The position numbers were made by a program, and so were the translations under genes. Of a stretch of DNA of 64,000 nt, positions 1 to 64,000 are shown piece after piece. The stretch lies in assembly GCA_049276635.1 (NCBI GenBank), contig JBASWU010000049.1:12981-76980 (forward strand), written 5' to 3'. The notes beneath the pieces are model-generated. The model did no database searches and was not told where the DNA came from. It worked only from the letters and a program-made list of their open reading frames with translations. Within the stretch, counting starts at the first letter, position 1; each line of letters opens with the position of its first letter. The DNA is from Solirubrobacterales bacterium (GTDB lineage Bacteria > Actinomycetota > Thermoleophilia > Solirubrobacterales > JACPNS01).

Positions 1-123
1 CGAGATCTCGCGCATCTTTTCGTTACCAGGCGAGAGCTTGAGCAGCGTCAGCGTGTTGAGCACGCCGTATGCCACCGCGGCGCCCGCGCAGACAAGCGCG
101 ACGACTACTCCATGGTTGATCAA
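1..123 (-). CDS. hppA: Membrane H+-translocating pyrophosphatase, N-terminal 41 codons only (gene continues past the left edge)
   Basis: The minus-strand frame is open from TTG at 123 to the window edge: (M)INHGVVVALVCAGAAVAYGVLNTLTLLKLSPGNEKMREIS. This is a TM helix followed by the G-x-x-x-M-x-E-I stretch that precedes the EGA-x-AYL motif of H+-PPases. The fragment is too short to appear in the ORF track. Confidence 0.5.
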   Translation of the reverse strand, partial: MINHGVVVALVCAGAAVAYGVLNTLTLLKLSPGNEKMREIS

Positions 124-356
124 AAAGTCAGACAAGACCGGAACCTTTCGTATCGGTTACAACGTTGAAACGACAAGAGGGATGATGGGCATTGACTTTT
201 TCTGATGCGCGAGGCATGAGAAACCGTCGGCGGGCCATCGCACGCCGGAACGTGGACATGGTGCGGCCGTCGCCCAAAAAACGGGGCAAGTCTATCGAGC
301 GGTCCGGCGCAGACGAACGCTCGTCGCCCAAGGCGCCTTTTTTCGGTCGCGGCGGG

Positions 357-1523
357 TCAGACCCGCGCGGCCGCCTGGGATCCGCAATAGGTCGCCGCCG
401 TCTCGTCGACCGCGGCCGAGAACGCCGCGCGCATTCCGGCGCGCTCGTCGGGTTCGGCGGCGGCGCGTGCTCGCAGCCGGCCGGTCGCGCCGCGATCGGG
501 CAGTTGGGGCTCGATCCCGAGTTCGTCGCGCACCGGCGCCGTCCAGGCCATCAGGCGATCGGCGATCGCCGCCGCCGGAAATTCCTCGCCGCGGGCGAGA
601 TCGATCATCTTGCCCTCGAGCCCAAAGCGAATCGCGCGCCAGAGGTTTTCTTCGAGCACCCGCCCGGGCCGTGGCTCCCAGGGCAGGCCGTCGTCAAAAT
701 CACGGGCCGACTGCGCTACGCAGGCGACGATCAGCCCGGCCAGAGCGGTCGAATCGTGCCCGCTGGGCTGCGCGTCGCAGATCCTGACCTCGACCGTGCC
801 GAAGAGGTGGTGAGGGCGCACCGACCACCACAGCTGGGTGGATTCGACGACCGAATTGGTCCGTACGAGGAACTCGACGAAATCCTGGTAGCCGCGCCAG
901 TCGCCGAACGGCTCCGGAATTCCGCAGCGCGGAAACATCCGCGTGAACAGCTGCGTGCGCGCCGATGCGAGCCCGCTGTCGCGGCCCTCCGTGAACGGCG
1001 AACTGGCCGACAGCGCCAGCAACTCCGGCAGCAGCTCGCGAACGCGGTCGCTGACGGCGATAGCGCGATCGGCGCCGCGCACTCCGACGTGCACGTGCAA
1101 ACTGAACGTGTTGTTGCGCCAGGCGACGTATCGCAGGCCTTGCTCGACGCGGCGATAGTGCTCTGTGTCGATGATCATCTGGTCTTGCCAGCGGCTCCAC
1201 GGATGGGCGCCGATGGCGCCGAGACGAACTCCTCGTGCGGCCGCAAGCGCAAACAACTTCTCGCGGCGCAACGCCTGCAGGGCGACCGCGTGCGGGAAGT
1301 TTCTGCCACGCCCGGAGCGGATCTCGATCTCGGACGAGATCAGCTCGCCCGCGACCGCTTCGGCGAGGTCGGGCTCTTCGATTGCGGCGGCGTGCAGATC
1401 CTCGAAGCGCGCGACGAGTTCAAGCGACTCCGGGTCGAGGATCTGGAACTCCTCCTCGATGCCGACGGTGAAATCGGCTGATTGGTCGAACAGCTCCCGT
1501 GCCTTGTTTAGATCCAGCGACAT
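357..1523 (-). CDS. ybdK: Carboxylate-amine ligase (glutamate-cysteine ligase family 2, YbdK-like)
   Basis: 388 aa. The N-terminal FTVGIEEEFQILD and the later NTFSLHVHVG and RPHHLFGTVEVRICD blocks are typical of the GCS2/YbdK family. Confidence 0.85.
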   Translation of the reverse strand: MSLDLNKARELFDQSADFTVGIEEEFQILDPESLELVARFEDLHAAAIEEPDLAEAVAGELISSEIEIRSGRGRNFPHAVALQALRREKLFALAAARGVRLGAIGAHPWSRWQDQMIIDTEHYRRVEQGLRYVAWRNNTFSLHVHVGVRGADRAIAVSDRVRELLPELLALSASSPFTEGRDSGLASARTQLFTRMFPRCGIPEPFGDWRGYQDFVEFLVRTNSVVESTQLWWSVRPHHLFGTVEVRICDAQPSGHDSTALAGLIVACVAQSARDFDDGLPWEPRPGRVLEENLWRAIRFGLEGKMIDLARGEEFPAAAIADRLMAWTAPVRDELGIEPQLPDRGATGRLRARAAAEPDERAGMRAAFSAAVDETAATYCGSQAAARV

Positions 1524-1550
1524 CGACCACGACCCGCGTGACGGTACCGA

Positions 1551-2255
1551 CTAAGCGAGGTAAAAGTAGAGAGCGTAGAGTAGGTCGACCGCGGGGCTCG
1601 AGGTGTGGACGGTGACCTCCTGCGGGACGTCGAGCAGCGCGTCGGAGTAGTTAAAGAGGATCGTCACCCCCGACTCGACAAGCTGGTTGGCTACGGCCTG
1701 CGCCGATGTCGCGGGAACCGCGATCACACCGACGAGGATGTCCTGGTCGATGACCGTCTCGTGTAACTCCGAGGCCGGCTGAACGGTGACGTTGCCGGCC
1801 AGTGACCCGACCTTCTGGTCGTCGTTGTCGAACACGGCCTTGACCTCGAAACCGTGATCGGCGAAGACCTCGGATCCGGCGATCGCCTGACCGAGATGAC
1901 CGGCGCCGAACAGCGCGATGTTGTACTTGGCCGCGGTGTGCAGGATCGCGCGAATCTGCTCGATCAAGAAATCGACGTTGTATCCCACCCCGCGCTTACC
2001 GAACTTGCCGAAGCCAGATAGATCGCGGCGGATCTGCGTCGGGTTGACGTGCGTGAAACGCGCCAGCTCCTGCGAGCTGATCGTCAGTTTCTCCATTTTC
2101 TTGGCCTGCGTCAGGACCTGGAGATAGCGCGACAGACGAGCGGCGACGCCGAGCGAGAGGCGCTCGCCGTCAAGCGCGGCCATGACCCCGTCCGCGGTGA
2201 CCGCGGCGGTGCCGGACCGCCGCATTGTGCTGGGTTTTGTCTCGGTCGGAGTCAT
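1551..2255 (-). CDS. rex: Redox-sensing transcriptional repressor Rex
   Basis: LSRYLQVL...ISSQELA...NPTQIRRDLSGFGKFGKRGVGY winged helix plus a Rossmann LFGAGHLGQA motif. The track ORF (to 2531) carries an R/S-rich false extension, so I place the start at ATG 2255 (MTPTETK). Confidence 0.9.
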   Translation of the reverse strand: MTPTETKPSTMRRSGTAAVTADGVMAALDGERLSLGVAARLSRYLQVLTQAKKMEKLTISSQELARFTHVNPTQIRRDLSGFGKFGKRGVGYNVDFLIEQIRAILHTAAKYNIALFGAGHLGQAIAGSEVFADHGFEVKAVFDNDDQKVGSLAGNVTVQPASELHETVIDQDILVGVIAVPATSAQAVANQLVESGVTILFNYSDALLDVPQEVTVHTSSPAVDLLYALYFYLA

Positions 2256-2307
2256 CGGCTGGGCTTCAGTTCGGCCGGCTGCGGTCCGCCGAACGTCCGC
2301 GGCAACC

Positions 2308-2574
2308 TTAGTAAGTATCCGATCGGCGGTCTTCGATCGCGCCCAGCGCGCGCTCCAGGCCACCGTCGCGAAACTGATCCAAACGCAGTAGTTCGATTCC
2401 GCCGAGTTCGACCACCGGGATCGCTTCGAGATAGCGGCGATGCAGGTCGTCGGCGCTCTCGATGTCGATTTCCTCGACCGACAAGGCGTCGTTGCCGCGC
2501 GCGAGTTCCCTGGCGAGCGAGACCGCCTCATCGCAGAGATGGCATCCCTCGCGTACGTAAATTCGAAGCATCAT
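2308..2574 (-). CDS. Glutaredoxin-like small thioredoxin-fold protein (DUF836-type)
   Basis: 88 aa with CHLCDEA (C-x-x-C) near the N-terminus. Its ATGATG start overlaps the tsaD TGA stop. Confidence 0.7.
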   Translation of the reverse strand: MMLRIYVREGCHLCDEAVSLARELARGNDALSVEEIDIESADDLHRRYLEAIPVVELGGIELLRLDQFRDGGLERALGAIEDRRSDTY

Positions 2575-3569
2575 GCCGCCGCCGGCTCCGGGCTACCCGT
2601 CGGGTAAGCATCGAGCGCCGCGAAATTGGCGCAGGTCATCGGCGCATCCGCTTTGTCTAGAGCGGCTGCGGCGATCATCGCCGCGTTGTCGGTACAAAGC
2701 TCGCGCGGCGGGATTTTCGCGGCGACACCGAGAGCCGCGACCCGTGCGCGCAACTGTGAGTTTGCCGCGACACCTCCGCCGATCGCGACCCGGTCGATTC
2801 CGGTGCGTTCGACTGCGTGTTCGATCCGCCCGACCAGCATGTCGATCACCGCGTGCTGAAAGGACGCGGCGATATCGGCCTTGACCGCTTCGAAGCGCCC
2901 CGCGGGCAGGTCACGCAGGCGATAGAGCAGCGATGTCTTCACGCCGCTGAAGCTGAAGTCAAGGTCGCCGACGAAGGCCCGCGGGAAGGCGTACGCCTCG
3001 GGATCTCCGTCGCGCGCGAGCGCGTCGAGCGCCGCTCCGCCCGGGTAGCCGAGACCGAGCAGCCGCGCGCCCTTGTCAAACGCCTCTCCGGCGGCGTCGT
3101 CGATCGTTTGGCCGATTGTCCGGTAGTCGCCACGCTCGCCGACGCGCGCGAGCAACGTGTGCCCGCCGCTGGCGATCAAACAGATGAACGGCGGCTCAAG
3201 CCGCGCCGGTTCAAGAAAGTTCGCCGCGATGTGGCCTTGTAGATGGTCGACCGGGATCAGCGGTTTGCCGGCCGCCGCGGCAAGCGCCTTGGCGTACGAG
3301 AACCCGACCAGCAGTGTGCCGATCAGTCCCGGACCGCGCGTCGCCGCCACCGCCTTGATCTCGGCGAGCGAAACGCCGGCATCGGCCAAAGCCGCCTTGA
3401 CCACGCCGTCGAGCAACTCAAGGTGACGGCGCGAGGCGATCTCCGGCACGACGCCGCCGAAACGGTCGTGATCCATCTGCGAGGCAACGAGGTTCGAGAG
3501 CACAACGCGGTCGGCGCCGACGACTGCCGCGCAGGTGTCGTCGCACGATGTCTCGATCGCCAGGATCAC
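2571..3569 (-). CDS. tsaD: tRNA N6-adenosine threonylcarbamoyltransferase TsaD
   Basis: VILAIETSCDDT..., VDHLQGHI and GGVAAN motifs. The GTG start at 3569 overlaps the rimI stop (GTGA). The 521-aa track ORF is an artefactual upstream extension. Confidence 0.93.
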   Translation of the reverse strand: MILAIETSCDDTCAAVVGADRVVLSNLVASQMDHDRFGGVVPEIASRRHLELLDGVVKAALADAGVSLAEIKAVAATRGPGLIGTLLVGFSYAKALAAAAGKPLIPVDHLQGHIAANFLEPARLEPPFICLIASGGHTLLARVGERGDYRTIGQTIDDAAGEAFDKGARLLGLGYPGGAALDALARDGDPEAYAFPRAFVGDLDFSFSGVKTSLLYRLRDLPAGRFEAVKADIAASFQHAVIDMLVGRIEHAVERTGIDRVAIGGGVAANSQLRARVAALGVAAKIPPRELCTDNAAMIAAAALDKADAPMTCANFAALDAYPTGSPEPAAA

Positions 3570-4078
3570 CGGTGCCCCTTCCACTCGGTCGGGTTGGACG
3601 CGTTGGGCGGTACGAACAGCTCGTCGGTGCTGCGCCACATGATTAACGCGTCCTCGCGATTGTCGGCGTAATAACCCGGGCGCACACCGGCCGACTTGAA
3701 GCCGTTGTTCTCGTACATCTTGATCGCGGCTTGGTTGCTGACGCGCACCTCGAGCGTGTAATGCGTGCGTTCGCCGTCGGCGAGACGAAACAGCTCGTGC
3801 AATAGCGTCGTGCCGACCCCGGCGCGGCGATCCTCGGGGCGAACCGACACGTTCATCACATGCCAGACCTGGGCGTAACGCGCTGCGATCAGGTACGCGA
3901 TCAGCTTCCCGTCGCGGGTCGCGACGATACAGATGCTCGAGGATTTCGAGAGTTCGAGCACAAACATCGCCGACGACCACGGCGTCGGAAAGCAGGCCTT
4001 CTCGACCTCGAGAGCCTCGGCGATATCGGCGATCTCCATGCGCCGGAGCTCGAAGGCCTGTTCGGGAGCGGCATTCAT
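3566..4078 (-). CDS. rimI: Ribosomal-protein-alanine N-acetyltransferase RimI (GNAT)
   Basis: 170 aa GNAT with an RRAGVGTTLL acetyl-CoA loop. It sits in the conserved tsaB-rimI-tsaD context. Confidence 0.85.
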   Translation of the reverse strand: MNAAPEQAFELRRMEIADIAEALEVEKACFPTPWSSAMFVLELSKSSSICIVATRDGKLIAYLIAARYAQVWHVMNVSVRPEDRRAGVGTTLLHELFRLADGERTHYTLEVRVSNQAAIKMYENNGFKSAGVRPGYYADNREDALIMWRSTDELFVPPNASNPTEWKGHR

Positions 4079-4821
4079 GCGCCGGCCGTCGCGACCAGCC
4101 AGCTCGCGCGGGTGCTGATCTTGGCGTCGGGCGCACGGACGTAATCGGGGACGACCGTCTCGACGGCGGCCGGCGCGATTTCTCGCGCGAGTTCGATCAG
4201 CAAACGTGCGTCGATCACGTGGTTCGGGTCGTCGGCGGCGGGAACCACGGCGCCGGTCTCACGGAGTTCGGCGATCAGCTTCACCGCGCCGTCGCCGACG
4301 ACAACCGGTGGCGTTCCGACGGCGACGAGTTCGGCGGCGATGGTGGCGACCCGTCCGGAATCCCCAACCTCGCCGACGACCGACCCTGTCACGGAATCTC
4401 CGCGAACGGTCGCGAAGTAATACTCCGAGCGGCGGGCGTCGAGTACCGCAAGGACCACCGGAGACGCGCCGGAGCCGTGATCGGTCGCGCCGGCGGCGAG
4501 CGCGGCGAGCGAGGACACCGGGACCAGTGGCAGGCCGCGCGCCGTGGCGATCGCCCGCGCCGTGGAGACACCGATCCGCAGGCCGGTGAACGCGCCGGGG
4601 CCGACCCCGACGACCACCTTGGCGAGATCCCCCCAGTCAAGCCCGGCATCACCGAGCAGGTCGACGATCGCCGGTAGAAGCTCGCGTGTGTGTGCGGGCT
4701 GCTCGAACATGCGCGACGGCTCGGGCCGGTGCGAAAACCTCCGGCCGTCGGAGCGTCCGACGGCGACCGAACAGGCGGCCGTCGCCGTATCGAAGGCCAG
4801 CGTGTTGGGCGACTCGCTCAA
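4075..4821 (-). CDS. tsaB: tRNA threonylcarbamoyladenosine biosynthesis protein TsaB
   Basis: LAFDTATAACSVAV and GVGPGAFTGLRIGVSTA motifs. Overlaps rimI and tsaE by 4 nt each. Confidence 0.9.
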   Translation of the reverse strand: MSESPNTLAFDTATAACSVAVGRSDGRRFSHRPEPSRMFEQPAHTRELLPAIVDLLGDAGLDWGDLAKVVVGVGPGAFTGLRIGVSTARAIATARGLPLVPVSSLAALAAGATDHGSGASPVVLAVLDARRSEYYFATVRGDSVTGSVVGEVGDSGRVATIAAELVAVGTPPVVVGDGAVKLIAELRETGAVVPAADDPNHVIDARLLIELAREIAPAAVETVVPDYVRAPDAKISTRASWLVATAGA

Positions 4822-5291
4822 GCGGCCTCCCCGGCCTTGGCTTCGCGCCAGGCGACGCCGATCGTGCGACCGTCGCCGCCGGCGTGCTCAAACGTTACGA
4901 CCGCGCGCAACCGCGCCGCAAGGCGCAACTCGTCGTGCGGCCACTCGACGAATGAAACACGGTTCGGCGTCAGAAAGTCTTCAAGGACGGCCTCGTCGTC
5001 GGTAGCCAACGCGTCGAGCCGGAAGAGATCGAGATGCGCGATCTCGCGGTCGGCACCGGCGTAGATATTGCCGATCGCGAAGGTCGGGCTGGTCACCGGA
5101 CCGGCCACACCGAGCGCTCGCGCGGCGCCACGAACAAACGTCGTCTTCCCGCTCCCAAGCTCGCCGGCGAGCAGAACAACGTCGCCGGCGCCGAGCTTTT
5201 CGGCGAACGTCGCGGCGAATGATTCAGTCTCTTGCGCGGATGTCGTCGTGATCACCTGGTCGTCCACACGGTGAGCGTAACCCGCGGCCAC
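4818..5291 (-). CDS. tsaE: tRNA threonylcarbamoyladenosine biosynthesis ATPase TsaE
   Basis: LAGELGSGKTTFVRG P-loop and the SPTFAI motif. GTG start. Confidence 0.9.
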   Translation of the reverse strand: MAAGYAHRVDDQVITTTSAQETESFAATFAEKLGAGDVVLLAGELGSGKTTFVRGAARALGVAGPVTSPTFAIGNIYAGADREIAHLDLFRLDALATDDEAVLEDFLTPNRVSFVEWPHDELRLAARLRAVVTFEHAGGDGRTIGVAWREAKAGEAA

Positions 5292-5335
5292 CGATCACGT
5301 AGCTATTGATACGAGCAGCAAACCGGTGAAGGCAC

Positions 5336-5364
5336 TTGCCGATACCGACTCGCTGTTTTATAAT
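5336..5364 (+). promoter_or_regulatory. Candidate sigma-A promoter for panCDB
   Basis: TTGCCG (5336-5341), a 17-nt spacer, then TATAAT (5359-5364), in a lower-GC divergent spacer about 118 nt upstream of the panC ATG. Confidence 0.5.
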
Positions 5365-5481
5365 CGGTCTATAGTTGTACTCAGCCGTCACCGTTCGGGA
5401 CGGACTACGTAACCCCTTCATCACGAAGGCAGCCACAGGTTTTACACCGCGTTTCGTCCGGTATCGCAAGAACTGGAACGA

Positions 5482-6447
5482 ATGATTTCGAGAGATATTC
5501 ACCGCACCGCGCAGCACGATCTGCGCGTAATCGACTCCGTCGCCGAGCTGCGCGCCGAGCTGGGACGCGCCCGCGTGGCGGGTAGCGCACGCATCGGTTT
5601 GGTGCCGACGATGGGCGCTCTGCATGAAGGCCATCTCTCGCTGATCGACCGCTCCGTCGGCGACTGCGACCTGACCGTGGTTTCGATCTTCGTCAACCCA
5701 ACCCAGTTCGGCCCCGGCGAGGATTTCGACCGCTACCCCCGCCATCTCGATGCCGACGCCGCGATCGCCGGCAGGCACGGCGCCGACCTCGTCTTCGCCC
5801 CCTCGGCCACCGAAATCTACCCCGGCGGTTTCGCGACGACCGTCGCGGTCGGCGGGGTCACCGAGCGGCTCTGCGGCGCCGCTCACCGCCGCGGCCGCGA
5901 GCACTTCGACGGCGTCGCGACAGTCGTTTCGAAACTGTTCAACATCGTCTCCCCCGACCGCGCGTATTTCGGCCAGAAAGATGCGCAGCAGGTCGCCGTG
6001 ATCAAGCGCATGGTTCGCGATCTCGATTTTCGCGTTGAAGTGATTGCCTGCCCGACCGTTCGCGAGGGCGACGGGCTGGCGATGAGTTCGCGCAACGAGT
6101 ACCTCTCTGCCGACGAGCGTGCGCGAGCGCTTTCGCTTTTCAGGGCACTCTCGGCCGCGCGCGGCGCCCTCGCCGGCGGCGAGTGCCGCGCCGCCGTGCT
6201 CGCCGGCTGCGCCCGTGACCAGCTGGCTGCCGCCGACAGCGTCGAGTACGTCGAAATCGTCGATCCAGGCACACTCACACCGGTGACCCTCGTCGACGGG
6301 CCCGTCCTCGCCGTGGTCGCCGCGCACGTCGGCACGACGCGGCTGATCGACAACATGATTCTCGACCCGAAAGCCTCCTCCGCCACCGGCACCGAAACCG
6401 GCTTACCGTCAACCACCAACCAAATCCCTCAAGGAGCAGTCATCTGA
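5482..6447 (+). CDS. panC: Pantoate--beta-alanine ligase
   Basis: GLVPTMGALHEGHLSLI HIGH-type motif and the FGQKDAQQ motif. Confidence 0.95.
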   Translation: MISRDIHRTAQHDLRVIDSVAELRAELGRARVAGSARIGLVPTMGALHEGHLSLIDRSVGDCDLTVVSIFVNPTQFGPGEDFDRYPRHLDADAAIAGRHGADLVFAPSATEIYPGGFATTVAVGGVTERLCGAAHRRGREHFDGVATVVSKLFNIVSPDRAYFGQKDAQQVAVIKRMVRDLDFRVEVIACPTVREGDGLAMSSRNEYLSADERARALSLFRALSAARGALAGGECRAAVLAGCARDQLAAADSVEYVEIVDPGTLTPVTLVDGPVLAVVAAHVGTTRLIDNMILDPKASSATGTETGLPSTTNQIPQGAVI

Positions 6448-6866
6448 TGCAACGGCAGATGCTCAAGAGCAAGATCCACCGCGCGACGATCACCGATTGT
6501 GATCTCCACTACGTCGGATCGATCACGATCGACGCGAACCTGCTCGAGCAGGCGAATATCCTCGAGCACGAACTCGTACACGTGCTCGACATCGACAACG
6601 GCGCCCGTTTCGAGACCTACACGATCGCCGGCGCACGCGGTTCGGGCATGATGCAGGTCAACGGAGCGGCCGCTCGCCTGGTCGCCAAGGGCGACAAGAT
6701 CATCGTCGTGACCTACGCGACCTACGACGAGTCCGAACTCGAGGACCACTCCCCGCTGGTCGTACACGTCGACGACGACAACAACGCCGTTTGCGTCGAC
6801 TCGGAGGTCGCCAAGCTGCTCGGCGGCTCCGGCGTCGGCGACCCACGCGAACGCGATCGGGCCTAA
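6447..6866 (+). CDS. panD: Aspartate 1-decarboxylase (pyruvoyl-dependent)
   Basis: MLKSKIHRATITDCDLHYVGSITID with the G-S self-cleavage site. An AAGGAG RBS lies upstream and the ATG overlaps the panC TGA by 1 nt. Confidence 0.95.
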   Translation: MQRQMLKSKIHRATITDCDLHYVGSITIDANLLEQANILEHELVHVLDIDNGARFETYTIAGARGSGMMQVNGAAARLVAKGDKIIVVTYATYDESELEDHSPLVVHVDDDNNAVCVDSEVAKLLGGSGVGDPRERDRA

Positions 6867-6904
6867 ACGGCCGCCGGCAACCCAACCCACACGGAGAGAT
6901 CGCC

Positions 6905-7831
6905 ATGAGTTCCCGCCCCGCCGACAAACACCACGGTCACGCCCACGCAGACGACGATTCGGCTCGTCGCCCGGTGACGATCACGACTTTGCGGGAAAAG
7001 AAGACGCTCGGTGAGCCGATCACGATGATCACCGCCTACGACTACCCCAGCGCCTCGGTCGTCGACGAGGCCGGCGTCGACATCGTTCTGGTCGGCGATT
7101 CGGCCGCGATGGTCGTGCTCGGATACCCGAACACGACTCCCGTCTCGATGGACGAGATGGTGATGCTTTCGGCCGCGGTTCGGCGCGGGCTCAAGCACCC
7201 GTTCCTGGTCGGTGACCTGCCGTTCGGCAGTTACGAGTCCTCTGACGAGCTGGCCGTCGCCAACGCGCAGCGATTCGTCAAAGAGGCCGGGTGCGACGCC
7301 GTCAAGCTCGAACGCGGCGGCACCTCGGCCCGGCGGGCAAGCGCGATCGTGAACGCCGGAATCCCGGTGATGGGCCATGTCGGCCTGACTCCGCAGAGCG
7401 CGGTGCAACTCGGCGGCTACCGTGCCCAGGGCCGTACCGCCACCGCCGCGCAAGGAGTGATCGCCGAAGTGCTCGAACTGCAGGAGGCGGGGTGTTTCGC
7501 CGTCGTGCTCGAGTGCGTGCCGTCCGAGCTGACCGCCGCGCTGATGCCGCTTTTGCGCATTCCGGCGATCGGCATCGGCGCCGGGCCGGACGCCGACGGG
7601 CAGGTCCTCGTCTATCACGACCTGCTGGGCATCTGGGACGGCCGGCCGGCGAAGTTCGTGCGTCAGTACGCCCAAGTCCGCGACGCGATGCTCTGCGGGG
7701 TCCGCGCCTATATCGACGAGGTTCGTTCGCGAACGTATCCGGGACCCGAACATGAGTACGAGATGTCGCCCGATGAGGCACGTCAACTGACGGATTGGGC
7801 GGCCACGCTCGACCGTGCCGAATATCGCTGA
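6905..7831 (+). CDS. panB: 3-methyl-2-oxobutanoate hydroxymethyltransferase
   Basis: ITMITAYDYPSA...VLVGDSAAMV...KLE motifs. I place the start at ATG 6905; the track ORF from 6791 overlaps panD with R-rich sequence. Confidence 0.93.
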   Translation: MSSRPADKHHGHAHADDDSARRPVTITTLREKKTLGEPITMITAYDYPSASVVDEAGVDIVLVGDSAAMVVLGYPNTTPVSMDEMVMLSAAVRRGLKHPFLVGDLPFGSYESSDELAVANAQRFVKEAGCDAVKLERGGTSARRASAIVNAGIPVMGHVGLTPQSAVQLGGYRAQGRTATAAQGVIAEVLELQEAGCFAVVLECVPSELTAALMPLLRIPAIGIGAGPDADGQVLVYHDLLGIWDGRPAKFVRQYAQVRDAMLCGVRAYIDEVRSRTYPGPEHEYEMSPDEARQLTDWAATLDRAEYR

Positions 7832-7906
7832 TTTCCCGATCGGAAAGTATCACCCAAGCGGGTGTCACCAGCTCACGGTGGACCCGAATTTTGGCGTTTT
7901 TCGCCC

Positions 7907-7936
7907 TTGACCGGCGGCGTAAACGTCGTGTATGCT
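7907..7936 (+). promoter_or_regulatory. Candidate promoter upstream of the orphan response regulator
   Basis: TTGACC (7907-7912), an 18-nt spacer, then TATGCT (7931-7936). This would give a leader of about 170 nt before ATG 8113. Confidence 0.35.
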
Positions 7937-8112
7937 TCAAATCCACCGGCCGCCGGCCCGCGGTCCGTAGACGTTTTTCCGGACGGCGATGACCCCTCGC
8001 CATCCGGTGCTCGCGGTAAACAAAAAAGAATATTGTCTTGGCGGTACCGGTCTGGCCAAGTTCTCGGCAGCTACCGGGTCCGGCGGATGGGACCGAAAGG
8101 AATCAGGATTAC

Positions 8113-8733
8113 ATGAGCGCCGAAACCACTATCGTTGTGGTTGATGACCACGAGGTGTTGCGCACAGGACTGCGCTACGTCCTCGAACCCCACAACATCC
8201 GGATTGTCGGTGACACCGGCGAACTCGACGAGGCGAAGGAACTCGTGGCAAGCCGCCGGCCGGACGTCGTCGTCGTGGACATCCGGCTCGCCGAGCACGA
8301 TGGCGTCGAGCTGATCAAAGACCTCTCACGCAAGCGATCTCGCGTGATCGCCTACAGCGGCTACAGCGACGACCGCCTGCTCGCCCGCGCGATCGACGCC
8401 GGCGCGATGGGATTCGTCGTCAAGGAAGGCTCGGCCGACGACCTTGTCGAGAGCATTCGCGCCGTTTCCAAAGGCCGTCACTGGCTTCCACGCCCGATCG
8501 GCGACGACGAGCTCAACGAGGCGATTCAGATGAAACTGCCGATGCTGTCTCGCCGCGAGCGTGAGATTCTCGGGCTGCTGTCGAAGGGCCGGTCAACCGA
8601 GGACGTCGCCGAGGAGCTGGCGCTCAGCGCACACACGGTGCGCACGCACGTGAAAAACGCGATGCGCAAACTCGAAGCGTCGACCCGTGCCCACGCGGTC
8701 GCGATCGCGCTGCGCGAACTTTCGATTCGGTAA
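8113..8733 (+). CDS. NarL/FixJ-family response regulator (REC + LuxR HTH)
   Basis: VVVDDHEVLRTGL...DVVVVDIRL receiver and a C-terminal LSRREREILGLLSKGRSTEDVAEELALSAHTVRTHV HTH. No histidine kinase is adjacent. Confidence 0.88.
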   Translation: MSAETTIVVVDDHEVLRTGLRYVLEPHNIRIVGDTGELDEAKELVASRRPDVVVVDIRLAEHDGVELIKDLSRKRSRVIAYSGYSDDRLLARAIDAGAMGFVVKEGSADDLVESIRAVSKGRHWLPRPIGDDELNEAIQMKLPMLSRREREILGLLSKGRSTEDVAEELALSAHTVRTHVKNAMRKLEASTRAHAVAIALRELSIR

Positions 8734-8782
8734 CCGCGACCGGCCGGCGGCGGCGGCGCTCGAATCCGGCGGCCGGCGCGGC

Positions 8783-9388
8783 CTACGCTTCGCCGTACTC
8801 GATCTCACGGATCACCGCAGCCGGCACGCCGGCCGCGATCGTTCGCGGGGGAATGTCAGATGTGACGACACTGTTGGCGCCGATGATCGCGCGATCTCCG
8901 ATCGTCACGCCGGAGGTGACGACGACGTTGACCCCGAGCCAGACGTTGTCGCCGATCCGGATCGGCCCCTTGCTGGTGAAGCCCTGGTAGGGAACCGGCG
9001 TCTCCGGGTCGTCGTAGCGGTGGGCGGCGTCGCCGATAAAACAGCCGTTGGCGATCATCGTGTGATCACCGATCGTGATCGAGTCCTGCGCGGCCAGCAT
9101 CACGCCAAAGTTCAGGAAGCAGTTTGCTCCGACCCGGATGTGGGCGCTGTCGAGATTCAGCGTGATCCAGCAGTGTGGCTCGAGGTGGGTGTTCTCGCCG
9201 ACCTCCAGCCTGCCGCGTTCGAATCCCTCAAGAATCTCACCGTTGATCGGCATCCGCGCAAAGGCACGCCTTGCCGCGAATTCGCGCGCGATCCTGCGCC
9301 GGCGCCACCAGCGGTCGTTGCGGTCATACCAGCGCCGGCGCCGGCGATAGAGCTTGCGATCGGCGTGGGAGAGCATCGACGGTGACAC
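8783..9388 (-). CDS. Hexapeptide-repeat (LbH) O-acetyltransferase
   Basis: Repeated [LIV]-G-x-x-x-x hexapeptides (IGDHTMIANGCFIGD, IGDNVWLGVNVVVTSGVTIGDRAIIGANSVV) and an R/W-rich N-terminus. Confidence 0.75.
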   Translation of the reverse strand: MSPSMLSHADRKLYRRRRRWYDRNDRWWRRRRIAREFAARRAFARMPINGEILEGFERGRLEVGENTHLEPHCWITLNLDSAHIRVGANCFLNFGVMLAAQDSITIGDHTMIANGCFIGDAAHRYDDPETPVPYQGFTSKGPIRIGDNVWLGVNVVVTSGVTIGDRAIIGANSVVTSDIPPRTIAAGVPAAVIREIEYGEA

Positions 9389-9427
9389 TAACCGGGCGGC
9401 CCGGCAAGCCGACGAGCCGGCCCGAAG

Positions 9428-12385
<2,958 letters not shown>

Positions 12386-12393
12386 CTGAATCG

Positions 12394-12399
12394 AGGATA
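12394..12399 (-). promoter_or_regulatory. Possible -10 hexamer in leaderless geometry for uvrA
   Basis: The minus strand reads TATCCT, then 8 nt, then ATG(12385). There is no Shine-Dalgarno sequence. The same TATCCT hexamer sits 7 nt before the hrcA ATG. Confidence 0.3.
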
Positions 12400-12482
12400 T
12401 GCGGAGCCGCGCCGATACCTCGCGATACCGCCCAGCCGCCGCTTGTCGTGGGGTTTGGCGATCATAGGGGTCGCGCCGGAGG

Positions 12483-12496
12483 GAACGTGTGTTCGA
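12483..12496. promoter_or_regulatory. SOS-box-like palindrome GAAC-N4-GTTCGA
   Basis: gGAACgtgtGTTCGA lies between the vapC stop and the uvrA start. It matches the Gram-positive/actinobacterial LexA core GAAC-N4-GTTC. The left flank is GG rather than TC. Confidence 0.35.
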
Positions 12497-12523
12497 TTCT
12501 GACGATCCGATCGCCTGTCGGCG

Positions 12524-12979
12524 CTACGTGACCGCCGGGTAGGTCGGGTCGGCCGGATCGACCGCGTCGATAAAGCCGAACTGCTCGAAGGCCGCGACGT
12601 TGTCCGTTAACAGCTTTGAGATTCCGAGTCGCCGCAGGCGCGCCGCCTGCAACGCGTCCGTGATCTGATCGCGGTCGAGTCCGTGGTCGCGGATCAGTGC
12701 GAAGGCGGCGACGAAGTCGTCGGCGTCGATCTCCGCGATCTCCACATTCGACGACGCGGCGAATGAGTTGCACAGCGCCACCGCCTCGTCGAGCGTCGGC
12801 GCGTTCTCGAACCGGCGCGGATCGGTGACGGTGTCGACGAAGTCGGTCAGCACGGTCGCGGTCAGCACCATCACGCCGTCGCCGAGCACCGTTTCGATCG
12901 CACGAATGCAGGCGTCCTGGCTCGGTCCGTGGCCGGCGTAAGCGCTCACCAGCACACCGCTGTCGACGGCGACCTTCAC
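12524..12979 (-). CDS. vapC: PIN-domain ribonuclease toxin (VapC-like)
   Basis: 151 aa. It has an N-terminal VDSGVL acidic residue and later ITDALQAA and LLTDNVAAF acidic positions typical of PIN. The GTG start overlaps the upstream stop (GTGA). Confidence 0.75.
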   Translation of the reverse strand: MKVAVDSGVLVSAYAGHGPSQDACIRAIETVLGDGVMVLTATVLTDFVDTVTDPRRFENAPTLDEAVALCNSFAASSNVEIAEIDADDFVAAFALIRDHGLDRDQITDALQAARLRRLGISKLLTDNVAAFEQFGFIDAVDPADPTYPAVT

Positions 12980-13170
12980 CCGCCGCCGCGCGGCCGCACG
13001 CCCGGGAACGGAGTCACGCGGTCGAGCCGGCGCACGCTGCCGATTCGCTCGTCGCGGTAACGGACCATCGCCTCGCGAATCAGGCTCGCGATCGACTTGC
13101 CGGTCCGCGCCGATTCGGCCCGAAACGCCTCGTAGTCATTTTCCGATACTGAAAGTGATATTGTTTTCAT
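12976..13170 (-). CDS. vapB: Ribbon-helix-helix antitoxin (VapB/CopG-like)
   Basis: MKTISLSVSENDYEAFRAESARTGKSIASLIREAMVRYRD gives an N-terminal beta strand plus two helices. An alternative GTG start at 13203 follows GGGAGGGAGG. An AT-rich imperfect inverted repeat ACTGATAT-N7-ATATCACT spans the ATG. Confidence 0.7.
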   Translation of the reverse strand: MKTISLSVSENDYEAFRAESARTGKSIASLIREAMVRYRDERIGSVRRLDRVTPFPGVRPRGGG

Positions 13171-13293
13171 ATCAGTAACGATATCGGTTTTCGCGGGAAG
13201 CACCAGCCGACCTCCCTCCCGGGTCAAACTGGGACGGCGATTGCGGATCTAGAACTCACGGGCGTTACGGAAATCTCACGCAGGAACGCAAAA

Positions 13294-13313
13294 GGCCCCG
13301 CTCCGGCGGGGCC
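13294..13313. terminator. Bidirectional intrinsic terminator downstream of uvrB
   Basis: GGCCCCGC-tccg-GCGGGGCC hairpin flanked by AAAA (5') and TTTT (3'). It lies 60 nt after the uvrB stop. Confidence 0.75.
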
Positions 13314-13372
13314 TTTTCATGTCAAGGTTCGATCCTGTTGTCCTCATTGGATCAAGAGGAGAAGGACCCCGG

Positions 13373-15349
13373 CTAGAGCCGAGCGTTGAGCTCTTTTAGT
13401 TCGTCGCGCAGCTCGGCGGCGCGTTCGAAGTGCAGTTGTTCGGCGGCGGCGAGCATGTCTTCTTCGAGCGTCGCGATCTTGGCGTGCAGCTCGTCGTCGG
13501 AGAGGCCGGCGATCTCGGTCTCTCGCTTGGCCTTGGCGGCCTTGCGCGCCGGCAGCTTCGATCCGCCGGTGATGAAATCGCTCATCTCGCCCACGCGTTT
13601 TTTGACCGTGGTCGGGGTGACGCCGTGCTCGGCGTTGTAGGCGACCTGTTTGGCACGGCGGCGGTCGGTCTCGGCGATCGTCGCCTCCATCGCGCGGGTC
13701 ATGCGGTCGGCGTACATCATCACGGTGCCGTCGACGTTGCGCGCGGCGCGGCCGACGGTCTGCAGCAAGGCGGTCTCGCCGCGCAGGAAACCCTCTTTGT
13801 CGGCGTCGAGAATCCCGACCAGCGAGACCTCGGGCAGGTCGAGCCCCTCGCGCAACAGATTCACGCCGACCAGCACGTCGAACTCTCCGAGGCGCAGATC
13901 GCGGATGATCTCGATGCGTTCGAGCGTGTCGACATCCGAGTGCAGGTAACGCACCTTGAAGCCGAGTTCGGTCAGGTACTCAGTTAGATCCTCGGCCTGT
14001 TTTTTGGTCAGCGTGGTAACCAGTGTGCGGTCGTCGACCTCGACCCGCTTGCGGATTTCGTTCATTAGATCGTCGACCTGGTTGCGCGTCGGGCGCACGA
14101 TGATCGCCGGATCGACGACGCCGGTCGGGCGCACGATCTGCTCGGGGATCCGCGACGAGTGGTCGCGCTCGAAGTCGCCCGGCGTCGCGCTGACGAAGAT
14201 CACCTGGTTGACGATCTCCATGAACTCGTCGAACGTCTGCGGCCGGTTGTCGAGCGCGCTGGGCAGGCGGAAGCCGTAGTCGACCAGCGTCTCCTTGCGC
14301 GACCGGTCGCCGGCGTGCATGCCGCGGATCTGCGGCACCGTCTGGTGCGACTCGTCGATCAGCGTGACGAAATCGTCGGGGAAGTAATCGAGCAGGCAGA
14401 ACGGACGCTCGCCCGGCTCGCGCCCGTCGAGGTGGCGTGAGTAGTTCTCGATCCCGCTGCAAAAGCCGAGCTCGCGCATCATCTCCATGTCGTAACGGGT
14501 GCGCTGGGCGAGCCGCTGAGCCTCGAGCGCCTTGCCCTGCCGCTCGAAGACCTGCAGTTGCTCCCGCAACTCGGCGCCGATCGTGCCGAGCGCGCGCTCA
14601 ATCGTGTCGCGCGAGGTGGCGTAGTGAGTCGCCGGCCACAGCGAGACGTAGTCGATCTTGCCGAAGTGCTCGCCGGTCATCGGGTCGAAGCGCTCGATCG
14701 ACTCGATCTCGTCGCCGAACAGCTCGATCCGATATGCGCTGTCGGCGTAGGCCGGATACAACTCGACGGTGTCGCCGCGAACGCGAAACGAACCGCGCTC
14801 GAGCACGGTGTCGTTGCGGCGGTACATCATGCCGACGAGCTTTTCGAGCACCAGCTCACGCGGCGCCTGCTCGCCGATGGCGAACATCAGGTGCGAGGCC
14901 TCATAGGCCGACGGCGCTCCCAGGCCGAAGATGCAGCTGACCGAGGCAACCACGATCGTGTCGCGCCGCGTGAACAGCGCCGCCGTCGCCGCGTGGCGCA
15001 ACCGGTCGATCTCCTCATTTACCTGGCTGTCCTTGTCGATGAACAGATCTTTGCTCGGGACGTAGGCCTCCGGCTGGTAGTAGTCGTAGTAGCTGACGAA
15101 GTACTCGACCGCGTTGTCGGGAAAGAACTCGCGCAGCTCGTTGCACAGCTGCGCCGCGAGCGTCTTGTTATGGGCGATCAACAGCGCCGGACGCTGTACC
15201 CGCTCGATCACCGTGGCCATCGTGAAGGTCTTGCCGGTCCCGGTCGCGCCGAGCAGAGTCTGGAATCGGTCGCCCGCGTTTAACCCCTCGACCAGAGCGT
15301 CTCGCGCCGCCGGCTGGTCGGCGAGCGGCGTGTACTCGGTGTTCAGCAC
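13373..15349 (-). CDS. uvrB: Excinuclease ABC subunit B
   Basis: 658 aa. GDQP-like [15 protein letters not shown], a DESH box ([10 protein letters not shown]) and a C-terminal UVR domain ([18 protein letters not shown]). Confidence 0.97.
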
Positions 15350-15517
15350 GAACTTGCCTGTGGTCGCGGTGGCGATCGCTTCAGGTTACGAATTCGCCGG
15401 GCCGAACCTGCCGGTCGGCGGCCGGCCGGTCGCCGTCCCCGCTTTGCGGGCGATTAGCATCGTCTGTCATTTCGGCACAACCGAGGCCTCGGACGACCGG
15501 GCCCACGGAGGAACGGC

Positions 15518-16528
15518 TTGATCAACGTTCGCTCGATAAAACCTGTCCTGGCCTGCGCGCTGGCGCTCTGCGTCCCGGCGACGCCGGCAGGCGCGGCGCA
15601 GCTCGGCGAGATCGCGCCCGCGGGCGTCGACGACGTTGGCGGAGCCGGCGTCACCGTCGTCCAGATCGCGAGCGACGGGACACCCTCCTACGCAGTCCCG
15701 TCGGAGGGCGCTATAACGGCCTTTTACATCCGGACCGGCTCGGTTATTCACCCTGATGATTCGGTGAGACTGCGGATCTTCCGGCCGGCCGGCGCCGACC
15801 TCTACACATTGGCGACCGAAAGCGACGTCCAGCCGCTCGCCGGCCGGCCGCCGGGCGCGCGAGTCGGTTTTCCCGTGTCGATCGCGGTCAGGGCCGGCGA
15901 TCTGCTCGCCGGGGAGTACGTGTCGGGCATCGGCGGCAACACCACGATCGCCTACGCGTCGGCGTTCCCCGGCGACCGAACGGCGAGAATCAACGGGGCG
16001 CCGGTCAGTCCCGGGCAAACCGTCGCCGGCGATCCGCCGGTGTCCGGCCGGCGCATCAATCTCGAGGCCACATTCGAGCCGGCCTTCACACCCGCGCCGA
16101 TCGACACGTTCCCACCGGTGATCACGCGCCTGAAAACCGCGTACAAGCGATTTCGCGTCAAGCACAACGGTCTCGTCATCGCCAAACGCGCCCACCCGGG
16201 AACGACTTTCGGCCTCAATCTCTCGGAGGCGGCGACGGTGCGATTCGACGTTGACAAGGGCTTCCGCGGCAAGATCGCCGGCGCGCGGTGCGTCCGGCCG
16301 ACGCGCCGGAACGCGCGCCGGAGATCATGTACCCGCTACGTCGCCGTCCATAGCTTTACCCGCCCGCTGGCAACCGGCCCAAACGCCATCCCCTACTCGG
16401 CGCGCTATGCCAGCCGGGGCCGGACCGGGACCCTGCGACCGGGGCCGTTCAGGCTGACGGCGACGGCGACCGACCACGCCGGAAACGCCGGCTTCGCGGC
16501 GTCGATTCGCTTCAAGATTCGGCGTTGA
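15518..16528 (+). CDS. Secreted hypothetical protein
   Basis: TTG start 5 nt after GGAGGA. Signal peptide KPVLACALALCVPATPAGAAQ. The C-terminal module ends ...RLTATATDHAGNAGFAASIRFKIRR. I recognise no catalytic motif. Confidence 0.6.
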   Translation: MINVRSIKPVLACALALCVPATPAGAAQLGEIAPAGVDDVGGAGVTVVQIASDGTPSYAVPSEGAITAFYIRTGSVIHPDDSVRLRIFRPAGADLYTLATESDVQPLAGRPPGARVGFPVSIAVRAGDLLAGEYVSGIGGNTTIAYASAFPGDRTARINGAPVSPGQTVAGDPPVSGRRINLEATFEPAFTPAPIDTFPPVITRLKTAYKRFRVKHNGLVIAKRAHPGTTFGLNLSEAATVRFDVDKGFRGKIAGARCVRPTRRNARRRSCTRYVAVHSFTRPLATGPNAIPYSARYASRGRTGTLRPGPFRLTATATDHAGNAGFAASIRFKIRR

Positions 16529-16626
16529 GCAAACGGGCGATCAGATCCGTCGGCGCGACCTGAGCGCGATCGGCGCCGCGCCTCCGGACAGCCGGGGGCC
16601 CGAGAGGCCCGACGGGGGCCCGTTGG

Positions 16627-17847
16627 TTAAGCGGCACGCTCGGCGCGCGCAGGCCCGCCGTCGCCCCAGCGTTTGAGCACCCGGCGGCGCGCACGCGGCT
16701 GAATGTTCGCGAGCAGGACGTCGCCGCGGTAGTGAGCGACCAGTCGTTTGTCCATCACGGCTCGCCATACCGGCGAGCAGAGCGCCAGGACGATCATCGT
16801 CGCGTAGCCCGACGGCAGCTGCGGCGCCTCGTCGATGTGCAGCAGCGCCTGATAACGCCGCGTCGGGTTGGCGTGGTGGTCACTGTGGCGCTGAAGGTGG
16901 TAAAGAAACACGTTCGACCATTGGTTGTTGCTGTTCCAGCTGTGCGCCGCGCGGCAGCGCTCGTAGCGGTCGCCGTCGGCGTGCTGGCGCAGCAATCCAT
17001 AGTGCTCGATGTAATTGACCACCTCGAGCAGGCAGAATCCGACGACGCCCTGGATCACGAGGTAGGGAAGCACGACCCAGCCGAAGATCGCCGTCAGTCC
17101 GCCGAACAGCACGAGACTCATCAACCAGGCGTTGAGGATGTCGTTATTGATCGTCCACCGGCTCCTGCCCAGCCGCTCGAAGCGCGTGTTCTCGAGACGC
17201 CAGGCCGAGCGCAGGCTGCCGATCACGGTACGCGGCAGAAACATCCAGAAAGACTCCCCCATACGTGCGCTGGCCGGATCCTCCGGTGTCGAGACGCGCA
17301 CGTGATGTCCGCGATTGTGCTCGATGAAGAAGTGTCCGTACCAGGTCTGAGCGAGTGCGATCTTTGCCAGCCAGCGTTCGAGTTTGGGCTTTTTGTGCCC
17401 GAGTTCGTGAGCCACCGCGATCGCGACTCCGCTGACCATCGCCACGGTGAACGCCAGTCCGATCTTGTCCGCGGTGGAGATCTCCCAGGTCGACCAGACC
17501 CAGCAGGCCCAGACCAGCGACGCGTACTGAAGCGGCAGGAACAGGTATGTCAGGCTGCGGTAATACCGGTCGTTTTCGAGCCACTCAATCAGGCTGTCGG
17601 GTGGATTGGAACCGTCGAGCCCGGCGATCGTGTCGGCGAACGGGAAGATAATGAAAATGATGATCGGCCCGTACCAGAAGCTGATACCCAAGTCCGTCAG
17701 CGCATACAGAGCACCGGCGCCGAAGGGGATCGTCGGGACGAGCAGGCCGAACATCCACGCGTATCGCTTGCGATCGTGCCAGGTGAGGTCGGCGGGCGAG
17801 GCGTCCGGAACGTCTGCGATGTCTATTTCGGTGGGATACAGGGACAT
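16627..17847 (-). CDS. alkB: Alkane 1-monooxygenase (integral-membrane di-iron, AlkB family)
   Basis: Three His boxes (HELGHKK, EHNRGHH, LQRHSDHHA) plus the NYIEHYGL motif, with multiple TM segments. Confidence 0.9.
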   Translation of the reverse strand: MSLYPTEIDIADVPDASPADLTWHDRKRYAWMFGLLVPTIPFGAGALYALTDLGISFWYGPIIIFIIFPFADTIAGLDGSNPPDSLIEWLENDRYYRSLTYLFLPLQYASLVWACWVWSTWEISTADKIGLAFTVAMVSGVAIAVAHELGHKKPKLERWLAKIALAQTWYGHFFIEHNRGHHVRVSTPEDPASARMGESFWMFLPRTVIGSLRSAWRLENTRFERLGRSRWTINNDILNAWLMSLVLFGGLTAIFGWVVLPYLVIQGVVGFCLLEVVNYIEHYGLLRQHADGDRYERCRAAHSWNSNNQWSNVFLYHLQRHSDHHANPTRRYQALLHIDEAPQLPSGYATMIVLALCSPVWRAVMDKRLVAHYRGDVLLANIQPRARRRVLKRWGDGGPARAERAA

Positions 17848-18041
17848 TTGCCGGAGTTGACGAAGGGCGACCGGTGAAACTGACCGTTACGTCGTTACGT
17901 TGCCTACTGGTGCTGATTCTGCGTTGTCGCGCGGAATTGTGTAAGCGTAGGATCTACGGATTCTCGATCGGTGCCAATCACTGTCGCTTGCCGCTCCGCC
18001 GGTCCGCCCGGTTCCCGCCGAAAGGGTCGCCGGGCCGGCGT

Positions 18042-18668
18042 CTAAAGCGCGAGTTCTCGCGAGTACTCGCGCTCGTACTCGTCGCGCGCCTCGAGCACGT
18101 CCTTGACGTACTTTCGCGTCTCCGGGAAAGGGATCTCGTCGGCGTCGCTGATCTTGCCGCCGGACTTCCCGCTCTCCTGGAGCCAATGCCTGACCCGTCC
18201 CTCGCCGGCGTTGTACGCGGCCAGCGCCGTGATCTCGTCGCCGTCGTACTGGTCGAGCAGATAGGCGAGGTAGTAGGACCCGTAGGCGATGTTGATCTGC
18301 GGCGTCGCGAGGTCTCCGGTCTCGAACTCGGTTCCGCCGCTGAGGCCGGCGATGTATTTCGCGGTCGCCGGCAGGATCTGCATCAGCCCCTGCGCGCCGG
18401 CCGGCGACTCGCGTGGGCGAAAGCCCGACTCGCGATAGATCACCGCGGCGATCAGCGCCGGTTCGAGCTTCTTGTCGCGCGCCTGCTGGCGAATGATGTC
18501 GTCGTGGCGCAGCGGCAGCGCGAGCTCGCGGTAACCCTTCTCGAGTGATCCGGCGATCAGGTATCCAAGGAGCGCCAGCGTCGCCAGCGCGACCACGATC
18601 GCGGTGGCGCGGCGCTTGAGCGTCGCCCGTTTACGCCGGCGGGCTGCTAATGCCGAGCGGCTGTACAC
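18042..18668 (-). CDS. Membrane-anchored lytic transglycosylase (SLT domain)
   Basis: N-terminal TM anchor, then ESGFRP...GLMQILPATA...AYNAGEG, which are SLT catalytic-Glu and signature motifs. Confidence 0.85.
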   Translation of the reverse strand: MYSRSALAARRRKRATLKRRATAIVVALATLALLGYLIAGSLEKGYRELALPLRHDDIIRQQARDKKLEPALIAAVIYRESGFRPRESPAGAQGLMQILPATAKYIAGLSGGTEFETGDLATPQINIAYGSYYLAYLLDQYDGDEITALAAYNAGEGRVRHWLQESGKSGGKISDADEIPFPETRKYVKDVLEARDEYEREYSRELAL

Positions 18669-18706
18669 CGGGCTGATTCTGACAACCCGTGCGGCGAAGG
18701 CCGCCG

Positions 18707-19330
18707 TTAGCGCGCGTCGATCACGTCGAAGACGTCGAGCATTAACGACAGCTGCTCGGCGAGGTCTTCGAGCGACCCGTCGTTTTCGATCACGTAGTCG
18801 GCGCGTTGGGCCTTCTCGGCTGCGCTCATCTGACGAGCGTCACGGGCGCCGAGCTCGGAAATCCCGGTGCCGCGGGCTTCGGCGCGACGTTTGCGCGTCG
18901 CTTCGTCGACCGTGATCGCGACGGTCTTGTCGAACGCCTGGTCGATGCCGGATTCGAACAACAGCGGGACCTCGACGACGATCACGCGTGGTTGCGGGTC
19001 GGCCGCGTCGCCTGCCGCGCGAAAGTCCAGAATCCGCTTACCGACCCGCGGCCAGACCAGTTGCTCGAGCCAGGCCCGCGCGGCGGGGTCGGCGAAGACT
19101 TCCGCCGCGACCGCCTCGCGATCGACCGCTCGATCCTTGACCACGCCCGAGCCGAGACGTTCGGCGACCAGCCCGATCACCTCTGGATCCTCGTAGATCT
19201 CGTGGACGACCTGATCGGCGGACAACGTCGCCGCGCCGAGCTTCTCGAGTTCGGCGAGCGCGGCCGACTTACCGGACGCGATCGTGCCGGTCAGGCCTAC
19301 AAACGGTGGCCGCGGCCGGCCGGCGGTCAT
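18707..19330 (-). CDS. coaE: Dephospho-CoA kinase
   Basis: VGLTGTIASGKSAA P-loop. Immediately downstream of rpsA, as in other actinobacteria. Confidence 0.9.
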   Translation of the reverse strand: MTAGRPRPPFVGLTGTIASGKSAALAELEKLGAATLSADQVVHEIYEDPEVIGLVAERLGSGVVKDRAVDREAVAAEVFADPAARAWLEQLVWPRVGKRILDFRAAGDAADPQPRVIVVEVPLLFESGIDQAFDKTVAITVDEATRKRRAEARGTGISELGARDARQMSAAEKAQRADYVIENDGSLEDLAEQLSLMLDVFDVIDAR

Positions 19331-19332
19331 GC

Positions 19333-20862
19333 CTAGGCGGTGGTCTCGGCTTCGGTCTCGGCTTCGGCCGGGGCGTCTTTCGCGGCCTCGGACTCGGCGT
19401 CGGCGCCGGGCTCGGGTTCGGGTTCGGTGGCTGCCGCGGGATCGGCGTCGGACGCGCCGACGGAATCCGCCACCGGGACCTCGGGTTCCGCGACTAGAGC
19501 CTCGGGCTCGGATGCCAGGGTCTCGGGCGCCGGTTCGGCTTCGGACTCAGGCTCGGGCTCGGGTGCCTGTTCGGCCGCCTCGGAGCCGGGCGCGGTATCG
19601 GCGACCACGGCTTCGGGAGCCTCGACGGCGACTTCAGAATCGGCCGTGACGTCCGCCTCGGACTCGTCGTTAGCCTCGTGGTCGGCTGCTTCGCCGGTGT
19701 CTTCGCCGCCGCCGAGATCGACCGGAATCAGTGTCTGACCCTCGACCTGCTTGGCCGAAAGCGAAAGCCGGCGACGTTCGGTGTCGATCTCGAGGATGCG
19801 GACGCGGACCATGTCGCCCTCGTTGAGAACCTGGCGCGGATTCTCGACGTGCTGCTCGGAAAGCTCGCTGATGTGCACGAGACCCTCGACACCGTTGTAA
19901 ATCTCGACGAAGGCGCCGAACGAAACGATCTTGGTGACGCTGCCCTCGAGCACGTCGCCGACGTGATGGGTGTCGATGACCTTCTGCCACGGGTCTTCTT
20001 GGGTCTGCTTGAGGCCCAGCGAGATGCGCTGGCGGTCGTGATCGATGTCGAGCACCTTGACAGAGACGACGTCGCCGATCGAGACGACCTCGCCCGGGTG
20101 GTTGACGTGGCTCCAGGAGAGCTCGGAAATGTGAATCAGACCGTCGATGCCGTCGAGGTCGACGAACGCGCCGAAATCGACGATGTTGCTGATCGCGCCT
20201 TCGACGACCGAGCCGCGCTCTAGGTTGTCGATGATCTGCTGGCGGACCTCCTTGCGCTCCTCTTCGAGGATCGCGCGGCGGCTGAGTACGACGTTGTTGC
20301 GCGAGCGGTTGAGCTCGATGACCTTGCAGCGGACGGTCTGAGTTTTGAACTCGTCAAGATCCTGTACGCGGCGGATGTCGACGAGCGACGCCGGCAGAAA
20401 TCCACGGATGCCGAGGTCGACGATCAGGCCGCCCTTGACGACCTCGATCACCGTTCCCTCGACCGGCTCGCCGGACTCCGACGCGGCCTCGATCTTGCGC
20501 CACGCCTTCTCGAACTTGGCGCGCTTCTTGGAGAGAACCAGCCGGCCGTCGGCGTCTTCCTTTGTTACGACCAGCGCGTCAACCGTCTCGCCGAGGGAGA
20601 CCTCATCTTCGGGGTTGACGTTCTTGCGAATCGAGAGTTCGTGGACCGGGATCACGCCTTCGGACTTGAATCCGATATCGACGAGCACTTCGTCGCGATC
20701 GATGCGAACGACTTCACCCTGCACCACATCACCGTCTTCGAACGCGACCAGCGTCGCCTCGTAGTTGGGGACGATCTTGCCGTCTATTTCGAGTAGAAGT
20801 CCGTCTGATCCGGGGACTTCGGTGCCGGTGAGGGGCTGGATTTCGGTGATTGTTGTTGACAT
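19333..20862 (-). CDS. rpsA: 30S ribosomal protein S1
   Basis: Four S1 OB-fold repeats (GxVxxIxxFGAFVDL-type) followed by an acidic E/A/P-rich tail of about 120 aa. Confidence 0.95.
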   Translation of the reverse strand: MSTTITEIQPLTGTEVPGSDGLLLEIDGKIVPNYEATLVAFEDGDVVQGEVVRIDRDEVLVDIGFKSEGVIPVHELSIRKNVNPEDEVSLGETVDALVVTKEDADGRLVLSKKRAKFEKAWRKIEAASESGEPVEGTVIEVVKGGLIVDLGIRGFLPASLVDIRRVQDLDEFKTQTVRCKVIELNRSRNNVVLSRRAILEEERKEVRQQIIDNLERGSVVEGAISNIVDFGAFVDLDGIDGLIHISELSWSHVNHPGEVVSIGDVVSVKVLDIDHDRQRISLGLKQTQEDPWQKVIDTHHVGDVLEGSVTKIVSFGAFVEIYNGVEGLVHISELSEQHVENPRQVLNEGDMVRVRILEIDTERRRLSLSAKQVEGQTLIPVDLGGGEDTGEAADHEANDESEADVTADSEVAVEAPEAVVADTAPGSEAAEQAPEPEPESEAEPAPETLASEPEALVAEPEVPVADSVGASDADPAAATEPEPEPGADAESEAAKDAPAEAETEAETTA

Positions 20863-20994
20863 ATCTCGCTAGTAATTTGGTTTTCTGGACAGAACGACGA
20901 AGCGTAGCAATGCCCGGCGGACCGCGAGTATCGGCCACTTTGCGGGTCGCCGCGGTCACGCGCGGCCACCACGCGAGCCGTAAGATGCGACGCG

Positions 20995-22131
20995 ATGCCG
21001 GTTCGCGCGACCAAACGAGGGATTCTGCGCACTCCGATCGGCGGAGACTACGACGTGGTGATCTGCGGCGCGAGTTTCGCCGGCCTTTCGGTGGCTCGCG
21101 AGCTGCGCGGCAGCGGTGCGCGCGTACTGGTGCTGGACCGATACGACATCGGCGAGCGGGCGACCTCGGCCTGCGCGACGCCGACGATCTGGCTGGAGCG
21201 AATGGGCCTCGGCGCGGCGATCCGGCAGTCATTTGACTCGCTCACGATCCAGGTCGAGGACCGGCCGGTCAGATTCAAGACGCCGTGGCCGTTCTCGACC
21301 TTCGACTACCGGCGCTTATGCGAGCTGCTGGCCGCACAGGGTGATTTCGAATTCGAGACCGCGACGGTGCGAGGGCCGGCCGTGCTCTCGGGGGTCGCAC
21401 CGAACGCGCCGGTGGTGATTTCCACCGACCGCGGCGATGTCCGAGCGCCGCTGGTGGTCGACGCGCTCGGCTGGCGGCGTGTTCTAGCGCCAGACCGGGA
21501 GCGGCCGCAGCCGCCGGCGGCGCTGCTCTCGCGCGGCCTCGAGGTTCACCCGGCGGGGTCGTCTGATCACCTGAAGATCTGGATCGACCAGCGGTTGGTC
21601 GCGGCCGGATACGGGTGGTCGTTCCCGGCCGGCGACGAGCTGCGGGTCGGGGTCGGATCGTTCGATCCCCGCGATCATGTTCGCGAGCCGACGGTGAGGC
21701 TGGCCGAATCGGAGGGCCTGATGGCCGAGCGGTTTCAAGGCAACTGGATTCCGCACGCCTTGCGCCCGGCGACCGACGGAGTGGTTTTCTGCGCCGGCGA
21801 CTCGGCCGGTCACTGCCTGCCGTTGAGCGCCGAAGGGATCAGGACGGCGTTCTACTTCGGGATTGCCTGCGGACGAGAGCTGCGATCGGTGCTCGACGGG
21901 CGGTTCGAGCGCGCGACCGCCCTGCGCCGCTACCGCGAGTTTTCGGCCTCCCACGAACGCGCGTTCAGACTTCTGCTGCGCGCTCAGCGAACGCTGCCGC
22001 GCGTGCCGGTGTCGGCGCTGTCGGCCGCGGTGCGCCTGATGAGCGTGCGCGGCGTGGACCGGCGATGGATGAACCGGTATCTCAACGCGGCGCACCCGGA
22101 CTTCGTGCACAGCGGTGGTACCGCCGTCTGA
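20995..22131 (+). CDS. FAD/NAD(P)-binding oxidoreductase (geranylgeranyl-reductase-like)
   Basis: N-terminal dinucleotide fold DYDVVICGASFAGLSVARELRGSGARVLVLDR and a later GDSAGHCLPLSAEGI motif. Confidence 0.6.
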   Translation: MPVRATKRGILRTPIGGDYDVVICGASFAGLSVARELRGSGARVLVLDRYDIGERATSACATPTIWLERMGLGAAIRQSFDSLTIQVEDRPVRFKTPWPFSTFDYRRLCELLAAQGDFEFETATVRGPAVLSGVAPNAPVVISTDRGDVRAPLVVDALGWRRVLAPDRERPQPPAALLSRGLEVHPAGSSDHLKIWIDQRLVAAGYGWSFPAGDELRVGVGSFDPRDHVREPTVRLAESEGLMAERFQGNWIPHALRPATDGVVFCAGDSAGHCLPLSAEGIRTAFYFGIACGRELRSVLDGRFERATALRRYREFSASHERAFRLLLRAQRTLPRVPVSALSAAVRLMSVRGVDRRWMNRYLNAAHPDFVHSGGTAV

Positions 22132-22164
22132 AGCCGATGCGAAGGCTTTCCCGACCCGGCAGGT

Positions 22165-23904
22165 TCAGGTATTGCGGTAAAGCGGCCCGTCGCCACCTTC
22201 AGGTGTCGTGAGACGACCGCCTTTGGCGGTGATCGCCCCACACTGAACGCAGTTCGAGTGATTGACAGTCACCTCGACCTCACCGCTTTCGGGTGCGTCC
22301 GGAGGCAGCTCGTAGACGCCCGCAGGGCACATCGACTCCCACATCTCGGCAATCTCGCGCGGCACCGTGCGCTGAACCCTGATGTGACTCGGCGCGTCAT
22401 CGCGAGTCGCGTTGCCGGAAATGAAGACGCTTGAGAGTTTGTCGAAGATGTACTTGCCGTCTGGCTTGGGATATCGCTTGCTGGAATCGCCGATAAATAT
22501 TGGTTGCTCGTTGGCGGGATGAACGCGCCAGCGTCCGCCAGGGAATCGCCCCTTGGTCGCGATCATCAGATTCACCAACGGCCCACCACGTAGTAGGCCC
22601 TTCTGAAATGGCTGACGCGAATTGCGCTGCTCGTAGAGGTCCTTGCCGATGATCGATGTCTCAACAGCTTCTTCGTAACTCTCGAAATTGCGCTCGCCTG
22701 ACTTGAGTGATCCGTAGATCGATTCGGCCGCGAGAACGCCGGATGTAATCGCGTAATGCACTCCTTTAAGAGCCGCGAGATTGACCATCCCCCCGCCGTC
22801 ACCAACGATGACGGCTCCCGGCATCGAGAGTTTCGGCATAGCCCAGTACCCGCCGGCAGGAATAGCCTTCGCGCCCCATGACACTCGCTCGCCTCCTTCG
22901 AGAATCTTTCGCACCATCGGGTGAGTCTTGAACAGTTGCAGAAGGTCGTGACAAGAAGTCGTTGCATCGGCGTAGTCGAGGTCCAGGACGAAGCCAATCG
23001 AGACCAAGTCGTCGCCGGTCTTCTCGTCCTTCATCGGGTAGATCCACGAGCCGCCGATCTGGTGGTATTTGGACGAGATCTTCAGTGGCCAGCCTGCCAA
23101 CGTGTGGATCACGCGATTGAGCGGCTTCGGAACTTTCCACACCTCTTTGACGCCGAGCTCCCAGACCATCGGTTCGCGACCTTCCCCGAGATTGAACTCA
23201 GCGACCGCCGCGTCGGTGAGGTGGCCCCAACATCCTTCGGCGAGAACGGTCGCTCGTGCCGCGATGTCCGTGCCCGGTTCGAAGTTGCCAAGCGGCTCGC
23301 CATCTTTGCCGCGACCTTTGTCGCCGGACCGGACGCCTTCGACGACGCCATCCCTGACGATCAGTTGCGCTGCGGATGTCTCGGTCAGGAAATAGGCGCC
23401 GGATTCTTCAGCCTGCTTCTGCATGAATCGGCACAGCGCGGCGACAGAGATGACCTCGTTGCCCTTGTTGTGCTGCGGGGAAGGAGCTGGTATACGGACC
23501 TTCGTTTTGCCGTTCGGGAGGAGATAGATCGCTTCCTTTGTGACCTCGCCGAACGCGAATCCCTCCTGACGCCACTGCTCGCGAGTCAGGTCGGGAAAGA
23601 GATCCCGCAGTGCCGACGGTCGCATCACCGCACCGGAAAGATTGTGCCCTCCGCACGTTTTCGCCTTCTCGATCACGGCGACCGGGACTTCGCCGAGGCT
23701 CTCCATCAATGCCGGATCGGCGCTCAACAACTGAAGCAAGCGGTTGGCGCAGGCCAAGCCGGCCGTTCCACCGCCGACGATGGCGACCCCGATGTCGATC
23801 CGGTCTTCCTCGGCGGCGAGCGATCGCTTGATGAACTCCCGGCGAGCGTCGACAGGGGGTGGAAACTCCGCCGGGCGGGGTTTCACGCTTCGATTTCCCG
23901 CCAT
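22165..23904 (-). CDS. Electron-transfer flavoprotein:quinone oxidoreductase (ETF-QO)
   Basis: 579 aa. VAIVGGGTAGLACA FAD fold and a C-terminal 4Fe-4S region (CPAGVYE...HSNCVQCGAI). A GGAAGGA RBS lies upstream. Confidence 0.85.
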   Translation of the reverse strand: MAGNRSVKPRPAEFPPPVDARREFIKRSLAAEEDRIDIGVAIVGGGTAGLACANRLLQLLSADPALMESLGEVPVAVIEKAKTCGGHNLSGAVMRPSALRDLFPDLTREQWRQEGFAFGEVTKEAIYLLPNGKTKVRIPAPSPQHNKGNEVISVAALCRFMQKQAEESGAYFLTETSAAQLIVRDGVVEGVRSGDKGRGKDGEPLGNFEPGTDIAARATVLAEGCWGHLTDAAVAEFNLGEGREPMVWELGVKEVWKVPKPLNRVIHTLAGWPLKISSKYHQIGGSWIYPMKDEKTGDDLVSIGFVLDLDYADATTSCHDLLQLFKTHPMVRKILEGGERVSWGAKAIPAGGYWAMPKLSMPGAVIVGDGGGMVNLAALKGVHYAITSGVLAAESIYGSLKSGERNFESYEEAVETSIIGKDLYEQRNSRQPFQKGLLRGGPLVNLMIATKGRFPGGRWRVHPANEQPIFIGDSSKRYPKPDGKYIFDKLSSVFISGNATRDDAPSHIRVQRTVPREIAEMWESMCPAGVYELPPDAPESGEVEVTVNHSNCVQCGAITAKGGRLTTPEGGDGPLYRNT

Positions 23905-24198
23905 GCGAATGAGTTCCTTCCGGCGCCGATTCCGCGTATGACCGGCGAGGTTGGTGAATTCTACGGTCTCAGCAGTGAGTGCGGCAACGGTACCAAAAAT
24001 ATGCCCGTGTGAATTTACGACGGAGACATCGTCGGGTACGTGCCGTATGGAGCGGGGGTCGCGCTCGCCGGTTGTCGTGAAAAGCGGGCAAGTAGGCCGG
24101 AGGGTCCGGCCGAGGCCGGGCCCTGCGGGTCGAACCGGGCGACAGCTCCGCCGGCCGGTACGTACCGGCGGAACGTGTCGCGTGCCGGCCCCGTTGCG

Positions 24199-25653
24199 CT
24201 ATCGGGCGTTCACCCCTCGCTCGATTGCACGCCCGACCGCGATCAGCGTGGTTTCGGCGTGCGGCGCGGCAACGATCTGCAACCCGATCGGCAGGCCCGA
24301 CGGTGCCGGCGCGCTGGGCACCGACATCGCGGGAAAGCCGACAAAACTCCAGAGAATCGCGTTGCGCGACAAGATCGTCAGGTACTCGTCGGCGTCATCG
24401 ACGACCGGCGCGACGACGGGCACGGTCGGCATCACCAGCGCGTCGACGCCGGCGATGGCCGTTAGCATCTCCTCGCGCAGCCAGGCGCGGTAGCGCTGGG
24501 CGTCGATGTAGTCGGTGGCGAGTACCTCGTCGGCGGCGTCGAGCTGGTCCCGGACCTCCTCCCAGTACAGTGCGCGATCGTTGTGCAATCCGCGGTGAAA
24601 GGCAGCCGCCTCGCAGCGTGAGACGATCAGCCCGCAGGCGTTGGCACCGGCGAAATCAGGGTCGGCCGGGCGGTCCACGCCGACCAGCTCGGCACCGGCG
24701 GCGATCAGTAGGTCCAGCGCGAACTCGATCGACTCCTCGACTTCGGGCTCGGCCCCGTCCCACGCCGCGCGCGGAATTCCGATCCGCATCCCCTTGACGC
24801 CCGTGCCGACGCCTTCGGAGACGCGCGCACCGTCACGCAGGCAGTCGAGCATGATCGCCGCGTCGGCCACGCCGGGCGCGATCACACCGACGTGATCCAT
24901 AGTCCAGCTTAGGGGTACGACGCCGGCGGTCGGCACCGTGCCGTATGTCGGCTTCAACCCCACCACCCCGCTCAACGCCGCCGGCACACGCGAAGAGGCC
25001 CGTGTGTCGGTGCAGATCGAGGCGATTCCCATGCCGGTCGCGACCGCCACGGCGGATCCGCCGCTGGATCCGCCCGGGATGCGGGTGTCGTCGTGCGGGT
25101 TGCGCGACTGCGGCGAGGTGACGCCGAGCGCGAACTCGTGGGTCGCGACCTTGCCGAGTATCACCGCGCCCGCGTCGCGCAGGCGCCGGACCGCCCAGGC
25201 GTCGTGACTCGCCCGATGCTCGTACGCCAGCGAGCCGGCTCGCGTCGTGGCGCCCTTCACGTGAATGACATCCTTTACGGAGATCGGAATTCCATGCAGC
25301 GGGCCTCGATGGCGACCCGCCTTGAGTTCGTTGTCGAGCTTGGCCGCCTGCTCGCGCGCCTCGACCTCCATGATTTCGACGAAGGCGAACAGCCGGTCGT
25401 TGTCTTTTTTGATCGCCTCAAGCGAGCGCTCGACCAGATCGGCGGCAGTCACCTCGCCGCCGTCGATCAGGTGGCGGGTCGCGCCGATCGTTCCCAGCAA
25501 CGGGGCCCCGCCGGGACTGCCCGGCTCTTCGCCCGGCGCGATCGCCTCGCCCGGCCAGACATCAAAGCCGGGGCGTCGTTCGAGATCGTCGTTGCGCCAA
25601 CCCTTGAGATGCTCAAGTGCCCAGGCGAAAGCATTTGTGGCAACGCTCGTCAT
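24199..25653 (-). CDS. Amidase-signature (AS) family amidase
   Basis: GIPISVKDVI (catalytic Lys), [12 protein letters not shown] (Ser-cisSer). About 60 aa of N-terminal extension. Last gene of the operon, 10 nt after the hydrolase stop. Confidence 0.88.
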   Translation of the reverse strand: MTSVATNAFAWALEHLKGWRNDDLERRPGFDVWPGEAIAPGEEPGSPGGAPLLGTIGATRHLIDGGEVTAADLVERSLEAIKKDNDRLFAFVEIMEVEAREQAAKLDNELKAGRHRGPLHGIPISVKDVIHVKGATTRAGSLAYEHRASHDAWAVRRLRDAGAVILGKVATHEFALGVTSPQSRNPHDDTRIPGGSSGGSAVAVATGMGIASICTDTRASSRVPAALSGVVGLKPTYGTVPTAGVVPLSWTMDHVGVIAPGVADAAIMLDCLRDGARVSEGVGTGVKGMRIGIPRAAWDGAEPEVEESIEFALDLLIAAGAELVGVDRPADPDFAGANACGLIVSRCEAAAFHRGLHNDRALYWEEVRDQLDAADEVLATDYIDAQRYRAWLREEMLTAIAGVDALVMPTVPVVAPVVDDADEYLTILSRNAILWSFVGFPAMSVPSAPAPSGLPIGLQIVAAPHAETTLIAVGRAIERGVNAR

Positions 25654-25663
25654 CGCGCGGCCC

Positions 25664-26371
25664 CTAAACCGTCTCGAGTGCCGCGAGCAGTTTCTCGCTG
25701 TCGCTGACGGAGCCGAACACGCCGCCCTGCATCTTGACCATCTTCAGCGCGGCCTCGTAGTTGCCGTAATCGGTGGCGCCGGTGCAGTCGGAGAGCAGCA
25801 GACACTCGTAGCCGATGTCGTTGCCCTCGCGCATCGTAGTGTGCACGCAGACATCGGTGGTGATTCCGGTGAAAATCAGATTCTCGATCTTCTTCGAGCG
25901 CAGGATCAAGTCGAGATTGGTCGCGCAGAACGCGCCCTTCCCGGGCTTGTCGATGACGATCTCGCCGTCCACCGGATAAAGCTCCTCGACGATGTCCCAG
26001 CCCGGTTCACCGATTACAAGGATGCGGCCGCAGGGACCGGCGTCGCCGATCCCGGCGCCCATCTGCTTCGAGCGCCAGAGCTTGTTCGGCGGACAGTCCG
26101 AGAGATCCGGCTGGTGGCCTTCGCGCGTGTGCACGACGGTCAGGCCGAGTTCGCGCCAGCGCGCCAGCACTTTTTGCGTCGCCGGAATGCCAGCGCGCGT
26201 CAGGCCGAGGTCGTAACCCATGTGATCGACGTACCCGCCGGGGCCGCAGAAGTCGGTCTGCCAGTCGATCAGGATCAACGCCGTGCGCTGGAGGTCGAGG
26301 TTCTGGTTGTAGGGCCAGTCGTAGGGATCGCCGGCGACGGAGATCGCGGCGGAATCGGTGGCGGCGGTCAT
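25664..26371 (-). CDS. Isochorismatase-fold cysteine hydrolase, biuret-hydrolase (BiuH)/triuret-hydrolase-like
   Basis: [76 protein letters not shown] and [12 protein letters not shown]. The Asp-Lys-Cys triad is intact. I place the start at ATG 26371, overlapping the upstream stop (ATGA). Assignment to the BiuH subfamily is from memory of that family's motifs. Confidence 0.75.
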
Positions 26372-26991
26372 TCGGTCTCTCCTTTTTGGGAAACGGCGGA
26401 CGCGGTCGTGGTGGAGTTGACGAAATAGCACGCCTCAATCAAAGCGTCGCTGGTGCCAACGGCACCGAAGATTCCGCCGGACATCAATATCTGTGAGATC
26501 GAGGCCTTCTGCAGCTCCGGGTCGTACGCCACGCACGCGTCCTCCAGAAAGAGGCATTCAAAACCAAGATCATTGGCCCGGCGCAGTGTCGAGTGAACGG
26601 CGATCTCCGTCGGCCAGCCGGCAAACGCCAGCTTCTCGATCCCGTTTGTGCGCAAGACGAGATCGAGATTGCCGCCGAGGAAGGCGTTCGCCGTCGGCGC
26701 TTCGATCACCATGTCGCCGGGCGCCGTCTTCGGCAGCGAACCGCCGCCGCAACTGATCCAGATCACCGCGGCCCCCAGCTCGCGCAGCGGGCCGGCGAGT
26801 TTCGACGCCGCCGTCAAGGCCATCTCGCGCGATCGCTCGTCGCCCTCGCGGCCCGTCGCGGGCCCCGAGACCACCACGAGCGCAAAGCTCGCGGTGGTCA
26901 ACTCGCCGTCGTAGGGCCACGGGTACGGCCGGGAACCGGCGACCGCGATCTCGCCCTCTGTTGTGGCTTTGATCGCGGCCGCCGCGCTCAT
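26368..26991 (-). CDS. Isochorismatase-fold paralogue lacking the catalytic triad (predicted pseudoenzyme)
   Basis: It shares [22 protein letters not shown] and [13 protein letters not shown] with its neighbour. At the triad positions it has VVVSGP for LIDWQ (Asp lost), IEAPTANAF for IDKPGKGAF (Lys lost) and TEIAVHS for TDVCVHT (Cys to Ala). Confidence 0.7.
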
Positions 26992-28118
26992 GAGGTCGGG
27001 ATCTTTCCGGTCACGCCCTCGACGAGGTAGTCGGTCGATTCGAGATCGGTCGGGCTCGGCGATTCGCCGTCCGGGATCTTGACCGCACCAGCCTGGTCTT
27101 TGATCGGACCGGTGAAGGGCTTGAAGTCGCCTGACTTCATCTCTTTTTTCTTGGCTTCGATCTCGTCCTGAACGTCTTCGGGAACGGCCGAGCCGAACGG
27201 CGCGAGCTGAATGATCTCGCTGTCGGCAAAGCCGGCGCGGTACATCGCGTCGTACTTGGAGCCCTTCCAGTCACCGGCGGCGATCGTGTCGGCCATGTCG
27301 GTGTAGAGCGGTCCCCAGTTCCACACCGACCCGGTCAGCCAGCCCTTGGGCGCCAGCGATGAGGCGTCGGCGTGGTAACCAACCGACATGATGCCCTCGC
27401 GCTCGGCCGTCTCGACGATCGTCTTGGTGCAGTCCTGGTGCTGGCTGATCACGTCGACATCCTTGTTGATCAAGGACTTCGCGGCCTCTGCCTGCTTGCC
27501 GGGGTCGCACCAGTTGTTGGTGAAGACCACCGTGGTGGTGACGTCGGGGTTGACCGACTGCGCACCGAGCTGGAACGCGTTGATGTTTAGCAGCGTCTGC
27601 GGAATCGGCACGGCGACGACGTAGCCGAGCTTGTTGGTCTTGGTCTGCTTGCCGGCGGCGATACCGGTGAGGTACTGCGCCTCGTAGATACTGCCGAAGA
27701 ACGTGCCCAGGTTGTCGGCGGTCTTCAGGCCGCCCTGGTGCATGAACGTCACGTCGGGGTGCTTTGCGGCGACTTCCAGCGCGGGCTCGAGGTGGCCGTA
27801 GCTGGTCGGGAAAATGATCGTCGCGCCGTCCTTGATCATCTTCTCCATCACTCGCGAGGCCTCTGATGTCTCGGGCACGTTCTCGGCCTGAAGGACCTTG
27901 TAGCCGGCCTTCTCAACCTCGAGCGAGCCTTCGTAGGCCGCCTGGTTGTAGCCGTAGTCGTTCTTCGGTCCGACGTAGAGGAAGCCGACCGTCGGCTTGT
28001 CGCCGGAGGCGGAGTCGCCCGAGTTTGAATCCGAGCTGGAGCCACAAGCGCTCACACCGACCGCGGCTACCAAGCCGAGGGCCATGAGCAGCAGCCACTT
28101 AACCGTCCAATTACGCAT
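26988..28118 (-). CDS. BMP-family (basic membrane protein / PnrA-like) ABC substrate-binding lipoprotein
   Basis: Lipobox LVAAVGVSAC and S/D-rich linker, then VGFLYVGPKNDYGYNQAAYEG...IIFPTSYG...VGYHAD, typical of the Bmp family. An AAAGGAAG RBS lies upstream. Confidence 0.85.
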   Translation of the reverse strand: MRNWTVKWLLLMALGLVAAVGVSACGSSSDSNSGDSASGDKPTVGFLYVGPKNDYGYNQAAYEGSLEVEKAGYKVLQAENVPETSEASRVMEKMIKDGATIIFPTSYGHLEPALEVAAKHPDVTFMHQGGLKTADNLGTFFGSIYEAQYLTGIAAGKQTKTNKLGYVVAVPIPQTLLNINAFQLGAQSVNPDVTTTVVFTNNWCDPGKQAEAAKSLINKDVDVISQHQDCTKTIVETAEREGIMSVGYHADASSLAPKGWLTGSVWNWGPLYTDMADTIAAGDWKGSKYDAMYRAGFADSEIIQLAPFGSAVPEDVQDEIEAKKKEMKSGDFKPFTGPIKDQAGAVKIPDGESPSPTDLESTDYLVEGVTGKIPTS

Positions 28119-28182
28119 TCTGAACTTCCTTTCGATGAACTACATGGAGTTGGGGCAGGTCTCGCTACGGCGCGACCGGTCC

Positions 28183-29094
28183 TTACGTTCCGCCCGGCGC
28201 GAACACGGCCTTGAGGCCGGCGGGCATTTTCTGAGCCTGTTTGCGACTCGCGATCGCGAGCACGACGAGGGTCAGAACGTAAGGAGTCATTCCGAGCAGG
28301 AACGCGGAGATGCTCAGGCCCTCGGCCTGAAGCTGAAGCTGAAGGCTGACCGCCAGTCCGAAAAGCAACGCGCCGAGCGCGGCGCGGATCGGCAGCCAGG
28401 AGGCGAAGATCACCAGAGCGACGGCGACGAAGCCGCGGCCGACGGTGACGTCTTCGACCCAGTTGAGCGTGGAGGCCAGCACCAGCTGGGCGCCGCCCAT
28501 GCCGGCGAGCGCGCCGCCGGAGGTGACGGCGATATAACGCACCTTGCGCGGGGAGTGACCGTAAGCGAAGACGACGTCGGGATTCTCGCCGGTAGCGCGG
28601 AGGATCAGCCCCCAGCGAGTCTTCTTCATGAACCACCACAGCGCCGGACCGAGCAGCAGCGCGCCATAGGTGAGCAGGTCATAGTTGAACAGCACGTTGC
28701 CGAGGAACGGGATATCGCTCAACAGCGGTATCGCGACCGGCTCGAAGCCGGTGATCTTCGCGTCGACGAAGCTCGTGCCCAGCGCCGCCGTCAGGCCGAG
28801 TCCGAGGAACGTGATTCCGAGGCCGCTGGCGAGCTGGTCGGCCCGGCGGTCGATCACCAGATAGGCGTGCAGCAAGGCAAGCAGACCGCCGAAGGCCAGC
28901 CCGGCAAGCGCGCCGATGTACGCCGCACCCGTCCACGACGTGACCGCGAACGCACCGAGTGCTCCGGCCAGCATCGAGCCTTCGGTTCCGAGGTTGACGA
29001 TTCCCGAGCGCTCCGAGACCGTCTCGCCCTCCGCGGCGTAGATCACGCAGGCGCCGTAGCGCACCGCGCCGGTCAGCAGGTTCTCGATGAACAT
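28183..29094 (-). CDS. ABC transporter permease (BMP-type system)
   Basis: 303 aa from [11 protein letters not shown]. It is polytopic and carries NLGTEGSMLAGA. The 619-aa track ORF is an upstream artefact. The ATG overlaps the preceding TGA by 1 nt (TGATG). Confidence 0.85.
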   Translation of the reverse strand: MFIENLLTGAVRYGACVIYAAEGETVSERSGIVNLGTEGSMLAGALGAFAVTSWTGAAYIGALAGLAFGGLLALLHAYLVIDRRADQLASGLGITFLGLGLTAALGTSFVDAKITGFEPVAIPLLSDIPFLGNVLFNYDLLTYGALLLGPALWWFMKKTRWGLILRATGENPDVVFAYGHSPRKVRYIAVTSGGALAGMGGAQLVLASTLNWVEDVTVGRGFVAVALVIFASWLPIRAALGALLFGLAVSLQLQLQAEGLSISAFLLGMTPYVLTLVVLAIASRKQAQKMPAGLKAVFAPGGT

Positions 29095-30128
29095 CAGCCG
29101 CCCGGTCCTTTGAGCGCGGCCGGGCGCTGAGCGAGAACGAACAGGACGATCGCGGCCATCAACACGTAGACCGAGGAGGCAGGCAGCCCGAAATCGATCT
29201 GCAGGTTGTCGCCGTAGACCGAAATCGCGGCCAGCAGCACGGCCGCCGACGGGATCCAGGCGGTACGGTGCCCGACCATCCAGCTGCAGAGGAAACCGAT
29301 GTAGCCGAAACCGGCGGCCATGTCGGATCGAACGCGGATCTCGGTACCGGAAAGCTCGATCGAGCCGGCGAGCCCGGCGATCGCTCCGCCGAGCAGCAGA
29401 GCGACCAACACGGTCTTGCCGACCGGGATGCCGCCGCGGCGCGCGGCCTCCGGATTGCCGCCGACGACCTTCGCTTTGAAGCCCCAGCGCGAGTGCTCGA
29501 TCAACAGCCAGATCCCGACCGCCACCGCGATCGCGATCACCAGCCCGAAGTGCACCCCGTAGTCGCCGAAGTGCGGAAGCCGCGCCGATTCGCTGATCTC
29601 CGGCGCGATCGCGAATCCGAATGACTCCGGATCCTTGAGCGCGTCGTTGACGAGAAAGCCCAGCAGCAGCGCGGCCACGTAGTTGAGCAGCAGAGTCGAG
29701 ATCGTCTCGTTGACGTTGAACAGGTTCTTTAGGAACGCCGCGATACCGGCCCACAACAGACCGCCGAGCAAGCCGGCCGCGAGGATCGCGGGAAGCATCA
29801 CGACGATCGGCAGCGCGTCCTCGACGACGAACGCGAAGCCGCCGGCGGCGGCCGCGCCGATCAAGAGCTGGCCTTCGCCGCCGACGTTGATCAGACCCGC
29901 ACGCGCCGGAAGCGCGACGGCCAGCGCGGTGAGTATGAACGGAGTCGCGCGCACCAGCACGTCGGGCTGAGAAATCGCGAAGACCGGCAGGATCATCCAG
30001 AGCAGCAACGGCAGTGCGATCGGCGAGGCGATCCTGAACCACCTGTTTTGCGGGATGTGGGCGCGCGGGTCGAACGAACGCTTGGCCGGCGGCGCGCCTT
30101 CGGGAAAGGCGAGTTCGGGCGCCGTCAC
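29094..30128 (-). CDS. ABC transporter permease (BMP-type system)
   Basis: Polytopic, with the [13 protein letters not shown] motif. The GTG start at 30128 follows GGAGG and overlaps the ATPase stop (GTGA). Confidence 0.8.
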
Positions 30129-31684
30129 GACGCCTCCCGGCCGAGCATCATCGCGCCGATCTCGCCGCGCGTGGTTTCGGACGGTTTGAGATCGCCGGCG
30201 AGCCTGCCGCCGTGCAGCACCGCGATCCGGTCGGAGACCGCGAAGAGCTCGTCTAGATCCTCGGAGACAAAGAGCACGGCGGCGCCTTCTTGGGCGCGCG
30301 CGAAGAGCAGTTCGTGGGTGGTCCGGACGCTGATCAGATCGAGTCCGCGTGTCGGGTAGCAAGCAACGACGACGCCGGGCTCGCGGGCGAGCGCGCGGAC
30401 GATCATCAGCCGCTGGATGTTGCCGCCCGACAGCGAATCGACACGGCGCGACGGCTCGGCCAGGCCGATCGCCCGCGCCGACGGCAGCGCGGCGGTCCGC
30501 TCATGAACCGACGGCCAGTGATAGCCAATGCGCGTCCTCGGCGGATCGATCCCACCGATCGCCATGTGCTCGGCGATATTGAGGCCGGGAACGACCTCCA
30601 TCGCGATCGGGTCCTCGGCCATACAGGCAACGCCCTCGGCGATCGCCTCGGTGACGTGCTTGTTCTCGATGTAGACGCCGCTGATCGCGATCCGGCCGTT
30701 GAAAACCGGGCGCAGACCTTGCATCGCCTCGGCAAGCTCGCGCTGGCCACCGCCGGAGACGCCGGCGATGCCGATCACCTCTCCGCGCTCGGCGACGAGA
30801 CTGAACTCGTCGATCGCCGGCAGGCCGTTGTCGCCGTGCACCGTGATGTGTTCGAGCATCAGCGCCGGGCCGTCGACGTGCGCGACGATGTTCGGTCGAT
30901 GTGGCAGGTCGGGCACCGATTGACCGACGACCGCCTCGATCAACTCGCCGTCGGTCATCGCCGGCAGATCGTCGGACCGCATCGCGACCTTGCCCTGACG
31001 CAACACCGTGACACGGTCGCAAACGGCGCGCACGTCGGGGATCTTGTGGGTGATGATCGCCAGCGCCATGCCCTGGTCGCGCAGATCGCGGATCACGTTC
31101 ATCAGGCCGTCGACCTCTTGCGGCGCGAGCAGGCTGGTCGGTTCGTCGAGAATCAGCACCTTGGCGCCGCACATCAGGACCTTGAGGATCTCGGCCTGCT
31201 GGCGCTCGCTCATCGAGAGTTCGTCGATCGTACGGTAGGGGTCGACGCTCATGCCGTACTTGGCCGCGAGGGCCTGGAGTTCGTCGGCGATCTTTTTCTG
31301 GTCGAGCATGAAGCCGTCGCCGGGGAGCGCGAGCGCAATGTTCTCGAGCACGGTGAGCGCCGGGATCAGGCGGAAATCCTGGAATACAAGGCCGATGCCG
31401 GCGGCGCGGGCCTTGCCGGGGGAATCGATCACGATCGGCTCGCCGTCGACCAGAACTTCGCCCTCGTCGGGCACGTTAACCCCGTAGAGCGACTTGGCGA
31501 GTGTCGACTTGCCGGCGCCGTTTTCGCCGAGGATCGCGTGAACTTCGCCGGGAAACAGCTCGAGATCGACCGAGTCATTTGCGACCAGAGTGCCGAAACG
31601 CTTGGTCAAGCCCTTGACCTGGATCGTCGCGGCCTCGGCCTCGGTTGCGGGCGCCGCGGATTCAGTGACCAGTCCGGTGCTCAT
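30125..31684 (-). CDS. ABC transporter ATP-binding protein, tandem ABC domains
   Basis: 519 aa. Walker [10 protein letters not shown], signature LSMSERQQ, a Walker B ILDEPT, and a second degenerate domain with LSGGNIQR. Confidence 0.9.
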
Positions 31685-32430
31685 TGGTCGAGCTCTTCGA
31701 CGTCGAACATGCGCGCGAGCATCGCGCCGACTCGCTGCTCGACGACCCGCGCGCTGCGGTCGATGTGCACCCGCATCAGCGCGGCCGCGGCGTCAATCTC
31801 GCCGGTCAGGATCGCTTCGACGAGTTCGAGGTGTTCATCGATCGTGGTCTTGATGCGCGCGCCGGTCGTGAAGTCGTGGACGCGAAGGATACGGATCCGC
31901 TCGTTGATGTCGCGTAGGTATCGAACGGCGGGCTGGTTGCCGGCGGCGGCGGCGAGACGCTCGTGAAAAGCCTCGTCGGCGTGAACGAAATCCGGCGTCT
32001 CCAGCCCGGACGCGCCGCGCTTGTACCGCTCACCGAGATCGACCCAGACGTCGCGGAGATCCGTGAGTTTGCCGGTGTCGCCGGAGGCGGTCGCGCGACG
32101 AACCACGAGATCTTCGACCACCACGCGGACCTCGTAGAGCTCGCGGATCGTGCTCGCCTGCGGCGGCTGCGGCGTGATCCCGCCGTTTGCGTGCTTGACC
32201 ACGTGCCCGTCGGCCTGTAGGCGGTGTAGGGCTTCGCGTACCGGAGTGCGGCTGCAGCTGAAGCGATCAGCGAGATGTTCCTCGACCAATCGCTGGCCGT
32301 ACGGGAATTTTCCGAGCAGGAGATCCTGGCGGACCCCCTGATAGACGCGCTCGGCGATCGAGCGCGCGCCGCCAACGCCACCTCCGTCTGTGTGCAGCGT
32401 TGTATCCAGGTTTGTAGACACCGAGATCAT
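31681..32430 (-). CDS. GntR-family transcriptional regulator (FadR/FCD subfamily)
   Basis: N-terminal wHTH ([31 protein letters not shown]) plus a helical FCD-like C-domain. Its stop overlaps the ATPase start (ATGA), making it the first gene of the operon. Confidence 0.85.
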
Positions 32431-32564
32431 GGAAAGGCAAGCTATCCGCGGGCGACCGGCGTTACGTGGTCACGATGTACAAAATTCCGCGGTGGTTGTT
32501 GGCCACACGTGAGAAGTCGCCGGCCGGTGCGCATCGGCGAGCCCGCGGGGCCGGCAAGCGGCGG

Positions 32565-33020
32565 CTAGTCGGCGACGATCAGATACGTACCGACTGCCAG
32601 CAGCGCAACGCCGGCCAGCCGCGCCGTGCTCAGGGGCTGCTCCTGAACTCCGAAGGCGCCGAACCTGTCAAGCAGAACCGAAGCGGACAATTGTCCCGCG
32701 ATCGTCGCGGCGACGATGCCGGCGGCGCCGAGCGAGCCGACGGTGAAGATCACGGTCGAGATATAGGCCGCCCCGAGCAGCCCGCCGACGAAGTAGTACC
32801 AAGGCAGCGACGCGCCGGCGACCTTGCCGAAGCCACCACCGGCGACCAGCACGATCAGCGTGAGCAGGATCGTTCCGATGATGAACGAAACGGCGGCGGC
32901 CGGGAGCTTGCCGACCTCCTCGCCGAGCCGTCCGTTGATCGGCGCCTGAGCGGCGATCAGTCCGCCGGCCGCGGCGGTCAGAATGACGGCAAGGCCTTTA
33001 TCCATGCGCCGCCGTTCCAC
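32565..33020 (-). CDS. Small DMT-superfamily membrane protein (DUF606/YdcZ-like)
   Basis: 151 aa with 4-5 TM helices and an AQAPINGRLG motif near the N-terminus. Confidence 0.6.
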   Translation of the reverse strand: MERRRMDKGLAVILTAAAGGLIAAQAPINGRLGEEVGKLPAAAVSFIIGTILLTLIVLVAGGGFGKVAGASLPWYYFVGGLLGAAYISTVIFTVGSLGAAGIVAATIAGQLSASVLLDRFGAFGVQEQPLSTARLAGVALLAVGTYLIVAD

Positions 33021-33026
33021 CTCTAA

Positions 33027-35735
33027 TCACTTGGCTGCGAGCCAGTTTGGACCACTGCCGACGCTGACGCCGAGCGGCGGGTCCAGCGGGTAGGCGTCGG
33101 CCATCGCCGTGTGCGCGAGCTCGGCGATCTGGCCGGCCTCGGCCGCCGGGCCCTCGAACAGCAGTTCGTCGTGAATCTGCATCACGAGCTTGGTCTCGAC
33201 ATCGGCCTCGCGCAACGCCGCGCTGGCCTTGATCATCGCGATCTTGATGATGTCGGCGGCCGTCCCCTGGACCACGGTGTTGACCGCGAGGCGCTCACCC
33301 AGCTTGCGGGTCTGCACCTGACTGGAGCTGAGTTCGGGAATCGCGCGGCGACGGCCGAGCAGCGTCGTGACGTAGCCGTCCCGCTTGGCCTGCTCGACGG
33401 TCGAATCCATGAAGCGCTGGACACCGTCGAATCGCTCGAGGTACCGCTTGATGAACTCGGCGGCCTCGTCGCGCGGGATCTTCAGGCGATCACTGAGCCC
33501 GAACGCTCCCAGCCCGTAGATGATGCCGAAGTTGACCGCCTTGGCGCGGTCGCGGGTCGCGTGGTCGACGGCGGCCGGGTCGATGCCGAAGATCGCGGCG
33601 GCCGTCTCGGTGTGAACGTCCTCGCCCCGGCGGAAGATCTCGCGCAGGGTCTCGTCCTCGGCGACCTGGGCGAGCACGCGCAGTTCGACCTGGGAGTAGT
33701 CGGCGCTGGTCAGCAGGCAGCCTTCCTCGGCGACGAAGCACGCCCGGATCGTGGCGCCCAGCGGCGTGCGCACGGGAATGTTCTGCATGTTGGGATTGGT
33801 CGAGCTGAGCCGGCCGGTCGCCGCGCGGGTCTGGTCGAGCGTGGTGTGAATGCGGCCGTCCTTCGGCGAAATCATCTTCGGCAGCGCGTCGACGTAGGTG
33901 GACTTCAACTTGGTCAGCTCACGCCAGCGCTCGATCTTCTCGACGATCGGGTGTTCGCCGCGCAGTGAAGCGAGCACGCGAGCGTCGGTGGAGTATCCGG
34001 TCTTACCCTTGCGGCCGCGCGACAGCTCGAGCTTGTCGAAGAGGATCGGGGCGAGCTGCTTGGGCGAGCCGATCGTGAACTCCTCGCCGGCCAGCTCGTA
34101 GATATCGGCCTCCAGCTGCGCGATCTCGGCCTCGAACCCCTTTGACGCCTCGGCCAGCGCCTCGACGTCGAGCTTCATCCCGTTGCGTTCGATCTCGACG
34201 AGCACCGAGACGAGCGGGAGCTCGACCGTTTCGAAGATCTCGGTCAGGCCGAGCTCTTGGATCCGCGGTCTCTGAATCGCCGCGATGTCGGTCACGGCGC
34301 GCGCTTCGATCGCGAGGTCGCGCAGGGCCACGTCGATCGTCGCGTCCTCGGCCGTAGCCGGAACACCGCCGAACTCGATCAGCATTTCGCGGACGGCATA
34401 CTGGCGCCGGGCTGAATCGATCAGGTAACCGGCGATTCGCGTATCGTGCGCCAGCACGGGCACCGGACAGTCGCTGCCGTCGAGCTGTTCTTTCAAGTGG
34501 TGTGACACCACCGCCGTTGTGCCGATCGCGTCGACGATATCGCCGACGCGCGGCGCCAGGCCGACCAGCACCGGGCCGTCCGCAGCGATCACGGCAAAGC
34601 GCGTTTCCTCGCCGGCGGCTTGATTTGCGGCATCGGCGAGCAGAGAGTCGGCGGGGCCGTCCAGTCCGGCGGCCGCCGGACGCATCAGCAAGGTCAGCTC
34701 GCCGGCCTTCAACCCGCCCAGATCTTTGACGCCGGCCTCGCGCAGCTCGAGTTCGGCGCCGCGCGGCGACCCTGACGATCCCGTCTCTGACGCCGTCAAA
34801 TCCTTGAGTTCGGCTTCGATGGCGGCGAACTCTTCGGACTGAAACATCCGCTCGACGCGGCGCAGCGGCTCGCGCAGGTCGTGTTCGCGCAGCACCTCGC
34901 GCAACGCGGCCGGGTCGATCTTGCGTTCGAAGACGCGCTCGAAGCTGAAGTCCGGCACCTCGATGTCGCGGTGCATCGTCGCGAGCTGCTTGGAGATTCG
35001 TGCGAGATCGGCGTGCTCGGTGAGGTTCTCCTTGCGTTTGGTCCCGGAGATCTTGTCGACGCTCGAGAGCACGTCCTCCAGCGAGCCGAACTCCCGCAGC
35101 AGCAGCGCGGCCGTTTTGTCGCCGATCCCCGGAACGCCCGGGATGTTGTCGGACGTATCCCCCTTCAGGCCGATGAAGTCGGGTACGAGCTTGGGCGGAA
35201 TACCGTACCGCTCGATCACGGCCGCCTCGTCGTAGAGCTTCGTGTCGGTCACGCCGCGACCGGTCGCCATGATCGCGACCTTGCCGTCGTCGACCAACTG
35301 GAACGAGTCGCGATCGCCGGTCACCACGATCACCTCGTAACCCTTGGCCTTGGCCTGCTCGGCAAGGGAGGCGATCACGTCGTCGGCCTCCCATCCGTCG
35401 ACGCGCACGTTCTCGAAACCGAATGCCTGCGACAGCGGATAGAAATGCGGCCACTGCTCGCGCAAAGCGTCGGGCTTGGCGTCGCGCTGGGCCTTGTACG
35501 GCTCGTAGATCTCGCCGCGCCCGGAGAGCCCGGCGTCCCAAACCGCGACCACGGCCGGCTTCCCGTGCTCCTCGCCGACGATCTTGAGAAACATGTTCGC
35601 GAGACCGAACAGTGCGTTGGTCGGCATGCCGCTGCCGGACACGAATGTGTCCGGCAGCGCGAAGAAGGCGCGATAGGCGAGCGAGTTGCCGTCGAGCAGA
35701 TAGAGCTTGCGGCCGGGTGAAGACACGATGCGCAT
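33027..35735 (-). CDS. polA: DNA polymerase I
   Basis: 5'-nuclease N-terminus (LYLLDGNSLAYRAFFAL), then the pol domain with motif A (LTSADYSQVELRVLA), motif B (RDRAKAVNFGIIYG) and motif C (QIHDELLFE). I place the start at ATG 35735; the track ORF adds 40 unlikely residues. Confidence 0.96.
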   Translation of the reverse strand: MRIVSSPGRKLYLLDGNSLAYRAFFALPDTFVSGSGMPTNALFGLANMFLKIVGEEHGKPAVVAVWDAGLSGRGEIYEPYKAQRDAKPDALREQWPHFYPLSQAFGFENVRVDGWEADDVIASLAEQAKAKGYEVIVVTGDRDSFQLVDDGKVAIMATGRGVTDTKLYDEAAVIERYGIPPKLVPDFIGLKGDTSDNIPGVPGIGDKTAALLLREFGSLEDVLSSVDKISGTKRKENLTEHADLARISKQLATMHRDIEVPDFSFERVFERKIDPAALREVLREHDLREPLRRVERMFQSEEFAAIEAELKDLTASETGSSGSPRGAELELREAGVKDLGGLKAGELTLLMRPAAAGLDGPADSLLADAANQAAGEETRFAVIAADGPVLVGLAPRVGDIVDAIGTTAVVSHHLKEQLDGSDCPVPVLAHDTRIAGYLIDSARRQYAVREMLIEFGGVPATAEDATIDVALRDLAIEARAVTDIAAIQRPRIQELGLTEIFETVELPLVSVLVEIERNGMKLDVEALAEASKGFEAEIAQLEADIYELAGEEFTIGSPKQLAPILFDKLELSRGRKGKTGYSTDARVLASLRGEHPIVEKIERWRELTKLKSTYVDALPKMISPKDGRIHTTLDQTRAATGRLSSTNPNMQNIPVRTPLGATIRACFVAEEGCLLTSADYSQVELRVLAQVAEDETLREIFRRGEDVHTETAAAIFGIDPAAVDHATRDRAKAVNFGIIYGLGAFGLSDRLKIPRDEAAEFIKRYLERFDGVQRFMDSTVEQAKRDGYVTTLLGRRRAIPELSSSQVQTRKLGERLAVNTVVQGTAADIIKIAMIKASAALREADVETKLVMQIHDELLFEGPAAEAGQIAELAHTAMADAYPLDPPLGVSVGSGPNWLAAK

Positions 35736-35909
35736 CTTATGGCGCGGTGCGGGTGTCCAGGTTCGTCCATGCCCAGACCGCGGGGGCAGGCTCGGCATCA
35801 TGCGCAGAGAGTATGTTGACCCGACAGGGCTCGCGATGGCGTGCCTCGTGCCCATGCGCTTGGAACAAAAACCCCGGACGACTTCGTCCTTTGAGGAGAA
35901 CCAGAACCA

Positions 35910-36518
35910 ATGAAACGACTGACTAGGAAGTTCAATTCGCTTTCGGCCGCGACGCTCGTCATCTGCGTGACGATCGTCGTGTCTTCGGCCGTCACCGCGA
36001 CGGCGGCCAAGCTGATCACCGGCAAGCAGATCAAGAACAGTTAGATCACCGCCGCCGACATCAAGAACAAGTCGCTGACCGGTAGCGACATCAAGGACGC
36101 CACGATCGCCAAGGCCGATCTGAAGTCGGATGCTTTCGCCGCGGGGCCGCAGGGCCCGCAGGGTCCGGCGGGTGCGAGCGGAGCCGACGGCACCGCGCGG
36201 GCCTATGCCCAGGTGAACCCAGCCGGAGGGTCGTCGCTGGTCACCGCCAGGACCAAGGGCTTCTCCTCGGTCAGTCGCATCGCGACCGGCATTTACTGCC
36301 TGCAGCTGTCGGACTCATCGATCAACCCCGACAGTTTCCCCGCGGTGGCGACTGTGGAGTTCGGAAACACCGGTTCTCCGGGCGGGGAAACCGTCCAGGT
36401 GCGTGGGTCCAACGCCTCAATTCCCGACGCCTGCGCCGCCGGTCAATACGTGATTCGAACCTTCGATGAGACCAACGCCTTGGCGGACACGGTTGCGTTC
36501 ACAATGCTCGTGCCTTAG
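35910..36518 (+). pseudogene. Secreted collagen-like repeat protein interrupted by an in-frame TAG (36042-36044)
   Basis: GAGGAGA RBS, then ATG 35910. MKRLTRKFNSLSAATLVICVTIVVSSAVTATA signal peptide, then decapeptide repeats ITGKQIKNS* / ITAADIKNKS / LTGSDIKDAT / IAKADLKSDA, then GPQGPQGPAGASGADGTA. The same frame continues into track ORF 36213-36518. The stop sits where the repeat has S/T/A (TCG to TAG is one substitution). Confidence 0.6.
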
Positions 36519-36608
36519 CGCGACCACCATGCCGGTACCGGGACGCCCGGCCACCCGGGGATATGAGTCCCCAGGTCGGGATTGCTAACCGGCCAGGCCG
36601 TGGCGACC

Positions 36609-36644
36609 GCCGGATCGGTCGTCATTCACGACGACCGATCCGGC
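36609..36644. terminator. Perfect 15-bp-stem hairpin between the convergent collagen-like genes
   Basis: GCCGGATCGGTCGTC-attcac-GACGACCGATCCGGC, 11 nt from the stop of the minus-strand gene and 91 nt from the stop of the plus-strand gene. Confidence 0.65.
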
Positions 36645-36654
36645 GTACCGCGTA

Positions 36655-37434
36655 CTAGCCGAGCGAAGCGACCTCCGTCGCCTGCAGGCGAGCGCCGGCA
36701 AGGGGCACGCTGACCCCGTATCCGGCGCCGGTCACCGCGGTGTGCGCGGTGGCGCAGGTGATGACGATCGCCGGCGGCGGCGTCGCGACCGCCGTCAGGT
36801 CGACCGCGAACTGCACCGGAATGTTGATGTTGCCGAAGAACAGGGGATTGGCTCCCTGATCGGCGAGCGCGTTCGCCTTCCCGGTCGCCAGCACGTTGTC
36901 GTCCTGGTCGTATGCGGTGCAGACCCCCTGGAACGAGTCTGCCGCGTCGTCGGCGGTCATCTGCAGGTTGACGGATCCGTTGACCACGTACATCCCCGCC
37001 GGCAGAGACTTTGTCAGCACCGGAAGCTCCGCGCCAATGTCGTTCACGAGGTCGACCTGCGCCGCGTTGCTCTCGGCGAACGCGGCGACCGCGCCCGTCG
37101 CTCCGGTCGCGCCGGTCGCGCCGGTCGCTCCGTCTGCTCCGTCTGCACCGGTTGCCCCGGCCGCCCCGGTCGCACCCATCGCCCCGTTTGCCCCGGCCGG
37201 GCCGGTCGCGCCGGTCGCGCCGGCTTTCGCGTACTGCCTGGCATAGGAACTGGCGTACTTCTTGACCAGTTTGAGCTGCGCTTTCGTGAGCGCCGACCTA
37301 CTAGCGGATACCCCGGTTTCGCTGGACGCGCCGGCTACCGCGAACGCGGATGTCACGCCGATCGTCGCGAGCGCCGCTGCGACACACGCCACGACCAGCT
37401 TCACGCGGCCTGCCCCGAAAGTGTTCTTGAACAT
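36655..37434 (-). CDS. Secreted collagen-like (G-X-Y) repeat protein
   Basis: 259 aa from MFKNTFGAGRVKLVVACVAAALATIGVTSAFAVAGA (signal peptide), with a GGGAGG RBS. It has 14 uninterrupted G-X-Y triplets (GATGATGPAGANGAMGATGAAGATGADGADGATGATGATGATG) and then a C-terminal globular domain of about 145 aa. The 437-aa track ORF is an upstream artefact. Confidence 0.8.
   Translation of the reverse strand: MFKNTFGAGRVKLVVACVAAALATIGVTSAFAVAGASSETGVSASRSALTKAQLKLVKKYASSYARQYAKAGATGATGPAGANGAMGATGAAGATGADGADGATGATGATGATGAVAAFAESNAAQVDLVNDIGAELPVLTKSLPAGMYVVNGSVNLQMTADDAADSFQGVCTAYDQDDNVLATGKANALADQGANPLFFGNINIPVQFAVDLTAVATPPPAIVITCATAHTAVTGAGYGVSVPLAGARLQATEVASLG
37093..37221 (-). repeat. Imperfect 9-nt tandem repeat encoding the G-X-Y tract
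   Basis: The plus strand shows reiterated ccggtcgcgccggtcgcgccggtcgctcc... units. These are codons for Gly-Ala-Thr and variants, aa 72-114 of the protein. Confidence 0.8.
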
Positions 37435-37584
37435 GTTGGCCTCCCTGCCCTGGGGGGGACGCGCTGTCCCCCCGAACCTCGAATTGAAAAGACGCTCAAA
37501 GGTAGTCGCAGATCCGGCTCGCCGCCACCCCGATCTGGACGAATCGCAGGATTTCGCCCGGGGAGACATAACATGATCTGAGAC

Positions 37585-39054
37585 GTGGCAACCACCCCTT
37601 CCCCATCCGCCAGCTACAGCATCACCCTGACCGTGGCGATCGACAATCGCGAGGGCACACTGCCGCGCGTCACCGGGGCGATCAGCGAGTCCGGCGGCGA
37701 GATCACGGCGATCGACATCGTCGGGTCGCAGGAGGAGATGACGGTTCGCGACATCACCGTCAGCGCGCGCAATCAGGACCATTACCGCTCGATCATCGGC
37801 GCGCTGACCAACGTGCGCGGCGCGAAGCTGATCGAGACCACGGATCGCACCTTCAATATGCACCAGCACGGCAAGATCGAGATGCACAACAAACATCCCG
37901 TCAAGACTCGCGACGATCTCTCGATGGCCTACACCCCCGGCGTCGCCCGCGTCTGCATGGCAATCCACGAAAACCCCGAGAAGGCCTTCAAGTACACGAT
38001 CAAGGCCAACACGGTCGCCGTCGTAAGCGACGGTACCGCCGTACTCGGCCTCGGCGACATCGGGCCCGAAGCGGCGATGCCGGTGATGGAGGGCAAGGCG
38101 ATGCTCTTCAAGGAGTTCGCCGATGTCGACGCCTTCCCCATTTGCCTCGACACCAAGGACCCCGACGAAATCGTTCGCGCGGTCGAGCTGATGGCCCCGA
38201 CCTTCGGTGGCATCAATCTCGAAGATATTTCCTCGCCACGCTGTTTCGAGATCGAGCGCCGGCTCAAGGAATCACTGGACATCCCCGTCTTTCACGACGA
38301 CCAGCACGGCACCGCCGTCGTGGTCATCGCCGCGCTGCTCAACGCGTCGAAGGTGATCGACAAGCCGATCTCACAGATGCGAGTGCTGATGCTCGGGCTC
38401 GGAGCGGCCGGCATCGCGGTCACCGAGATGCTCGAATCGGCCGGCGTCAACGACATCATCGGCTGCGACCGCAAGGGCGCGCTGCACACCGAGCGCGAGG
38501 ACTGGGAGACGCTCGGGCCGGTCAAGCGGTGGTACGCGGAGCACACCAACAAGGACAAGGTCTCCGGTGCGCCCGACGAGGTCATCGAGGGCATCGACCT
38601 GCTGATCGGGCTTTCGGGCCCGGGCGTGATCCGCGCCGAGTCGCTGGCGAAGATGAATGCCGACCCGATCGTCTTCGCGATGGCCAACCCAACCCCGGAG
38701 GTCATGCCCGAGGAGGCCGCTCCCTTCGTGCGGATAATGGCCACCGGGCGCAGCGACTATCCCAACCAGATCAACAACGTTTTGTGCTTCCCCGGGATCT
38801 TCCGCGGCGCGATGGACGCCCGCGCGACCAAGATCACCGACGAGATGAAGATGGCGGCGGCCGAGGGCATCGCCGCGTGCGTCCCCGAGAACGAGGCCTC
38901 AGAGGACTACATCATCCCCTCCGTTTTCAACCGCGACGTCGCCAAGGAAGTCGCCAAGGCCGTCGAACATGAGGCCGCCCGCGGCGGCGTCGCCAAGCTT
39001 GAAGACGACTCCGGCGCGACGCTCGACCTGCCGGCCGTCGGCAGGCGTCGTTAG
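37585..39054 (+). CDS. NAD(P)-dependent malic enzyme with N-terminal ACT domain
   Basis: GTG start. An ACT-like segment of about 85 aa (SITLTVAIDNREGTLPRVTGAISESGGEITAIDIV...) is followed by DLSMAYTPGVARVC, VVSDGTAVLGLGDIGPEAAMPVMEGKA and GINLEDI malic-enzyme motifs. Confidence 0.9.
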   Translation: MATTPSPSASYSITLTVAIDNREGTLPRVTGAISESGGEITAIDIVGSQEEMTVRDITVSARNQDHYRSIIGALTNVRGAKLIETTDRTFNMHQHGKIEMHNKHPVKTRDDLSMAYTPGVARVCMAIHENPEKAFKYTIKANTVAVVSDGTAVLGLGDIGPEAAMPVMEGKAMLFKEFADVDAFPICLDTKDPDEIVRAVELMAPTFGGINLEDISSPRCFEIERRLKESLDIPVFHDDQHGTAVVVIAALLNASKVIDKPISQMRVLMLGLGAAGIAVTEMLESAGVNDIIGCDRKGALHTEREDWETLGPVKRWYAEHTNKDKVSGAPDEVIEGIDLLIGLSGPGVIRAESLAKMNADPIVFAMANPTPEVMPEEAAPFVRIMATGRSDYPNQINNVLCFPGIFRGAMDARATKITDEMKMAAAEGIAACVPENEASEDYIIPSVFNRDVAKEVAKAVEHEAARGGVAKLEDDSGATLDLPAVGRRR

Positions 39055-39101
39055 CCGGTCCGCACCGAAGGCCTGCCCTGCGTCGTTGGCGACCTGCGCG
39101 A

Positions 39102-40241
39102 TCAGTGCCCGACCTCGATAACGCGTCCGGTGGCGCGGCCCGGGTCGTCTCGACCGTCCGGGACGCGGGTCGAGAACTGGTAGAGCGTGGTGTGGCCCGA
39201 TGGCAGGACGTCGTAATGGCCGACCGGGCCAAAGCGATCGATGATCGAGCCGGCGGCGTCGGAAACCGCGGCGCGGTCGACGGCTCCGTGTTCGCCGGCA
39301 CGCGTCAGCGCGTCAAGCGTCAAGCCGATCGCCTCGTAGGCGAAGATCGCGAAGCGGTCGGGTTCGCGATCGTATGTCGCCGCGAAGTCGTCGAGAAAGC
39401 GTGTCCCTGCCGGCGGGAGGTCCTCGCGCCGGAGCGCCGGCGATATCAGCATGGCCGATCGCGGAACGGCCGCCACCGCCGGATCGTCGGTGAGCATGAG
39501 GTATGCCGAGCCGGCGCGCCTGGGGTTCGCCGTGTCACCTGTCCGCGCCGATGGCACGGAATCGACACGCGCCGTCAGGCCCGATCGCTCGCTCGCGCTG
39601 GAAGCGGGCTCGATGCCCGCGCGTATCCCATTGTGTTCGCTATAGGCGACCAGACCGGCCGCCGCCGCTCTGGCGAACGCGCTCGTGCCGACCACGACGC
39701 GAGATTCCGGGCCGGTCGCGTCGTAGGCGCGCTGGTCGGCGTAGGCGCGACCGGCATCGAGGGCCGACGGCAGCAGCCAGATCAGATTGCCGCGGCGCGG
39801 CGCGCGATCCACCGCTTCCGGCCCCGGCCGGACCGAAGGCGCCAGGCTGATCTGGAGCAGGCGCGTGGCGCGCGTCGCCTGGTACGCCTCACGCGTCGCC
39901 GCGTCGGTCAGATCGCCGATGTACGCGACCGAGTTCGGCCTGCCGGCCGCGGCTTTCGCGTTCGCACGCGAAGCGCGAGAGTCCACGACGCGCAGCTCCA
40001 GTTTGACGTCGGGCGTGTCGTAGCCGGCTTCGTCGAGCGCGAGCCGCGCAGCGTCGGCCATGTCTCTCCCCCGCGCCGCGAGCGCTCCGTCGAGCGGAAC
40101 GCTCAAGGTGATGGTCTTGACCGGAAGCGCCGCGTCGTCACCGGCGCCGCAGCCGATCGCGGCGGCCGCGATCGCACAGCACAGCGCCCCAACCGCAACC
40201 GTCGTCGATCTTCTCGTCACGTCCTCCATCGCCGAGCGCAA
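39102..40241 (-). CDS. Type-I periplasmic-binding-fold lipoprotein (Leu/Ile/Val-binding-protein-like)
   Basis: Lipobox AAAIGC. LSVPLDGALAARGRDMADAARLALDEAG, AYIGDL and FLDDFAATYDREPDRFAIFAYEA resemble ABC amino-acid/amide binding proteins. No cognate permease is adjacent. The overlapping plus-strand ORF is R-rich noise. Confidence 0.55.
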   Translation of the reverse strand: MRSAMEDVTRRSTTVAVGALCCAIAAAAIGCGAGDDAALPVKTITLSVPLDGALAARGRDMADAARLALDEAGYDTPDVKLELRVVDSRASRANAKAAAGRPNSVAYIGDLTDAATREAYQATRATRLLQISLAPSVRPGPEAVDRAPRRGNLIWLLPSALDAGRAYADQRAYDATGPESRVVVGTSAFARAAAAGLVAYSEHNGIRAGIEPASSASERSGLTARVDSVPSARTGDTANPRRAGSAYLMLTDDPAVAAVPRSAMLISPALRREDLPPAGTRFLDDFAATYDREPDRFAIFAYEAIGLTLDALTRAGEHGAVDRAAVSDAAGSIIDRFGPVGHYDVLPSGHTTLYQFSTRVPDGRDDPGRATGRVIEVGH

Positions 40242-40331
40242 GCCTACATTCGCCGATGCGTGGAACCGCCGAGCCGCGGGATCGCCCGCGCGGGGAACGG
40301 GAACGCCGAAACGCGTCCGTATACTCGCGCG

Positions 40332-41369
40332 ATGCGAGTCGGGATCCTAACCGCGGGCGGCGACTGCCCCGGCCTCAACGCCGTCATCCGTGCGACCGCG
40401 CGCAAACTGATCGGCGAGGGCCACGAGCCGATCGGCCTGCTGCGCGGGTATCAGGGTCTGGCGGATCGCAACTTCATGCCGCTGGGCCGCAAGGAGGTCG
40501 CCGGAACGATCCAACTGGGCGGGACGATCGTCTCGACCTCGAGCTACAACCCGTTCCGCGAGCCCGATGGCGTCGAAAAGGTCAAGGCCACCGTCGCCGA
40601 GGAAGGCATCGACGCCGTGATCGCGGTCGGCGGCGAGCACACGATGATGATCACGCGACGGCTGTTCGACGAGTGCGGCATCCCCGCGATCGGCGTCCCC
40701 AAGACGATCGACAACGATGTCACGGGCACCGACTTCACCTTCGGCTTCAACACCGCGGTGCAGATCGCCACCGACGCGATCGACCGCCTGCACACGACGG
40801 CGCAGTCACACAACCGCGTGATGATCCTCGAGGTCATGGGCCGCAACACGGGCTGGATCGCGCTGTTCGCCGCGATCGCCGGCGGAGCCGACGGAGTCTT
40901 GATCCCCGAGATCGACCTGACGGTCGAGGAGATCACCGCCTCGGTCAAACAGCGTCACGACAAGGGTTTCAGCTTCTCGATCATCGTCGTCGCCGAGGGC
41001 GCGAACCTCGCCTTCGACAGCGGCGAGAAGCGTCAGGTGCTGGCAACCGAGGCGACCGACCAGTACGGCTATCCGCGGCTCGGCGGGATCGGCTCGGCGC
41101 TCGGCGACGAACTCGAGGCGGCGACCGGGTTCGAGACCCGCGTCACCGTCCTCGGCCACGTCCAGCGTGGCGGCACGCCGACCGCCTACGACCGCCTGCT
41201 GGCCACCGAATACGGACTCAAGGCCGCCGAACTGGCGATCGCCGGCGAGTTCGGCCGCATGGCGGCCTTACGCGGAACGGAGATCGTCTCCGTCCCGCTG
41301 AGCGACGTCACCGGAATCAAGACCGTCAACCTGCACTACCTGGACGTCGCCCGAACCTTCTTCGGCTGA
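40332..41369 (+). CDS. pfkA: 6-phosphofructokinase (PfkA family)
   Basis: MRVGILTAGGDCPGLNAVIR, GVPKTIDNDV, MGRNTGWIA and GHVQRGG motifs. I place the start at ATG 40332; the 754-aa track ORF is an antisense extension over the previous gene. Confidence 0.93.
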   Translation: MRVGILTAGGDCPGLNAVIRATARKLIGEGHEPIGLLRGYQGLADRNFMPLGRKEVAGTIQLGGTIVSTSSYNPFREPDGVEKVKATVAEEGIDAVIAVGGEHTMMITRRLFDECGIPAIGVPKTIDNDVTGTDFTFGFNTAVQIATDAIDRLHTTAQSHNRVMILEVMGRNTGWIALFAAIAGGADGVLIPEIDLTVEEITASVKQRHDKGFSFSIIVVAEGANLAFDSGEKRQVLATEATDQYGYPRLGGIGSALGDELEAATGFETRVTVLGHVQRGGTPTAYDRLLATEYGLKAAELAIAGEFGRMAALRGTEIVSVPLSDVTGIKTVNLHYLDVARTFFG

Positions 41370-41405
41370 CGCCACGCCGATCGGGGTTCTTGCTCGGCCC
41401 GCGGC

Positions 41406-41600
41406 CTACTCGCCGGAGCCGTGGAGGGTTTTTTTGAGCAGCGGAGCGTACGTCGAGATCGCCGCCGCGCCGACGATGATCAGCACCGGGAGCAGGGCGG
41501 CATCGATCGCCTTGGCGCCGATCGCCCATGTAAACAGCCACAGAACGGCGGCGAGAGTGAATGCGACGAGGTTGATCATGCGGCGCGAAGAATACCGCAT
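41406..41600 (-). CDS. Small two-TM membrane protein downstream of trpA
   Basis: 64 aa: MRYSSRRMINLVAFTLAAVLWLFTWAIGAKAIDAALLPVLIIVGAAAISTYAPLLKK. It is the only plausible part of the 225-aa track ORF, whose remainder overlaps trpA. Confidence 0.4.
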   Translation of the reverse strand: MRYSSRRMINLVAFTLAAVLWLFTWAIGAKAIDAALLPVLIIVGAAAISTYAPLLKKTLHGSGE

Positions 41601-41622
41601 GACGCGGCGCACGCGAAACCGC

Positions 41623-42431
41623 TCAGGCGATCGCCTGTGCCATTTCGCGCACGATCGCCTCGACCGCCGGGGCCGGATCCTCGCCGGCGCGAAACCGCTC
41701 ACCGGTCTCGCGGACGAGCCGGGTGCCGACGATCGCGCCGTCGGCGACGTCGGCGACGCGAGAGGCCTGCCGCGCGTCGGAAATCCCGAATCCAACCGCG
41801 ACCGGTAATTCCGTGTGGGCGCGAACACGGCCGACCAGCTCGGCCAGACCTTCGGCCGAAGCCATCCGTTCGCCGGTCGTGCCGAGCACGGAGACGGTGT
41901 AGATGAAACCGCGCGCCTGCGCGCAGATCGCCGCGATGCGGCGATCGGGCGTCGTCGGCGCGACGAGCGGGACCAGCGCGAGACCGTTGGCGTCACAGGC
42001 GGCGAGCAGCTGCGCCGACTCCTCCAGCGGAACGTCGGGGGCGATGATCCCGCTGACACCGATCTCGGCCAGCCGGCCGGCAAAGCGGTCGACGCCCTGC
42101 GCCTCGATCAAGTTGAAGTAGGTCATGACCAATGTCGGCAGCTGCCGGGCGATCGGCTCCGCGGACGCCAGAACCCGGTCGATCACGGCGCCGTTGGCGA
42201 GCGCCTCGACCGCGGCCGCGTGAATCACCGGGCCGTCGGCTAGCGGATCGCTGAACGGAAGACCGAACTCGATCAGGTCGGCGCCGCCGTCGGCGTACGC
42301 CTGCGCGACGCGCGCCGCGTCGGCGACGGTCGGGAACCCGCCCATCAGGTACGGCATCAGCGCGGCGCGGCGACCGTGGCCGGTGAACGCGGCCGCGATG
42401 CGGTCGACGCCGGTCGCCGTCTCGCTGAGCG

Positions 42432-42435
<4 letters not shown>
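41623..42435 (-). CDS. trpA: Tryptophan synthase alpha chain
   Basis: [28 protein letters not shown] and GFGIS motifs. Overlaps trpB by 4 nt. Confidence 0.95.
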
Positions 42436-43666
<1,231 letters not shown>

Positions 43667-43670
<4 letters not shown>

Positions 43671-44416
43671 TTGACCGGCCGCTTCGCGTTTTCGAGCGAG
43701 CTTTCGCTGCCGATTCCGTCGCGGGCGATCGTCAGGACCTCGCCTTCGAGGCCGGTGATCGCCTCGGCCGCGCCCGTGGGGAGCTTGTCGTCGGCGACTC
43801 GCACGGCGGCGAAGAATGCGCGCAGCCGGTCGTGATCCTTTACGCCGGGCTCGGTTTCCACGCCACTGGAGACATCGACGGCAAACGGTTCGACGGCGGC
43901 GATCGCGTCGCCCACGTTCTCGGCGCTGAGTCCTCCCGAGAGCACCAACGGAATGCGGTCGGTGCGCTGATCGAGGATCGACCATTCGAACACTTCGCCC
44001 GTGCCTCCCGGCACGCCGGCCTTGAACGAGTCGAGTAGATGGAAATCCGCGTAGCGGTGCTTGCCCATTTCCGCCAAAATTGACCGGTCGCGAACGCGAA
44101 ACGCCTTGATCACGCGGCAGCCGGTGCGCCGGGCGACCTCCTCGCAATACTGCTGGCCCTCGGCGCCGTGCAGCTGGATCATGCTCAGGCCGACGGTCTC
44201 CGAGACCCGAGTGACCTCGTCAAGCGTCGCGTCGACAAAGACGCCGACCGTTTCAGCGCCGCGACGGTGAGCCGCGACCAGATCGGCGGCCGACCCGGGA
44301 TCGACGTAGCGCGGACTCTTGCGCCACATAATCATGCCCAGAGCCCAAGCGCCGAGCTGAACCGCCAGTTCCGCGTCTTCGGGTCGTCTCAGGCCACAGA
44401 TCTTCACCTTGGTCAT
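43667..44416 (-). CDS. trpF: Phosphoribosylanthranilate isomerase, with a C-terminal extension of about 45 aa
   Basis: [24 protein letters not shown] and [11 protein letters not shown]. The tail ...[43 protein letters not shown] extends beyond the usual TrpF barrel of about 205 aa. Confidence 0.88.
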
Positions 44417-44537
44417 CGCGGAGGTAAGTGTGGCACGGTGACCGACGGGTCCCCCGCAGTTGCGCCGCTCGACGCAATCCGGGAGAGCCCCCGCGGCGCG
44501 AGGACCCCCGGAGATGTGCCCGCCGCCCGTCGGGGTG

Positions 44538-45803
44538 TTATCGGGTGGTCGGGGCCGGCTGGCTGCAGTTGTTTTCCGAGCGCGTGGGCCTGACACCGAG
44601 CTTGGCCTCGAGCTCGCGCTCCTTGCCTTCACGTACGACTTTGATCTTGACTGAATCGCCGGACTTCTTGGCGGTCACGCTGCTGGCAACATCCTCGCTG
44701 TCGTCGACGTCTTTGCCGTCGACCGCGACGATCAGGTCGCCGCCAATCACCGTCTCCTCGCCGTCGATCGTCGCCATGTCGGACCCGGCGCGCAGGCCGG
44801 CCTTGTCGGCCGGTCCGCCCTTGACGACGCAGGCGACCAAGGCGCCCTTGTCCGTGTCGCCGAAGTTGAGGCGCGCCGTCAGTTCGGGTGTGAGCGTCGT
44901 CGTCGTGACGCCGAGATAGGCGTACTCGACCTTGCCGTCCTTCTCGAGATCAGGCAGGATCCGCTTGACCGTGTCGATCGGAACCGCGAAGCCGATCCCG
45001 ACACTGCCCTCGCCGGAGCCGGAGGTCGCGATCTGGCTGTTGATGCCGATCACGCGACCCTCGGCGTCGAGGAGCGGCCCCCCCGAGTTGCCCGGGTTGA
45101 TCGCGGCGTCGGTCTGGATCACGTTGCTGATCGTGAAGCTGTTCGGCGCGGTGATCTGGCGCTGAAGCGCCGAGACGATTCCGGTCGTGACCGTCTGGTC
45201 GAGTCCGAACGGACTGCCGATCGCTACGACCGGGCTCCCGACCTCGAGCTTGGCGGAGTCGCCCAGCGGCAGCGGCGTGAGGTCCACCTCATCGGAGTCG
45301 ACCTTGAGGACCGCGATGTCGTTTGACGGATCGCGGCCGACGATCTTCGCCTTGACGGTCTTTTCGTTGCTGAACTGAACGGTCGGATCGGACTGGTTGT
45401 TGTCGACGACGTGAGCGTTCGTGATGATAAAACCCTTCTTGTCGACGACGACACCGGTGCCCGAGGCGGTGCCCTCCGGGCTCTGGCCGAAAAATTCGCC
45501 GCCGCCGCCGGTGCTCACCCGCGTGCGGATCGAGACCACGCCCGGCGCGGACCGCTTGTAGATCGCGTTGACGGTCTGGACGCTGCCGTCGCCGCCGGCC
45601 GAGGCGTTGCTGACCCCTTGTTGGACGATAACGCGCTCCTCGCTGCCGACGATGCCGGTGACGAGCAGTATGGCGAACGCGACCGCGACGATCGCGCCGC
45701 CGATCACCGCGCCGATCAGAGATGATTTGGTCGCGGAGCCGTGACGGGCGGGGCCGGCGGGCGGACCGGCCGGCTGGGTGGGGTTGGTGTTCATCGTTTC
45801 CAT
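44538..45803 (-). CDS. htrA: HtrA/DegP-family serine protease (TM anchor + trypsin-like domain + PDZ)
   Basis: N-terminal TM (LIGAVIGGAIVAVAFAILLV), His/Asp/Ser triad context (TNAHVV, DIAVLKV, GNSGGPLLD) and a C-terminal PDZ domain. An AAAGGA RBS lies upstream. Confidence 0.9.
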   Translation of the reverse strand: METMNTNPTQPAGPPAGPARHGSATKSSLIGAVIGGAIVAVAFAILLVTGIVGSEERVIVQQGVSNASAGGDGSVQTVNAIYKRSAPGVVSIRTRVSTGGGGEFFGQSPEGTASGTGVVVDKKGFIITNAHVVDNNQSDPTVQFSNEKTVKAKIVGRDPSNDIAVLKVDSDEVDLTPLPLGDSAKLEVGSPVVAIGSPFGLDQTVTTGIVSALQRQITAPNSFTISNVIQTDAAINPGNSGGPLLDAEGRVIGINSQIATSGSGEGSVGIGFAVPIDTVKRILPDLEKDGKVEYAYLGVTTTTLTPELTARLNFGDTDKGALVACVVKGGPADKAGLRAGSDMATIDGEETVIGGDLIVAVDGKDVDDSEDVASSVTAKKSGDSVKIKVVREGKERELEAKLGVRPTRSENNCSQPAPTTR

Positions 45804-45920
45804 GGTCCTTTGTTTAGCAGGACGTCGGCGTGAAGAACACCGCTTGGACGGCGATTTCGCCCCGATTCGGCTGCGCCTAACGGCTACTTAACGCGAAATA
45901 CAGCTGGCGGGCGCTTTGCC

Positions 45921-46730
45921 TCACGATGGCGACGGCGGCAGGTCGTCGTCGATTCGCGTGAACGCTCGGCAGGCCTCTTCGATTTCCGGCGAGCGCATCA
46001 ACGCCTCGCCGATCAGCACGGCGTCGACTCCGGCCGCTTCGAGGCGCTCGATCTGCTGGAGGTTCGAGATGCCCGACTCGGCGACGACGGTTTTGCCGGT
46101 CGGGACGCCTGCGAGCAGCTCGAACGTCGTCTCGGTGTCGATCTCGAAGGTCGCGAGATCACGGTTGTTGATACCGATCACGTCGGCGTCGACCGCGAGC
46201 GCCTGTTCGAGTTCCTGCTCGTTGTGGACCTCGACCAGCGCGTCGAGATCCAGCGACCGGGCCTCGCCGTAGAGCTCACGCAGACGGCTTTCAGACACTG
46301 AGGCGACCACGATCAGGATCGCGTCGGCGCCGTGGGCGGCCGACTCGTAAAGCTGGTACGGGTCGAGATGAAAGTTCTTCGCGAGGATCGGCAGACCGGT
46401 CGCGGCGCGGGCTTCGTCGAGATCGGCGATGCTCCCGCCGAAGTGCTTCTGCTCGGTGAGAATTGAAAGCGCCGCCGCGCCGCCGCGTTCATAGGCCTGG
46501 ACGACCTCGGTGACGTCGGATCCGGCGCGGATCTCGCCGGCGCTCGGCGAGCGGCGCTTGTGTTCGGCGATCACCGAGAGACCGGGACGCACGAGCGCCT
46601 CCGAGAACGGCTTGCCCTCGTGGCTCGACGCGGCGATCAGTTTTTCGAGCTCGGCGACCGGTTTGGACTTCTTGCGTTCGGCCACCTCGTCGCGCGTCGC
46701 CGCTATCAAGCCTTCGATTCTGCTGCCCAA
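45921..46730 (-). CDS. trpC: Indole-3-glycerol-phosphate synthase
   Basis: VIAEHKRRSPSAG, LTEQKHFGG and IGINNRDL motifs. TTG start 8 nt after GGGGAG. Confidence 0.93.
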   Translation of the reverse strand: MGSRIEGLIAATRDEVAERKKSKPVAELEKLIAASSHEGKPFSEALVRPGLSVIAEHKRRSPSAGEIRAGSDVTEVVQAYERGGAAALSILTEQKHFGGSIADLDEARAATGLPILAKNFHLDPYQLYESAAHGADAILIVVASVSESRLRELYGEARSLDLDALVEVHNEQELEQALAVDADVIGINNRDLATFEIDTETTFELLAGVPTGKTVVAESGISNLQQIERLEAAGVDAVLIGEALMRSPEIEEACRAFTRIDDDLPPSPS

Positions 46731-46734
46731 AGTG

Positions 46735-47808
<1,074 letters not shown>

Positions 47809-47844
47809 CGTGACGCGAGTATCGCGTGCTGACGAGAATACGCC

Positions 47845-48435
47845 TTAGCCGGCCGTCACGGCCGGATCGGGCACGCCGAGAAAGTTTGCAAGCATCGATT
47901 TACCTTCGCCGGTGAGGATCGACTCGGGGTGAAACTGAACACCTTCGGCCGGGAGTTCTCGATGGCGCAGGGCCATGATCACGTCCTCCGACGCGGCCGA
48001 AACCTCCAGCGAGTCGGGCAGACCCTCGCGCGCGACGACCAGCGAGTGGTAGCGGCCGACCGTGACGGGGTTAGGCAGCCCGGCGAACAAGGTCCTGCCG
48101 TCGTGTTCGATCCGCGCGGTCTTTCCGTGGACCGGCCGGTGCCGGACGACCGCGCCGCCGAAGACCTGTCCGAGCGACTGGTGGCCAAGGCAGACGCCCA
48201 GCACCGGCGTGCCGGCGGCGGCGAATCGCTCGATCGCCGCCATCGAGATGCCGGCCTCGTCGGGCGTGCAGGGCCCGGGCGAGACGACCACGCGATCCGG
48301 CGTGCGTTCGATCAGTTCGTCGACGGTCGCCTTGTCGTTGCGCACTACGTCGATCTCGCCCCCGAGCTCGCCGAGATACTGCACGAGGTTGTAGGTGAAG
48401 CTGTCGTAGTTGTCGATGATCAAAACCCTCGGCAT
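47845..48435 (-). CDS. trpG: Anthranilate synthase component II (glutamine amidotransferase)
   Basis: [25 protein letters not shown] and FHPES triad motifs. I prefer ATG 48435 (AGGTGAGG RBS) over the track GTG at 48444. Confidence 0.93.
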
Positions 48436-48444
48436 CGGCCTCAC

Positions 48445-49953
48445 CTACGCCCATTCCGGCTGCGCGGCGGCGAGTTCCATCGCGTTGAAGACCGCGCGCG
48501 ATTTGGCGTGGGTCTCGGCGACCTCGGTGGCGGCGTCGGAGTCGGCGACGATGCCGCCGCCGGCCTGGATGTGGGCAATGCCGTCCTTGACCACGACGGT
48601 ACGGATCACGATGCAGGTGTCGAGGTCACCGCCGAAACTGACGTAGCCGACGGCGCCGGCGTAAGCGGCGCGTTTGTGCGGTTCGAGTTCGTCGATGATC
48701 TGCATCGCGCGGACCTTTGGCGCGCCGCTGAGCGTGCCGGCCGGCAGACAGGCCCGCAGTAGCTCGATCGCCGTCTCCCCCTCGCGCAGAGTTCCGCTGA
48801 TCGAGCTGACGATGTGCAGCACGTGGCTGAAGGTCTCGACCCTCATCAGGTCGTCGACCTTGACGCTGCCGTACTCGCAAACCCGGCCGAGGTCGTTGCG
48901 ACCGAGGTCCACGAGCATCACGTGTTCGGCACGTTCTTTCTCGTCGGCGAGCAACTCGACGGCCAGCGCGGCGTCGGCCCGCGGGTCCTCGGCGCGCGGC
49001 CGGGTACCGGCGATCGGGCGGTACTCGGCGTGGCGGCCGGTCACTTTGACCAGCGGTTCGGGAGACGCCCCGGCGATGTGAAAGTCGTCGAACTCGAGGT
49101 AGTACATGTAGGGCGAAGGGTTAACCGCGCGAATTCCCCGGTAGATGCTGAAGGGGTCGACCGGGCACGGGCCGCTCCAGCGCTGCGAGGGCACGACCTG
49201 GTAAGCGTCGCCGGCACGGACGTACTCGCGGATCCGCTCGACGGCGTCGGTGTAGCCCTGGTCGCCGATGTTCGACTCGAAGTTCTCGACCGGCGCCGGT
49301 TCGTGCGACTGGCGCGGCAACGGACCGGCGAGCCGCTCGCGGATCTCGCCGATCGTCGCGACCGCGGCGGCGTAGGCAGCGTCGACGTCGGTCGCGTCAT
49401 CGACAAAGGCGTTGGCGATCACGATCACGCGGTGTTTGAAGTGATCGAACGCCACCAGCGCGCCGGTAATCGTCAGGGCCATGTCGGGCAGCCCGACTGG
49501 ATCGGGATTAGGCTCGCCCAGTGGCTCCACATAGCGCACGAGGTCGTAGCCGAAGAGTCCGACGGCGCCGCCGGTAAACGGCGGTAGATCGAGCTCGGGG
49601 AGCGCCGCCGGCACGTACTGGGCGAGATCGTCGGCGACGGCGCGGTAGGGATCGTCGAACTCGGTCGCCCTGCCGTCGATCGTCAGCTCGCCGTCTTTGA
49701 GAGTCAGCAGCGCGCGCGGGCGCACGCCGATGAACGACCAGCGGCCGAAGCGCATGCCCTGTTCGGCCGACTCGAGCAGAAACGCCGGGCCGTCGCCGCG
49801 CAACTTCAGAAATGCCGAAACCGGCGTCTCGCAGTCCTCGATGAAGCTGTAGGAAAGCGGGACGACCGTCTTGCCTTCGGCCGCGAGCGCGCGCACGCGC
49901 TCGATCGACGGTTGAATCCGCTGCGAGACGGCGACTGGCGGTTCGGGACCCAC
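48445..49953 (-). CDS. trpE: Anthranilate synthase component I
   Basis: LLESAEQG, chorismate-binding C-domain motifs (PSPYMYYL, GTLSGAPKVRAM, GGGIVADS). The GTG start is 11 nt after the hisIE stop. Confidence 0.95.
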   Translation of the reverse strand: MGPEPPVAVSQRIQPSIERVRALAAEGKTVVPLSYSFIEDCETPVSAFLKLRGDGPAFLLESAEQGMRFGRWSFIGVRPRALLTLKDGELTIDGRATEFDDPYRAVADDLAQYVPAALPELDLPPFTGGAVGLFGYDLVRYVEPLGEPNPDPVGLPDMALTITGALVAFDHFKHRVIVIANAFVDDATDVDAAYAAAVATIGEIRERLAGPLPRQSHEPAPVENFESNIGDQGYTDAVERIREYVRAGDAYQVVPSQRWSGPCPVDPFSIYRGIRAVNPSPYMYYLEFDDFHIAGASPEPLVKVTGRHAEYRPIAGTRPRAEDPRADAALAVELLADEKERAEHVMLVDLGRNDLGRVCEYGSVKVDDLMRVETFSHVLHIVSSISGTLREGETAIELLRACLPAGTLSGAPKVRAMQIIDELEPHKRAAYAGAVGYVSFGGDLDTCIVIRTVVVKDGIAHIQAGGGIVADSDAATEVAETHAKSRAVFNAMELAAAQPEWA

Positions 49954-49964
49954 GGCCGGGTCGT

Positions 49965-50651
49965 CTACTCGCCGCGCGGTACGGCGCGACGGTTGAGCAC
50001 GTCAAGGGCGTCCCGCAGGGCGAGGCCGCGCTGCGTCATCAGAACCGCGAGGTGGAAGATCACGTCGGCGGCCTCTTCGGCGACGCGTTCGTCGGTCTCC
50101 TCGCGGGCGGCGCGGGTGACCTCTTCGGCCTCCTCGAGAACTTTTTCGGCGATCAGGCCGGGGTCGCGGAGCAGCTCGGCTGTGTACGAACCGGCCGGCA
50201 TCGCCGCACGGCGGGAATCGAGCGTACGCTGCAACTCGCCGAGCGCCTCAAACGACCGGCGAAGCGGCGGGCCGGCGACCGGCCGGCGATCGAACTCGCC
50301 GGGACCGGGCTCGGCGTCAATCGAGCGGTGGAAACAGGACCGCTCGCCGGTGTGGCAGGCCGGTCCGGCGGGTTCGACGATCGCCAGCAGCGCGTCACCA
50401 TCGCAGTCGAGGCGCAGCTCGATCACGCGCTGCGTATTGCCGCTGGTCTCGCCCTTGTGCCAGAGCTCGTCGCGCGACCGACTGTAAAACCAAACCTCGC
50501 CGGAGTCACGCGTGCGGGCGAGCGCATCGGCGTTCATGTACGCGAGCGTCAGAACCTCGCCGGTGGCGCAATCCTGGACGATGCACGGGACCAGCCCCCG
50601 GGCATCGAATTCGATCTCGGACCGGCCTGCCGATGGAACGGAGTCGTTCAC
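49965..50651 (-). CDS. hisIE: Bifunctional phosphoribosyl-AMP cyclohydrolase / phosphoribosyl-ATP pyrophosphatase
   Basis: GLVPCIVQD...[11 protein letters not shown]...CDGDALL...CHTGERSCF (HisI), then LEEAEEV...[13 protein letters not shown] (HisE). I place the start at GTG 50651; the track ORF start (50744) overlaps the upstream amidase. Confidence 0.88.
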
Positions 50652-50664
50652 GATTTCCGGAAGT

Positions 50665-52113
50665 CTAAGTGAGCGCGGGGCGAATTTCCGTCCACGGCCG
50701 CGCGCGCTCGATCTGGCCGCAGAGCGAGAACAACGCCTCTTCACCAGCCGGACGGCCGATCAGCTGCACGGAAAGCGGCAGACCGTCGCCGGCAAGGCCC
50801 ATCGGCAGCGACACCGCCGGCTGACCCGACAGGTTGGCGATGGCCGTGAACGACGTGAACTCCGCCGCTTTGGCGAACGCCGCCATTCCGGTGTTGGTGT
50901 CGATTTCGCCGATCCTCACCGGTCGCGTGTTGAGCACCGGCGTGAGCACCGCGTCGTAGCCGTAGGTGCTCGCGACGATCACCCGCGTAAAGGCCTGGGC
51001 GGTGGTGTTGGTGTTGATCCAATCGAGCGCGGTGATGCTTTGTGCCAGCTCCCACATCTCCCAGGTCAGCGGCTCGACCAGCTCCTCGGACGGCTCGCGC
51101 CCGGTGACGACCCCCGCGAACGAGGTGAGCGTCGAGATCCAGCCGGCGAAGAGCTTTGTGAACAACATCATCATCTCCGGGTTATCCCACGGGATCGTGG
51201 TTTCTTCGACCTCGTGACCGAGTGATTCGAGCAGCGCCGCCGCATCGCGAACCTGCCGCTCGTGAAGTGGATCTACGGGGAGGTCGAGTGGGGGCTTCAC
51301 CGTGAACCCGATCTTCAGCCTGCCCGGGTCGCGGTCGACCGCCTCGGCGAACGGCGCCGACGGTGGCGGCGCCCAGTTGGCGTCGCCGGGCATGTACCCG
51401 GCCAACAGGTCGAGCGACGCCGCGACGTCGATCACGCTGCGCGAGAGCATGCCCTCGGCGGTCAGCGGACTCTCGCCCAGCAGCGGCGCGGAACTTACGC
51501 GGTTGCGCGATGCCTTGAATCCGACGAGTCCGCAGCAGGCGGCCGGGATCCGCAGCGAACCGCCCCCGTCGTTGCCGTGCGCGATCGGAACGATGCCCGC
51601 CGCCACCGCCGCGGCGGAACCTCCCGACGAACCGCCCGGTGTGCGATCGGTGTCGAACGGATTGCGCGCCGGGCCGAAGCGCAGCGGTTCGGTGACCGGC
51701 ACGATCCCCATCTCGGGAGTCTTGGTCTTGCCGATGATCACGAAACCGGCGTCCTTGAGCCGCGCGACCGCGCTGGAGTCGAAGTCCGGCACGAAATCGC
51801 CAAACAAGTTCGACCCGGCGGTGAAGGGGTAGCCGGCGAGAAAGACGTTGATGTCCTTGATCGCCGTCGGTACGCCGGCGAAGGGTCGCGGGTCGCCTGG
51901 TTTGACGGCGTCGGCGGCGGCGAGCGCGCGCTGCTCATCGATCACGGTGAAGGCGCCCAGCCGTGGCTCCAGAGCGCCGGCGCGCGCCAGCGACAGCTCG
52001 GTCAGTTCACGTGCGCTGACCTCTCCGGACCGGACCGTCGCGGCGAGCTCGTGGGCCGGCTTGAACAGCAGTTGCGCGTCGGTCATCCGGACCGGGAGTA
52101 TTACAGGTGACAC
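50665..52113 (-). CDS. Amidase-signature family amidase (second copy in window)
   Basis: [10 protein letters not shown] and [14 protein letters not shown] motifs. An alternative start at 52086 (MTDAQLLF) is possible. Confidence 0.85.
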
Positions 52114-52179
52114 GACAGAGCACCGCCGCCATATTGGGATCGTTACCGAAGGCTCGCGCTCGGCCGAACGGGAAGGCGA

Positions 52180-53118
52180 TCAGCCGATCCCGAGCCGGTC
52201 GAGCAGCCCATCGTCGCGGCGCCAGCCCTTGCGCACCGACGCGCGAAGCTCGAGATGCACGTGTGTCTCGAGCAACTGCTCGAGCGCCGGCCGCGCGTTG
52301 GCGCCGATCGCCTTGATCATGCGGCCGCCCCGGCCGATCACGATGCCTTTCTGCGATTCGGTCTCGACCCAGAGATTCGCCTTGACGTAGGTGATCGTGC
52401 CGCTGTCGTCGGCCGGCTCGACGCGTTCGATCTCGTCGACGCGGACCTCGATCGCGTGGGGCAACTCGTCGCGCGTCCGCAGCAGCGCCTGCTCGCGAAT
52501 CAACTCGGCGACGCGCATGTCGACCGGCTGGTCGGTCGCGTCCTCAGGCGGAAACAGGAACGGCCCCTCCGGCAGTAGCTCGATCAGCGCGTCGACCAGC
52601 TGCGCGACGCCGGCGCCGGTGCGAGCCGAGACCGGGTAAAGCTCGCCGGGCGCGAACTTGGCGGCGTCGAGCAGCGCCTGCGCGGTGCGGCCGCGGTCGA
52701 GCAGGTCGATCTTGTTGATCACGGTGATCACCGGGACGTTCGCCTTGGTCAGCAGCTCCGCGAGATAGCGATCCCCCCCGCCCGAACGCTGTTCGCCGTT
52801 GATCACGAAGACCGCGGCGTCGCAGTCCTCGACCGAGGCGATCACGCGCTTTTGCATGCGCTGCGTCATCGTGTCCCGCGGTCGCTGGCTGCCGGGCAGG
52901 TCGACGAGGACGAGCTGCGAATCGCGCCGCGTCAACACCCCGCGCACCTCACGCCGCGTGGTCTGTGGTTTGTCGCTGACGATCGCGACCTTTTCGCCGA
53001 CGATGCCGTTGACGAGCGTCGACTTGCCGGCGTTTGGGCGGCCGGCCAGCGCGACCATGCCCGATCGCGTGCGCAGGCCGTCGAATGACCGGAGGCTCCC
53101 GGGATTGTGCAGGGTCAT
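52180..53118 (-). CDS. era: GTPase Era
   Basis: GRPNAGKSTL (G1), DLPG (G3), NKID (G4) and a C-terminal KH domain (VIGRGGRMIKAIG). Confidence 0.95.
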   Translation of the reverse strand: MTLHNPGSLRSFDGLRTRSGMVALAGRPNAGKSTLVNGIVGEKVAIVSDKPQTTRREVRGVLTRRDSQLVLVDLPGSQRPRDTMTQRMQKRVIASVEDCDAAVFVINGEQRSGGGDRYLAELLTKANVPVITVINKIDLLDRGRTAQALLDAAKFAPGELYPVSARTGAGVAQLVDALIELLPEGPFLFPPEDATDQPVDMRVAELIREQALLRTRDELPHAIEVRVDEIERVEPADDSGTITYVKANLWVETESQKGIVIGRGGRMIKAIGANARPALEQLLETHVHLELRASVRKGWRRDDGLLDRLGIG

Positions 53119-53546
53119 CGTGCCGCGCCCAGCTCGCTGACGATCTCGTCTTGCAGCGCAAGCATCGCGCCGTCGTCGACCTCGTGGTCGTATCCGCAGA
53201 GGTGCAGAACGCCGTGAACGGTCGCTTCGACCATATTCTCGGTATGCGCCGGACAGATCACCACGTCGCCCAGTTCTAGTGGACCGGTGAAGCTCGGCGG
53301 CGGCCCGGTGACCGCGATCCGCTCACCGTCGACGGGGAAGCTCAAGACGTCGGTCGGCACGTCCTTGTCGCGGTGGGCGCGGTTGAGGTTGTGGATGCGG
53401 GCGGCGTCGACGATCTCGATGGCGACGTGGCCGGCGCTCACCCCGACACGCCGCAGCGTGGCGGCGGCGGCGGCGCGCAGTTCTGGGTCCGCGCCGCCGA
53501 CCAACTCGATCTCGAGCCCGTCGCCGGCGGCGCCCGGGCCGCTCAT
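53115..53546 (-). CDS. ybeY: rRNA maturation endoribonuclease YbeY
   Basis: HGVLHLCGYDH zinc-binding motif. Overlaps era and phoH by 4 nt each. Confidence 0.93.
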   Translation of the reverse strand: MSGPGAAGDGLEIELVGGADPELRAAAAATLRRVGVSAGHVAIEIVDAARIHNLNRAHRDKDVPTDVLSFPVDGERIAVTGPPPSFTGPLELGDVVICPAHTENMVEATVHGVLHLCGYDHEVDDGAMLALQDEIVSELGAAR

Positions 53547-54547
53547 TGCCCGGTGTCGTTGCGACGGCCGGCGCCGCCCCTGCGCCGGGATTTGCGCTGG
53601 AGTTCGAGATCCTCGGAGTGCTCGGCGTACGCCGTGACGATTTTCTGGACCAGCTTGTGCCGCACGACGTCATCGGCGCTGAAACGCACAAAGGCGATGT
53701 CGTCGATTCCCTCGAGCACCTGGCCGACCTCGATCAGGCCGCTGCGCTCGCCCTTGGGCAGGTCGATCTGGGTGATGTCGCCGGTGACGACGATCTGCGA
53801 TCCAAAGCCGAGCCGGGTGAGAAACATCTTCATCTGCTCGGGAGAGGTGTTCTGCGCCTCGTCGAGGATCACGAAGCTGTCGTTGAGCGTGCGTCCGCGC
53901 ATAAAGGCCAGCGGTGCCACTTCGATCGCCCCGCCCTGGAGGTACTGCTCGACGCGCTCGGGTTCGAGCATGTCGTAAAGCGCGTCGAACAACGGGCGCA
54001 GATACGGGTCGACTTTGGCCATCAGGTCACCCGGCAGAAAGCCGAGCCGTTCGCCGGCCTCGACCGCGGGGCGCGTGAGGATTATCCGGCTGACCCTGCG
54101 GCTTGACAGCGCTTGCGCCGCCATCGCGATCGCCAGATAAGTCTTGCCGGTTCCGGCCGGGCCGACCCCGAACGTGACCGTTTTGCCGCGAATCGCGTCG
54201 ACGTAGTTTTTCTGGTTGACCGTCTTGGGCGCGACCTTCTTGTCGCGATGGCGCCAGACGACGTCCTCAAGCACGTCGGCGGGGTTCTTGTGGTTGTCGA
54301 GCGCACTGGCGACGACGTTGATCGTGCCCGGAGCGATTTCGTGGCCGTTCTCGATCAGCTCGGCGAGTTCTTCGACGACGCCGCGGGCGGTGTCGACGTC
54401 GATGTCGTCGCCCTCGAGCGTGAGCACGTTCCCGCGCAGGTGAACTGCACAGTCGAGGTGATCCTCGAGCGTCTTGAGCACGGCGTCCTGGGTGCCGGCG
54501 AGCTCGGCGGCTACGGAGTTGTCGAGTTCGATCGCGGTGCGGGTCAA
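53543..54547 (-). CDS. phoH: PhoH-like ATPase
   Basis: GPAGTGKTYLA Walker A, ILDEAQN Walker B and VVTGDITQIDLP motifs. Confidence 0.92.
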   Translation of the reverse strand: MTRTAIELDNSVAAELAGTQDAVLKTLEDHLDCAVHLRGNVLTLEGDDIDVDTARGVVEELAELIENGHEIAPGTINVVASALDNHKNPADVLEDVVWRHRDKKVAPKTVNQKNYVDAIRGKTVTFGVGPAGTGKTYLAIAMAAQALSSRRVSRIILTRPAVEAGERLGFLPGDLMAKVDPYLRPLFDALYDMLEPERVEQYLQGGAIEVAPLAFMRGRTLNDSFVILDEAQNTSPEQMKMFLTRLGFGSQIVVTGDITQIDLPKGERSGLIEVGQVLEGIDDIAFVRFSADDVVRHKLVQKIVTAYAEHSEDLELQRKSRRRGGAGRRNDTGQ

Positions 54548-54975
54548 GAGGGCAGGCGCTCCTTCACGGCGGCCTGCACGCGGTTGCCGTCGGCACGGCC
54601 GCCGACCTTGGGCATCACCTCGCCCATCACCTTGCCGATGTCCGCCGGCGACGCGGCGCCGGTCTGCTCGATCGCGGCGGCGACGATCCCGGCGAGTTCG
54701 TCATCATCGATCTGTGCCGGCAGGTAGACCTCGATCAGCGCGGCCTCGGATTCTTCTTGCCGCGCGGCTTCGGCGCGGCCGCCGTCGCGGAATGCCTTCG
54801 CCGACTCGAGGCGCCGCTTGCGCGCGGACTGCAGCACGGCAATCTCGTCGGCGCCGCCCTCTTTGGCGGCCTTCTGCAGATCGGCGATGATCAGTCGCAG
54901 CGCCTGGACCTTGTCCTTCGCGCCGGCCTTCATCGCGGTCTTTACGTCGTCTTGAAGTTGTTCGAGTATCGGCAT
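54544..54975 (-). CDS. yqeY: GatB/YqeY-domain protein
   Basis: 143 aa. LQDDVKTAMKAGAKDKVQALRLI...IEVYLP...MGEVMPKV is typical of the YqeY family. Confidence 0.8.
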   Translation of the reverse strand: MPILEQLQDDVKTAMKAGAKDKVQALRLIIADLQKAAKEGGADEIAVLQSARKRRLESAKAFRDGGRAEAARQEESEAALIEVYLPAQIDDDELAGIVAAAIEQTGAASPADIGKVMGEVMPKVGGRADGNRVQAAVKERLPS

Positions 54976-55051
54976 CAGTCCAGGGTAATGGTTTGACCTC
55001 CGCCGACGACCGGGGTCATGGAGTCGCGAGCCGGTCTGGCTCGAGCCGTTG

Positions 55052-55993
55052 TCAGATGGTCAGGACGATCTTGCCGAGCTTTCCGCCGGCCGCGAATCGC
55101 TCGTACGCCGCGGCCACATCGTCGAGCGCGAATGAGTGGGCGACCGGGACCCGGGCCAGGCCACGCTCGAACAGAGGAAGCACGCTCTTTTCCATCGCCC
55201 GCGCCGTCGCCGCCTTCTCCTCCAGCGGCCGGGCGCGCAGGGTCGAGCCGCGCAGCGCCGCGCGCTTGCCCATCAGCGCGAGCAGATTGACGTCGGCCTT
55301 GAATCCGGCGCCGACTCCGATCACGACGATTCGACCGGCGATCGCGACCGATTTGAGGTTGGCCGGCATGTTCGGCGCGCCGACGAGTTCGAGAATCACG
55401 TCGAAGGGACCGTGCCGTTCGAATCCTTCGGGATCGACGACAGAGTGCGCGCCCAGCGAGGTGACCGCTTCGCGCAGGCCGGAACTGCGGACGGTGGCCG
55501 TGACGTCGGCGCCGGCCGCCACTCCGAGCTGGACGGCGGCGGTGCCGACTCCCCCGGCCGCGCCATGCACGAGCAGCCGCTCGCCGGCGGCCAGACCACA
55601 CTGCGTGAAGATCGCGTCATGGGCGGTCGTGAAAACCTCCGGCAGGCCGCCGGCCTCCGGCCAGCCGAGCCCGGCGGGCACGGGCATCGCCTGGCGTTCG
55701 TGCACGGTCAGCAGCTCGGCCTGGCCGCCCCCGCCGGCGATCCCCATCACCCGGTCGCCGACGGCGAACCGGATCGCCCCGTCGCCGAGCCCTACGACCT
55801 CGCCGGCGAACTCCAGCCCGGGGATGTCGGCCGGCGAGCCAGGCGGCGCGGGGTACGCGCCCTTGACCTGCAGCAGATCGGCCCCGTTGAGCCCGGCGGC
55901 GCGCACGCGCACCAGCAGCTCCCCCCTGCCCGGCGTCGGGTCGGGGTGATCGGCGACAGAAATCGCGCTGTCGTTGATTGTGGCCGCGCGCAT
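55052..55993 (-). CDS. NADPH:quinone oxidoreductase (zeta-crystallin-like MDR)
   Basis: GELLVRVRAAGLNGADL, PGLEFAGEV, VHGAAGGVGTAAVQL and GKIVLTI motifs. Confidence 0.85.
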   Translation of the reverse strand: MRAATINDSAISVADHPDPTPGRGELLVRVRAAGLNGADLLQVKGAYPAPPGSPADIPGLEFAGEVVGLGDGAIRFAVGDRVMGIAGGGGQAELLTVHERQAMPVPAGLGWPEAGGLPEVFTTAHDAIFTQCGLAAGERLLVHGAAGGVGTAAVQLGVAAGADVTATVRSSGLREAVTSLGAHSVVDPEGFERHGPFDVILELVGAPNMPANLKSVAIAGRIVVIGVGAGFKADVNLLALMGKRAALRGSTLRARPLEEKAATARAMEKSVLPLFERGLARVPVAHSFALDDVAAAYERFAAGGKLGKIVLTI

Positions 55994-56070
55994 CGCCGGC
56001 AGTCTAAAGCCACGCGGGTGTCACCTTGCGAATGCCGCGAGACCGCGAGATCCGCGCCACCCCGCCCTGC

Positions 56071-56892
56071 TCAGCGGCTAAGCAAGAGGCCGGTCCAGCC
56101 GCCTTCGCTGATTCGCTCGCGCTCCCGGAGGCCGAGCCGCGCGAAGGCCGCGGCAACCTCGTCGGCCTCCTCGTCGAGCAACCCCGACAAAATCATGTTT
56201 CGCATCGCGTGCCCGGCGGGGACCCGAGCGGCGATCTCGAGCAGCAGGGGGCGCATCAGATTGGCCAGCACGGTCGGCGCGAGCGGCGGCGGCTGATCAC
56301 GCAGGTCGAAGCGGCCGACGGCGAGCTCGACCGCATTCTCGCGCGCGTTGGCCGCCGCCGCCTCGACGGCCAGCGGGTCGTGGTCGTAGCCGCGCACAGG
56401 GTTCCACCCCAGCTTCGACGCCGCGATCGCGAGAACCCCTGAACCGCAGCCGAGATCGACCGCCTCGCCATCCGGCTCAAGACCGAGCAGAAGCCGCAGG
56501 CACAGTCGCGTAGTCGGATGAGAGCCGGTCCCAAAGGCCTGCCCTGGATCGAGCACGATCGCCGTGGCTCCGCGGCGCGCGGCGCCCTGGTCCCAGCTCG
56601 GCCGCAGGTCGATATCGCCGCGATCACCGCTGACCAAAACCGCGCCGTGAAACTGCTTCCAGCGTTCATGCCAGTCATCGGGCACCTCGGTCGTTCGCAC
56701 CTCGACCAGTTCGTCACCGACGGCGACCTCGAGATCGGGCAGCGACGGGACCTCGCCGGGCGGTCCGTAGACCGCGTACTCGACGATGTCACCGTCGTGC
56801 AGCTCCTCGATCCCGGTCGGCGCGAGCTCGATCAACTGGGCGAGCGCGAGCTCGGCGTTTTCGGCGCGGCAGCGGATCGCCAGGCGGATCAA
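56071..56892 (-). CDS. prmA: Ribosomal protein L11 methyltransferase
   Basis: [18 protein letters not shown] and the [17 protein letters not shown] motif. Overlaps the dnaJ stop by 4 nt. Confidence 0.88.
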
Positions 56893-58034
56893 CGCAGCGC
56901 CCGGCGCAGCCGAGACAGGATCGACTGCCTGCCGGGCTCGCGCAGGTTGTCCTCGGTCAGGGACTCGCCGAATCGCTCAAGCAGGTCACGTTGCTCGTCG
57001 GTCAGGTTGTGCGGCACTCGCAAGTTGACCACCGCGTGCAAATCACCGCGGATCGAACTGCGGATCCCGGGCAGGCCGTGGCCTCTGAGTTTGATCTCGT
57101 CGCCGTGCGACGTACCCGGCGCGATCTCGATCCGTTCGGGGCCGTCGAGCGTCGCGATTTCGGTCTCGACGCCGAGCATCGCCTCGTGCACCGTGACGTC
57201 GACGACCACGTACAGTTCTGTGCCTTCGCGGTGAAAGCGATCATCTTCGGCAACGTGGACCGCCACGTAGAGGTCGCCGGGTGGGCCGTTGTTGGCGCCG
57301 GAGTGCCCGCGACCTGGCACGCGCACCTGCTGACCGTCGGCGATGCCCGCCGGTATCTCCACGGAGACCTCGCGATCAACCCGCACGCGGCCTTTGCCGC
57401 GGCACTCGGTGCAAGGCGTCGAAACCTTTTGGCCGAGTCCATCGCACTCGTCACAAGCCATCTCGCGAGCGATCTGCCCGATCGCCGTGCGTGTGACGAC
57501 CCGAAGGCGCCCGGCTCCGCCGCACTTGCCACAAGTTTCGGCGGAGGTGCCCGGCTCGGCGCGCGATCCGTCGCAGCGGGCGCAGGTCTCGATCGCCTCG
57601 AAGGAGAGATCGACTTTGCGCCCGGCGATGACATCGGACAGCTCGATCGTGGTCTCGACGGCGAGGTCTCCACCCTGCTGCGGGCCACGGCCGGTGGCGG
57701 TCGCCCGGCCGCCGCCGAAAACCCCGCCGCCCGCACCGCCGAAAAAGGCCTCGAAGATGCTGCCGAAATCGCCGAACCCGCTGAAGTCGGGCTCGCCTCC
57801 GCTGTTGCGCAGGCCCTCGTGGCCGAATCGGTCATAGGTCGCGCGCCTCTGAGGATCGCTGAGCACCTCGTAGGCGGCGGCGATCTCCTTGAACTCGCCC
57901 TCGGCCTCGGGCGAGTCGTTGACGTCGGGATGATGAGTGCGGGCGAGCCGGCGAAACGCCTTTTTGATCTCGGCGGCCTCGGCATCGCGGGAGACCGACA
58001 GGATCTCGTAGTAGTCGCGCGTGGTCGCCATCAA
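56889..58034 (-). CDS. dnaJ: Molecular chaperone DnaJ
   Basis: J domain (DYYEILSV...HHPDVN), G/F region and four CxxCxGxG zinc motifs. Confidence 0.96.
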
Positions 58035-58053
58035 TCAGTCACTGATGACGAGG

Positions 58054-59076
58054 CTAGGCGTAAACGTCATCGACAAAGTCAGAAAGGCGCGCGGCGGCGT
58101 AACGCACCGACGCGATCGCACGCGGGTAATCCATGCGCACCGGCCCGACCACGTTGACCGACCCGAGGTTGCGCGCGTGCGTTCCGTAGTTGGCCCCGAC
58201 GAAGCTCGCGCCGGCCAGTTCCGAGACTTCATTTTCGTGGCCGATGCGCAGGTACACGCCGCGCTCGTCGAGGCGGGCGCGGAGAATCCTCAGCACGGTT
58301 CCGCGTTCCTCGAGCGTCGACATCAAGCGGTCGAGACGCGGAATCGATTCGCCACGGCCCTCGCCGATCAGGTAGCCGGTCCCACCGACGAACAATGTGT
58401 CGTCGCCGGCCGGAGGTTCGAGAAACACGGCCGAGATCGCTTCGACGAACCCGCGTTCGGTCGGCGGAAGATCGGGCGCGATCAGCCGCGTGCGCGTGGT
58501 GCGCGCGCCAAGCGGAACCCCGTTGAGAATCTCGTTGAGGTAACCCGTCGCCCACAGGACCAGGCCGTTGTCGACCTCCTGCTCGAAATCGAAGACGCGC
58601 TTGGTGACGCTGCCCGACGAGGTGATCACGACCACCGCGACCTTGCGCGCGTGCAGCCGGATCAGCTCGACGCGCAGAATGTCCTCGGTCGAGAGCGGCG
58701 GCGCGGAGATCAGCGCCATCAGCTCGTTGGCGCCGGCGAGCGTCTCGGTCGTCTGGCGAATCGCGTCGCCGATCTCGCGGTGGCCGAGACTCAGCTCGAT
58801 CGGAGGCGCTTCATGGCCCGGCTCGCGCGGGTGGCTGGCCAGAAACTCATCGACGAAATAGCGATACCCGGCCTCGGTCGGCCGGCGGCCGGCGGAGGTG
58901 TGCTGCTGCTCGAGCAGGCCGTGGCTGACGAGTACGGCAAACTCGTTGCGAACGGTTGAAGGCCCGAAGCCGACGTCGTGACGGTCGGCGATCGCCCGTG
59001 ACCCGACGGGGACGCCGCTATTGGTGTAGGTATCGACGACGATCCGCAGGATCTGCTCTTGGCGCTGCGTCAACAT
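58054..59076 (-). CDS. hrcA: Heat-inducible transcription repressor HrcA
   Basis: MLTQRQEQILRIVVDTY...VGSRAIA...STVRNEFAVL...HTSAGRRPTEAGYRYFVD. I choose the start at 59076 to match the conserved HrcA N-terminus. The track ORF (to 59148) would overlap the divergent ABC gene. Confidence 0.9.
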   Translation of the reverse strand: MLTQRQEQILRIVVDTYTNSGVPVGSRAIADRHDVGFGPSTVRNEFAVLVSHGLLEQQHTSAGRRPTEAGYRYFVDEFLASHPREPGHEAPPIELSLGHREIGDAIRQTTETLAGANELMALISAPPLSTEDILRVELIRLHARKVAVVVITSSGSVTKRVFDFEQEVDNGLVLWATGYLNEILNGVPLGARTTRTRLIAPDLPPTERGFVEAISAVFLEPPAGDDTLFVGGTGYLIGEGRGESIPRLDRLMSTLEERGTVLRILRARLDERGVYLRIGHENEVSELAGASFVGANYGTHARNLGSVNVVGPVRMDYPRAIASVRYAAARLSDFVDDVYA

Positions 59077-59083
59077 ACCGCTA

Positions 59084-59089
59084 AGGATA
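59084..59089 (-). promoter_or_regulatory. Possible -10 hexamer in leaderless geometry for hrcA
   Basis: The minus strand reads TATCCT, then 7 nt (tagcggt), then ATG(59076). There is no SD sequence. The whole divergent spacer to the ABC gene is only 37 bp. Confidence 0.3.
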
Positions 59090-59113
59090 GTTTCGATACC
59101 GTCGGGCCTGCTC

Positions 59114-60058
59114 ATGGCCGACCTAGTTAGATTTGAGAACGTCACCAAGCGCTACGGATCGCGCACGGTAATCGACTCGCTGAACTTCAGCGTCGGCGCC
59201 GGCAGCGTGACCGGACTGCTCGGTCCCAACGGCGCCGGCAAGTCCACGGCGATGCGCGTTTTGCTGGGCATCGCCCGCGCCAACGGCGGGCGTGCGGAGC
59301 TGTTTGGGACCGCGCCCGGCCAGGCCGAGTATCGCGACGCACTGCACCGCACCGGCGCCCACGTCGAGGAGCCGGCGCTTTACGCCAACGCCAGCGCCCG
59401 AGCGAATCTCGCGATTCACGCGGTCGGCCTGGGGATCGCCCGGAAGGATCCGCGGATCGACCGGATGCTCGACCAGGTTGGGCTCTCGTCGCGCGGTGGC
59501 GACAAGGCCAAGAAGTATTCGCTCGGAATGCGCCAGCGGCTCGGGCTGGCGATCGCGCTCGTCAACGAACCTGAGCTGGTGATCCTCGACGAGCCGACCA
59601 ACGGCCTGGACCCGGCCGGCGTGGTCGAGATTCGCGAGTTGATTCGCTCACTTCCCGGCGGCGGAACCACTGTGCTGGTCAGTTCGCACGTCCTCGCCGA
59701 GGTTCAGAAAACGGCCGATCACCTGGTGATCATCGATCAGGGCAAGCTTGTGATGGACGGCACGATCGACGACGCGATCGCCGGCGCGGCGACCGGCGGC
59801 CACCTACTGCGCGTCAGCGAAGGAGACCGAACGACGGCGACCGGCGTGCTTCAGCAACTCGGATTCACCGTGGCGATCGAGCCGAGCGGCCTGATGCTGA
59901 TCACCGGCGAGATTCGCGGCGGATCACAGATTTCACGGGCGCTGGCGGAGTCGGGGATCCACCTCGAAGAACTGCGGCCGCAGGAGGTCGACCTCGAGGC
60001 CGCATTCCTGAACATGACCGGCGGAGCCTCGGGCGACGCGGCGGCGAGCGGCAAATGA
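59114..60058 (+). CDS. ABC transporter ATP-binding protein (ABC-2/DrrA-like exporter)
   Basis: GLLGPNGAGKST, YSLGMRQRLGLA and VILDEPTNGLD motifs. Confidence 0.9.
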   Translation: MADLVRFENVTKRYGSRTVIDSLNFSVGAGSVTGLLGPNGAGKSTAMRVLLGIARANGGRAELFGTAPGQAEYRDALHRTGAHVEEPALYANASARANLAIHAVGLGIARKDPRIDRMLDQVGLSSRGGDKAKKYSLGMRQRLGLAIALVNEPELVILDEPTNGLDPAGVVEIRELIRSLPGGGTTVLVSSHVLAEVQKTADHLVIIDQGKLVMDGTIDDAIAGAATGGHLLRVSEGDRTTATGVLQQLGFTVAIEPSGLMLITGEIRGGSQISRALAESGIHLEELRPQEVDLEAAFLNMTGGASGDAAASGK

Positions 60059-60780
60059 ACATCGCGTCCGAACTACTGAAGCTGCGCTCGCTGCCCACGC
60101 CCAAGATGATCGCCGCCGTCTGCCTCGGACTGACCGCGCTCGTCACGCTGATCGTGGTCGTGACAAGCCCGAGTGACCCCGAGGTGTATCGCGAGGGTCC
60201 ACGCGGAACCGCAACCGTCGCCACGATGATCGGCGCGCTGGTTTTCGGCGCCTGGATGTTCGGCCTCGACTTTGCTCAAGGAACACTGCGCCGGACACTC
60301 GCCACCGAGCCTCGGCGGTGGGTCGTCCTGGCGAACAAGGGCTTGGTGACGGTGCTTGCGACGGCCGGTTTTTCGGCGGTGTCCGCCGCCTTCGGCGCGG
60401 CGCTCTCGCAATGGATCTCGTCGTCGCGATCGATTGGACTCGCCTGGGGAGACTCGCTCAACCTGATTCCGTCGCTGGTGATTCAAGCGACCCTGGTCGC
60501 CCTGATCGCGAGCGCGGTGACGCTCTTCTTCCGCAGCTTTGTCGGCGGACTGGTCGCGGCCTTCGCGCTGCTGTTCGTCGTCGATGGCGTGCTCGGCATC
60601 TGGGAGGCGATTCGCGACTACACGATCAGCGTGGCGCTCGCCGATATCGACATAACGTTCGCGAACAACAGCGCCGAGCCGACCAACGGTTTCGCTCCCG
60701 CGCTGCTGATCGTCTTCGCCTGGATCGCCGCGATCGCGGTGCCCGGCGTGATCCGCTTCCTGCGCGCCGACTTTAAGTGA
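60055..60780 (+). CDS. ABC-2-type transporter permease
   Basis: 241 aa with 6 predicted TM segments. The ATG overlaps the ATPase stop (ATGA). Confidence 0.75.
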   Translation: MNIASELLKLRSLPTPKMIAAVCLGLTALVTLIVVVTSPSDPEVYREGPRGTATVATMIGALVFGAWMFGLDFAQGTLRRTLATEPRRWVVLANKGLVTVLATAGFSAVSAAFGAALSQWISSSRSIGLAWGDSLNLIPSLVIQATLVALIASAVTLFFRSFVGGLVAAFALLFVVDGVLGIWEAIRDYTISVALADIDITFANNSAEPTNGFAPALLIVFAWIAAIAVPGVIRFLRADFK

Positions 60781-60923
60781 CGATGGAGGCCGGGGCTTCC
60801 GCGTGTAGCCCTGGCTGTTCTCGAGCAGGATTGGGATGGCTCACGGGTCTTGCACACAGTTGATCGGACAGACCCCTGGATAAGGCTGTTCTCCCAACGG
60901 CGAAAAGGCGATCTCCTGGGGCA

Positions 60924-61301
60924 CTATCCGAAGAATGACTCAGGTGAAGTTGTGCTCGAGGAGTCGAAGCTCTGAATGGCCGTAGCCCGAGCTTCCGCGA
61001 CTCGATCCGAGTCTTCAACATTCAGCAACTGGCCGAGCGCCGCCGCGTTGACACGGGCCCGCCAATAACCGTCGGTCCGCCGCCAGAATTCCATGTCGAT
61101 TTCACTGCCGCGCCTTGAGCCTGGCATGTGCGTCACGATGTCCTCCATGTCCTCGACGATCGCCCTAAGGATGCCGTGTGCCTCGTAGTTCGGCGGAACC
61201 CTTTTCCAGAAATCGTCAAGCGAGACGCTGCCGCTTACAACGTCATCGCCCAGCGTTGTCAGAGCCACAAGATCGTTTTCAGACACTTCCCACTTCATCA
61301 C
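60924..61301 (-). CDS. Hypothetical cytoplasmic protein in a lower-GC patch next to the IS end
   Basis: 125 aa (MMKWEVSENDLVALTTLGDDVV...), with a GGAAGG RBS 6 nt before the GTG-ATG start. I recognise no family. Codon usage is visibly less GC3-biased than in neighbouring genes. Confidence 0.55.
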   Translation of the reverse strand: MMKWEVSENDLVALTTLGDDVVSGSVSLDDFWKRVPPNYEAHGILRAIVEDMEDIVTHMPGSRRGSEIDMEFWRRTDGYWRARVNAAALGQLLNVEDSDRVAEARATAIQSFDSSSTTSPESFFG

Positions 61302-61337
61302 GTCACCTTCCCCATGGCCAGTGCTTAATCCCCTGTG

Positions 61338-61365
61338 TGAACCGCCCCGGCAAACTTGGAGGCGT
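61338..61365. repeat. IS terminal inverted repeat
   Basis: TGAACCGCCCCGGCAAACTTGGAGGCGT. As I recall the IS6110 IR, its first 14 nt (TGAACCGCCCCGGC) are identical and a GGAG block follows. Confidence 0.7.
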
Positions 61366-61368
61366 TTT

Positions 61369-61857
61369 TCATTGGGTAACTACGGCCGCCAGGTGATTCA
61401 TCTCGAACTCGATCGGCGGAATGTCTCCGCAGGCTCCATGGAGCCTGCGGTTGTTGTACCAGTCGACCCAGTTCAGGGTCGCCAGCTCAACGTCTGAAAC
61501 CGTGCGCCACGGACCATTTGGTCCGATCGCCTCGGTCTTGAAGAGTCCGATCGTGCTCTCGGCGAGCGCGTTGTCGTACGCGTCTCCAACCGATCCGATC
61601 GAGGCGTCGATGCCAGCGTCGATCAATCGCCTGGTGAAGGCGAAGCTCGTGTACTGGCTGCCGGCGTCCGAGTGGTGGATCAGACCTTTCTCCGTTGGAA
61701 GTCCCTCGTGGTCTCTGGACCAGATCGCCATCTCGATCGTGTCTAACACGAGGGTGGTCTTCATCGAACGAGCTACTCGCCAGCCGACGATCCGGCGGCT
61801 GAAGACGTCGATCACGAATGCCACGTAGGCTGTCGCCTCCCAGGCCGGGACATAGGT
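61369..61857 (-). CDS. IS3-family transposase OrfB, 3' exon (DDE integrase core, C-terminal part)
   Basis: TYVPAWEATAYVAFVIDVFSRRIVGWRVA...LIHHSDAGSQYTS...GSVGDAYDNALAES...LATLNWVDWYNNRRLH is the rve core, containing the second D and the E of DDE. The first D (W-x-x-D-x-TY) is missing and must lie in the 5' exon beyond the window. Upstream, the reading frame simply runs on through intron domains V and VI. Confidence 0.8.
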   Translation of the reverse strand, partial: TYVPAWEATAYVAFVIDVFSRRIVGWRVARSMKTTLVLDTIEMAIWSRDHEGLPTEKGLIHHSDAGSQYTSFAFTRRLIDAGIDASIGSVGDAYDNALAESTIGLFKTEAIGPNGPWRTVSDVELATLNWVDWYNNRRLHGACGDIPPIEFEMNHLAAVVTQ

Positions 61858-61861
61858 GTAG

Positions 61862-61918
61862 GGGTCGGACCGAGGCGCGGTGCCAAGCTTTCGCCCAGCC
61901 CGTTTCCCCGGCCCGCCC
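61862..61918 (-). ncRNA. Group II intron domain VI (extended) with putative branch-point A at 61865
   Basis: 5' GGGCGG pairs with 3' CCG-A-CCC, leaving one bulged A 8 nt from the proposed 3' splice site. The inner helix is capped by GC-GAAA-GC. Confidence 0.55.
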
Positions 61919-61921
61919 TCC

Positions 61922-61955
61922 GAACCGGACGTGCAACTCTCACTGCATCCGGCTC
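61922..61955 (-). ncRNA. Group II intron domain V
   Basis: GAGCCGGAUGCAGUGAGAGUUGCACGUCCGGUUC, 34 nt. It has the AGC catalytic triad, a 2-nt AC bulge and a GAGA (GNRA) tetraloop, and lies 9 nt after the RT stop. Confidence 0.85.
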
Positions 61956-61964
61956 TCCACAAGA

Positions 61965-63536
61965 TCATGCCGTCTCGGTCCATGGCGTCGGAATTCGAGC
62001 GCCCCGGTAGCGGTAGCGGCTGACCGCTTCCGCGTTTGGCCGGAACATCTCGATGCCGCCGTCGCGAATCTCCCACTGCGGGAGAAACCGGCGGCAGATC
62101 GTCTGCCAGTTGAGACCGAGGTGTCGTTTGCGCAACCAACTCACGATCCGCCACCATGTGAAGTGGTCGAGATAGCAGAAGGTGCGCTTGGACACTCCGT
62201 GGCGGAAATAGCTGCACCAGCCCCGAAGAACGGGGTTGATTGAGCGCAGCAGGTCTGCCAGCGTTCGGTGACGTGCGCGGCGAGTAAGCCTTCGGACCTT
62301 TCCGGTGATCGCGGCCAGTGACCGCTTGGACGGGTAGGTGTAGACGGCTCGCTTGCCGGTTCGACCTTGCCACGCGCGCCGCTGGATGCGGAACCCGAGA
62401 AAGTCGAACCCCTCGTCGATATGGCAGGTTCCACTCTTCTCGTCCGAGAGGCGAAGGCCCATCGGCGCGAGCACGCTGCTGATCTCATCCCATAGCGCTT
62501 CTGCGTCTTCGCGGTTGCCGCCGACCATGACCACGAAATCGTCCGCGTAGCGGACGAGGCGGTAGGCCGGGACACCGGCGCGGCGCTTCTTGGCGCGTGT
62601 CCAATCAGGACCGAGCGCTTCCCACTTACGCGAGAAATGCTCGTCCAACACCGACAGAGCGATGTTGGCCAGCAGCGGCGAGAGAATCCCGCCTTGCGGG
62701 GTGCCAGTGAATGTTGTCCGTTTGACCCCGGCTTCCGTGAGTAGCCCAGAAGCCAGAAACGCCCGGATCAAAGCGAGGATGCGCTTGTCCGAGATTCTCG
62801 CCGCGACCCGTTCCATCAGGGCGCTGTGATTGATCTCGTCAAAGCACGCCTTGATGTCACCTTCGAACACCCACTCGTAGTTCCGGTTGGGTGATCCGAG
62901 GTAATGGATCTCGGCGATCGCATCTTGCGCGCGCCGCTTCGGGCGGAAGCCGTAACTGCACGGCTTGAAATCCGCTTCGAAGATCGGCTCAAGCACCAGC
63001 TTCAAGGATGCCTGCGCGACCCGGTCGGCTGCGGTTGGAATGCCCAGTTTGCGCAGCTTGCCGCCGCGCTTGGGAATCATTCGCTCGCGCCCCCGATCTG
63101 GGCGAAACCGCCGAGACTTCAGTTGAACCTGAAGCTCCGACAGCCATGCGCCGGGGTCGGCAATACGCGATGGGATGACCCCATCAACGCCCGCCGACCG
63201 CGAACCCTTGTTGACCCGCACCTTGCTCCACGCCACGGCGAGGAACGCCGGGTCATAGACGAGGTTGTGCAGGTCGTCGAACGCGCGGTTGCCATTAGCG
63301 ACCGCCCATCGGTGCAGCTTGGTCTGCATCGCAAGTACCCGTTGCTCGGCCTCTTCGAGGCTTGGCCACGGAGCGCCGATGTTCACCGGCGATCTCCTCA
63401 CAATGTCTGCCTGCTGCGATCTTGCTGGACCCCTTCGCCGTGTGGCCGGCTTTCCCGACCTCGGACTACTACGGGTCCTCCGCCCCATCCCGGCGACATC
63501 GGTCGGCAACGGACTTTCCCGCCCGCCAGATGACAA
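61965..63536 (-). CDS. Group II intron reverse transcriptase/maturase (no obvious HNH endonuclease domain)
   Basis: RT0 (MQTKLHRWA), RT motifs (IPKRGGKLRKLGIPTAADRVAQ, PCSYGFRPKRRAQDA, GTPQGGILSPLLANI, RYADDFVVMV) and maturase X (LRGWCSYFRHG). The true start is uncertain (63536 or ATG 63488). Confidence 0.92.
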   Translation of the reverse strand: MSSGGRESPLPTDVAGMGRRTRSSPRSGKPATRRRGPARSQQADIVRRSPVNIGAPWPSLEEAEQRVLAMQTKLHRWAVANGNRAFDDLHNLVYDPAFLAVAWSKVRVNKGSRSAGVDGVIPSRIADPGAWLSELQVQLKSRRFRPDRGRERMIPKRGGKLRKLGIPTAADRVAQASLKLVLEPIFEADFKPCSYGFRPKRRAQDAIAEIHYLGSPNRNYEWVFEGDIKACFDEINHSALMERVAARISDKRILALIRAFLASGLLTEAGVKRTTFTGTPQGGILSPLLANIALSVLDEHFSRKWEALGPDWTRAKKRRAGVPAYRLVRYADDFVVMVGGNREDAEALWDEISSVLAPMGLRLSDEKSGTCHIDEGFDFLGFRIQRRAWQGRTGKRAVYTYPSKRSLAAITGKVRRLTRRARHRTLADLLRSINPVLRGWCSYFRHGVSKRTFCYLDHFTWWRIVSWLRKRHLGLNWQTICRRFLPQWEIRDGGIEMFRPNAEAVSRYRYRGARIPTPWTETA

Positions 63537-64000
63537 CTGGTGGGTGAGGGGGTCGCCGGGATGGTTCCCACGTTCACTCTCAAACCGCTCGACCGGTTAG
63601 GTGCCCAGCTATGCCCCTGCAACTTCGCCACGACTACGCCGCAGGCATTCATCGTGGCCTCGCGATCGGCGACATCAACCGACCAACGAGTTCTCGGACA
63701 CCGAAGTGCCGATGCGCGTTGCTGCCCAGCCCGAATCTGCCAGGTTTGAGCTGGTGGGATCTCTTGAGGGGCTTTTTGCCGCTGGTTTCTCACGTACACC
63801 TTCCGGTCTTGCTTGCCGGACCCAGATCATCTGACAGTGCTGATCCGTCCCGTCGTTGTCGGGGCTGCTGTCCGTCCTGCCCGTCCGTTCCGACGGACCT
63901 GACTGCCCCCAGCTTCACCAGCGCGCTGCGACGGGCTGGAGGCGGTGTCCTTTCATCACCGCGCGGTTTGAAAGCGCCTCGTGGCGCTCGAAGTCCGCGA

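Follow-up and report, generated by a model that had tools for sequence, protein, structure and literature searches.

Biuret (H2N-CO-NH-CO-NH2) is a nitrogen-rich urea by-product. The biuret pathway, the link of biuH with a BMP-type transporter, gntR and a gatA-like amidase, and independence from cyanuric acid have all been published. In nitrifiers, biuH lies beside gntR and the genes of a bmpA-nupABC transporter, and atzF gives way to a 'gatA-like' amidase (PMC12625717). The characterised BiuH enzymes are active homotetramers without a partner protein, and Gln215 of BiuH is donated in trans and gates the substrate tunnel together with Val218 (PMC5806882). In AtzE-AtzG, a catalytic amidase has a small non-catalytic partner (mentioned in PMC7948467 and PMC6219798).

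In this study, a window of 64,000 nucleotides from a Solirubrobacterales bacterium (contig JBASWU010000049.1) was analysed. We read the locus, with a probability of about 0.72, as a GntR-controlled operon for the use of biuret as a nitrogen source, in which a dead paralogue is the partner subunit of BiuH. This paralogue is the new element here and the most interesting part; an earlier sequence-only reading of the same DNA made it a side detail. That reading also held that no known pathway fits the operon, a view contradicted by the published clusters with biuH, BMP, gntR and gatA-like genes and by allophanate hydrolases in sister loci. The missing cyanuric acid hydrolase, counted there as a misfit, is in fact the norm.

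Operon organisation and conserved gene order

The proposed eight-gene minus-strand operon was confirmed when ORFs and junctions were re-read from the window sequence; each of the eight is encoded on the minus strand at the expected coordinates. The operon and its flanking elements comprise the following features.

32473..32484, minus strand: candidate GntR operator TTTTGTACATCG, with the palindrome TGTACA at 32476-32481
31681..32430, minus strand: gntR, 249 aa, GntR family, FadR/FCD subfamily (Pfam GntR 57 bits, FCD 84 bits)
30125..31684, minus strand: ABC ATPase with two nucleotide-binding domains, 519 aa (Pfam ABC_tran, two stretches)
29094..30128, minus strand: ABC permease 1, 344 aa, GTG start (Pfam BPD_transp_2 114 bits)
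28183..29094, minus strand: ABC permease 2, 303 aa (Pfam BPD_transp_2 115 bits)
26988..28118, minus strand: BMP-family substrate-binding lipoprotein, 376 aa, lipobox VSAC (Pfam Bmp 155 bits)
26368..26991, minus strand: pseudo-BiuH, 207 aa, predicted non-catalytic BiuH partner subunit
25664..26371, minus strand: biuH, biuret amidohydrolase, 235 aa (NCBIfam NF050097 equivalog)
24199..25653, minus strand: amidase-signature (AS) amidase, 484 aa (Pfam Amidase 285 bits)
24097..24172, minus strand: GC-rich inverted repeats 3' of the amidase stop codon, at 24147-24172 and 24097-24128

Pfam supports all eight assignments (GntR with FCD, double ABC_tran, two BPD_transp_2, Bmp, two Isochorismatase and Amidase). 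The top NCBIfam match of the ATPase is a BMP-type 'B6' ABC ATPase, under the cut-off. Stop and start codons overlap as ATGA at the gntR/ATPase (31681-31684), BMP/paralogue (26988-26991) and paralogue/BiuH junctions (26368-26371, AAGGAG upstream), as GTGA at the ATPase/permease 1 junction (30125-30128, GGAGG 5 nt 5' of the GTG) and as TGATG with a 1-nt overlap between the two permeases (29094). The earlier description of genes linked by start/stop overlaps is thus correct for these five junctions and for the 10-nt spacing between BiuH and amidase, but it left out a 64-nt gap between permease 2 and the BMP gene (28183 to 28118). The junctions therefore comprise five coupled by overlap and two short gaps.

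Operators of the GT..AC type are known in the GntR family, and by this likeness TTTTGTACATCG is a putative GntR operator. It occurs once in the window, versus 0 occurrences expected by chance, and its TGTACA palindrome lies 46-51 nt 5' of the gntR ATG. Similar TGTACA or TGTATACA palindromes are present 5' of gntR in five sister loci (L001, L003, L011, L039 and L070), and gntR leads the operon in at least 15. By binding TGTACA in front of gntR, the regulator would probably keep the operon repressed as long as neither the substrate nor a product is available. At the other end, the inverted repeats may possibly mark the end of the transcript; they have no T-tract, and a consensus terminator scan made no call there. 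The operon flanks encode PolA and ETF-QO.

A series of gntR, the ATPase gene, both permease genes, the BMP gene, a gene for a dead isochorismatase-like (IHL) protein and biuH, in this order, is found in 20 Actinomycetota genome loci; three more contigs, from metagenomes, have it as well, among them one from Dehalococcoidia (Chloroflexota). With 20 independent occurrences in genomes, this gene order goes far beyond what chance would give. Cellulomonas fimi HM71 and Nocardioides fonticola JCM 16703 are among the carriers. In Proteobacteria and Nitrospira, BiuH plus TrtA (TrtA identity was checked) are flanked by genes of this transporter and regulator. Across phyla, BiuH sits within the transporter operon.

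BiuH and its triad-less paralogue

The intact hydrolase had been assigned to the BiuH type, and this is borne out: it scores 393.9 against the NF050097 equivalog (cut-off 370) and 359 bits against Rhizobium leguminosarum BiuH (6AZO; 69% identity over 221 residues), far above TrtA (194 bits) and RutB (97 bits). By its sequence, it is an orthologue of BiuH (EC 3.5.1.84). The motif blocks noted earlier are all present, although one of them begins with MGAGIGD and not with IGAGIGD. The enzyme has D36, Q38, F41, Y47, K142, K145, T171, D173, V174, C175, Q215 and V218, the active-site residues named for BiuH (PMC5806882). BiuH enzymes with a dead partner carry C93, L98 and Y205 where stand-alone BiuH has Leu, Arg and His; apart from these three positions, the BiuH domain is like the biuret-specific enzymes.

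The claim that the paralogue is catalytically dead also stands. It has Ser, Ala, Ala and Ser at the positions of BiuH D36, K142, C175 and Q215, has lost all three catalytic residues and approximately 30 residues of the fold, and lacks the lid/insertion region that closes the BiuH pocket. Its AF2 model nevertheless has a pLDDT of 92.4, with BiuH structures as the top fold matches (TM 0.71-0.75). The family comprises at least 125 clusters at 50% identity and spans Actinomycetota and Chloroflexota. Among the top 128 representatives, Ser occupies the Gln215 position in 126 and K142 is retained in none; small residues of various kinds stand where the triad was, with no new conserved polar set. An alignment of 35 sequences has 21 invariant columns, concentrated in MSGGIFGAV, and nearly all invariant residues are BiuH core residues as well. 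The N-terminal PYxWPY, the NDxGYEC core and the subunit-inserting helix are retained. This helix is inserted by IHL enzymes into the active site of the neighbouring subunit, and on it the family has Ser and Ile for BiuH Gln215 and Val218. Two residues ahead of the lost Cys there is a TrtA-like Glu.

In each of the 23 loci examined, the gene for pseudo-BiuH immediately precedes biuH, and in most its stop codon overlaps the biuH start. Natural fusions of the dead domain to BiuH (400-480 aa) form approximately 55 clusters at 90% identity, with a further case in locus L010; a single-chain AF2 model of such a fusion gave a pTM of 0.69. Adjacency, translational coupling and fusions together suggest that pseudo-BiuH has been conserved as a subunit without catalysis of its own, which would be translated immediately before BiuH through the ATGA coupling and then assemble with it. 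A family that is always beside or fused to an active BiuH seems to be so far undescribed. BiuH keeps Gln215 in all partnered and fused cases, which would be unexpected if the Gln-swapping interface only ever joined it to the dead subunit.

The pairing may stabilise or gate BiuH or shift its specificity. A rather unlikely reading is that the operon serves a ureide that is longer than biuret or substituted (triuret, carboxybiuret, an N-substituted biuret, for example), and that a composite site of the heterodimer replaces TrtA, with Ser171 and Ile174 of the partner in place of Gln215 and Val218 lengthening or re-gating the pocket. In its favour, Gln215 is donated in trans and gates the tunnel with Val218 (PMC5806882). 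In TrtA, the equivalent Gln lies approximately 2.7 Å further out, held by Ile205, and admits triuret (PMC7948467). Throughout the dead family, Ser and Ile stand at the positions of Gln215 and Val218, along with the TrtA-like Glu. Genes for the dead IHL protein and TrtA are mutually exclusive in the loci compared, and the fusions impose a 1:1 stoichiometry. Against this, Gln215 of BiuH is kept everywhere, the BiuH domain differs from biuret-specific enzymes at only those three positions, and whatever triuret hydrolysis yields would in turn require a normal biuret site.

More doubtful is a function of the paralogue on its own, as a protein that merely travels with biuH and binds or decarboxylates carboxybiuret or allophanate (a stand-in for TrtB/AtzH), or acts as a chaperone or sensor. 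Its strong conservation and well-folded model are compatible with this, a catalytic role of the invariant Glu129 and Asp151 is conceivable, and the window operon has no TrtB/AtzH-like gene, whereas L084 has one before gntR. However, nearly all of its invariant residues belong to the BiuH core, the pocket-closing region is deleted, the triad positions hold varied small residues, and its repeated fusion to BiuH speaks for two proteins in physical contact.

Transporter and amidase

The importer had been described as BMP-type, in agreement with the Pfam score of its binding protein. The binding protein is not, however, of the nucleoside type that had counted as a misfit: its closest solved relatives are the nucleobase-binding AtzT (6PI5, guanine-bound, 269 bits) and 3S99. 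We know of no BMP family member reported to bind biuret. AtzT is encoded in the atzRSTUVW operon of pADP-1; this periplasmic binding protein (PDB 6PI5) binds guanine at 0.11 µM via Glu165, Asn218 and Asn220 (PMC6834077). The window protein retains the stacking Tyr/Trp and the Ser, but has Gln, His and Asp for these three contacts. Among 50 BiuH-linked BMP proteins, His and Asp at AtzT positions 218 and 220 are universal (50/50) and Gln at 165 is found in 45; the other five have Ser/Thr, together with Trp for Tyr45. The pocket of the window protein, Y-S-x-Q-N-W-H-D, recurs in 44 of the 50, and five have W-S-H-S/T-N-W-H-D. We predict that the protein binds biuret or a closely related planar ureide.

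It is improbable that the transporter salvages purines or nucleosides, as automatic annotation has it, beside unrelated amidohydrolases, the substrate being a nucleobase or its oxidation product. The BMP members PnrA, AtzT and 3S99 do bind nucleosides or purines (PMC6834077), and products of purine degradation have been discussed as sources of biuret (PMC12625717). Yet all BiuH-linked homologues compared have other residues in place of the guanine contacts of AtzT, neither the operon nor its PolA and ETF-QO flanks hold a purine-catabolic gene, and BiuH is embedded in the transporter operon across phyla.

The downstream amidase is, as proposed earlier, an AS amidase that lacks the C-terminal domain of allophanate hydrolases, and its N-terminal extension is real and conserved among homologues. 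No NCBIfam model reached its cut-off for this protein, all allophanate-hydrolase models included. The AS catalytic residues are intact (K127, S196 and S220 are conserved), and R346 corresponds to an Arg that is invariant in the allophanate hydrolases of sister loci, whereas an Asn stands at the position of their invariant Tyr. The slot after BiuH is occupied by an allophanate hydrolase passing TIGR02713 in L005, L009, L039, L043 and L046, and by the window type of amidase in L001-L003, L007, L013, L024, L029, L082 and L084. Because five sister loci have a true allophanate hydrolase in this slot, the window amidase probably does the same job; it is predicted to hydrolyse allophanate, the BiuH product, in substitution for AtzF. 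The isolated 50-kDa amidase domain of AtzF stays active (PMC3944691). In Solirubrobacter pauli, a 59%-identical amidase adjoins AllG and a sub-threshold BiuH-like IHL protein, a context that suggests the amidase family may act on another ureido-carboxylate such as oxalurate.

Proposed pathway and comparison with known systems

The sequence-only reading was right that a ureide or biuret-like amide has a dedicated system here for its uptake and hydrolysis, but it left the compound unidentified; most simply, the substrate is biuret itself. Extracellular biuret would be captured by the lipoprotein of the nucleobase branch of the BMP family and imported by the permeases and the double-domain ATPase. 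Its deamidation to allophanate by BiuH would follow, a step well supported by sequence. From its position, the AS amidase would then take the second amide nitrogen from allophanate, the product going to CO2 and NH3. That the paralogue is a recently inactivated duplicate heading for loss, as the missing catalytic and fold residues might suggest, is effectively refuted by conservation, with an intact ORF in at least 125 divergent clusters, 21 invariant columns, a spread over Actinomycetota and Chloroflexota, and translational coupling and fusions maintained.

Known clusters of bmpA-nupABC, biuH, trtA and atzF (plus gntR) occur in Herbaspirillum, ammonia-oxidising bacteria and archaea, and comammox Nitrospira (PMC7948467, PMC12625717). 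The window shares with these triuret/biuret clusters the transporter family, the binding-pocket signature, the regulator family and BiuH as core enzyme. Its gene order differs from that in Proteobacteria (BMP, permease, permease, BiuH, ATPase, TrtA, gntR), its second IHL protein is catalytically dead where those clusters have TrtA, and its amidase is not AtzF. In the archaeal clusters an amidase labelled 'gatA-like' replaces atzF, and the likeness to the window amidase is one of description.

The window BiuH has the Asp36-Lys142-Cys175 triad and the substrate contacts of the enzymes from R. leguminosarum bv. viciae 3841 (6AZO) and Rhodococcus sp. Mel (6XJM), with identical numbering. Unlike these homotetramers, it has C93, L98 and Y205 for Leu, Arg and His, and is preceded by the triad-less paralogue, which precedes or is fused to BiuH in at least 23 other loci. 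The binding protein shares with AtzT the cluster B-I fold family, the aromatic sandwich and the Ser, but has Gln/His/Asp for Glu165/Asn218/Asn220. With AtzF (TIGR02713; PDB 4GYR, 4ISS and 4CP8) the amidase has in common the amidase-signature fold, the Lys, cis-Ser, Ser triad, one invariant substrate-site Arg and, as seen in the sister loci, the slot directly 3' of biuH. It differs in its score (203 bits, cut-off 511), the missing C-terminal domain, the Asn for the invariant Tyr, an invariant Arg beside the nucleophile (TDTRAS) and the N-terminal extension of approximately 55 aa. In the same area of metabolism, AtzE-AtzG from the cyanuric acid pathway of Pseudomonas sp. ADP is a precedent for a hydrolase that acts together with a dedicated non-catalytic protein from a neighbouring gene. 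The analogy is functional only, as AtzG is small and of a fold unrelated to AtzE, whereas the predicted partner in the window derives from the enzyme itself, as its degenerate paralogue.

Operon structure and gene neighbourhoods

An eight-gene operon on the minus strand had been described in the sequence-only reading, and all eight open reading frames were borne out at their positions. Its extent and the genes on which the analysis centers are as follows.

24199-32430, minus strand: operon in the order gntR, ATPase, permease 1, permease 2, BMP binding protein, dead paralogue, BiuH, amidase
26988-28118, minus strand: BMP-type binding protein of the transporter
26368-26991, minus strand: BiuH paralogue without the catalytic triad (dead paralogue, or pseudo-BiuH)
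25664-26371, minus strand: hydrolase assigned as biuret hydrolase (BiuH), predicted to convert biuret to allophanate and ammonia
24199-25653, minus strand: amidase of 484 aa

Pfam searches returned GntR plus FCD, a two-domain ABC ATPase, two BPD_transp_2 permeases, Bmp, two Isochorismatase proteins, and Amidase. The overlaps read from the sequence are ATGA (gntR/ATPase), GTGA (ATPase/permease 1), TGATG (permease 1/permease 2), ATGA (BMP/paralogue), and ATGA (paralogue/hydrolase), and the amidase gene is preceded by a 10-nt gap. The permease 2/BMP junction, absent from the earlier list, is a gap of 64 nt and has AAAGGAAG as a good ribosome-binding site. A promoter and terminator consensus scan, which is uninformative for high-GC Actinomycetota, gave nothing above background. 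The flanking genes encode DNA polymerase I (PolA, upstream) and ETF-ubiquinone oxidoreductase (ETF-QO, downstream); they are unrelated to the operon and were rejected as parts of the system. Within the 64-kb window, no gene for an isochorismatase-like (IHL) protein or for allophanate hydrolase (AtzF) was found beyond the operon's own IHL genes. The sole other amidase (50665-52113, minus strand, 482 aa, 25 kb from the operon) was rejected as a second allophanate hydrolase because it is a generic amidase-signature enzyme; it falls below all curated NCBIfam cut-offs, and its similarity to the operon amidase is remote (98 bits). The window also holds a 437-aa reading frame (36655-37968, minus strand) that matches the collagen triple-helix repeat (PF01391, 31 bits), an uncommon feature among bacteria.

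One genome per species was scanned with a dead-paralogue profile, and the eight window proteins were then used to map the domains of the 80 loci obtained. Twenty Actinomycetota loci carry, in this order, gntR, ATPase, permease, permease, BMP, dead IHL, and BiuH, usually with an amidase next. They come from Solirubrobacterales, Acidimicrobiia, Gaiellaceae, Egibacteraceae, a Streptomyces, Microbacteriaceae, and Demequinaceae, and from Cellulomonas fimi HM71 and Nocardioides fonticola JCM 16703. An exact-protein look-up added three contigs that have this core as well, including one from Dehalococcoidia. BiuH and a second, active IHL are flanked by the same transporter and regulator in Proteobacteria, Nitrospira, and others; in Herbaspirillum huttiense, this second IHL is essentially the crystallized triuret hydrolase TrtA (457 bits). 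A cluster of gntR, AtzF, BiuH, and a TrtA-like gene was found in Micromonospora, Dactylosporangium, and Pseudonocardia.

Additional genes were seen at some of the loci compared. A carbon-nitrogen hydrolase gene (nitrilase superfamily, PF00795) lies between the transporter genes and BiuH in L077 (6763-7983) and L082 (2019-3032). Many proteobacterial loci and the Dehalococcoidia contig show it, and gaps of ~1 kb occur in L015, L016, L023, L042, L051, L055, and L056. In the dead/BiuH locus L084, an AtzH-like gene (PF11533, 852-1346) is located directly upstream of gntR. A divergent cluster in L083 (8302-13338), another dead/BiuH locus, contains urea-carboxylase-related CT_A_B/CT_C_D genes, an allophanate hydrolase (Amidase plus AH_C), and two DUF1989 genes.

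The hydrolase, the amidase, and the binding protein

The hydrolase scored 393.9 bits against the NCBIfam equivalog NF050097 (cut-off 370) and covered profile positions 1-221 in full. It matched the crystallized Rhizobium leguminosarum BiuH with 359 bits (69% identity over 221 residues) and that of Rhodococcus sp. Mel with 348 bits, compared with 194 bits for TrtA, 97 for RutB, and at most 38 for nicotinamidases. The triad Asp36-Lys142-Cys175, numbered identically to the Rhizobium enzyme, is intact, as are Gln38, Phe41, Tyr47, Lys145, Thr171, Asp173, Val174, Gln215, and Val218, the substrate-contacting and pocket residues named for BiuH, among which Gln215 acts in trans (PMC5806882). RutB, nicotinamidase, and guanylurea hydrolase were rejected on profile and similarity scores. 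The hydrolase had previously been called BiuH-like, with placement in a non-biuret clade named as the point that would speak against it; this placement was looked at, the protein falls in the BiuH group, and judged by its scores and residues it is a biuret hydrolase.

The amidase reached none of the curated NCBIfam models, the best being a generic amidase subfamily, indoleacetamide hydrolase, and AtzE. Scores were 203 and 216 bits against the AtzF models TIGR02713 and NF006043 (cut-offs 511 and 487), and 249 and 260 bits against the AtzE (1-carboxybiuret hydrolase) models TIGR02715 and NF006631 (cut-offs 425.75 and 461). Its best solved relative is an uncharacterized Thermus amidase. The protein ends at residue 484 and its match to the AtzF model stops at profile position 411 of 563; it thus lacks the C-terminal domain of ~110-150 residues that follows the amidase domain in AtzF. 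This absence, like the N-terminal extension, had been read from the sequence and was confirmed. The catalytic residues Lys-127, Ser-196, and Ser-220 of the amidase signature are conserved alike in AtzF-type proteins and in homologues of the window amidase (window type). In 17 AtzF-type proteins, an invariant Tyr and Arg are found eight residues apart, which we take to be the substrate-site pair Tyr299/Arg307 of Granulibacter allophanate hydrolase; the window type has invariant Asn338 and Arg346 in those columns. In window-type amidases, moreover, the nucleophile is adjoined by an invariant Arg (TDTRAS), and an N-terminal extension of ~55 residues is partly conserved.

The slot after BiuH is filled by an allophanate hydrolase of 577-629 aa that passes TIGR02713 in L005, L009, L039, L043, and L046, and by a window-type amidase of 480-510 aa in L001-L003, L007, L013, L024, L029, L082, and L084; BiuH is present in L007 and L013 by domain-level mapping. 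In L083, the allophanate hydrolase of the adjacent divergent cluster has the C-terminal domain. Because AtzF retains activity when reduced to its amidase domain (PMC3944691), the missing domain is no obstacle, and this precedent, the slot in sister loci, and the retained Lys/Ser/Ser and Arg346 suggest that allophanate is most likely the substrate. In Solirubrobacter pauli, an amidase with 59% identity is encoded between gntR/AllG and a sub-threshold BiuH-like IHL; the window amidase may therefore act instead on a related ureido-carboxylate such as oxalurate. That cluster (L081, 8171-13691) runs in the order AllG-like, GntR/FCD, window-type amidase, IHL (a sub-threshold 285 bits with the BiuH model), and a protein of 530 aa that matches no family; it may point to a related pathway in which this type of amidase takes part. 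Tandem window-type amidases follow BiuH in L002 (3022-6065; 640 and 577 bits against the window amidase) and L003 (9290-12351; 629 and 574 bits); the window carries one only.

The binding protein matched Pfam Bmp with 155 bits, and its closest solved relative is AtzT of the atrazine plasmid (6PI5, 269 bits), followed by 3S99; PnrA and other nucleoside binders are less closely related. AtzT binds guanine at 0.11 uM, and 3S99 was modelled with adenine (PMC6834077). The residues of the AtzT pocket were located in the window protein and in 50 homologues linked to BiuH, drawn from all phyla. These proteins share the fold of the purine binders, the aromatic sandwich (Tyr45, Trp194), Ser97, and Asn169, but not the guanine-contacting residues: Glu165/Asn218/Asn220 of AtzT are Gln/His/Asp in the window protein. 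His and Asp at positions 218 and 220 are present in 50 of 50 homologues and Gln at 165 in 45, the other five, from alphaproteobacterial loci, having Ser or Thr at 165 and Trp replacing Tyr45. The earlier assignment of the importer to the BMP type therefore stood, but its association with nucleosides did not, since the nearest solved relatives are guanine and adenine proteins and the guanine contacts are replaced. The pocket residues appear to define a distinct specificity group tied to biuH, from which one would naturally predict a planar ligand rich in amide groups, such as biuret or triuret. With a signature common to BiuH-linked BMP proteins, the importer is a candidate for the first biuret-specific ABC transporter.

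The dead paralogue as a putative partner subunit

The dead paralogue, a side detail in the sequence-only reading, emerged as the main finding and is worth following up. Its description as catalytically dead was upheld, as the three triad residues Asp, Lys, and Cys are replaced by Ser, Ala, and Ala. Against NF050097 it scored 107.6 bits (cut-off 370), with the match limited to profile positions 123-220. An AF2 model (pLDDT 92.4, pTM 0.89) has the isochorismatase-like fold, and the top Foldseek matches are BiuH (6AZQ and 6XJM, TM 0.71-0.75), then TrtA, then RutB.

A word-indexed search gave 174 homologues; all of the 120 matches listed lack Asp36 and Lys142 and have Ser at the Gln215 position, and nearly all lack Cys175. 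An exhaustive profile search of 1.84 billion representatives returned 232 matches at E <= 1e-30. Among the 128 single-domain proteins within the best 150 of these, Lys142 was retained in none, Asp36 in three, and Cys175 in four, and Ser occupied the Gln215 position in 126. An alignment of 35 sequences with 36-66% identity to the window paralogue has 21 invariant columns, made up of an N-terminal PYxWP, an NDxGYEC core, and an MSGGIFGAV block; the PYxWP is common to BiuH but not to TrtA. These residue counts mark pseudo-BiuH as a conserved family. Within the limited literature covered, no relevant description of an isochorismatase pseudoenzyme was found. In the source annotations, many triad-less proteins and dead::BiuH fusions are named "biuret amidohydrolase," "nicotinamidase-related amidase," or "cysteine hydrolase," so automated annotation counts the pseudoenzyme as an active enzyme. 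In Candidatus Manganitrophus sp. GAC4 (L045, 8043-8696), an IHL in the dead-paralogue slot, with BMP before and BiuH after, keeps Asp36 and Lys142 and has Ala for Cys175 and Ser for Gln215 (222 bits to BiuH), as does protein P0105; it may be an evolutionary intermediate toward the pseudo-BiuH family. The BiuH gene that follows it appears fragmented.

In BiuH and TrtA, the helix matching MSGGIFGAV enters the active site of the neighbouring subunit, where the distal amide is bound by its Gln, a residue that also gates the substrate tunnel together with Val218 (PMC5806882, PMC7948467). Pseudo-BiuH lacks an active site but conserves most strongly the very helix that completes an adjacent one, and would most simply be a partner subunit of BiuH. 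In 23 of 23 loci, the gene directly downstream of the dead paralogue encodes a BiuH with an intact triad, and the stop codon of the first usually overlaps the start codon of the second. Dead IHL and TrtA genes did not co-occur in any of the loci mapped. Fusions of dead paralogue and BiuH (400-480 aa) form ~55 protein clusters at 90% identity, in addition to the Gaiellaceae locus L010. The latter is the only true single-ORF fusion among the genome loci; other apparent cases were rejected, being mostly artefacts of long spurious reading frames in GC-rich DNA. Only three positions, 93, 98, and 205, separate partnered from unpartnered BiuH: the former (n = 83) have Cys, Leu, and Tyr, and the latter (n = 57, including those of Actinomycetes with TrtA) Leu, Arg, and His. 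Position 205 is on the Gln215 helix. A single-chain AF2 model of a natural fusion (pLDDT 87.6) has two well-folded domains and a disordered linker, and its pTM of 0.69 is only suggestive of domain association.

BiuH keeps its own Gln215 in every partnered or fused case, which counts against an exclusive heterodimer across the Gln-swapping interface. As a pseudoenzyme subunit, pseudo-BiuH would insert its helix in trans and complete the BiuH active site, presenting invariant Ser and Ile where the BiuH homodimer provides the tunnel-gating Gln215 and Val218, and would thereby retune the substrate acceptance or turnover rate of the catalytic subunit. The Ser and Ile would be consistent with a composite pocket that is longer or gated differently, as would a TrtA-like Glu located two positions ahead of the missing Cys. 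That pseudo-BiuH completes and retunes the active site in this way, in place of a separate TrtA in Actinomycetota and Chloroflexota, is a tentative proposal, to which we assign a probability of about one in four. The idea of a partner is directly testable in the cultured carriers C. fimi HM71 and N. fonticola JCM 16703. Should the partner indeed remodel the active site, the system would clearly exemplify the control of specificity by a pseudoenzyme, and trans-completion would be a previously undescribed route to diversify isochorismatase-like hydrolases.

Relation to described biuret systems

Biuret and triuret are plant-toxic contaminants of urea fertilizer, which is applied in very large amounts, and BiuH is under development as a plant trait and selection marker (PMC7700744, PMC13155557). 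In Actinomycetota, the pathway comes with a dead enzyme as its putative dedicated partner and with another type of second amidase, which affects the annotation of biuH genes and bears on the gene set required in heterologous expression. A separate arrangement was seen in green algae, dinoflagellates, haptophytes, and pelagophytes, where tandem two-domain proteins of 450-550 aa (P0183, Chlamydomonas reinhardtii CHLRE_10g448500v5, and ~60 others, including P0166, P0171, P0194, P0212, and P0230) have an N-terminal domain best matching BiuH (362 bits) and a C-terminal domain best matching TrtA (269 bits). By these matches the algal protein is a BiuH::TrtA fusion, and the intact triads in both domains suggest that algae may degrade triuret and biuret.

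For the most part, biuret is metabolized independently of cyanuric acid, and TrtA is a common companion of BiuH (PMC7948467). The location of biuH beside bmpA-nupABC and gntR has been described, as has an uncharacterized gatA-like amidase that replaces atzF in ammonia-oxidizing archaea (PMC12625717). The earlier view that no known pathway fits, based on the missing cyanuric acid hydrolase, the short amidase, and the BMP-type importer, did not hold, as all three points are accounted for by these descriptions and by conserved synteny with known biuH clusters. The operon is a predicted biuret uptake and mineralization system of a known kind and a conserved variant of the published bmpA-nupABC/biuH/trtA/atzF cluster (PMC12625717, PMC7948467), with the BMP-type ABC transporter and gntR adjoining biuH in both. 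The published cluster has an active TrtA and AtzF, whereas in the window the second IHL is triad-less and the amidase falls below the AtzF models; the variant, marked by its pseudo-BiuH partner and non-AtzF amidase, is previously undescribed.

Follow-up and report, generated by a model that had tools for sequence, protein, structure and literature searches.

Biuret and triuret are impurities of fertilisers and intermediates in the breakdown of s-triazines and possibly of purines. Biuret amidohydrolase (BiuH) is the reference enzyme for the biuret step and is in use in plant biotechnology, and its biochemistry has so far been that of homo-oligomers from Rhizobium, Rhodococcus and Herbaspirillum. 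The enzyme is a dimer of tight dimers, in which helices α2, α4 (residues 178-186) and α5 build a dimer interface of 1800 Å2 and a separate interface covers 700 Å2 (PMC5806882). A loop with Gln215 and Val218 enters the active site of the neighbouring subunit, where the two residues gate the substrate tunnel and Gln215 binds the substrate; the Q215A replacement raises KM 25-fold and lowers kcat/KM about 420-fold (PMC5806882). In the triuret hydrolase TrtA, an isoleucine (Ile205) at the position equivalent to Val218 holds the Gln further out, admitting triuret (PMC7948467).

Here we analyze a window of 64,000 nucleotides from a Solirubrobacterales bacterium (contig JBASWU010000049.1, positions 12,981 to 76,980), in which an intact BiuH gene is directly preceded by a gene for a triad-less, 207-aa isochorismatase-like paralogue of BiuH, labelled DEAD throughout. 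Heteromers that contain a dead paralogue include AdoMetDC/prozyme and ADAT2/ADAT3. We found no description of a dead-partner arrangement for the BiuH family in the open-access literature, in keeping with the initial annotation of this DNA, which was aware of none for BiuH-type hydrolases. Comparison of the locus with its relatives leads us to consider, on balance, that DEAD is a catalytically dead BiuH paralogue acting as the obligate non-catalytic partner of the downstream BiuH. The references used were BiuH from Rhizobium leguminosarum (6AZO/6AZQ) and Rhodococcus sp. Mel (6XJM) and TrtA from Herbaspirillum sp. BH-1 (6XIX).

The operon and its two isochorismatase-like genes

A GntR regulator, a Bmp-type ABC importer, DEAD, BiuH and an amidase constitute one operon with 4-nt overlaps, arranged as follows.

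24199..25653, minus strand: amidase-signature protein of 484 aa (Pfam Amidase, 284.7 bits; under every NCBIfam cutoff)
25664..26371, minus strand: BiuH, intact biuret amidohydrolase of 235 aa (NF050097; PDB 6azo, E = 1e-106; residue check)
26368..26371, minus strand: ATGA overlap of the DEAD stop and the BiuH start (plus-strand 'tcat')
26368..26991, minus strand: DEAD, the 207-aa triad-less paralogue (open reading frame, Pfam, BLASTP, AlphaFold2)
26988..26991, minus strand: ATGA overlap of the Bmp binding-protein stop and the DEAD start (plus-strand 'tcat')
26988..28118, minus strand: Bmp/PnrA-family ABC substrate-binding protein (Pfam PF02608, 154.9 bits)
28183..29094, minus strand: ABC permease 2, 303 aa (open reading frame, locus comparison)
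29094..30128, minus strand: ABC permease 1, 344 aa, whose GTG start overlaps the ATPase stop (open reading frame, locus comparison)
30125..31684, minus strand: ABC ATPase, 519 aa, with two ABC domains (open reading frame, locus comparison)
31681..32430, minus strand: GntR/FCD-family regulator, with which the conserved module begins (Pfam GntR and FCD; position kept in related loci)

The initial annotation had read ATGA overlaps on both sides of DEAD as implying stoichiometric co-expression. The overlaps are there, but a 1:1 output does not follow from the sequence: the BiuH gene has a strong Shine-Dalgarno sequence of its own, AAAGGAGAG, 7 nt 5' of its ATG, so that DEAD and BiuH need not be made in equal amounts. 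A -1 frameshift that would fuse both frames where the ATGA overlap lies, giving a chain like the natural fusions, was rejected on finding no slippery site in GAGACCGAATGA. The 4-nt overlap between DEAD and BiuH recurs in related loci (L001, L019, L044, L082, L086, L088 and L089), as does that between the binding protein and DEAD (L087 to L090). In most loci the Bmp gene lies directly upstream of DEAD, with one gene in between in L081 and L086, and the amidase comes after the pair; gene order differs in the fusion loci L008/P0308. The amidase of the window is probably responsible for the allophanate-hydrolysing step, and no TrtB/AtzH-like gene was found in the window. As a whole, the module would import a ureide, either biuret or a related compound, and convert it through allophanate to ammonia and CO2.

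The downstream neighbour of DEAD is a genuine BiuH. Its score with the NCBIfam equivalog NF050097 is 393.9 bits, over the cutoff of 370; it matches the solved BiuH structures 6azo/6xjm with 347-359 bits (E about 1e-103 to 1e-107) and keeps D36, E84, K142, K145, C175, Q215 and V218. DEAD aligns with this neighbour over 231 columns with 31% identity, 24% gaps and E = 1e-29 (BLASTP), a similarity far beyond chance, and every fold-defining block quoted as common to the two proteins in the initial annotation is present. The Pfam Isochorismatase cutoff (PF00857, 27 bits) is passed by DEAD with 69.5 bits, through a match limited to residues 89-169 (profile positions 82-164 of 175). Against NF050097 it reaches 107.6 bits, far under the cutoff, over profile positions 123-220 only.

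The AlphaFold2 monomer model of DEAD, computed from a 40-sequence alignment, has a pLDDT of 93.2 and a pTM of 0.89. Its top Foldseek matches are BiuH structures (TM 0.73), and the model matches BiuH, TrtA, RutB and YecD with a Foldseek probability of 1.00 and TM 0.63-0.74. DEAD is thereby predicted to have the Rossmann-like α/β IHL fold with a parallel β-sheet. A search for a solved structure of a DEAD family member returned none, the BiuH structures being the nearest. Conversely, the DEAD family profile scores BiuH structures at 141-156 bits, versus about 105 bits for TrtA. DEAD originated by duplication of BiuH; its identification as a degenerate TrtA was rejected, as it is closer to BiuH in sequence and loop motif and forms its own clade in the tree.

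Lost and conserved residues of the DEAD family

The positions on which the comparison of the two proteins turns are listed here.

26078..26080, minus strand: BiuH Leu98, in the dimer-interface helix α2 (alignment of partnered against unpartnered BiuHs)
26461..26481, minus strand: DEAD S171-G-G-I-F-G-A177, counterpart of the BiuH trans loop Q215-G-G-V218-F-G (invariant in alignments A1 and A3)
26548..26613, minus strand: DEAD residues 127-148, the former nucleophile loop and the helix equivalent to the BiuH dimer-interface helix α4 (conservation)
26599..26601, minus strand: DEAD Ala131, aligned with the nucleophile Cys175 of BiuH (alignment)
26698..26700, minus strand: DEAD Ala98, aligned with the catalytic Lys142 of BiuH (alignment)
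26866..26868, minus strand: DEAD Ser42, aligned with the catalytic Asp36 of BiuH (alignment)
26914..26928, minus strand: N-terminal P-Y-x-W-P motif of DEAD, common to BiuH (invariant in both families)

The family was sampled through 127 single-domain cluster representatives (50% identity), checked one by one; the 230 representatives found at E<=1e-30 are not a measure of family size, given that true BiuHs (about 140-156 bits against the profile) also pass. The catalytic triad, Asp36/Lys142/Cys175 in BiuH and Ser42/Ala98/Ala131 in DEAD, is absent from all 127 representatives, and none of 120 closer homologues of DEAD has it complete. The Asp36-equivalent position is mostly Gly, with Asp in 3 of the 127; Lys is never found at the Lys142-equivalent position (0/127); and the Cys175-equivalent position varies among T, P, A, G and S, with Cys in 4/127. 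Lys145, Glu84, Phe41, Tyr47 and Thr171 of BiuH are likewise gone; the biuret-binding set (Asp36, Phe41, Tyr47, Lys145, Thr171 and the trans Gln215) is replaced and variable with the exception of the Gln215 position, fixed as Ser.

Larger elements have been lost as well. BiuH loop 37-63 is swapped for unrelated sequence, and the BiuH lid insert (residues 86-135, including interface helix α2) has only some nine poorly conserved aligned counterparts in DEAD. At the position of the active-site cis-peptide (Val157-Thr158 in TrtA), DEAD has Trp126-Pro127 and BiuH has Ile170-Thr171. The losses listed in the initial annotation, namely Asp, both Lys, Cys and the long insert of the partner, are all borne out. 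We also looked for new catalytic residues, which that annotation had named as a reason to abandon its proposal, and none emerge: no family-specific polar residue is invariant except Ser171 and Glu129 (Asp in BiuH), nearly all invariant residues are BiuH-conserved and lie in the fold core, the α4 helix or the trans loop, and the old pocket is variable. By the criterion of homology to an active enzyme combined with loss of its essential catalytic residues, DEAD is classed from its sequence as a pseudoenzyme.

What the family does conserve is confined to few regions. About 20 residues are invariant among 40 diverse DEAD members, and the conserved parts are limited to PYxWP, a few core positions, residues 127-148 and S171-A177. 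Residues 127-148 form the most conserved block of the family, near-identical to BiuH (RxANDRGYECL). Near the old pocket, Glu129, His133, Ser134 and Thr135 are invariant, whereas the pocket-lining positions equivalent to D36, F41, Y47, K142, K145, T171, V174 and C175 vary across the family. The trans loop has Ser at the Ser171 position and Ile at the Ile174 position in 125/127 DEAD representatives each, versus Gln and Val in 78 of 78 BiuHs; S-G-G-I thus departs from Q-G-G-V at exactly the two tunnel-gating residues. Within the same fusion chains, mean pairwise identity is 44% for the DEAD domain versus 78% for the BiuH domain. The dN/dS of DEAD against its closest relative is 0.22, with 0.07-0.15 for its operon neighbours. 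Purifying selection keeps the β-sheet core of DEAD, its BiuH-specific α4 helix, the PYxWP motif and the trans loop.

Pairing with BiuH and candidate roles

In 16 of 17 genome loci the gene immediately after DEAD encodes a BiuH that has the full D-E-K-C-Q set, and the remaining locus ends at a contig edge. On seven of seven further contigs, one of them from a Dehalococcoidia MAG, the gene after DEAD is a second IHL gene, assigned by family and by its BiuH-like length; two of these genes are cut by the contig end. The loci with readable downstream sequence belong to Actinomycetota and one Dehalococcoidia. Among the best 120 of 2644 matches to the concatenated pair, at least 62 are natural fusions of 398-523 aa, with the dead domain N-terminal and the live BiuH domain C-terminal. 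One of them (L008) is a continuous 462-aa ORF in the DNA, and the fusions P0323 and P0308 are located among the same operon genes as the split pair. An AlphaFold2 model of the concatenated pair as a fused chain, with 51 natural fusions as alignment, gave a mean pLDDT of 87 and a pTM of 0.57, about the value for two confidently folded but unplaced domains. Both domains are folded in this model, which favors no particular interface between them.

A single residue, Leu98, separates the BiuHs partnered with DEAD from all others. It is found in 16/16 partnered BiuHs and in 49 of the 52 rows of fusion alignment A3, and in none of 62 unpartnered BiuHs, all of which carry Arg, Gln, Lys or His at this position. 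The correlation largely coincides with clade membership; the one control from inside the partner clade is L025, an unpartnered BiuH that is nested there and does not carry Leu98. The helix that bears it, α2, is the interface helix deleted in DEAD. The initial annotation had proposed that DEAD is a pseudoenzyme subunit of a hetero-oligomer and had suggested surveying other genomes for co-occurrence and co-evolution of the dead and live proteins. The survey found co-occurrence in every locus with readable downstream sequence and, with the reservation on clade just given, the partner-specific Leu98; together with the triad-less family and the fusions, these lend the proposal support at the level of sequence.

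In the arrangement that we favor, DEAD and BiuH would form a hetero-oligomer in which DEAD most probably replaces the second BiuH protomer of the tight dimer. Each pair would then have one live active site, to which DEAD would contribute S171-G-G-I174 in trans where BiuH contributes Q215-G-G-V218, and the swap would affect the two positions responsible for tunnel gating and for binding of the distal amide. With these residues swapped, DEAD should change gating or substrate preference and not merely hold the complex together. Given the kcat/KM loss of Q215A, biuret should be hydrolysed poorly at a BiuH site that receives Ser in place of Gln, which implies either another substrate or a tight dimer that is not a heterodimer. 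A tentative extension, rather unlikely as a whole, makes DEAD a specificity-switching subunit whose S-G-G-I loop would enlarge and re-gate the BiuH pocket for a larger or different ureide than biuret, such as triuret, standing in for the missing TrtA, while BiuH-BiuH pairs would still handle biuret.

Part of the same evidence can be read in terms of assembly. DEAD2 and BiuH2 homodimers might stack through the small tetramer interface, one BiuH2 of the ancestral homotetramer being replaced, so that BiuH sites would remain canonical (with Gln215 from a second BiuH), specificity would be unaffected and DEAD would be kept for assembly or stability, as in constructive neutral evolution. The invariance of Gln215 and Val218 in partnered BiuHs, unexpected if their loop enters only a dead pocket, fits BiuH2 plus DEAD2 better; the invariance of all biuret-binding residues and the score of the window BiuH over the equivalog cutoff also speak for this architecture. 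The second, 700 Å2 interface of BiuH provides a surface for such stacking (PMC5806882), the fusions and the kept adjacency accord equally well with this architecture, and AlphaFold2 yields no confident canonical heterodimer in the fused chain. Pure scaffolding nevertheless leaves unexplained the fixation of Ser171 and Ile174 in a family whose mean identity is otherwise about 44%, as well as the location of the sole partner-specific BiuH change in α2 of the tight dimer and not in the tetramer interface, and we hold it to be a serious possibility but not a likely one.

Roles that dispense with a shared oligomer fare worse. A free-standing ligand-binding or regulatory protein that uses the remnant pocket as a ureide buffer, a carrier from importer to BiuH or a sensor, forming no stable BiuH complex, would suit a gene encoded between those of the binding protein and BiuH in all split-gene loci, and the invariant residues near the old pocket; these residues are, however, inherited from BiuH (D173, H177, T178, T179), the pocket lining itself is variable, and the clusters in which DEAD and BiuH are covalently joined, at least 62 in number, speak for a physical association that is fixed, which makes this role improbable. 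Quite improbable, too, is a cryptic enzyme lacking a Cys nucleophile that performs a step feeding BiuH. The step could be carboxybiuret decarboxylation, which is known and done elsewhere by TrtB (PMC7948467), and a pathway step could lack a gene here, with no TrtB/AtzH-like gene in the window and no TrtA in DEAD loci. Yet DEAD has lost the lid and every substrate-binding residue, its family-specific invariant polar residues amount to Ser171 and Glu129, an AtzH-like gene is also present in some DEAD or fusion loci, and the known TrtB is of AtzH/HpxZ type, with about 126 aligned positions, and not isochorismatase-like (PMC12625717). The idea that DEAD is TrtB itself, prompted by its location where triuret/biuret clusters have their accessory genes, was likewise rejected, since TrtB is a small NTF2-like protein grouped with AtzH/HpxZ (PMC12625717 Fig. 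S11). The initial annotation had regarded triad-bearing relatives as the sign of recent decay. The faster evolution of DEAD relative to its neighbours would suit a recently decayed duplicate turning pseudogene, but the triad is missing in the relatives too, so that the family is old; the ORF is intact in at least two phyla and in over 127 clusters (50% identity), and the invariant residues, the dN/dS of 0.22, the conserved gene order and the fusions refute this reading, to which we assign a negligible probability.

The data indicate, at the resolution of sequence comparison, that for much of the soil Actinomycetota and for at least one Chloroflexota MAG the functional unit comprises BiuH and a dead BiuH paralogue, as coupled genes or as a fused chain. 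Should DEAD complete the live site, calling a biuret hydrolase on the live gene by itself may assign the wrong substrate, and metagenomic surveys of biuret and triuret degradation would need to score the pair. The partnership would also constitute a bacterial, sequence-tractable transition from homomer to heteromer through a dead paralogue, in which split and fused forms can be compared, with DEAD Ser171/Ile174 and BiuH Leu98 as testable residues. If the specificity switch holds, a pseudoenzyme would reprogram substrate range through a shared active site, providing two activities from one catalytic gene.

Comparison with known systems

Among characterized proteins, DEAD most resembles BiuH, with which it shares the fold, the PYxWP motif, the RxANDRGYECL helix, the M-x-G-G-x-F-G loop and the operon context. 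It differs from BiuH in lacking the triad, Glu84, Phe41, Tyr47, Lys145, Thr171 and the lid insert, and in having Ser for Gln215 and Ile for Val218. TrtA likewise has Ile three residues after the trans Gln or Ser, but it is a live enzyme with a full triad and Gln202, in a clade of its own, and its loop motif reads AQG[GA]I[FV]GW against MSGGIFGA in DEAD. A TrtA-like paralogue is the usual second isochorismatase-like gene, accompanying BiuH in 48 of 63 non-DEAD loci and in none of 17 DEAD loci, and trtA-like genes lie downstream of biuH, whereas DEAD lies upstream.

Two accessory proteins of related pathways offer partial parallels. TrtB/AtzH/HpxZ genes belong to the same pathway and accompany DEAD or a fusion in some loci (L082, L090), yet their products are small AtzH-like proteins of an unrelated family (PF11533, aligned over 126 positions; PMC12625717 Fig. 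S11), whereas DEAD has the isochorismatase-like fold. In the 1-carboxybiuret hydrolase AtzE-AtzG of Pseudomonas sp. ADP, an amidohydrolase of cyanuric acid/biuret catabolism needs an adjacently encoded non-catalytic partner (PMC6219798, PMC7948467), as we propose for BiuH; AtzG, however, is a small GatC-derived partner of an amidase-signature enzyme and not a dead paralogue of its partner.

An analogy in organization is offered by dead-paralogue heteromers such as the prozyme heteromer of trypanosomatid deoxyhypusine synthase, in which a homo-oligomer with interface-shared sites was duplicated and the dead copy was kept as an obligate partner (PMC3663545). Such systems differ from the DEAD-BiuH pair in fold, pathway and kingdom, and in them activation by the dead paralogue has been measured, whereas the partnership of DEAD with BiuH is proposed from sequence comparison. 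The bacterial pair differs also in being widespread as a gene fusion.

A triad-less paralogue in a biuret operon

The gene for DEAD, a 207-residue isochorismatase-like paralogue of biuret hydrolase (BiuH) lacking the catalytic triad, lies within a tightly packed gene order on a single strand:

31681-32430, -, GntR/FCD regulator, first in the order
30125-31684, -, ABC ATPase
29094-30128, -, permease, after the ATPase gene
28183-29094, -, permease, between the other permease gene and the Bmp gene
26988-28118, -, Bmp/PnrA-family ABC substrate-binding protein, directly upstream of DEAD
26368-26991, -, DEAD, an ORF of 207 codons
25664-26371, -, BiuH, directly downstream of DEAD
24199-25653, -, amidase-signature protein of 484 aa

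DEAD is flanked by ATGA overlaps, its ATG with the TGA of the Bmp gene and its TGA with the ATG of the BiuH gene. A strong Shine-Dalgarno (AAAGGAGAG) precedes the BiuH start within the 3' end of the DEAD gene (window 26368-26385, -), whereas the one for DEAD (GGAAAG, 12 nt ahead of its start) is weak, so DEAD translation may lean on coupling to the binding-protein gene more than BiuH does on DEAD.

The protein downstream of DEAD is, judged by its scores and residues, a genuine biuret amidohydrolase: its score against the NCBIfam BiuH equivalog is 393.9 bits, above the cutoff of 370, those against the crystallised enzymes from Rhizobium leguminosarum and Rhodococcus sp. Mel are 347-359 bits (E ~1e-103 to 1e-107), and it retains Asp36, Glu84, Lys142, Lys145, Cys175, Gln215 and Val218. 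Published biuret/triuret catabolic clusters comprise biuH, trtA (triuret hydrolase), trtB (carboxybiuret decarboxylase), atzF, bmpA-nupABC and gntR (PMC12625717; PMC7948467); the window operon matches them in composition, but its second isochorismatase-like gene is dead.

DEAD aligns with the adjacent BiuH at 31% identity (E = 1e-29), with Ser42, Ala98 and Ala131 at the positions of the Asp36/Lys142/Cys175 triad. The remaining BiuH substrate-binding residues are likewise absent, and almost nothing in DEAD corresponds to BiuH residues 86-135. Predicted fold and Pfam score place DEAD in the isochorismatase-like superfamily: it passes the Pfam Isochorismatase cutoff over its C-terminal half only, and its AlphaFold2 model, built on an alignment of 40 family members (pLDDT 93.2, pTM 0.89), is structurally closest to BiuH (TM 0.73), followed by TrtA and RutB. 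It falls outside the cysteine hydrolases, BiuH and TrtB on every membership test, scoring 107.6 bits against the BiuH equivalog, far under cutoff; a structure-database search found no solved structure of any family member. The initial annotation, a catalytically dead paralogue coupled to an intact hydrolase, is therefore confirmed in all details by the ORF, both overlaps, the replaced triad, the missing 86-135 segment and the BiuH-like fold model. An assignment of DEAD as the accessory decarboxylase TrtB was rejected, because TrtB groups with AtzH and HpxZ (126-position alignment), an unrelated small fold.

The window amidase (24199-25653, -) lacks the allophanate-hydrolase C-terminal domain and scores below all NCBIfam cutoffs (best 293.6 vs 447). 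It resembles the 'gatA-like' amidohydrolase beside biuH of ammonia-oxidising archaea (PMC12625717), and in other DEAD loci the amidase is of this type or is a classical Amidase+AH_C AtzF. The operon, bordered by polA (33027-35855) on one side and by rpsA(S1) (19333-20862), coaE (18707-19330) and uvrB (13373-15349) on the other, appears to have been inserted among housekeeping genes; the same interval (window 13373-35855) also holds genes for an ETF-ubiquinone oxidoreductase (22165-23904) and an FAD protein (20995-22131).

Co-occurrence, fusion and age of the family

Scanning one genome per species yielded 80 loci, of which 17 carry DEAD and 63 do not. DEAD loci occur in Solirubrobacterales, Cellulomonas, Microbacteriaceae, Acidimicrobiia, Ilumatobacteraceae, Gaiellaceae, Nocardioides, Streptomyces and Demequinaceae, most commonly in the order GntR, ATPase, permease, permease, Bmp, DEAD, BiuH, amidase. 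In 16 of the 17 the gene directly after DEAD encodes a BiuH with all of the D-E-K-C-Q residues, and the 17th ends at a contig edge. In seven further contigs with distant members, including a Dehalococcoidia MAG, the gene after DEAD is again isochorismatase-like and has the length of a BiuH gene; in two of the contigs it runs off the end. A TrtA-like live paralogue is present in none of the 17 DEAD loci; BiuH together with a TrtA-like gene is found in 48 of the 63 others. Neighbour-joining resolves DEAD, TrtA-like and BiuH clades, and the DEAD-adjacent BiuHs group together.

The two genes are also found fused. In L008, a Gaiellaceae MAG locus, they form one continuous 462-codon ORF, and a search with the concatenated window pair gave, among its 120 best clusters, at least 62 single chains of 398-523 aa that span most of the query (~95% in most). 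Each chain joins a triad-less N-terminal domain to a fully live BiuH C-terminal domain; one fusion (P0323) is flanked by Bmp and amidase genes, and another (P0308) precedes GntR and transporter genes, like L008. Fusion in constant order at this frequency constitutes the strongest available genomic evidence that the two proteins would act as one physical unit.

A search of 5.8 billion proteins retrieved 174 DEAD homologues at E <= 1e-5 and found the window protein itself in a Solirubrobacterales MAG. Among the best 120 of the 174 (36-72% identical to DEAD), the triad is never complete, and a single protein keeps both Asp36 and Lys142. With a profile from 40 diverse members, searched against 1.84 billion cluster representatives, 127 of the best 150 matches were single-domain proteins; checked individually, none has the triad or a Lys at the Lys142 position, and four have Cys at the nucleophile position. 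The 40-member alignment contains ~20 invariant residues. Against its closest relative (L089, identical to the window in gene order and 4-nt overlaps), DEAD has a dN/dS of 0.22, with operon neighbours at 0.07-0.15; selection is relaxed yet clearly purifying. On these comparisons DEAD is an old family, and neither set of homologues supports the recent decay that the initial annotation had considered; the dead/live pair that it described recurs across genomes. Taken together, the data show a predicted dead BiuH paralogue under selection, obligately co-encoded or fused with BiuH.

Several other features of these loci were recorded. AtzH-like/SnoaL-type genes, relatives of the TrtB/AtzH decarboxylases, adjoin some pairs or fusions (L082 1-346, L090 9876-10289, L084 4079-4507), with none in the window operon. 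An Abhydrolase_6 gene lies immediately upstream of DEAD in one contig (L086 6249-6995) and in one protein (P0139) the DEAD domain follows a fused alpha/beta-hydrolase domain, marking alpha/beta-hydrolase as a putative third recurrent partner. The flanks of some modules (L087 1-2040; L086 8302-13338) hold oxalurate catabolism genes (AllF/AllH) or else urea carboxylase/allophanate hydrolase genes with DUF1989, which ties the module to nitrogen salvage from purine ureides and urea. Fragmented, frameshift-like BiuH/TrtA-type ORFs in an alphaproteobacterial MAG (L041 6837-11608) reflect genuine decay of a cluster or else a fault in the assembly.

Eukaryotic algae, including green algae and dinoflagellates, encode 450-545-aa double isochorismatase-like proteins with both domains live (Chlamydomonas CHLRE_10g448500, Micractinium, Scenedesmus, Symbiodinium 'rutB'; P0122, P0271-P0300 and others). 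A BiuH-type N-terminal domain (MQGGVFG loop) precedes a C-terminal domain that, in sequences read full length, is TrtA-type (AQGGIVGW loop). They look like BiuH-TrtA fusions, suggesting that paralogue pairing is general in this pathway. In two MMETSP transcripts (P0126, P0288) a BiuH-type first domain precedes a second with Asp and Lys and with Ala or Glu replacing Cys, perhaps reflecting partial inactivation that arose independently.

Interface elements and a proposed architecture

Within two-domain chains, mean pairwise identity is 44% for the DEAD domain and 78% for the BiuH domain. DEAD conservation is limited to an N-terminal PYxWP, a few core positions and residues 127-148 and 171-177. 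The tight-dimer interface of BiuH (1800 A2) is formed by alpha2 (95-102), alpha4 (178-186) and alpha5 (202-213); Gln215 reaches into the neighbouring protomer's active site, where it binds biuret at the distal amide, and with Val218 it gates the main tunnel for substrate; Q215A raises KM 25-fold and lowers kcat/KM ~420-fold (PMC5806882). DEAD residues 134-146 correspond to alpha4 and keep the BiuH-specific RxANDRGYECL, and residues 171-177 correspond to the trans loop. This loop is M-Q-G-G-V-F-G in 78 of 78 BiuHs and M-S-G-G-I-F-G-A in DEAD, with Ser and Ile each in 125 of 127 representatives; the heptad is thus frozen apart from precisely the two gating residues, and each of those two differences is fixed. 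TrtA shares the Ile at the second position, where its assigned role is to hold Gln further out, making room for the larger triuret (PMC7948467).

Comparing 16 DEAD-adjacent BiuHs with 62 others identified residue 98 as the sole class-specific position. It is Leu in 16 of 16 partnered BiuHs and 49 of 52 fusion-alignment rows, and Arg (or Gln, Lys, His) in all 62 unpartnered ones, which include an Acidimicrobiia BiuH (L025) nested in the partner clade that has a TrtA-like neighbour and no DEAD. Residue 98 sits in alpha2, the interface helix deleted in DEAD, whose contacts are symmetric in the BiuH homodimer. By alignment, DEAD is shown to keep interface elements with a modified trans loop, and its BiuH partner to carry an apparently matching change.

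We infer that DEAD and BiuH would form a hetero-oligomer, with DEAD most likely occupying one place in the tight dimer, so that each pair would have a single live site, completed by Ser171/Ile174. Gln215 and Val218 are, however, invariant in partnered BiuHs too, and Ser replacing Gln215 should cripple biuret hydrolysis; this leaves a heteromer with a preference for some other substrate, or a stack of BiuH2 and DEAD2 homodimers in which DEAD is a scaffold only. Because partner-specific Leu98 and the fixed Ser/Ile of the DEAD loop argue against stacking, we rate the tight-dimer architecture somewhat above it. When the window pair was concatenated and modelled by AlphaFold2 from an alignment of 51 natural fusions, both domains folded (mean pLDDT 87.2) at a pTM of 0.57, about the value given by unplaced domains.

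Relation to known systems

Comparative genomics supports reading DEAD as a conserved pseudoenzyme and probable hetero-oligomer subunit, as originally proposed. The arrangement had also been considered undescribed for BiuH-type hydrolases, and a full-text search of open-access papers turned up no account of a dead isochorismatase-like partner, a heteromeric BiuH or DEAD-BiuH fusions. The evidence supports a putative pseudoenzyme partner in a superfamily and a pathway where none was found described; the pair occurs widely among soil Actinomycetota and offers specific residues through which the partnership can be tested. In the same pathway, AtzG is a non-catalytic partner of AtzE, recalling DEAD. 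Dead-paralogue partners of other enzyme families offer a further parallel to DEAD: trypanosomatid deoxyhypusine synthase pairs with such a paralogue, its activity rising 3000-fold in the heterotetramer (PMC3663545).
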